A stretch of 32,102 nt of DNA from Paraphysomonas bandaiensis (lineage: Eukaryota > Protista > Chrysophyceae), in contig CBFFRP010000539.1 in the NCBI GenBank assembly GCA_965644295.1, positions 1 to 32,102 on the forward strand, in the 5' to 3' direction. Within the stretch, counting starts at the first letter, position 1. Each line of letters starts with the position of its first letter. Of this stretch, positions 1 to 32,102 are shown one piece after another. A program made the position numbers and the translations under genes. Under the pieces are notes generated by a model. It was not told where the DNA came from. It did not search any database and worked only from the letters and a program-made list of their open reading frames with translations.

Positions 1-373
1 CGGTGACGCACAAGCAGCTTTTGTAGCGTTAAATATAGTAGGATATCATAGTTAAGCACTCGTTAGCTAAATTGCAATAATGCTACATTAGTTCTGACGC
101 TTAAACGCCCATTTCTAATAATCAGACGGTCACTAATACACACTTTTACTGATATTGCAGCAAAATTTTCAAATAAAGTGCGTTAATTTATTTGTACCTC
201 AGAGCCTGGTGGAACCTTATCCCAAGGGGGAGACGCCCGGACAACAAGCGCCAGTGAGTCCTAAGACACACGAGCAGGGCGAAGCTCACAAACAACATTA
301 AGAACGGAAGTGGTTGCACCTTGGTGCTTGCGGCGACGCACAAGCAGCTTCTGTAGCGCTAAATAGTAGGATA
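1..373. repeat. Imperfect direct repeat (1-45 vs 331-373, 330-bp offset) at the end of a GC-richer block of about 180 nt; first copy truncated by the window edge
   Basis: cggtgacgcacaagcagcttttgtagcgttaaatatagtaggata (1-45) matches cggcgacgcacaagcagcttctgtagcgctaaatagtaggata (331-373). The second copy forms the hairpin tgcttg-cg-GCGA-cg-ca-caagca. Confidence 0.75.
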
Positions 374-1267
374 ATAGAATTTGTGGTGATTAGTTATGGG
401 TAGTGGTCTAACTAGTAGGTCTAGCATTCAACTAGCCACTATATCGGAACGAGTTTTTAACGCCTATTGCTAAATAAAAAGAATTTCAATACCTATTTGA
501 TTTGTGTATGAATACTCTGTAGAACTGTTGAAAAAACAATGGGAGGGGGCAGCATTGGGATATATAATAATTTTACAACCATGAAGTAGCTGTGCATCCC
601 AGGGTCTGGTAACCGTTAATAGTAATGACATTAATGGTAATGCCATTATAATTGCCGGGAATTGCACTACCATTAATGACCTGTACTGCTATATATAGAA
701 CTGAGTATTTTTAAGATAATATATAGTATCTTCTCTATCCTCTATACTCCGAAGAAACTCTAAACAATGTTAGACAACAATGTTCATGGTGCATCCTATA
801 TATATATAGTGTAGTCAACAAAATATCAATTAAAAGTGGAAAACATGAGTGAGTTTTATTATAATACGAAGTAATGACCATGATTGCAAGTATTATCTAC
901 TAAAGACCAATGGATAAATATACTGTATTGAACAGATAAATTCAATAATTCGCTTAAGTTGACCAATTTCAGCTGTGTGCTTTAAATTAAGTATTAGAAT
1001 ATGGACTGTATCCTAGTATATTCAATGTGGTACTTGAAGACAATGTACGAGAATACAGTGATGTATGGTGATGTGTAGATGCTGTTATGATATTGAGAAA
1101 ACTGAAATAGTTTGCTCTTTCAAGATATGTTTAGTAGCGAAAGGTCTACAGAAGTAGTGATTTATGCATGGCACAAAACGAGCTTGTGTTGTTTAACACA
1201 ATTTGTGTAAACGATATTAATAAATCTATCTAGTCTAACAACTTAATCTCTCTTTGATCTAAGTAAA

Positions 1268-1947
1268 ATGAGCATTTCCCAACATGGTAGCGAGCGAGGA
1301 GGAGAGAAGGAGGATAGAGGAGTAGTTCCTCAGTTCAACGAGACTAACGTTGAACAATGGATTGAGGACTTCGAGACATTCCTTATGAGGAAGGAACAAA
1401 GCGAGGTAGCGGTGGAAACTGCCACCTAAGGAGAGCGACTTCGGGGAGCAGCCACTTACGTTGATGGAGGAGAAGGCGTACAGACAGGCTGTGAAGAGGT
1501 ATTGGAAGGCGAACGCCATAGCTTATTCTTACTGCAGGGATGCGGTGCAGCATTCCCCGAAAGCGCTGCGTAAATTCCATCTTACCCACAAAGCGTTCAA
1601 GGCAGAAGGGAGTGGTGTAAACAGGTTCAAAACACATGTAATGATTGATGAGTTGAAGAAGTGTTTTGCTGGAGGGAAGCAAAATAGGATCAGTGACCTT
1701 CTTAACTCAATATGGTTCTTTCCGTATGCGTCCGGAGGAGACGGCGAAGGACTACGTACTACGGTTCGAACTACTGCTGAAGGAACTACAGGAGCAGCAG
1801 CAGGATATCTCGGATACTGTTATGCACTGCAAGCAACACTGCTCAATGTTCAACTACTTCGAGATAGTGCTATTACCAGCGAACACTTTATTCAGTCAAT
1901 TGCCCGAAATGTGTAAGCAAGCTATAGCGGCTTCAAAAATCAAATAA
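1268..1947 (+). pseudogene. Degenerate Ty1/Copia LTR-retrotransposon gag (Retrotran_gag_2/UBN2-like) with two frameshifts; no pol or LTR visible
   Basis: Joining three frames (shifts near 1415 and 1704) gives MSISQ..VVPQFNETNVEQWIEDFETFLMRKE..YWKANAIAYSYCRDAV..MIDELKKCFAGGKQNRISDLL-TQYGSFRMRPEETAKDYVLRFELLLKELQEQQQDISDTVMHCK. This follows the Copia gag pattern (P.F...N...W; L...F......r...L..e...fkM...Es..dY..RF......L......isd). GC is higher than in the flanks. Confidence 0.75.
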
Positions 1948-2182
1948 TGTAACTGAGGATAGCCTAATGTAAAGATAATAATTTATGCAGAGTGTCGAGA
2001 TATAAAATATGACATTTATATGTAAACAGGGATCATACAAATCAAACTTGATAGACGGCGTATGGATATTGAAAAGTTAAAAGAATGTGATTTTTTAAAT
2101 AGATTTAACTCTCAAATAACTTCATCTCATTTGTACATCAACAAAGTTGTATGAGGTAATTCGAATTCCCTACTCAAATCGG

Positions 2183-4024
2183 TTACTTGTTCTTCTTTTC
2201 CTTTGATGATTTCGGCCCAGGAATGATGCTGAGAATTACGGCAATGAGAGTGAGGGTAACATGAGGACCCCAGTAGTAGCTCCCAAGTGCACGGTTACAG
2301 TTCTCCCACGACCCCAGTGGAAATGTCTGGACAACGAAGTTGACTGCAATGAAAGTACACACCGTGCACATTGCAAAATAGAATTTGGTAAACAGAGTTT
2401 GAGGTGCTGTTGCGTAGTTCCTGCCATCGTAGCCGGGAATGAACAATGGATTCATCTTCTTTCGCCAATGACGCTCAATTGTGGTCAATACAGGCATAAA
2501 CATGAAAAACACAAAGTAGCCAGGGTACAGACCATGCCACAGGGCAGATATGAAATATGTGGCCAGAAGGCTGTTTCCGGTTCGCCCATATGTATAGCGC
2601 TCCAGCCAACCCTGAGTTCGTTTATTCCAACTGCGAGTTAGGCTCTGCACAAAAAAGTTAGTTATTAAAACCACAGAGCACACCGTGATCGCATATCATG
2701 AAATGCACTTTAGTGCACAGAACACTATTATACAATTATACCTGTGTATTATTAGCCATTTCGAAGTTCAAAATGTCAATATTTTCAACCCCTCTCCAGC
2801 TTGCAGGACTGTTACCACTGTCGGTGGCACTAGAGTACCCTGTAAACCCAAATCCACCCATAATAGAGGCTGCTTCAGCCAGCTTCCACGCAAAATAGTA
2901 TTTCTGACGGAAAGCAAAGGTGGCAATTAATGTGAAGAGAAGTCGCTCGGGAATTGTGTGCGTGGCTACGAAATCTGCCTGTGCCACTCGCGGCAGAGGG
3001 AATAATGCATTCAAGTAAAGATACAAACCCATGCAGGCAATAGCCTTGAGCAAACATAGTATTGATGGAACCAGTGATGATGGCACGGTCGCCACAACCT
3101 TAGTCGGTATTTCATTGTCGGAATCTGACTTCTTGGGGGTAGTGTTACTAGTTCGTTTAAACGCTTCTCCAGTTATACTTCGCTGATAATCAGTGAATTC
3201 AAACGCTGGCCCGGCCAATACACACGTGAAACAATACACATACCCCATGAATTCAAGAAAGCTTGGCATCTGAGTAATGGCATATTTTTTGCGAGAACTG
3301 TAGAGCTGTGACAGAAAAAAGTTTATCGTAGGTATGAGTGTATCACAAAACAAGTCAGCACATACCGTAATGTATATAAACTAACAATAATACCATTTAT
3401 GTACTTAAGATTAACACGTACCCGACTTTTCTTTTCATCAGCATGAGTGCCGAACACATTCTTTCTATCGACGGTTCCATCATACAAGTTATAAGCAAAA
3501 GAAGTCAACTTCATTGTAAAAACCATTTGTGTTCCCGTGAAGTCGAATTCATCCGACATATAAGCAACATACATGCGATAAATATGGCATGCAGTCATGA
3601 AGGACATGACGAACACAAACACAACGATATGTTGGTATTTGCCAGGAAAGAATGCACATATCATGTACGTAATCAACGTAGATATCATTGAATGAATCCA
3701 ATTGGGTCCATAAATCCATTGCATTAAATACAATCCTCCAAGAAAAGAGTACACATGTTTAAGTGTAGGATTTGGTAATACACGTAATATATATGCCATT
3801 GGATATACAAGGAATAGTGCCAGCATATACTATATACAAAATATCAATTTAATCAATTATAATAAATTCATATATTATACCTTCATCATAATTAATGGTA
3901 AGCCAAGACCTACACCTAGATATTCAATCTTTTCATCCAATGTTGGCATATGAACCAAATTAGTAGCATTACCAAGCCATGAATATTGTTCTAAATACTG
4001 AAATATTGTTCCAACAACTTCCAT
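2183..4024 (-). CDS. MBOAT-family lysophospholipid acyltransferase (LPCAT/LPLAT, Ale1/MBOAT1-like), about 525 aa; exons 4024-3881, 3829-3422, 3305-2742, 2644-2183
   Basis: Three phase-0 GT-AG introns (51, 116, 97 nt) join the ORFs in frame. Motifs: DFTGTQMVFTMKLTSFAYNLYDG, FMGYVYCFTCVLAGPAFEF, KYYFAWKLAE, WNKRTQGWL, and SALWHGLYPGY (catalytic His). C-terminal KKNK resembles an ER-retrieval signal. Confidence 0.93.
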
Positions 4025-5265
4025 TATAATGATAATATATGAATCAATCAATTACTAATGGGGGTGAACCCAATTGCTAATAGAATTAACTACTATATGA
4101 ATGTATAGTATGGTTAATTATTCTGGAAACTCCATATATAAAAAACACAATAAAGTTGTGGATGTTGTGGATGTTGTGGTGCTGTGTGTACTGGATGTAC
4201 CAGGAATACAATACTATCCTACGTACACTATCCATACCAACTCCATCATTGTCTATACTGTAGTGTATATAATAGCACAAGTACACACATATCTACCATA
4301 TATACTACGTCGATACTTGCCCATCTCTAGATCTGTGATGGCGATATACGTCACGTATATGGCTATACAGTGTTATCTATATCTAGTAGGTAGCTTTGTA
4401 GGCATATCATCATATCATGCATATCCAGTAGATGTCATAGATACTAGATATCATGTAACACATATCATTAACTTACCCATAAAGCATCAGTGAAAAAGAG
4501 GGAATATTCACCAGCAGAACTGATCCCTTGAAATGATCATGTGAGATACAAGGGGTCAATATCATCTCGCACAAGCTAATTGCAAGATATTACAGCCAGC
4601 AGTGCACTTATATTAACCTTAATATCAATATAACGGTAAAAACTTGGAATCAATTGTAGAATATATCAACATTTCGATGAATGCAAAACACTCACAACTA
4701 TCTACACACCAAAGTCATTATTTCCTAATCAAAACGCTGTCTCTTCATAGGGTATATCTTTGTTGCGAGGGGCTTCCTCCTGGTCAGGTATGAAATTCGC
4801 GGACATGCCACATTCCCTGGATTTTTCCTATTCCACAAGGATATATTGTGATATATACACGTACTGGAATATTGTGAGATGGCTTAAAGAGTCATTTCAC
4901 AAGTGATTTCTATTGAGGAAAGAGCAGCTGAAGGACGATTTTCTTATCATAGATAGTCAACCAGAGACACATTTATGAAAGAGTGATATTTTTATCACTC
5001 ATATTATTCATGTCGGTAAAAGCAAAGCATGACGTACTTGTTGCGTCATTTTTAGTGTCGATGTAGAGACATATTCACACTTCAAGAGGAGTTTAGAGTT
5101 TTCGAATTCGAGATGACAATTAATAATATCGCTCTATAATACCCTTTTAGTTCAGCATGAAAATATTACACATCCTTATTTAATGAATTAGCTTTGATAC
5201 ACCTTATATGTTACACGGACATCGCAGTTTCTCAACACTCACGTTACTATACTACATCTAAAAAT

Positions 5266-6366
5266 CTAGTATGTATATGTTGCAATAACATGTGATGCAG
5301 TTGTCACGTTAATTTGTTTTTCATAGAATTTCACGATGTCATAGTAGCTACGTTGGTACATACTGGCCCTCGGCTTCCTACACGAAAACCTCGGAAACGT
5401 GGTGTCCAAAACTTCCTGGGTATAGTCTTCAAGCGTAACACACCAAAACTTGTTAATTTCTTCAACGCTTAGTGTTGTACTGTATCTAATTGCATCGGCA
5501 CGTGTCTTAAACACCATTAGATCTCGAAAGAGTCCCCAGAATACTGTGTACCGCATGTATTCGTGCTCCTTTCTGAGTTGAATGATATTCACTGCCCAGC
5601 CTATAAAACCATCCACTGTCAGATCATTCCGTTGTATCCGTTGGAGGTCTAAATCATCCTCAATTCTTGCAGATACTTGTACAGGAAGAAATGAGCGTAG
5701 CCCATATGATGTGACAGTTTTCTTGAATCGATGGACATCGCTCTCTCGTTCAGTTAGCACTGTGAGCATTGTCATATACCGTTTTCGAGATAAGACAACT
5801 GCTAGCAAAGAATCCTCAACCCAAGCAATATCACATACGAGACCTATTACTCCGGATCCCTTGCAGCGAATATAGTACTCATGTAGAGCGTTATAGCATT
5901 GGTGAGCGGACTGGATATGCTTCAGTTCAGTCTGTAGAGTGCTGAGATGACAACTCACAAAACTAACAATCGAGAGAGGCTGCCGCTCTACGCTCCATCC
6001 TGAAAAATGTTGCTGTAAAGCTCGTTTCCAATATCCAGAGCCTTCAGATGCTAGGTATCGAAAAACATCACGAGAGAAGCGGTCCACAGCTGCGAACATA
6101 CACAGTTCGTTCACGTTTAAGTACGAAGCAATTTCCGAAGCTAAATCGATACCAAGTTTCTCCCATGGCCTATCTCGTCTATTGACTGTGCTGATAGGAC
6201 CTTTGGAGTACTCTTCTGTTATATATTCTGTGATAAAGTTCCCGAAAGCAGATACATTCCCCCATAATGTAACACCTTGACGTGTACTTTCTGACAAATA
6301 TCCCGCCAAATGACGTGAATTATCATTAATAATATCGAGTAAGGTAAGGGAAAGTGGAATTGACAT
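5266..6366 (-). CDS. Intronless protein of about 366 aa: F-box-like motif followed by an SMC flexible-hinge domain of DMS3/GMI1/SMCHD1 type
   Basis: F-box-like: PWEKLGIDLASEIASYLNVNELCMFAAVDRFSRDV..YWK (about 6168-6019). Hinge: GVIGLVCDIAWVEDSLLAVVLS..TMLTVLT..GLRSFLPV..DGFIGWAVNIIQL..MRYTVFWGLFRDLMVFKTRADA..CVTLE (about 5856-5383). Start is ATG 6366 or the in-frame ATG at 6405. Confidence 0.72.
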   Translation of the reverse strand: MSIPLSLTLLDIINDNSRHLAGYLSESTRQGVTLWGNVSAFGNFITEYITEEYSKGPISTVNRRDRPWEKLGIDLASEIASYLNVNELCMFAAVDRFSRDVFRYLASEGSGYWKRALQQHFSGWSVERQPLSIVSFVSCHLSTLQTELKHIQSAHQCYNALHEYYIRCKGSGVIGLVCDIAWVEDSLLAVVLSRKRYMTMLTVLTERESDVHRFKKTVTSYGLRSFLPVQVSARIEDDLDLQRIQRNDLTVDGFIGWAVNIIQLRKEHEYMRYTVFWGLFRDLMVFKTRADAIRYSTTLSVEEINKFWCVTLEDYTQEVLDTTFPRFSCRKPRASMYQRSYYDIVKFYEKQINVTTASHVIATYTY

Positions 6367-6770
6367 GTTGAATATAATGGAGTTTATAATATCTTGTTGG
6401 AACATATCATACTTAATAGACAAACTGAAACGTAATATGACACACTGTGAGGTGGACTGCTATGATTGGTCGAATATCTTAATTACACTAATATTCTACA
6501 GAAACTTCGTTTATGTTCCATATATGGGTGTTTTTATATATCCAAATATTGGATATTTATAAAAACTGGAAATTTGTACCCCAATTTCTGGAAATATCCC
6601 CACTCCATCTGTGCTACAGAGTGATAGACATAACATCTATGAGATAGACATACATAGTAAGAATAGAGAACATAGTCATAACAAGTGGAAAGGTAGAGAG
6701 AAAGATCTCAAACTTTAACTTTATTAGTATAATTTTGATTAGTATTCTTATTCAATATTTGTATATTTTA

Positions 6771-7442
6771 ATGCCTAGTTCATCTGCTACTAATACCCCT
6801 CGACCCCCCCCTCCCGGTGCAGTCGTCCCTCCAAATGATATCAATAAAACTATGCTTGATATAAGTAATTTTTTAGATGAAAAGATATTCTTACCGATGT
6901 ACTCAAAGAGTGCGGGTGATATTGAATATTCAGTTTCAGGATTTTCTAAAATGACTAAAGTTTCGGGTAAGCTTATTCCAATAAAAGTGTGGAGTGCGGG
7001 TATCGGGATATTTTGTGTAATTACATCCCTGAGGCTATTTCTGGCAAATGAAATGCGTTTTTTTGTTTACTTGCTGTGTGCATATGACTTGTTTCGCATT
7101 TCGTATAATTCGTATGGAAGAGTGTATTTTGCTAGTGTTACGCGGAAGGCAATAGCAAACAGTACCCAACAAATTGGAGAATCGATAATGTCATTTTTTA
7201 CTGGAAAGAAAAGTGGTAGTCAGCCTACAGCTGTTGCCGATATAATGGAAAATGTAGATTGGACCTGCGTAACTGAGGGTACAATAATTAGTGCAGTATA
7301 TAGCAAGGTGCGTGAGACGACGCTGTTGTATGTTGTACATGATTAGTGTTCTTTCCCGTGTGCCCGTGCATCAACTGTAACTAATATTGTGCTGTTTATG
7401 CAGGTAAAACAGTTGATGCAGGATACCCCACCCAGAGCATAA
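6771..7442 (+). CDS. Small hypothetical membrane protein, about 191 aa; exons 6771-7307 and 7404-7442
   Basis: ATG at 6771, Pro-rich N-terminus, hydrophobic hairpin (VWSAGIGIFCVITSLRLFL / FFVYLLCAYDLF). Donor AAG|gtgcgt, branch-like ctaat at 7381, acceptor tgcag|GTA, stop TAA at 7440-7442. Divergent from the hinge gene. Confidence 0.7.
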
Positions 7443-8106
7443 GTAGTTGCATTTTAAAGATTGGTTTCTCTTCTGGTACTTAATCGTATAGAAATCTACA
7501 CTTCCTATACCTAATGCCTTGTTATAATTCAGTAAGAAATTCCGTACGCTAGAACAGATGCCCCTTTTTCAAATACTGTACTTGAATAACCTATTGTCTG
7601 CAATAAATCCAGGACAATGGCGATGTAATAACATTATGATCACACCAAGTTACAGTCATTATATAATTTCGAAATGATTGCACATACGTTGCTCTATTAC
7701 AACTACTGAAGTGACAAAATACACCTATAAATGATCATATCATAAAAGTGAGATCCATGACGCTTCGCTTGAACGCTAATGTAGTCACCAAAATAATACT
7801 GAACCACAGTGTTTTCTCCCAACTTCATGGAGAGATCTCAAAAAGTATATTAGCTATTGCTTACTCAAACGCTGCATGCATTAGGGTGGGTATTCATATA
7901 CATCAGCAAGCTGTTACTCAGTAAAATACTCGGTTTATATATAGGAGTGGGATTTACACAAGCGGTAATTGTTGTTTAAATAATGATGGGATAGCAAAGT
8001 TCCTGGGAAATGATAAAAAACATACTCAATATCAACACTTTTGACTAAATATTATTACATCATTAATAATCGATTTATTTGAAATTAAATTTTAGATATA
8101 TTTTAA

Positions 8107-10266
8107 TCAAAGCAGGTCTCCCGAGATTATAGTCACAAAGTATATACCCGCTGCTAAAACTACTACATTGTACTTTTCTTTGACGTAATTGCTGCAATGT
8201 CGTCTTTTGATAACAAGGCACATGTACTTCTCATCGCGCGGACTGTGTATTTCTAAGTAGTTTAACGCAACGGTTAATGAAGGGTAATTATAATGGGACA
8301 GAATCAGCGTTGTACAACGTAACTACAATAATACATGCATATACAGTTCTCATTAGGGCAGATCAGTTAAACATTTATGTACCTTCATAAACGTCAATCC
8401 CCTTTTATATTCTTTTCCCAACGCAGGGAGTATCAGAGTGACCTGCTTACTTGTTCGCTTTTTTACGTAGGCTTTTAGAAAAACATTTTCAGCCGCATCA
8501 GTGCAATTTATTGCAGATAAATCTGATCGATCCAACCACTGTGGTGCTGGAGTGTAAAGAGTCTCACCTGGGTGCCACATATCAGCATATTCCGCTCCAC
8601 CTTCGTCATTGCTCTCTTGATCTGCAACTTGGGTAGATACAAATGGTGTGTGCTTCACGTTCACATTTCCGGTGGAGTAGTACAACTCACTACCCCACTC
8701 AGAACAGTCTGTAAAACTCAAACCTCCACTTTTTTGTCGGTCGTATGGAGGCGGGTTGGAGAGATCCCAGCAGTAACTGACGTCTACATTCGACGAAATT
8801 AAAGAACCTTGAGCATTCCAAGCTGCATCCCATTCCTACGATGTAAACTATTTACGAAGAACTCATTGACAGGGTTTACACATAGCAAAGAAGGTCACAC
8901 AAGTCACCTGCCGTGTGAGAATATTCGCCGCAGATATTTCCGTCATATCGCCGTGGTTAATAACATACTCTCGTACTTCGTTGACGTCTAGACAAACAAA
9001 TCGAACATGTGGAAATTTATCCGCACATGTACCTAGTAACAAAACAGCACTGGAATTTCTTGCAAGAGTGGGACATTTTCTAACTTCCAGTACGCGAACA
9101 CAGTAGGGGTCCCAGTATTGCGACCCAGTAAGAGGATCCGTACTATGTAGCTTCTCTGGAAAAAAATATGGCAGTACTACACCACTTCCATCGGCCTTGA
9201 CTAAAGGAGATATTAGATTCTGCGAGAAAAAAATTAGAATTTCAACCACCACAGCTATATATTGAGCTAGAAACCCATATGATCATACAACAATATGATA
9301 AATCAGTATACTAGCAACGCTGAGTATACCTTTATATAGTCACATGACGTCATTTCCTCTTCAGTGAAGCCCACAAGTTCACATGGTCTAGTCAGCTTGA
9401 ACATGCTCTGACTCCTACGTACAGAGTTTAATATATAATGCATCCACAGTTGTTGTGAAAATAGATATATCTACGAGCCTTCATATTGTAGAATATACAA
9501 TAGCAGAACATTGATGAAAGCAATACGTGACATACATTAGTGTTGCAGGTTGAGGTTCAATATAAGTAGACTCTTTCTCCATAGGTGGCAGTTCCAACAC
9601 GAATTTCGTAAGCAGCTTCGCAAATGAATACAAGCCAATATATTGCATTCTTAAAGCTCCTTGTAGTAGCCTCAGCATATTCCAATCCACATCTGAGGAC
9701 TCAACACCAAGATAATTGGACTCTAACCCTTTCATAGACCACAATAATGTTGGTGATGAATCAGATGTTTCAGGCGTCAAACAAGAAACAGCTTCAAGTA
9801 AATATTCATCATCAAATCTTGCAACCAAAGACCAAACAAAAGTAAATATAGATCCCTTTAATACAGTAAGTGATATCGTCGGAATGTCGTAAGTCCAAGG
9901 TAGAAAGAATGAGAAAATGAATCGTCGCTTGTCGTCAGTCCTTTGGAGGTGAATGTACTCTGCCATTTGAGATGCCGCTTTCTGAAGCAATTCATCGGAT
10001 TCGAAGACTGAAGACTCATGCCGAAACAACTCAAGTCCATTATAACCTCGTTTCGGCCGTCTGGAGCAAGCACGTTTAGGGGACTTAATACAGCCCTGAA
10101 GGTCTTGTTTGCCGCCCTCTTGGCCACAGAATGCCTCCACAGCCAGAGCTACCTCCAGATTATCTGATGAGCTGAATTGTCGCTTCTTACTTCGTAATGG
10201 TTGAATTTCACTGTCCATGATGGATAAGAATTCAAAAATGAACTCATCATCAAATGTAAACGACAT
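8107..10266 (-). CDS. Hypothetical protein of about 598 aa, unknown family; exons 10266-9536, 9414-9330, 9219-8908, 8835-8383, 8322-8107
   Basis: Four GT-AG introns (donors gtatgt, gtatac, gtgact, gtacat) join the listed ORFs into one open frame ending ..TIISGDLL*. Basic NLS-like patches (RSKKRQ, PKRACSRRPKR). No domain recognised. Confidence 0.7.
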
Positions 10267-10409
10267 GAATCCAAATTCTTATAGAGAAGATGATATCCTG
10301 TGACAACAACAGTCCAAAGGACAGTCTGAATATGCAAAGAAGATTCCATTGTATGTAATTAATCAAATTCTTTAATTAAAGATACCAATGGCAGTAATCA
10401 GTCCGCAGG

Positions 10410-10926
10410 GGCAGAATATATATATATATAGTTACACCTTTGGCTTGATGTTTGTAGTAGTTAGTCTAGATCGGCGATCTTGACCTCTATGGACAGTGCT
10501 GTAGTCTATATATGTAATTAACCATATACAGTAGCAGTGTACAGCAGAACGGCACTCTGTGTATCTGATAGAGTACAGCACTGTATACTGGGACACCTTG
10601 TTTAGGTGGAAGGACAAAATATTCTTGTAGTCCTTTGGAATACCATGTCAATGGACATAACTTACAGAACAACCACCACTTTCTATCGCTAAAATTTTCA
10701 TATGTATATGTATGTATATGTATATGTATTCCTAACCACATATGATTCCAACAGCTATACAGTGTATACAGGTCCATGTATACATAGATATATAGAAATA
10801 CACACACACTAAAAATGGCCTAAAATTTCAACCGTTCATCTCCCATGTGACACTACGAGCTCCATCATATAGCGGATAGTGTATACCATAACGGTATATA
10901 TATATATATTTCTGTTTAGATGTGGA
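10410..10926. promoter_or_regulatory. Core of the bidirectional intergenic region between head-to-head genes, orientation A
   Basis: Lies between ATG 10266(-) and ATG 11070(+). Bounded by agg (10407-10409) and cct (10927-10929), with inverted cagaa(a)(ta)n tracts near both ends. Its reverse complement matches 29243-30562. Confidence 0.75.
10700..10728. repeat. (TATATG/TATG)n microsatellite; longer and inverted at about 30267-30300
   Basis: atatgtatatgtatgtatatgtatatgta in copy 1 vs acatatacatatacatatacatacatatacatat in copy 2. Confidence 0.8.
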
Positions 10927-11069
10927 CCTCCAGGAGATATATGGGTATCGAAGTAAATAAATTCATAATGAATAAGCAAATAATCAATGGATGATAAGAG
11001 TTACATTCACAAGGCTTTTATCGTCATTTGTCTCTGCTGCTCGAACACACCCAGCTATATAGATTGAAA

Positions 11070-14000
11070 ATGCTGGTGCCGATCTTTGTATTATTTGCAT
11101 GCTTTCATATTGCCTTATCAATATGCCCAACCAATTTTGACTTACATTACGGAGATTATTGCTTTTCACCAATCCCTCGTAGTGGAGATTATGATAGCGC
11201 TTTTGCAGGATGCCGTCAGCAAGACGGGGTTATGGTTTCAATTCATAGTTCAGATGACAACATGGCTGTCGTTGCCGCGGCTAAGATATTAGGAATTCAT
11301 TTTCCGGTATATATAGGATATTCTTTTGATGGGAAGGGTTGGGCTTGGAGTGATGGCTCACCTCTTAGCCATTATAGTAATTGGACTTCGGGGGGTTTGC
11401 AAGACCTAACATCTCGCTGCACCGGACTCCGGCAGGACGGTAGCTGGATCGCTGTAAATTGTAGAAACCATCTCGATTTTATGTGTACATCAAGAGAACT
11501 TGATGATCAAAATAAATATGTAATTTCAAAAACTAGAGGTATAAGGGTAAACTTGCAAGATATGTCTCCAACCAGCCTACCCACCGGACAACCTACAGGT
11601 CAACCAACTTGTGTTCCATCGGGTGAACCATCTGGTCAGCCGACTGGCGAGCCTTCCGGTCAACCCACATGTGTTCCTACTGGTCAGCCCAGCGGGCATC
11701 CTACTGGACAGCCATCTGGTCAACCAACTTGTGTTCCAACGGGTGAACCATCTGGTCAGCCGACTGGCGAACCTTCCGGTCAACCCACATGTGTTCCTAC
11801 TGGTCAGCCCAGCGGGCATCCTACCGGACAGCCATCTGGTCAACCAACTTGTGTACCAACGGGTGAACCATCTGGTCAGCCCAGCGGGCATCCTACTGGA
11901 CAGCCATCTGGTCAACCAAGTTGTGTTCCAACGGGTGAACCATCTGGTCAGCCGACTGGCGAGCCTTCCGGTCAACCCACATGTGTTCCTACTGGTCAGC
12001 CCAGCGGGCATCCTACCTGTCAACCTACAGGTCAACCAACTTGTGTTCCAACTGGTGAACCAACTGGTCAGCCCAGCGGGCATCCTACCGGACAGCCGTC
12101 TGGTCAACCAAGTTGTGTTCCAACGGGTGAACCATCTGGTCAGCCTACAGGACAACCTACAGGTCAACCCACATGTGTTCCTACTGGTCAGCCCAGCGGG
12201 CACCCTACCGGACAGCCGTCTGGTCAACCAACATGTGTTCCAACGGGTGAACCATCTGGTCAGCCTACAGGACAACCTACAGGTCAACCTACGTCTGTTC
12301 CATCAGGTCAACCAAGTTGTGTTCCAACGGGTGAACCATCTGGTCAGCCGACTGGCGAGCCTTCCGGTCAACCCACATGTGTTCCTACTGGTCAGCCCAG
12401 CGGGCATCCTACAGGTGAACCTACAGGTCAACCAACTTGTGTTCCAACGGGTAAACCATCTGGTCAGCCTACAGGACAACCTACAGGTCAACCTACGTCT
12501 GTTCCATCAGGTCAACCAAGTTGTGTTCCAACGGGTCAACCAACTTGTGTTCCCACGGGTGGACCATCTGGTCAGCCGACTGGCGAGCCTTCCGGTCAAC
12601 CCACATGTATTCCTACTGGTCAGCCCAGCGGGCATCCAACCGGACAGCCATCTGGTCAACCAACATGTGTTCCAACGGGTGAACCATCTGGTCAGCCTAC
12701 AGGACAACCTACAGGTCAACCTACGTCTGTTCCATCTAGTCAACCAAGTTGTGTTCCAACGGGTGAACCATCTGGTCAGCCGACTGGCGAGCCTTCCGGT
12801 CAACCCACATGTGTTCCTACTGGTCAGCCCAGCGGGCATCCTACCGGACAGCCGTCTGGTCAACCTACGTCTGTTCCATCAGGTCAACCAAGTTGTGTTC
12901 CATCAGGACAACCAAGTTGTGTTCCAACGGGTGAACCTTCTGGTCGGCCTACAGGACAGCCTACAGGTCAACCTACGTCTGTTCCATCAGGTCAACCAAG
13001 TTGTGTTCCAACGGGTGAACCATCTGGTCAGCCTACTGGCGAGCCTTCCGGTCAACCCACATGTATTCCTACTGGTCAGCCCAGCGGGCATCCTACAGGT
13101 GAACCTACAGGTCAACCAACTTGTGTTCCAACGGGTGAACCATCTGGTCAGCCTACAGGACAACCTTCAAGTCAACCTACTTCTGTTCCATCAGGTCAAC
13201 CAAGTTGTGTTCCAACGGGTCAACCAACTTGTGTTCCCACGGGTGGACCATCTGGTCAGCCGACTGGCGAGCCTTCCGGTCAACCCACATGTATTCCTAC
13301 TGGTCAGCCCAGCGGGCATCCTACCGGACAGCCATCTGGTCAACCAACATGTGTTCCAACGGGTGAACCATCTGGTCAGCCTACAGGACAACCTACAGGT
13401 CAACCAAGTTGTGTTCCATCAGGTCAACCAAGTTGTGTTCCAACGGGTGAACCATCTGGTCAGCCGACTGGCGAGCCTTCCGGTCAACCCACATGTGTTC
13501 CTACTGGTCAGCCCAGCGGGCATCCTACTGGACAGCCATCTGGTCAACCAACATGTGTTCCAACGGGTGAGCCATCTGGTCAACCAACAGGACAACCTAC
13601 AGGTCAACCTACTTCTGTTCCATCAAGGAATCCTACGTCTGTTCCATCAGGTCAACCAACTTGTGTTCCAACGGGTGAACCATCTGGTCAGCCTTCAGGA
13701 CAACCTACAGGTCAACCCACATGTGTTCCTACTGGTCAGCCTACTGGCGAGCCTTCCGGTCAACCCACATGTATTCCTACTGGTCAGCCCAGCGGACATC
13801 CTACCGGTGAACCTACAGGTCAACCAAGTTGTGTTCCAACGGGTGAACCATCTGGTCAGCCAACAGGACAACCTACAGGTCAACCTACGTCTGTTCCATC
13901 AGGTCAACCAAGTTGTGTTCCATCAGGTCAACCAACTTGTGTTCCAACGGGTGTACCATCAGGTCAGCCGACTGGCGAGCCTTCCGGTCAACCCACATGT

Positions 14001-17000
14001 ATTCCTACTGGTCAGCCTAGCGGGCACCCTACCGGACAACCTACAGGTCAACCAACATGTGTTCCAACGGGTGAACCATCTGGTCAGCCTACAGGACAAC
14101 CTACAGGTCAACCTACGTCTGTTCCATCAGGTCAACCAAGTTGTGTTCCAACGGGTGAACCATCTGGTCAGCCTTCAGGACAACCTACAGGTCAACCCAC
14201 ATGTGTTCCTACTGGTCAGCCCAGCGGGCATCCTACCGGACATCCGTCTGGTCAACCAACATGTGTTCCAACGGGTGAGCCATCTGGTCAGCCTTCAGGA
14301 CAACCTACAGGTCAACCTACGTCTGTTCCATCAGGTCAACCAAGTTGTGTTCCATCAGGTCAACCAACATGTGTTCCCACGGGTGAACCATCTGGTCAGC
14401 CGACTGGCGAGCCTTCCGGTCAACCCACATGTATTCCTACTGGTCAACCTAGCGGGCACCCTACCGGACAGCCGTCTGGTCAACCAACATGTGTTCCAAC
14501 GGGTGAACCATCTGGTCAGCCTACAGGACAACCTACAGGTCAACCAAGTTGTGTTCCATCAGGTCAACCAAGTTGTGTTCCAACGGGTGAACCATCTGGT
14601 CAGCCGACTGGCGAGCCTTCCGGTCAACCCACATGTGTTCCTACTGGTCAGCCTACCGGGCATCCTACAGGTGAACCTACAGGTCAACCAACTTGTGTTC
14701 CAACGGGTGAACCATCTGGTCAGCCTACAGGACAACCTACAGGTCAACCTACTTCTGTTCCATCAGGTCAACCAAGTTGTGTTCCATCAGGTCAACCAAC
14801 TTGTGTTCCAACGGGTGAACCATCTGGTCAGCCGACTGGTGAGCCTTCCGGTCAACCCACATGTGTTCCTACTGGTCAGCCCAGCGGACATCCTACCGGA
14901 CAGCCGTCTGGTCAACCAACATGTGTTCCAACGGGTGAACCATCTGGTCAGCCTACAGGACAACCTACAGGTCAACCTACGTCTGCTCCATCAGGTCAAC
15001 CAAGTTGTGTTCCAACGGGTGAACCATCTGGTCAGCCGACTGGCGAGCCTTCCGGTCAACCCACATGTGTTCCTACTGGTCAGCCCAGCGGACATCCTAC
15101 CGGACAACCTACAGGTCAACCAACATGTGTTCCAACGGGTGAACCATCTGGTCAGCCAACAGGACAACCTACAGGTCAACCTACTTCTGTTCCATCAAGG
15201 AATCCTACGTCTGTTCCATCTAGTCAACCAACATGTGTTCCAACGGGTGAACCATCTGGTCAGCCGACTGTCGAGCCTTCCGGTCAACCCACATGTGTTC
15301 CTACTGGTCAGCCCAGCGGGCATCCAACCGGACAGCCATCTGGTCAACCAAGTTGTGTTCCAACGGGTGAACCTTCTGGTCAGCCTACAGGACAACCTAC
15401 AGGTCAACCTACGTCTGTTCCATCTAGTCAACCAACTTGTGTTCCAACGGGTGAACCATCTGGTCAGCCGACTGGCGAGCCTTCCGGTCAACCCACATGT
15501 GTTCCTACTGGTCAGCCCAGCGGGCATCCTACTGGACAGCCATCTGGTCAACCAACTTGTGTTCCGACAGGTGAACCATCTGGTCAGCCGACTGTCGAGC
15601 CTTCCGGTCAACCCACATGTATTCCTACTTGTCAGCCCAGCGGGGATCCTACCGGACAACCTACTGGTCAACCAACATGTGTTCCAACGGGTGAACCATC
15701 TGGTCAGCCCACAGGACAACCTACAGGTCAACCTACGTCTGTTCCATCAAGTAATCCTACGTCTGTTCCATCTAGTCAACCAACTTGTGTTCCATCGGGT
15801 GAACCATCTGGTCAGCCGACTGGCGAGCCTTCCGGTCAACCCACATGTGTTCCTACTGGTCAGCCCAGCGGGCACCCTACCGGACAGCCGTCTGGTCAAC
15901 CAACATGTGTTCCAACGGGTGAACCATCTGGTCAGCCTACAGGACAACCTACAGGTCAACCTACGTCTGCTCCATCAGGTCAACCAAGTTGTGTTCCAAC
16001 GGGTGAACCATCTGGTCAGCCGACTGGCGAGCCTTCCGGTCAACCCACATGTGTTCCTACTGGTCAGCCCAGCGCGTATCCTACCGGACAGCCGTCTGGT
16101 CAACCAAGTTGTGTTCCAACGGGTGAACCATCTGGTCAGCCGACTGGTGAGCCTTCCGGTCAACCCACATGTGTTCCTACTGGTCAGCCCAGCGGGCATC
16201 CTACCGGACAGCCATCTGGTCAACCAACTTGTGTTCCAACTGGTGAACCGTCTGGTTGGCCTACAGGACAACCTACAGGTCAACCTACGTCTTTTCCATC
16301 AGGTCAACCAACATGTGTTCCAACGGGTGAACCATCTGGTCAGCCGACTGGCGAGCCTTCCGGTCAACCCACATGTGTTCCTACTGGTCAGCCCAGCGGG
16401 CATCCTACCGGACAGCCGTCTGGTCAACCAACATGTGTTCCAACGGGTGAACCATCTGGTCAGCCTACAGGACAACCTACAGGTCAACCAAGTTGTGTTC
16501 CATCAGGTCAACCAAGTTGTGTTCCAACGGGTGAACCGTCTGGTCAGCCGACTGGCGAGCCTTCCGGTCAACCCACATGTGTTCCTACTGGTCAGCCCAG
16601 CGGGCATCCTACCGGACAGCCATCTGGGCAACCAAGTGGAGTACCCTCCGGTCACCCTACCTACCAATACCCTTTAGCATTGGAGGTGTTTAGAGGAGGG
16701 AATAACTCTTTCCCCGTAGTGTGGACACCTGATAGTCTTGGATGGGCTAACTCCTCGTACCCACTATATTTGACAGTTGATGTTTTCCCCACTGACTATG
16801 GGTCTATGGCCACTCAGTGGGCTACAATTAAGGTCAACAACGTAACAGTTATGGAATATTGTACACCTGCTGAGGAATGTGGCTCGTCATATTACAACTG
16901 CTTCTATGATATGGATATATCAGATTATGTGTCTGAGCCATTGGGAGGGAGTTTAACGATTGAGGTATCAAGCACTGGTGTGACAGGAGGACCATGTGAC

Positions 17001-20000
17001 TACCTGGGCTATCCACTATACACACATCTGCAATTGAGAGGAGCTACTCCAAGCAGTCAACCTACGGGTGTGCCAACTGGCTATCCCACTGGGCAACCTA
17101 GTGCACAACCATCTGGTATTCCAACGGTCTTCCCCACTGTTGTCCCTTCGGGTCTACCGTCCAGCATACCATCTGGTCAACCTACGAGCAATCCCAGTAG
17201 TTACCCTTCTGGTAAACCGTCAGGTGAGCCCAGTTTTTCTCCTAGCGCAATTCCATCTGGGCTGCCATCTGGCTTTCCAACTGGTGAACCGACCTGTGTG
17301 CCGACATGTGTTCCAAGTGGTAACCCCAGTTGTGTACCCACTTGCGAACCCAGCAGCCTACCGACAGTTCTTCCTAGCAGTGCCCCGAGTGGACAACCTA
17401 CATCACTTCCTTCTGGGTACCCTAGTCTCATGCCTAGTAATATGCCAACTAGTCAACCGTCATGTCTACCCACAGGTATTCCCACTCGTTATCCCACGGG
17501 ACTGCCGTCTGCTTCCCCTACGGGAGAGCCGAGCACTCAACCGAGTGGGCAGCCCACTGGTGCCCCCACTTATCGACCTTCACAGATTCCAACCGGTTTT
17601 CCTAGTAAAGAACCAACCAGTGAGCCTACATGTATCCCAAGTGGAAGCCCGACGTATATACCTAGCTGTCGCCCATCTGGAATGCCAACTGGAATGCCAA
17701 CCGGCTGGCCCTCAAGTGTGCCTTCCGGAATGCCCACTACATGCCCGTCAAGTGTACCCAGTGGACAACCATCTTGCTTACCATCTGGGACACCGTCTAG
17801 CCAACCAACAGATGTGCCCAGTGGTCTACCTACAGCTGAACCTACCGCTGTGCCATCTGAGCAGCCCACCAGTCAGCCAACATCTCAACCCACTGGAAAT
17901 CCAACTTGTAGGCCAACAGGACTACCCAGTGGTAGACCTACAGGTCAGCCTACCAGTGTTCCTTCCGCTGTTCCATCTGGGCAACCAAGTGGTGTACCCT
18001 CCGGTCACCCTACCTACCAATACCCTTTAGCATTGGAGGTGTTTAGAGGAGGGAATAACTCTTTCCCCGTAGTGTGGACACCTGATAGTCTTGGATGGGC
18101 TAACTCCTCGTATCCACTATATTTGACAGTTGATGTTTTCCCCACTGACTTTGAATTGAGAGCTAGTTCCTGGGTAACAATTAAGGTCAACAACGTAACA
18201 GTCATGGAATATTGTACACCTGCTGAGGAATGTGGCTCGTCATATTACAACTGCTTCTATGATATGGATATATCAGATTATGTGTCTGAGCCATTGGGAG
18301 GGAGTTTAACGATTGAGGTATCAAGCACTGGTGTGACAGGAGGACCATGTGACTACCTGGGCTATCCACTATACACACATCTGCAATTGAGAGGAGCTAC
18401 TCCGAGCAGTCAACCTACGGGTGTGCCAACTGGCTATCCCACTGGGCAACCTAGTGCACAACCATCTGGTCAACCAACATCTATCCCAAGTAACATTCCC
18501 AGTGCACTCCCATCCACTTTTCCTTCTGGATGTCCTAGCGGATTCCCGACAGCGTTACCGACGCCCTTGCCCAGTGGTTTTCCAACTGGAGTGCCATCTG
18601 AAAGACCAACATGTGCTCCAACCATGATACCCTCTGGACAGCCCACAGGGTATCCCAGTGCTATACCCAGTGGTCATCCTAGTTACTTACCGAGTGGCCT
18701 GCCGTCAGGTACACCGACAGAACTACCTTCATCACTTCCAACTAGTCAGCCGTCAGGACAACCAACTTCAGAGCCAAGTAGCATTCCGAGCGGACCACCA
18801 ACTGGTCAGCCAACGGGTAAACCGTCTAGTGAACCTACCAGCTATCCAACTACTCTGCCATCTAGTACTCCCACTTGTATACCCAGCGGAAGGCCGACTT
18901 CCACACCATCTTTTGAGCCGTCTGGTGAGCCCAGTAGCTATCCGTCTGGTCAGCCAACTGGACATCCGTCTGGTCAGCCCACCGATATGCCTTCAAGTCA
19001 GCCATCTAGTACACCTACAGGTGAACCTACCGTCCAGCCGACGGGACAGCCTAGTGGTTTGCCCACTGGCCAACCAACTATCGTACCCACTGGTCTACCA
19101 ACTTGCATCCCTTCTTCTGTACCCAGTGGTATCCCATCTGGGCAACCTACTCGGATACCATCCGGAATGCCATCAAGTCAGCCGACTGGTCAACCAAGTG
19201 GAGAACCTACAGGGCAGCCCACTAGTTCACCTACGATTCTACCTAGTACTGTACCTAGCAGTGAACCAAGTAGCGTACCATCTGAGATACCGACAGTTCA
19301 ACCAACGGGTCGTCCAAGTGGTCAGCCAACGACTTTGCCTAGTGGATTACCGACAGGTCAACCTACTAATCAGCCGTCGTCTCAACCTACAAGCCAGCCT
19401 ACAGGGCAACCAACGGTTGTTCCCAGCGGACAACCCACTAGCGAACCGACTGGGCAACCTACATCGCGACCAACGTGCGTACCAAGTGGACAACCGTCAG
19501 GGCAGCCGTCCAGTGAACCTTCTTGTCCACCTACAGGAGTACCTTCAGAGCAACCGACATCGACACCATCAACGCAACCCACTGGACAACCTACTGGTCA
19601 ACCATCATCTCAACCCACTGGAAATCCAACTTGTAGGCCTACAGGACTACCCAGTGGTAGACCTACAGGTCAGCCTACCAGTGTTCCTTCCGCTGTTCCA
19701 TCTGGGCAACCAAGTGGTGTACCCTCCGGTCACCCTACCTACCAATACCCTTTAGCATTGGAGGTGTTTAGAGGAGGAAGAAATTCTTTCCCCGTAGTGT
19801 GGACACCTGATAGTCTTGGATGGGCTAACTCCTCGTACCCACTATATTTGACAGTTGATGTTTTCCCCACCAACTATGGGTCTATGGCTACTCAGTGGGC
19901 TACAATTAAGGTCAACAACGTAACAGTTATGGAATATTGTACACCTGCTGAGGAATGTGGCTCGTCATATTACAACTGCTTCTATGATATGGATATATCA

Positions 20001-23000
20001 GATTACGTGTCTGAGCCATTGGGAGGGAGTTTAACGATTGAGGTATCAAGCACTGGTGTGGCAGGAGGACCATGTGACTACATGGGCTATCCGCTATACA
20101 CACATCTGCAATTGAGAGGGGCTATTCCAAGCAGTCAACCTACGGGTGTGCCAACTGGCTATCCCACTGGGCAACCTAGTGCACAACCATCTGGTATTCC
20201 AACGGTCTTCCCCACTGTTGTCCCTTCGGGTCTACCGTCCAGCATACCATCTGGTCAACCTACGAGCAATCCCAGTAGTTACCCTTCTGGTCAACCAACA
20301 TCTCTCCCAAGTAAAGTACCAACAGGAGACCCAACGGGGTTGCCAACAGGGCAGCCATCTGGTTGTCCTACGTCATTTCCAACATGTATTCCTAGTGGTG
20401 CACCTAGTATTACCCCATCGAGTCAGCCTAGCGAGCAACCCACGAGTCAGCCGAGTGCTCAGCCGACGGGTCAACCTTCATCGCAGCCTACAACTGAGCC
20501 AACTGGTGAACCTACAGGTCAACCTTCTGGTAAGCCTTCATCTGAACCAAGCGCATTACCCACATTCTATCCGACCGGTACACCAAGCCGTCAGCCCAGT
20601 GGTATACCAACTTGTCAACCGACTGTTCAACCCAGTGGACAACCATCCAGCCAGCCCAGTGGGCTGCCATCTAGCCAACCCACGAGTCAGCCAACGAGTG
20701 GACCAACAAATCAACCGACAAGTGAACCCAGTGGTATACCAACTGGGCAGCCGAGTGGCCAACCTACTGAACAGCCTACACCTTCCCCTACATCTGAGCC
20801 AACATGTCTGCCTTCCGGTCAACCAACGTTACAGCCAACTGGAAAACCCACCGGGCAGCCGTCACGGGAACCAACAGGCGAGCCGTCAAGTATTCCTTCG
20901 ATTCTCCCAACAGGTGAACCGACTGGTCAGCCCTCCAGTGAGCCGTCTGGACAACCGTCAGGAAACCCGACAGGCCAGCCAACGTGTCAGCCTACCGGTT
21001 ATCCATCAGGTCATCCAACATACCGGCCTTCTGGTCAACCTAGTGGATTGCCTACCGCATTACCTAGTGGGCAGCCATCTGGCGTGCCCACTCTGCAGCC
21101 TACCAGTATTCCTTCTGGACAACCAAGTGCTCTACCTTCAATTCGACCTACTTCTCAGCCCACTGGACAGCCTTCAAGTCAACCAACAGTCGTGCCCTCT
21201 GGCGAACCGAGTTCTCATCCAACATATATGTTTCCACTGGGCTTACAGTTTACTGGTGGTGGAAGTGACTCATCTCCAGTTTTATGGGAGGTCGATGGTT
21301 TGTCATATGTGAATAGCGCTTACTCTTTGTTTCTTTCTGTTGATGTTTATCCTACAAATTTTGCAATTATAGCTAATCAGTATGCGACTATTAAAATCAA
21401 CGGAGCAGTAGTTATGGCGCATTGTATTCCTGGTGAATCCTGCGGTGATAGGTGGTACCATTGTATTGTTGATATGGATATTTCAGAATTCGTGGAAGAA
21501 CCGCTGGGTGGTTCAGTTACAATTGAGGTTTCGAGTACTGGAGTAAACTCTGGTCCATGTGACCACCAGGGTCATCCATTGTTCACTCAAATGTTTTTGC
21601 GTGAGTCGTTGCCTACAGGACAGCCAACTGGAGAGCCGTCCGGTCAGCCTACTGGGCAGCCCTCTGGGGAGCCAACGAGCCAACCAACTGGAGAACCTAC
21701 TGGTCAACCTACAGGTCAGCCCACAGGCCAACCATCTTGTCAACCCACCGGTCAGCCTACTGGCCAACCAACAAGCAATCCTACTGGTCAACCTTCTGGA
21801 AGACCTACTGGCCAGCCTACAGGGAAACCAACAGGACAACCGACAAGTCAGCCTACTGGACAACCTTCTGGACAGCCAACAGCACAACCAACGAGTGAAC
21901 CTAGTTCATACCCCACCGGACAACCCACATGTTACCCTACTGGTGAACCTACTGGAGAGCCTAGTGGACATCCAACAGGAGAGCCTACGAGTGGTCCAAC
22001 TGACATTCCTACAGGGCAACCGTCGGGTATTCCCACATGTGATCCAACTGGACAGCCTACAGGACAGCCAACATCCGCGCCGTCAGGACAACCCACAGCC
22101 CAACCCACAGGCCAACCTACAGCTGCTCCCACTAGTCAGCCGTCAGCTCAGCCAACTTGTATTCCGACCGGTATACCTTCCGGACAGCCAACTTGTCAAC
22201 CCACAAGCCAACCCACAGGGCAGCCTACTGGTCAACCAACTAGCCAGCCTTCTGGTCAGCCAACAAGTGTGCCGACGAGAGAACCAACATGCCTGCCCAC
22301 AAGCTTTCCAAGTTCACAACCTTCCGGAATGCCTTCTGGACAACCGACCTGTCAACCTTCTGGACAGCCCAGTAGCCAACCCACAGTGCGGCCGTCGGGC
22401 CAACCAACGGGGTCACCGACGGGTCAACCTACTGGAGAGCCCACTCTCCAACCAAGTAGCCAGCCGTCATCGCAACCGACAAGTGCACCAACCAGCCCAA
22501 CGAGCATACCCTCAAGTCTACCAACGACGTTTTTCGAAGTTGTAAGTGTTGTCAGTGTCACTGGTAGACAGGATATATTTGGAATCCAAGCTTATATGTT
22601 TGACGCTCCAGCAGAAACTGCATTCAAAGAACTCATTGTGTCATCCATGTCCGCAGGAGTTATACTAGCAAAAAATATTCAGATATTATCAGTAACCACT
22701 ATTTCGACACCATCTCAAGTTAATTTTTCAGTATACGAATCCCTATCGCAGTCTAGAACTGGCACTCAGAATCTGAGAAGGCACAATTCTCACAGAAATC
22801 TTGCCTTATTAAATACAATAACCAGAGTGGGATATTCAGTGAAAGCGGTTGTACCGAAGCGACAGTATGCGGATTCAAGTACATTCGCTACCGCTATGAA
22901 ACAGAGTGTCAACGACACTTTTACACAGGCATCGGTTGGTTCTGATTTCATTTCTTTATCAAGAAAGTATGGAAGTACACACTTCAACGATACAGCTGAA

Positions 23001-25448
23001 GCATTATTTATTCTTCCCCAGTTTGATGATGGTTTCGCAATCGATGAAGTCAAAACTGCAGCTCCAACGTTAGCCCCAACTCCTCAAGATGAGACCTTTA
23101 CAATTATTGACTCGGCAGAAGTGGTTGGCAGGAAGTATTGGTACTACTATGTACCGGGAATATTGGTGCTACTTTTTATCCTATGTTGTATATGCAGATT
23201 CTGGAGCGCTAAGTATGCTGCTGAGAAAACAGAATCACATGAATCCTATTTACACTCTGACGAAGAGCTCGCATCTACTGCATTTGTGGGCGAGCCATCC
23301 AATAAGCCATTTATTTGCGATTGGGATTATGATGAAAATGATTCAAGTCACGGAAAATCTGCACCTGTTATGCGACCACTGGAAACTAATCGAGAGGACT
23401 ATGCGAAGCGGGCAGCCGCTCGCCGCAAGGAGCTATTGAAGTCTCAGAGCTCCTTGCTCGGGGATGAGAGTACAGTTATTGATGAGACTGCAGGAAGGCC
23501 TCGCGATTCAATACCACTGGATGACGACGCGACTCATTCTCCAGATCACAACGTTCCACCGCTTTATCCCCTGAGAGACCTTGCCGGTGATTTGTTCCCT
23601 GGTGACTCCAATCCACCAGAAAAAGCAGAAAAGTCTGGTTGGTTCATGTCATCGAAGTCACGAAGCGGTTCACCGGAAGCGGGTACTCAGGGTATACCGA
23701 AATCATCACTGGAGAAGGTTTATGATGAGCGGACGAAATCTAATTCACGAGATTCAACCTACTCATCTGATGAAGATTCTGATTCCCAGAAGAATATCCG
23801 AAAGGTTCAGAACCAGCGCTCTCCTGAGTTAAAGAGATCAGTTAGCCACACTGACAGTGTTGCATCGACGACGCCTTCAGAACCGACTTCCCCTCGCCCC
23901 ACTGGTATTGGAAAACTTGACGAGCCATCACCTACGAAACGAGAGCATTCGAGCAGCCCAGTTCCAACGTTAGAGAGTATTCACCGTGCCTGCAAACGGG
24001 AGAAGAGCATTCCTCGTATTGCTCCAAAAGATACTATCGGCGCTAAATCCGAAGGCAACCGGGTGTGGCAAGACTCGCCTATAAATCTTGGTGGATCATC
24101 TGATGATGACAGTGACTGTAACCTTAGTGTGAGAATCGTGGGGTCATCGGCGTTCATAGATTCTGTAAACTCTCCAAGTAGTGATCGATCCAATAATGTA
24201 CGGTCGATGGACTTTCATGAGGTGCCTCGTAAACCTGGTGCCAGTTTACCTGCACGTAAAGCTCCGCAAAGGCCCGGTTTAGAACCTTTGAGTTCAACAA
24301 AGCGGTTACCAATGGGAATGAAAACTGTTAAAAGTAAAGCAGAATCTGACTCCACAGTCCTAAAACTGCCAAATATTAAGCACCAGTCGAAGCCCCGGAC
24401 TTGGGACGCGGACAATGCTCTACCTCAGACGGAACCTAGTAGCGCACGCCAACGGACAATGAGAAAGCAGACATCCGCACTGAAGACGCGTGATAGTGAT
24501 GTGCAGCTCAGCTCACCTGCTCCGAAGCCGAATATCACTCCTACCACATTCCGAAGGGTGGATGGAGCTCCCATACCAGGTATACATTCTCAGGATCGTC
24601 GTGTCAAAAACTCATCGGGAAGAGATAAAAAAGATACGAAGAATATATCACCGGGTAAACATAGTGATCACGAGAAGGAGGAACTAAGTGGTATTGAAAA
24701 GAATGAAAAGAGACCGTCTCTTCTCAACTTCTTGATCGGAAGAGGGCGTGGTAATGACGCAATTGGAAGTAAACCTCAAACTAAGAGCATGACGACCGCC
24801 AATAGACCCACCTCACCGACATTAACTCCAAAGAGTGTTACAAAGCGACCAGTGGGCAGTGTGTCGTCATTGTCATCTGATGGAGATCAGCCGTATACCG
24901 ACGACAATCCGATCAGCAGTGTCCGTAACCTTCAGTATCAGAGGAGTAAACCCGAGAAGAAAACCCTTCGTAAGGGAATTACAATAGACAGCATTGTTTT
25001 ATCCTCCGATGACGAAGACGACAATGCGATAAAAGTAACACACATTCGTACACCTCGTGCCACTCCGACTCTATCGAGTACGCATCGCCCACGACAGGAG
25101 CCGGGTATATCTAAAAGCCCTGGCCCATCTACACAGCGGGTTACAACATCTACAAGAGGAAGTGTAAACAAACAACAGGCCATTAACAAGCAGCGGGGGA
25201 CCCGCACAGCAGCACCAGCTCGCCATCCACAGCGTAACCTGGGTATATATCCTACTTCTAGCCCCCCACTTCGGTCGCACAGTGTCGGAGTATCATCGGC
25301 ACCGCGATCTGCCAGTCCAGTGCGGAATTCTCCTCCCATCCGTTCGCAAAGCCAAAGTCCAGCAGCAACCGGACGCACCCCTGTTTCGCCTATGAAAAAA
25401 GGCGTCATTAAACAAGATAAAAAAACTAGACGCTATGAGGCTTTGTAA
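11070..25448 (+). CDS. Giant (4792 aa) single-exon type-I membrane mucin/adhesin-like protein with N-terminal C-type lectin domain
   Basis: ATG at 11070 is followed by a signal peptide (MLVPIFVLFACFHIALS). Uninterrupted 14.4-kb ORF: CTLD, P-[S/T]-x-x stalk, four Cys-rich modules, membrane-proximal domain (about 22530-23060), TM helix YWYYYVPGILVLLFILCCIC, and S/P/R/K-rich tail ending RRYEAL. Confidence 0.9.
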   Translation: MLVPIFVLFACFHIALSICPTNFDLHYGDYCFSPIPRSGDYDSAFAGCRQQDGVMVSIHSSDDNMAVVAAAKILGIHFPVYIGYSFDGKGWAWSDGSPLSHYSNWTSGGLQDLTSRCTGLRQDGSWIAVNCRNHLDFMCTSRELDDQNKYVISKTRGIRVNLQDMSPTSLPTGQPTGQPTCVPSGEPSGQPTGEPSGQPTCVPTGQPSGHPTGQPSGQPTCVPTGEPSGQPTGEPSGQPTCVPTGQPSGHPTGQPSGQPTCVPTGEPSGQPSGHPTGQPSGQPSCVPTGEPSGQPTGEPSGQPTCVPTGQPSGHPTCQPTGQPTCVPTGEPTGQPSGHPTGQPSGQPSCVPTGEPSGQPTGQPTGQPTCVPTGQPSGHPTGQPSGQPTCVPTGEPSGQPTGQPTGQPTSVPSGQPSCVPTGEPSGQPTGEPSGQPTCVPTGQPSGHPTGEPTGQPTCVPTGKPSGQPTGQPTGQPTSVPSGQPSCVPTGQPTCVPTGGPSGQPTGEPSGQPTCIPTGQPSGHPTGQPSGQPTCVPTGEPSGQPTGQPTGQPTSVPSSQPSCVPTGEPSGQPTGEPSGQPTCVPTGQPSGHPTGQPSGQPTSVPSGQPSCVPSGQPSCVPTGEPSGRPTGQPTGQPTSVPSGQPSCVPTGEPSGQPTGEPSGQPTCIPTGQPSGHPTGEPTGQPTCVPTGEPSGQPTGQPSSQPTSVPSGQPSCVPTGQPTCVPTGGPSGQPTGEPSGQPTCIPTGQPSGHPTGQPSGQPTCVPTGEPSGQPTGQPTGQPSCVPSGQPSCVPTGEPSGQPTGEPSGQPTCVPTGQPSGHPTGQPSGQPTCVPTGEPSGQPTGQPTGQPTSVPSRNPTSVPSGQPTCVPTGEPSGQPSGQPTGQPTCVPTGQPTGEPSGQPTCIPTGQPSGHPTGEPTGQPSCVPTGEPSGQPTGQPTGQPTSVPSGQPSCVPSGQPTCVPTGVPSGQPTGEPSGQPTCIPTGQPSGHPTGQPTGQPTCVPTGEPSGQPTGQPTGQPTSVPSGQPSCVPTGEPSGQPSGQPTGQPTCVPTGQPSGHPTGHPSGQPTCVPTGEPSGQPSGQPTGQPTSVPSGQPSCVPSGQPTCVPTGEPSGQPTGEPSGQPTCIPTGQPSGHPTGQPSGQPTCVPTGEPSGQPTGQPTGQPSCVPSGQPSCVPTGEPSGQPTGEPSGQPTCVPTGQPTGHPTGEPTGQPTCVPTGEPSGQPTGQPTGQPTSVPSGQPSCVPSGQPTCVPTGEPSGQPTGEPSGQPTCVPTGQPSGHPTGQPSGQPTCVPTGEPSGQPTGQPTGQPTSAPSGQPSCVPTGEPSGQPTGEPSGQPTCVPTGQPSGHPTGQPTGQPTCVPTGEPSGQPTGQPTGQPTSVPSRNPTSVPSSQPTCVPTGEPSGQPTVEPSGQPTCVPTGQPSGHPTGQPSGQPSCVPTGEPSGQPTGQPTGQPTSVPSSQPTCVPTGEPSGQPTGEPSGQPTCVPTGQPSGHPTGQPSGQPTCVPTGEPSGQPTVEPSGQPTCIPTCQPSGDPTGQPTGQPTCVPTGEPSGQPTGQPTGQPTSVPSSNPTSVPSSQPTCVPSGEPSGQPTGEPSGQPTCVPTGQPSGHPTGQPSGQPTCVPTGEPSGQPTGQPTGQPTSAPSGQPSCVPTGEPSGQPTGEPSGQPTCVPTGQPSAYPTGQPSGQPSCVPTGEPSGQPTGEPSGQPTCVPTGQPSGHPTGQPSGQPTCVPTGEPSGWPTGQPTGQPTSFPSGQPTCVPTGEPSGQPTGEPSGQPTCVPTGQPSGHPTGQPSGQPTCVPTGEPSGQPTGQPTGQPSCVPSGQPSCVPTGEPSGQPTGEPSGQPTCVPTGQPSGHPTGQPSGQPSGVPSGHPTYQYPLALEVFRGGNNSFPVVWTPDSLGWANSSYPLYLTVDVFPTDYGSMATQWATIKVNNVTVMEYCTPAEECGSSYYNCFYDMDISDYVSEPLGGSLTIEVSSTGVTGGPCDYLGYPLYTHLQLRGATPSSQPTGVPTGYPTGQPSAQPSGIPTVFPTVVPSGLPSSIPSGQPTSNPSSYPSGKPSGEPSFSPSAIPSGLPSGFPTGEPTCVPTCVPSGNPSCVPTCEPSSLPTVLPSSAPSGQPTSLPSGYPSLMPSNMPTSQPSCLPTGIPTRYPTGLPSASPTGEPSTQPSGQPTGAPTYRPSQIPTGFPSKEPTSEPTCIPSGSPTYIPSCRPSGMPTGMPTGWPSSVPSGMPTTCPSSVPSGQPSCLPSGTPSSQPTDVPSGLPTAEPTAVPSEQPTSQPTSQPTGNPTCRPTGLPSGRPTGQPTSVPSAVPSGQPSGVPSGHPTYQYPLALEVFRGGNNSFPVVWTPDSLGWANSSYPLYLTVDVFPTDFELRASSWVTIKVNNVTVMEYCTPAEECGSSYYNCFYDMDISDYVSEPLGGSLTIEVSSTGVTGGPCDYLGYPLYTHLQLRGATPSSQPTGVPTGYPTGQPSAQPSGQPTSIPSNIPSALPSTFPSGCPSGFPTALPTPLPSGFPTGVPSERPTCAPTMIPSGQPTGYPSAIPSGHPSYLPSGLPSGTPTELPSSLPTSQPSGQPTSEPSSIPSGPPTGQPTGKPSSEPTSYPTTLPSSTPTCIPSGRPTSTPSFEPSGEPSSYPSGQPTGHPSGQPTDMPSSQPSSTPTGEPTVQPTGQPSGLPTGQPTIVPTGLPTCIPSSVPSGIPSGQPTRIPSGMPSSQPTGQPSGEPTGQPTSSPTILPSTVPSSEPSSVPSEIPTVQPTGRPSGQPTTLPSGLPTGQPTNQPSSQPTSQPTGQPTVVPSGQPTSEPTGQPTSRPTCVPSGQPSGQPSSEPSCPPTGVPSEQPTSTPSTQPTGQPTGQPSSQPTGNPTCRPTGLPSGRPTGQPTSVPSAVPSGQPSGVPSGHPTYQYPLALEVFRGGRNSFPVVWTPDSLGWANSSYPLYLTVDVFPTNYGSMATQWATIKVNNVTVMEYCTPAEECGSSYYNCFYDMDISDYVSEPLGGSLTIEVSSTGVAGGPCDYMGYPLYTHLQLRGAIPSSQPTGVPTGYPTGQPSAQPSGIPTVFPTVVPSGLPSSIPSGQPTSNPSSYPSGQPTSLPSKVPTGDPTGLPTGQPSGCPTSFPTCIPSGAPSITPSSQPSEQPTSQPSAQPTGQPSSQPTTEPTGEPTGQPSGKPSSEPSALPTFYPTGTPSRQPSGIPTCQPTVQPSGQPSSQPSGLPSSQPTSQPTSGPTNQPTSEPSGIPTGQPSGQPTEQPTPSPTSEPTCLPSGQPTLQPTGKPTGQPSREPTGEPSSIPSILPTGEPTGQPSSEPSGQPSGNPTGQPTCQPTGYPSGHPTYRPSGQPSGLPTALPSGQPSGVPTLQPTSIPSGQPSALPSIRPTSQPTGQPSSQPTVVPSGEPSSHPTYMFPLGLQFTGGGSDSSPVLWEVDGLSYVNSAYSLFLSVDVYPTNFAIIANQYATIKINGAVVMAHCIPGESCGDRWYHCIVDMDISEFVEEPLGGSVTIEVSSTGVNSGPCDHQGHPLFTQMFLRESLPTGQPTGEPSGQPTGQPSGEPTSQPTGEPTGQPTGQPTGQPSCQPTGQPTGQPTSNPTGQPSGRPTGQPTGKPTGQPTSQPTGQPSGQPTAQPTSEPSSYPTGQPTCYPTGEPTGEPSGHPTGEPTSGPTDIPTGQPSGIPTCDPTGQPTGQPTSAPSGQPTAQPTGQPTAAPTSQPSAQPTCIPTGIPSGQPTCQPTSQPTGQPTGQPTSQPSGQPTSVPTREPTCLPTSFPSSQPSGMPSGQPTCQPSGQPSSQPTVRPSGQPTGSPTGQPTGEPTLQPSSQPSSQPTSAPTSPTSIPSSLPTTFFEVVSVVSVTGRQDIFGIQAYMFDAPAETAFKELIVSSMSAGVILAKNIQILSVTTISTPSQVNFSVYESLSQSRTGTQNLRRHNSHRNLALLNTITRVGYSVKAVVPKRQYADSSTFATAMKQSVNDTFTQASVGSDFISLSRKYGSTHFNDTAEALFILPQFDDGFAIDEVKTAAPTLAPTPQDETFTIIDSAEVVGRKYWYYYVPGILVLLFILCCICRFWSAKYAAEKTESHESYLHSDEELASTAFVGEPSNKPFICDWDYDENDSSHGKSAPVMRPLETNREDYAKRAAARRKELLKSQSSLLGDESTVIDETAGRPRDSIPLDDDATHSPDHNVPPLYPLRDLAGDLFPGDSNPPEKAEKSGWFMSSKSRSGSPEAGTQGIPKSSLEKVYDERTKSNSRDSTYSSDEDSDSQKNIRKVQNQRSPELKRSVSHTDSVASTTPSEPTSPRPTGIGKLDEPSPTKREHSSSPVPTLESIHRACKREKSIPRIAPKDTIGAKSEGNRVWQDSPINLGGSSDDDSDCNLSVRIVGSSAFIDSVNSPSSDRSNNVRSMDFHEVPRKPGASLPARKAPQRPGLEPLSSTKRLPMGMKTVKSKAESDSTVLKLPNIKHQSKPRTWDADNALPQTEPSSARQRTMRKQTSALKTRDSDVQLSSPAPKPNITPTTFRRVDGAPIPGIHSQDRRVKNSSGRDKKDTKNISPGKHSDHEKEELSGIEKNEKRPSLLNFLIGRGRGNDAIGSKPQTKSMTTANRPTSPTLTPKSVTKRPVGSVSSLSSDGDQPYTDDNPISSVRNLQYQRSKPEKKTLRKGITIDSIVLSSDDEDDNAIKVTHIRTPRATPTLSSTHRPRQEPGISKSPGPSTQRVTTSTRGSVNKQQAINKQRGTRTAAPARHPQRNLGIYPTSSPPLRSHSVGVSSAPRSASPVRNSPPIRSQSQSPAATGRTPVSPMKKGVIKQDKKTRRYEAL
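11121..11495 (+). other. C-type lectin-like domain (long form)
   Basis: CPTNFDLHYGDYCF..YDSAFAGCRQQDGVMVSIHSSDDN..VYIGY..WAWSDGSP..YSNW..C..DGSWIAVNC..FMC. Six-Cys pattern, WIGL-equivalent (YIGY), and W.W.DGS / Y.NW motifs. Confidence 0.88.
11568..16661 (+). repeat. Coding minisatellite: about 420 12-nt units (PTGQ/PSGQ/PTGE/PTCV/PSGH/PTSV) arranged in 60-nt and higher-order blocks
   Basis: Near-identical nucleotide blocks recur throughout, e.g. tgtgttccaacgggtgaaccatctggtcagccgactggcgagccttccggtcaacccaca. Confidence 0.95.
16662..21608 (+). repeat. Four copies of a 128-aa Cys-containing module (16662-17045, 18015-18398, 19740-20123, divergent copy 21225-21608) separated by degenerate P-[S/T]-x-x spacers
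   Basis: YQYPLALEVFRGG..YLTVDVFPT..ATIKVN..YCTPAEECG..YNCFYDMDISDYV.EPLGGSLTIEVSSTGV..GPCDY.GYPLY. Each copy is exactly 384 nt with four conserved Cys. Confidence 0.9.
23136..23195 (+). other. Single transmembrane helix with juxtamembrane Cys cluster (possible palmitoylation)
   Basis: YWYYYVPGILVLLFILCCIC followed by RFWSAK. Confidence 0.8.
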
Positions 25449-27041
25449 TAAGCGAAAATAGACGTTGATATATATCTATGTCTGCATGCATGCATATTAA
25501 ACTGCCGAATTCATAGCAGAATCACTTTTAGAATCATCTTAGAACAGTTCCATCAATGATCTTTGTGGGATTATCACGTGTATATAGGATACTGTGACAA
25601 CTTTTCGACAGTTGAAAACTGTTAATGTATTATCATGGACTACATCAGCCACGACAGTTTAGAATAGCATATGTATAGAGTGCCTATTTCTTACATGTGT
25701 TACGATTAGTTGGCGCCGTATGTATTCTTTGAATTCCGTATATCTATGTTTTAACGTAATAAATATAACGAGTAGAATGTGTCGATTTACGAACATTGTT
25801 AAGTTTTGCCAAAAGGGAGCAATTAAATACAGTAACTTAAAAGTGTTTGAATTGTAGCCGTTGGTATCGAGTACAGTTGTTATTGTCTGCAATAAAACCA
25901 GGACAATGGCGATGTAATAGAACATTATGACCGCACCAACTTACAGTCCGATAATATATAGCTTCTAAATTTTTGCATATGATATATCACACTTACGTTG
26001 CTCTATTACAACTACTGAAGTGACAAAATTTACCTAGGACATTTTATTCATCATATCATAAAAGTGAGATCCATGACGCTTCGCTTAAACGCTGATGTAA
26101 TAATCACCAAAAAAATACTGACCCACCTACAGTGTCTTCTCCCAACTTCATAGTAAGATCTCAAAACGTATATCAGCTATTGTAACATTAGGGTGGGTAT
26201 TCATATACATCACCAAGCTGTTGCTGAACAGGATATTGATATTTGTGACGAACAATGTGAGAATAAGCAACACGTAATTTGTGTAATGACTCAAGATACG
26301 GGCGTGAATAGTGATTATGGGTATGTACTCTTTGCTCAGTAAAATACTTGTTTTATATATAGGAGTGGGATTTACACAAGCGGTAATCATTGTTTAAATA
26401 ATGATGTGATAGCAAAGTTCCTGGGAAATGATAAAAAACATACTCAGTGTCAACACTTTAACTAAATATTATTACATCATTAATAATCGATTTATTTGAA
26501 TTAAATTCTAGATATATTTTAATCAAAGCAGGTCTCCCGAGATTATAGTCACAAAGAATATACCCGCTGCTAAAACTACTATATTGTACTTTTCTTTGAC
26601 GTAATTGCTGCAATATGTCGTCTTTTGATAACAAGGCACATGTACTTCTCATCGCGCGGACTGTGTATTTCTAAGTAGTTTAACGCAACGGTTAATGAAG
26701 GGTAATTATAATGGGACAGAATCAGCGTTGTACAACGTAACTACAATAATACATGCATATACAGTTCTCCTTGGGGCAGATCAGTTAACATTTATGTACC
26801 TTCATAAACGTCAATCCCCTTTTATATTCTTTTCCCAACGCAGGGAGTATCAGAGTGACCTGCTTACTTGTTCGCTTTTTTACGTAGGCTTTTAGAAAAA
26901 CATTTTCAGCCGCATCAGTGCAATTTATTGCAGATAAATCTGATCGATCCAACCACTGTGGTGCTGGAGTGTAAAGAGTCTCACCTGGGTGCCACATATC
27001 AGCATATTCCGCTCCACCTTCGTCATTGCTCTCTTGATCTG

Positions 27042-27387
27042 CAACTTGGGTAGATATACAAATGGTGTGTGCTTCACGTTCACATTTCCGGTGGAGTAGT
27101 ACAACTCACTACCCCACTCAGAACAGTTTGTAAAACTCAAACCTCCACTTTTTTGTCGGTCGTATGGAGGCGGGTTGGAGAGATCCCAGCAGTAACTGAT
27201 GTCTACATTCGACGACAACTTGGGTAGATACAAATGGTGTGTGCTTCACGTTCACATTTCCGGTGGAGTAGTACAACTCACTACCCTACTCAGAACAGTT
27301 TGTAAAACTCAAACCTCCACTTTTTTGTCGGTCGTATGGAGGCGGGTTGGAGAGATCCCAGCAGTAACTGATGTCTACATTCGACGA
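27042..27387. repeat. Local tandem duplication (174 + 172 bp); single-copy in copy 1 (about 8625-8796)
   Basis: caacttgggtagata..gtctacattcgacga occurs at 27042-27215 and again at 27216-27387. Confidence 0.92.
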
Positions 27388-28284
27388 AATTAAAGAACCT
27401 TGAGCATTCCAAGGTGCATCCCATTCCTACGATGTAAACTATTTACAAAGAACTCATTGACAGGATTTACACATAGCAAAGAAGTCACACAAGTCGCCTG
27501 CTGTGTGAGAATATTCGCCACAGATATTTCCGTAATATCACCGTGGTTAATAACATACTCTCGTACTTCATTGACGTCTAGACAAACAAATCGAACATGT
27601 GGAAATTTATCCGCACATGTACCTAGTAACAAAATAGCACTGGAATTTCGTGCAAGAGTGGGACATTTTCTAACTTCCAGTACGCGAACACTGTAAGGGT
27701 CCCAGTACTACGACCCAGTAAGGGGATCCGTACTATGTAGCTTCTATAGAAAACAATATGGCAGTACTACACCACTTCCACCAGCCTTGACTAAAGGAGA
27801 TATTAGAATTTCAACCACCACAGCTATATATTGAGCTAGAAACCCATATGATCATACAACAATATGATAAATCAGTATACTAGCAACGCTGAGTATACCT
27901 TTATATAGTCACATGACGTCATTTCCTCTTCAGTGAAGCCCACAAGTTCACATGGTCTAGTCAGCTTGAACATACTCTGACACCTACGCTCAGAGTTTAA
28001 TATATAATGCATCCACAGCTGTTGTATATACGAGCCTTCATATTGTAGAATATACAATAGCAAAACATTGATGAAAGCAATATGTGACATACATCAGTGC
28101 TGCAGGTTGAGGTTCAATATAAGTGGACTGTTTCTCCATAGGCGGAAGTTCCAACACGAATTTCGTAAGCAGCTTCGCAAATGGATACAAGTCAATATAT
28201 TGCATTCTTAAAGCTCCTTGTAGTAGCCTCAGCATATTCCAATCCACATCTGAGGACTCAACACCAAGATAATTGGACTCCAAC

Positions 28285-28566
28285 TGCCCCATATTGACAG
28301 CGTAACTAATCACTGCGTGCGGCCCTCTAGTGGGTACTGCTGAGTGCTGCGACCGCGCACTTCTACCTATGTACACATTGCTTACTTCAGCGGTTGCCCA
28401 CCCGGGTTCTCACTGCATATTCAACGCTGAATACCGTGTGATAATGATGTAGCTAGTTGGGTTCAGTAGGTAGCTAGAATATAACATATGGGACTGAATC
28501 AAGTATTAGTTAGGTGACCACCCGGCCCCCAACCGGATCTACCTAAGTACGCGCTCAGAATGGACA
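28285..28566. mobile_element. Solo LTR (282 bp) with 5-bp target-site duplication
   Basis: Begins TG (tgccccat) and ends CA (atggaca), an imperfect terminal inverted repeat. Flanked by ccaac at 28280-28284 and 28567-28571. The empty site ctaac is at 9723-9727 in copy 1. Confidence 0.88.
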
Positions 28567-29242
28567 CCAACCCTTTCATAGACCACAATAATGTTGATGA
28601 TGAATCAGATGTTTCAGGTGTCAGACAAGAAACAGCTTCAAGTAGATATTCATCATCAAATCTTGCAACCAAAGACCAAACAAAAGTAAATATAGATCCC
28701 TTTAATACAGTAAGTGATATCGTCGGAATGTCGTAAGTCCAAGGTAGAAAGAATGAGAAAATGAATCGTCGCTTGTCGTCAGTCCTTTGGAGGTGAATGT
28801 ACTCTGCCATTTGAGATGTCGCTTTCTGAAGCAATTCATCGGATTCGAAGACTGAAGACTCATGCCGAAACAACTCAAGTCCATTATAACCTCGTTTCGG
28901 CCGCCTGGAGCAAGCACGTTTAGGGGACTTAATACAGCCCTGAAGGTCTTGTTTGCTACCCTCTTGGCCACAGAATGCCTCCACAGCCAGAGCTACCTCC
29001 AGATTATCTGATGAGCTGAATTGTCGCTTCTTACTTCGTAATGGTTGAATTTCACTGTCCATGATGGATAAGAATTCAAAAATGAACTCATCATCAAATG
29101 TAAACGACATGAATCCAAATTCTTATAGAGAAGATGATATCCTGTGACAACAACAGTCCAAAGGACAGTCTGAATATGCAAAGAAGATTCCATTGTATGT
29201 AATTAATCAAATTCTTTAATTAAAGATACCAATGTCCGCAGG

Positions 29243-30562
29243 TCCACATCTAAACAGAAATATATATATATATACACCGTTATGGTATACACTATCCGCT
29301 ATATGATGGAGCTCGTAGTGTCACATGGGATCTATCTTCTATCTTCATAACCTGGACTTCAAAACAAGTTCAAGAATATTACAGGAGAGTTTAAGTGCCA
29401 TATCTGATGCTGTATAGGAAGTTAAGGGCAGTAGCACCCAGCTTTTTCAACCCAGCTCTTTCAAGGTGTCCGTCACCACGTCGTGCGTATCAGGATTGTG
29501 CGCCTCACCTTACTATCATTCAAATCAGGTGCACTCGCAGAGGTTGAGCGTGTTTATATAAATGTGATGATGATGCTAATCAAGGCAATAAAAAGCATCG
29601 TGCTTGAAACATTTTATACGTAATTCGAAAACGAGTTCTGAATTGCTTGCCTGTTGCAGTGTGACATGGAATATAATACAACACCAATAGTCATACCTTC
29701 ACAAGTTGTGGGATCCCTTATCCTTGTATTCCTCAGCAGGAGTCCCCATGGTGTGTTATCGTAGCCAATCCGTTCGTAGACATTTCTTCTTGCAAAGATA
29801 CGATCCTAACTGGACGCTGGAGATTGCTTCATGAGCTGTTTGATCAAGGATGTCCTGCACAGACAACTTTCGGGACAATGCACCCACACATGAAATATCA
29901 TGCTATCAACTTTACACAGTCACTTGTGACTTATGTCAGTCTTAATGCTTTGCTTCGCAGTATATTCAGTGAGATCCAGGGAGCAGAGAATGAGCAGAAT
30001 TCAAAATTCTAAAAAAAATCGCTGTTTTGTCTTTTGTCTTTCTGTGTGCACTATAACTTCAGCTCCATTTGCACCCGACAAAAACAATTTTGATGAAAAA
30101 AAATGTCTTTTGTCGTTTTGTCTTTTGTCTCGTACTACGTCGTGGCCTCACATGGGAGATGATTGAAATTTTAGGCCAATTTTAGTGTATGTGTATTTCT
30201 ATATATCTATGTATACATGGACCTGTATACACTGTATAGCTGTTGGAATCATATGTGGTTAGGAATACATATACATATACATATACATACATATACATAT
30301 GAAAATTTTAGCGATAGAAAGTGATGGTTGTTCTGTCCATTGACATACACTGTATTCCTAATCTCTATTGTAGGACTACAAGAATAGAATATTTTGTCCT
30401 TCCATTAAACTGTAGTACTACTATACGGTATACAGTGTATATGTTCTGTACATTCCTCTTGTATATAAAACTACAGCACTGTCCATACATATCAAGCTTA
30501 ACTGTCAACTACCACTAGTAGACTAACTGCTAACCTCAGGCCAGATATCTATATATTCTGCT
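29243..30562. promoter_or_regulatory. Same intergenic core in inverted orientation B, interrupted by an insertion
   Basis: gtccgcagg|tccacatctaaacagaaa.. is the reverse complement of 10926 leftward, and ..atatattctgct|cctccaggagatat is the reverse complement of 10410 rightward. The flanks remain in direct orientation. Confidence 0.88.
29331..30147 (-). mobile_element. 817-bp insertion with 10-bp TSD and no TIR; possibly a non-LTR/SINE-like retroposon or a one-ended MULE-like element
   Basis: tcacatggga at 29321-29330 and 30148-30157, single in copy 1 (tcccatgtga, 10841-10850). On the minus strand it starts GGCCACGACGTAG and ends in a (GAAGATA)2GA tail. Clustered ttttgtc repeats at 30025-30129. 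Confidence 0.8.
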
Positions 30563-30705
30563 CCTCCAGGAGATATATGGGTAACGAAGTAAATAAATTC
30601 ATAATGAATAAGCAAATAATCAATGGATGATAAGAGTTACATTCACAAGGCTTTTATCGTCATTTCTTTCTGCTGCTCGAACACACCCAGCTATATAGAT
30701 TGAAA

Positions 30706-32102
30706 ATGCTGGTGCCGATCTTTGTATTATTTGCATGCTTTCATATTGCCTTATCAATATGCCCAACCAATTTTGACTTACATTACGGAGATTATTGCTT
30801 TTCACCAATCCCTCGTAGTGGAGATTATGATAGCGCTTTTGCAGGATGCCGTCAGCAAGACGGGGTTATGGTTTCAATTCATAGTTCAGATGACAACATG
30901 GCTGTCGTTTCCGCGGCTAAGATATTAGGAATTCATTTTCCGGTATATATAGGATATTCTTTTGATGGGAAGGGTTGGGCTTGGAGTGATGGCTCACCTC
31001 TTAGCCATTATAGTAATTGGACTTCGGGGGGTTTGCAAGACCTAACATCTCGCTGCACCGGACTCCGGCAGGACGGTAGCTGGATCGCTGTAAATTGTAG
31101 AAACCATCTCGATTTTATGTGTACATCAAGAGAACTTGATGATCAAAATAAATATGTAATTTCAAAAACTAGAGGTATAAGGGTAAACTTGCAAGATATG
31201 TCTCCAACCAGCCTACCCACCGGACAACCTACAGGTCAACCAACTTGTGTTCCAACGGGTGAACCATCTGGTCAGCCTACAGGACAACCTACAGGTCAAC
31301 CTACAGGTCAACCTACGTCTGTTCCATCAGGTCAACCAAGTTGTGTTCCAACGGGTGAACCATCTGGTCAGCCGACTGGCGAGCCTTCCGGTCAACCCAC
31401 ATGTGTTCCTACTGGTCAGCCCAGCGGGCATCCTACCGGACAGCCGTCTGGTCAACCAACTTGTGTTCCAACGGGTGAACCATCTGGTCAGCCTACAGGA
31501 CAACCTACAGGTCAACCTACTTCTATTCCATCAGGTCAACCAAGTTGTGTTCCAACGGGTGAACCATCTGGTCAGCCGACTGGCGAGCCTTCCGGTCAAC
31601 CCACATGTGTTCCTACTGGTCAGCCCAGCGGGCATCCTACCGGACAGCCGTCTGGTCAACCAACTTGTGTTCCAACGGGTGAACCATCTGTTCAGCCTAC
31701 AGGACAACCTACAGGTCAACCTACTTCTGTTCCATCAGGTCAACCAACTTGTGTTCCAACGGGTGAACCATCTGGTCAGCCGACTGGCGAGCCTTCTGGT
31801 CAACCCACATGTGTTCCTACTGGTCAGCCCAGCGGGCATCCTACCGGACAGCCGTCTGGTCAACCAACTTGTGTTCCAACGGGTGAACCATCTGGTCAGC
31901 CGACTGGCGAGCCTTCCGGTCAACCCACATGTGTTCCTACTGGTCAGCCCAGCGGGCATCCTACCGGACAGCCGTCTGGTCAACCAACTTGTGTTCCAAC
32001 GGGTGAACCATCTGGTCAGCCTACAGGACAACCTACAGGTCAACCTACTTCTGTTCCATCAGGTCAACCAACTTGTGTTCCAACGGGTGAACCATCTGGT
32101 CA
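30706..32102 (+). CDS. Second copy of the giant C-type lectin/repeat protein (partial; 3' end beyond the window)
   Basis: ATG at 30706, open to the window end. The signal peptide and CTLD differ from copy 1 by one substitution that I could see (GCC>TCC, A>S). The repeat array starts at about 31204. Confidence 0.88.
   Translation, partial: MLVPIFVLFACFHIALSICPTNFDLHYGDYCFSPIPRSGDYDSAFAGCRQQDGVMVSIHSSDDNMAVVSAAKILGIHFPVYIGYSFDGKGWAWSDGSPLSHYSNWTSGGLQDLTSRCTGLRQDGSWIAVNCRNHLDFMCTSRELDDQNKYVISKTRGIRVNLQDMSPTSLPTGQPTGQPTCVPTGEPSGQPTGQPTGQPTGQPTSVPSGQPSCVPTGEPSGQPTGEPSGQPTCVPTGQPSGHPTGQPSGQPTCVPTGEPSGQPTGQPTGQPTSIPSGQPSCVPTGEPSGQPTGEPSGQPTCVPTGQPSGHPTGQPSGQPTCVPTGEPSVQPTGQPTGQPTSVPSGQPTCVPTGEPSGQPTGEPSGQPTCVPTGQPSGHPTGQPSGQPTCVPTGEPSGQPTGEPSGQPTCVPTGQPSGHPTGQPSGQPTCVPTGEPSGQPTGQPTGQPTSVPSGQPTCVPTGEPSG

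Follow-up and report, generated by a model that had tools for sequence, protein, structure and literature searches.

An expressed Paraphysomonas protein joins a predicted F-box to a DMS3/SMCHD1-type SMC hinge and probably serves as an SCF substrate receptor

The window analyzed here, that is, the whole 32,102-nucleotide stretch of Paraphysomonas bandaiensis contig CBFFRP010000539.1, carries on its minus strand a complete single-exon coding sequence (5266..6366, stop codon 5266-5268) for a 366-residue protein in which a predicted F-box precedes a predicted SMC hinge. According to the ORF list, the underlying reading frame (5266-6423, minus strand) encodes 385 residues if read from a TTG and 366 if read from the ATG at 6366, and all motifs cited in the preliminary description of this DNA were found inside it. 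Of the two, the ATG at 6366 is conserved as the start: close homologues open with the same MSI..SLLD motif. Fifteen homologues of 267 to 437 residues (353 to 437 in 14 of the 15) align with the protein end to end at 38-47% identity. They share start and end positions, and the terminal tyrosine (Y366) is invariant among the 16 close homologues. A Paraphysomonas peptide of the MMETSP1103 transcriptome (P0001, 366 residues) is 100% identical to the window protein over 100% of its length. The F-box-hinge gene is thus real and expressed, and the expression check proposed in the preliminary description came out positive with an RNA-derived product. Residues 1-64 (6175..6366, minus strand), with MSI..SLLD at their start, are predicted to be disordered (AF2 pLDDT 27-32). 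No informative neighboring gene was found within the window, and an ESM Atlas feature search with the protein returned no usable match.

Relatives were recovered from a search of 1.84 billion proteins; 168 were collected, and profiles were built from 16 close and 96 wider sequences. The family occurs in all of the named stramenopile sources that were recovered, namely a chrysophyte, brown algae, oomycetes, a labyrinthulid, and Platysulcus. Beyond the family, the closest relatives are long SMCHD1-like proteins of 1700 to 2500 residues, and no plant DMS3 orthologue was found among the 168 proteins. In a tree of the hinges, no long SMCHD1-like protein fell inside the clade holding all F-box-positive hinges, which suggests, with weak support (0.67 for the split), that the family hinges are separate from the SMCHD1-like ones. 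Two subclades of the family (P0065, P0069, P0070, and P0092; P0074, P0082, P0087, P0093, P0099, and P0104) have no detectable F-box, and no other Pfam domain was found in them. The neighbors of P0009 were not informative, and no contig encoding the Aphanomyces protein P0057 was found on record. A SIR2 gene adjoins P0169 in three contigs, probably from one species.

The F-box-hinge gene is intronless and the adjoining MBOAT gene is split. This would suit an artefact in which the ORF is just a single exon of some longer gene of the SMCHD1/GMI1 type, or else arose recently as a retro-copy or chimera; the latter idea had been put forward in the preliminary description. However, the transcript-derived peptide is exactly 366 residues long, and the homologues keep the same start and end and all close on the invariant tyrosine. 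Furthermore, two relatives that we read in genomic contigs of other genomes, one close and one distant, are likewise single ORFs, and the same architecture is found in Platysulcus, oomycetes, and brown algae alike. The gene is present in a single copy in the 62.6-Mb Paraphysomonas assembly, and no parent copy was found in this genome. Finally, the SMCHD1 orthologue of the genome lies on another contig (C352) and has a hinge of its own. The artefact is therefore effectively refuted, and we regard it as almost certainly wrong: the gene is not an exon of a longer SMCHD1/GMI1 gene, and a retrogene or chimera is not supported. Read as separate exon pieces, the C352 gene gave matches to HATPase_c_3 (8e-15) and SMCHD1_S5 (2e-25) as well as a hinge piece with TLEG-x6-G; the GHKL ATPase and the S5 transducer are absent from the 366-residue protein and present in this separate gene. 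Searched against the PDB, the C352 hinge exon piece gave only a chance match. It is the only other hinge of the DMS3/SMCHD1 subtype detected in the genome.

The F-box domain was placed at residues 66-121 (6004..6171, minus strand) by hhalign, by Pfam in relatives, and by a domain model. When compared by hhalign with 13 F-boxes that Pfam recognizes in this genome, residues 66-121 matched with a probability of 95.6% (P 1.1e-8). Pfam matched no domain in the window protein alone, even at E<=10, and a six-frame search of the genome for F-box-like domains at E<=1 gave 73 matches, all of them other than the F-box-hinge locus. Among the relatives, F-box-like and F-box were matched in 6 and 3 of the 16 close proteins (best 6.7e-4) and in 25 and 18 of the 96 wider ones (best 2.6e-8, above cut-off). 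P0141 (338 residues) was above cut-off for both F-box-like (33.9 bits) and F-box (28 bits) and also matched SMC_hinge (21.9 bits). An iterated profile detected the N-terminal domain in 82 of the 168 collected proteins, and the 96-sequence family profile matched FBXO3 and FBXW11 in the PDB at 1.8e-7, together with FBXW7, Skp2, and Cdc4. The usual F-box Leu-Pro is replaced by Leu-Gly in the Paraphysomonas protein; close relatives have LPLDL (hallmark LPxDL). The motif that trails the F-box is SGYW.

The structural comparison points in the same direction. A domain-only AF2 model of residues 60-135 reached a pLDDT of 86, and nearly all of the top 45 or so Foldseek matches listed for it were F-box proteins, most of them bound to Skp1, with Fbw7, FBXW11, Fbx4, FBXO31, Cdc4, and Skp2 at the top. 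The best-fitting F-box structures superposed with rmsd values of 0.8 to 2.9 A over 31-59 columns. Because the domain is small, the Foldseek E-values for the 76-residue model are weak (best 0.39), and the structural argument therefore rests on the make-up of the match list. The modeled domain has the three-helix F-box fold. The F-box-like stretch noted in the preliminary description is thus borne out by the hhalign probability, by Pfam-positive relatives, and by the fold of the model. Membership in the F-box family would hold through profiles and transitivity rather than through a single-sequence Pfam threshold.

The hinge, of the DMS3/SMCHD1 type, was assigned to residues 169-334 (5365..5862, minus strand) by Foldseek, VIA-align, and profile searches. 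It is flanked in the model by an entering helix (residues 133-168; 5863..5970, minus strand; AF2 pLDDT 83-87) and a leaving helix (residues 341-365; 5272..5346, minus strand; pLDDT 80-88), which are the first and second halves of an antiparallel coiled-coil stub and leave Tyr366 as the last residue. When superposed on SMC hinges that carry coiled-coil stubs, the model aligns over residues 113-366 or 130-366. Foldseek returned 52 PDB matches for the hinge at E<=1e-3, and among those listed, all were SMC-type hinges or SMC proteins, the best being DMS3 (2e-7). VIA-align gave DMS3 a Z score of 12.6 over 176 residues at 23% identity, the cohesin, condensin, Smc5/6, and bacterial hinges Z scores of 10-11 over 150-200 residues, and the SMCHD1 hinge a Z score of 7.5. 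As modeled, the protein therefore contains a two-subdomain hinge fold with an entering and a leaving helix.

Profile searches were in good agreement with this assignment. The match to DMS3 (6ois_C) improved from an E value of 0.0018 with the single sequence in phmmer to 2.7e-6 with the 16-sequence profile and 9.9e-16 with the 96-sequence profile, and the latter also matched the Thermotoga maritima SMC protein (6.9e-13) and the mouse SMCHD1 hinge 6n64 (1.1e-10). P0077, used as a stand-in for plant DMS3, had no PDB match. The window protein did not reach the threshold of Pfam SMC_hinge (PF06470), and a six-frame search of the genome at E<=1 missed the locus, finding six or seven separate canonical hinges elsewhere. 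The same domain was matched in 1 of the 16 close and 18 of the 96 wider relatives (best 1.1e-11). The Pfam check proposed earlier was thus answered in part: relatives match both F-box and hinge, but the window protein itself matches neither, and both domain calls consequently needed profiles, relatives, and structure models. By Pfam, no ATPase head is present in the 366-residue protein, and no long coiled coil is predicted apart from the two short flanking helices. The earlier claim of a hinge of the DMS3/SMCHD1 type standing without an ATPase head or a long coiled coil therefore agrees with both the fold and the profile comparisons, in which DMS3 is the top match.

The subdomain-I strand motif RSFLPV (residues 224-229; 5680..5697, minus strand), the counterpart of the SMC R.T.LPL strand, aligns to GRVTILPLD of T. 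maritima and to FDAICLENL of DMS3, and all 16 close homologues keep its R, S, F, and P unchanged. The glycine-motif site lies at residues 312-326 (5389..5433, minus strand) and reads L-E-D-Y-T-Q-E-V-L-D-T-T-F-P-R; TLDG of T. maritima aligns to it. The GX6GX3GG motif has been defined together with its role in the dimer interface, the SMCHD1 version being GX6GX2GG (PMC7458401). All four glycine positions are replaced in the window protein (D314, D321, P325, and R326), and the replacement is conserved in the family as D-x6-(D/N)-x3-P-R, with Y315, E318, L320, and P325 invariant among the 16 close homologues. In an hmmalign alignment of 125 hinge segments, the F-box-clade members had L-D-x-Y...Y-P wherever the segment aligned, and four of the SMCHD1-like proteins, namely P0152 (719 residues) and three long ones (993-2368 residues), had L/V/I-D-G where it aligned. 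The absence of the glycines after VTLE, first seen in the window protein, is therefore shared by the F-box clade wherever the segment can be aligned. By sequence, the subdomain-I strand is kept and the subdomain-II glycine motif is swapped for a family-conserved one. The G339E mutation of DMS3 breaks the hinge dimer (PMC6718625). Since none of the four positions is a glycine, the loss of the motif does not depend on which of them equals G339 of DMS3. Together with the DMS3 precedent, this loss suggests that hinge-mediated doughnut dimerization may be altered in this family.

Among known proteins, DMS3 (PDB 6OIS/6OIT) has the closest layout: it is also hinge-only, without an ATPase head, and its two short helices form an antiparallel arm (PMC6718625). 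The two proteins have in common the motifs G(F/V)(I/L)G..V and GF.G.AVN..LR.T.F..LF..L.V..T, and the window protein, as modeled, shows the DMS3-type layout of a hinge with short antiparallel arms and no ATPase. However, only the window protein has an N-terminal F-box, and its arms comprise 36 and 25 residues, compared to about 50 in DMS3. Moreover, DMS3 homodimerizes through its hinge and requires the interface glycine G339 (PMC6718625), while the window protein has no interface glycines; in plants, DMS3 acts with RDM1 and DRD1 in the DDR complex of RNA-directed DNA methylation. SMCHD1 and GMI1 have a hinge of the same broad subtype, but SMCHD1 also has a GHKL ATPase, a UBL, an S5 domain, and a long linker. 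Its hinge retains GX6GX2GG, is an obligate homodimer, and binds nucleic acids (PMC7458401). The window protein has none of these extra domains and no motif glycines, and it has an F-box instead. Canonical SMC hinges (cohesin, condensin, Smc5/6, and bacterial) share its two-subdomain fold, and the R.(T/S)FLP and TLD strands are kept; unlike these proteins, it lacks ABC ATPase heads, a long coiled coil, and GX6GX3GG. Finally, Fbw7, Cdc4, beta-TrCP, Skp2, and Fbx4 resemble the window protein in the order of their parts: the three-helix F-box lies at the N-terminus, linker helices come next, and the recognition domain comes last. The window protein differs from these SCF receptors in that its recognition module would be an SMC hinge and its F-box carries Leu-Gly.

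F-box proteins set what the SCF ubiquitin ligase acts on, usually through WD40, LRR, or Kelch recognition modules, and SMC-type hinges (SMC1-6, SMCHD1, and DMS3) are dimerization and nucleic-acid-binding modules of chromosome-organizing and silencing proteins. We propose that the window protein is probably an F-box protein with a remodeled, protein-recognizing hinge, i.e., a substrate receptor of an SCF ubiquitin ligase, this being its most likely function. Its F-box would dock on Skp1 and thereby on Cul1-Rbx1, and this predicted docking is what would make it a substrate receptor. The genome has Skp1 at two loci, one of them at positions 89594-89737 of C421, and cullin matches on four contigs. 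The recognition module would consist of the DMS3/SMCHD1-type hinge folded back on its short antiparallel stub, which would replace the usual module, and any oligomer would probably differ from the closed, doughnut-shaped dimer that SMC, SMCHD1, and DMS3 form. A protein would be a more likely partner of the hinge than nucleic acid, because the median pI and net charge of the F-box-clade hinges are 6.4 and -1, compared to 8.7 and +2 for the SMCHD1-like hinges. The hinge of the SMCHD1 orthologue would be one candidate target. As counterpoints to the SCF reading, the window protein reaches none of the Pfam thresholds for F-box or hinge and has Leu-Gly for Leu-Pro. Some F-box proteins work outside SCF.

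The same charge data bear on a second reading, in which the hinge would bind DNA or RNA and thus bring SCF, or Skp1 alone, to chromatin. SMCHD1 and SMC hinges do bind nucleic acids (PMC7458401), several basic residues never vary in the family (K195, R196, K215, K216, R224, R272, and R281), and with a pI of 8.5 the hinge of the window protein itself is mildly basic. However, the F-box-clade hinges as a group are near neutral to acidic compared to the SMCHD1-like ones, and the functionally important arginines of SMCHD1 sit in the closed-dimer pore (PMC7458401), beside the glycine motif missing from this family, so that we consider targeting to chromatin unlikely. The hinge could instead act as a decoy or cap, a more specific form of the idea in the preliminary description. 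Its subdomain-I strand would pair with the subdomain II of a partner that has the glycine motif, either the SMCHD1 orthologue or an SMC protein of the cohesin or condensin type, and this half-open heterodimer would bring SCF to the partner for ubiquitination. One half of the interface being kept (RSFLPV) and the other lost, such a hinge could bind an opened one as a one-sided heterodimer. The C352 hinge as the only other one of this subtype detected in the genome, the position of SMCHD1-like proteins as the nearest hinge relatives outside the family, and the open hinge states known for cohesin (PMC7458401) would all fit. Against this, the SMCHD1 hinge interface is described as tuned to homodimerization and shuts out the other mammalian SMC hinges (PMC7458401), and the two hinges share little sequence, the window hinge being 33% identical to P0120 across about 145 residues. 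We find a decoy or cap distinctly improbable; if true, stramenopiles would have, throughout the lineage, a switch dedicated to the turnover of a chromatin-silencing or chromosome-organizing machine.

The F-box itself is at issue in the remaining reading, a DMS3-like scaffold outside SCF, in which the hinge and stub would build a chromatin-remodeler or silencing complex, like DMS3 in DDR, and the F-box would be a degenerate helical module or a non-SCF Skp1 binder. In its favor, DMS3 is the top match by structure as well as by sequence, and it is likewise built of a hinge plus short arms (PMC6718625). The sub-threshold F-box without Leu-Pro and the two subclades without a detectable F-box would also fit. 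However, the F-box is kept across the family; it looks canonical in many members and exceeds Pfam cut-offs in several, and this family-wide conservation argues for selection on Skp1 binding. In addition, RDM1 and DRD1, with which DMS3 works, are not known outside plants. A scaffold of this kind is thus quite doubtful, and we retain the SCF substrate receptor as the preferred reading.

No description of an F-box combined with an SMC hinge was found in our literature searches, and the F-box catalogues of Toxoplasma and Dictyostelium do not mention a hinge or SMC, in line with the earlier remark that this architecture was not known from any described protein. If the receptor reading holds, a hinge fold would be used as a ligase recognition module, a use that we found in no paper, and the family would tie ubiquitination to SMCHD1/DMS3-type chromatin biology in the stramenopiles, a group to which oomycete pathogens, brown algae, and major grazers of the sea belong. 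To our knowledge, chromatin silencing has been little studied in this group. The family would also represent a natural experiment on the role of the GX6GX3GG motif, and it has members in tractable organisms, namely oomycetes, thraustochytrids (Hondaea and relatives), and Ectocarpus.

The window's DNA is eukaryotic, and its minus-strand open reading frame (ORF) at 5266-6423 encodes 385 amino acids (aa) if read from a TTG and 366 aa if read from the ATG at 6366. All strings that the preliminary description had quoted from this ORF (GVIGLVCDIAWVED, GLRSFLPV, DGFIGWAVNIIQL, RYTVFWGLFRDLMVFKTRADA and VTLEDYTQ) were found in the translation. A word-index search of 5.8 billion proteins recovered a 366-aa peptide from the MMETSP1103 transcriptome (taxid 36769, genus Paraphysomonas, chrysophyte) with 100% identity over 100% of the query. 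The gene is thus transcribed, and since the match is full length, the ATG at 6366 yields the natural 366-aa product. The assembly (62.6 Mb, 669 contigs) holds one copy of the gene.

The C-terminal half had been described as an SMC hinge of the DMS3/SMCHD1 type, and both profile and structure searches bore this out. Pfam gave no match on the window protein alone, even at E<=10. A phmmer search of the single sequence against all PDB chains found Arabidopsis DMS3 (6ois_C, E 0.0018), the match spanning the GF.G.AVN...LR.T.F..LF..L.V.KTRAD block. With A1, a 16-sequence profile including 15 homologues (267-437 aa long, all but one 353-437 aa; 38-47% identity), the DMS3 match improved to 2.7e-6 and gained the N-lobe G.(I/V)G.V block. 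With A2, the profile of 96 wider relatives, it reached 9.9e-16, followed by the hinges of Thermotoga maritima SMC (6.9e-13) and mouse SMCHD1 (1.1e-10) and by Pyrococcus furiosus SMC (6.4e-8). An AF2 model built on A1 (pLDDT 71, pTM 0.65) comprised a disordered N terminus (residues 1-64), helices (67-127), a long helix (133-168), an alpha/beta domain (173-330) and a last helix (341-365). Foldseek returned 52 PDB matches at E<=1e-3, the best being DMS3 (2e-7), and all those listed were SMC-type hinges or SMC proteins. VIA-align, a Foldseek-independent structure search of 48,161 representative chains, again ranked DMS3 first (Z 12.6 over 176 residues, with rmsd 3.8 and 23% identity). Next came the hinges of cohesin, condensin, Smc5/6 and bacterial proteins (Z 8.7-11.3) and that of SMCHD1 (Z 7.5), with unrelated helical hairpins only at Z<=7.2. 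Helices 133-168 and 341-365 correspond to the coiled-coil helices that lead into and out of the hinge in hinge constructs. In DMS3, the central hinge is flanked by two helices of ~50 residues each, which form an antiparallel arm (PMC6718625); the layout in the window protein is alike, but its helices are shorter (36 and 25 residues).

The proposed F-box was likewise confirmed, with Pfam matches in relatives, hhalign, the A2 search of the PDB and a domain-only model in agreement. Searched singly, 6 of the 16 close sequences matched F-box-like and 3 matched F-box (best 6.7e-4); among the 96 wider relatives, 25 matched F-box-like (best 2.6e-8), 18 matched F-box (best 1.9e-6) and 18 matched SMC_hinge (best 1.1e-11). 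The collected protein P0141 (338 aa) exceeds the curated cut-offs for both F-box-like (33.9 bits) and F-box (28.0 bits), and scores 21.9 bits for SMC_hinge against a cut-off of 22.5. Aligned by hhalign to 13 same-genome F-box domains passing the Pfam cut-off, the family's N-terminal block (residues 66-121, including the trailing aromatic W motif) gave a probability of 95.6% (P 1.1e-8). In the PDB, A2 matched FBXO3 and FBXW11 (1.8e-7), FBXW1A (1.9e-6), FBXW7 (1.1e-5), Skp2 (5.6e-4) and Cdc4 (1.1e-3), and also FBXO31. Residues 60-135, modelled alone, reached a pLDDT of 86, and F-box proteins, most of them solved with Skp1, made up nearly all of the best ~45 Foldseek matches listed (among them Fbw7, FBXW11, Fbx4, FBXO31, Cdc4, D3, FBXL2, FBXL5 and Skp2). 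The best-fitting of these superpose with an rmsd of 0.8-2.9 A over 31-59 columns, with weak E-values (>=0.39) because the domain is very small. The hallmark Leu-Pro is Leu-Gly in the window protein, and several close relatives read LPLDL. An iterated profile detected the N-terminal domain in 82 of 168 collected proteins.

Run exhaustively against 1.84 billion cluster representatives, an HMMER search with A1 gave 187 proteins at E<=1e-3. Of these, many have a length of 330-500 aa and are covered over both domains; some 15 are 1700-2500 aa long, matched in the hinge alone near the C terminus, and are therefore SMCHD1-like. Wherever the source of a family member is named it is a stramenopile: Paraphysomonas (chrysophyte), Ectocarpus sp. 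and Discosporangium (brown algae), Thraustotheca clavata and Aphanomyces astaci (oomycetes, with the UniRef name 'F-box domain-containing protein'), Hondaea fermentalgiana (labyrinthulid) and Platysulcus tardus, which we take to be a deep-branching stramenopile. One JGI pipeline labelled a truncated member 'chromosome segregation ATPase'; as these UniRef and JGI names show, each of the two domains has been flagged automatically in some member, the pair never. In a FastTree phylogeny of 121 hinge segments, one clade of 95 holds every F-box-positive sequence, and the long SMCHD1-like proteins all fall outside it. The fusion likely arose once, as judged from this tree, short of proof given a split support of 0.67. 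In two subclades inside the family (P0065, P0069, P0070 and P0092; P0074, P0082, P0087, P0093, P0099 and P0104; 331-576 aa), neither an F-box nor any other Pfam domain could be detected within the N-terminal 100-250 residues; here the F-box may have been lost, replaced or strongly diverged. The gene has no introns in the window, which had raised the idea of a retro- or chimeric gene. Its close relative P0009 (371 aa, 532-kb contig) and its distant relative P0169 (338 aa, 393-kb contig) are also single ORFs, and these argue otherwise. Given the wide stramenopile spread and the lack of a parent copy, the absence of introns looks like an old family property rather than a sign of recent retroposition.

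In canonical hinges, the dimer interface of subdomain II bears GX6GX3GG; in SMCHD1, the motif is GX6GX2GG (PMC7458401). In DMS3, the interface glycine G339 is essential, and G339E disrupts both the dimer and the interaction with RDM1 (PMC6718625). The first G of the motif is that of (T/S)LDG, and in profile alignments T. maritima TLDG and DMS3 SLDG align to the family's L-D-x. The four glycine positions are occupied by D314, D321, P325 and R326 in the window protein, so that all four candidate counterparts of G339 are non-glycine. The earlier remark that the glycines are missing was thus correct, and the alignments extend it to the family: Y315, E318, L320 and P325 are invariant among close members, and wherever the segment can be aligned the F-box clade reads L-D-x-Y..E.L...Y-P, with no glycine. 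L/V/I-D-G is kept in four SMCHD1-like proteins, three long (993-2368 aa) and one of 719 aa (P0152). The subdomain-I strand R-S-F-L-P-V (invariant at R, S, F and P), the counterpart of the SMC R.T.LPL strand, belongs to the best-conserved parts. By these alignments, one half of the canonical interface is kept, and a different motif, itself conserved, has taken the place of the other half.

Most economically, the protein can be read as a putative SCF substrate receptor, in which the F-box would dock on Skp1, and the linker helices (112-127) and coiled-coil stub would set a constant spacing for the hinge, the presumed recognition module. If hinge dimerisation is retained, a dimeric SCF would result, as with Fbw7 or Fbx4. 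The Paraphysomonas genome has two Skp1 loci, cullin matches on four contigs, 73 other F-box-like matches and seven canonical SMC_hinge matches at six or seven loci. A link between a hinge-type chromatin protein and a cullin ligase has precedent, since plant DMS3 is under ubiquitination control through APC/C and Drosophila condensin II is controlled by SCF-Slimb.

As to the target, the F-box-clade hinges have a near-neutral median pI of 6.4 (net charge -1) and the SMCHD1-like hinges a basic one of 8.7 (charge +2). The nucleic-acid-binding residues of SMCHD1 sit in the dimer pore (PMC7458401), adjoining the glycine motif that the family lacks. Both points favour a protein over nucleic acid, but only weakly, since the window protein's own hinge has a pI of 8.5. 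The preliminary description had proposed a hinge decoy capturing an SMCHD1-like or SMC partner. Queried with the SMCHD1-like P0120 (2212 aa), the genome matched in two places: the hinge of the window ORF (33% identity, E 8.7e-7) and a multi-exon gene on contig C352 (~360.2-367.3 kb, minus strand; G000:C352:360256-367258, loci L020/L021). Searched singly, pieces of the latter matched HATPase_c_3 (8.4e-15) and SMCHD1_S5 (2.1e-25), and a downstream piece reading TLEG-x6-G matched the second half of the family hinge HMM (5.6e-6). Because of these matches, we assign the C352 gene, known from separate exon pieces, as a predicted bona fide orthologue of SMCHD1 that has a glycine-bearing hinge of its own. 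Apart from that of the window protein, its hinge is the sole one of this subtype found in the genome, and the orthologue may be a partner of the F-box-hinge protein. Made precise, the decoy could possibly work by one-sided pairing of the family's subdomain-I strand with the orthologue's glycine-motif subdomain.

In agreement with the earlier view that the architecture is undescribed, full-text literature searches and protist F-box catalogues (Toxoplasma, Dictyostelium) gave no F-box-hinge protein, and database labels of family members are hypothetical or 'F-box domain-containing'. A hinge as putative recognition module would be new for F-box proteins; among hinge-only proteins, both the partner domain and the rewritten hinge interface are new. 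The whole falls short of a categorically new system.

Residues 1-9 (6340-6366, minus strand) form a conserved M-S-I-x-x-S-L-L-D start motif, common to the window protein and its closest homologues, which could be a degron, targeting signal or binding motif; the ~60-residue N terminus after it is otherwise variable and disordered. At the other end (residues 362-366; 5269-5283, minus strand), an invariant C-terminal Tyr lies at the tip of the leaving helix, in ..A-T-Y-T-Y in the window protein and ..A-R-C-T-Y or ..A-K-Y-T-Y in relatives. In the P0169 lineage, the F-box-hinge gene stands tail to tail with a gene for a 447-aa SIR2-family deacetylase on 3 of 3 contigs from soil and TARA metagenomes (L022:6001-8603, L023 and L024), which is no evidence of conserved linkage, since the three are probably one species.

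Directly downstream of the F-box-hinge gene, on the same strand, lies a Pfam-identified MBOAT-family O-acyltransferase gene (2183-3353, minus strand) split over at least two ORFs. Profile positions 72-226 fall at 2736-3353 and positions 222-307 at 2183-2683, which points to either a short intron (~50 nt) or a change of frame between the two. On the plus strand, a giant open frame of 4806 aa (11028-25448) lies in a block rich in G+C (50-55%; surroundings 36-40%). Its product is predicted to be a giant mucin-like surface protein, a lectin on a stalk: a C-type lectin domain (6.4e-9) lies at the N terminus, and 28 stretches match the PT repeat (1826 bits for the whole protein).
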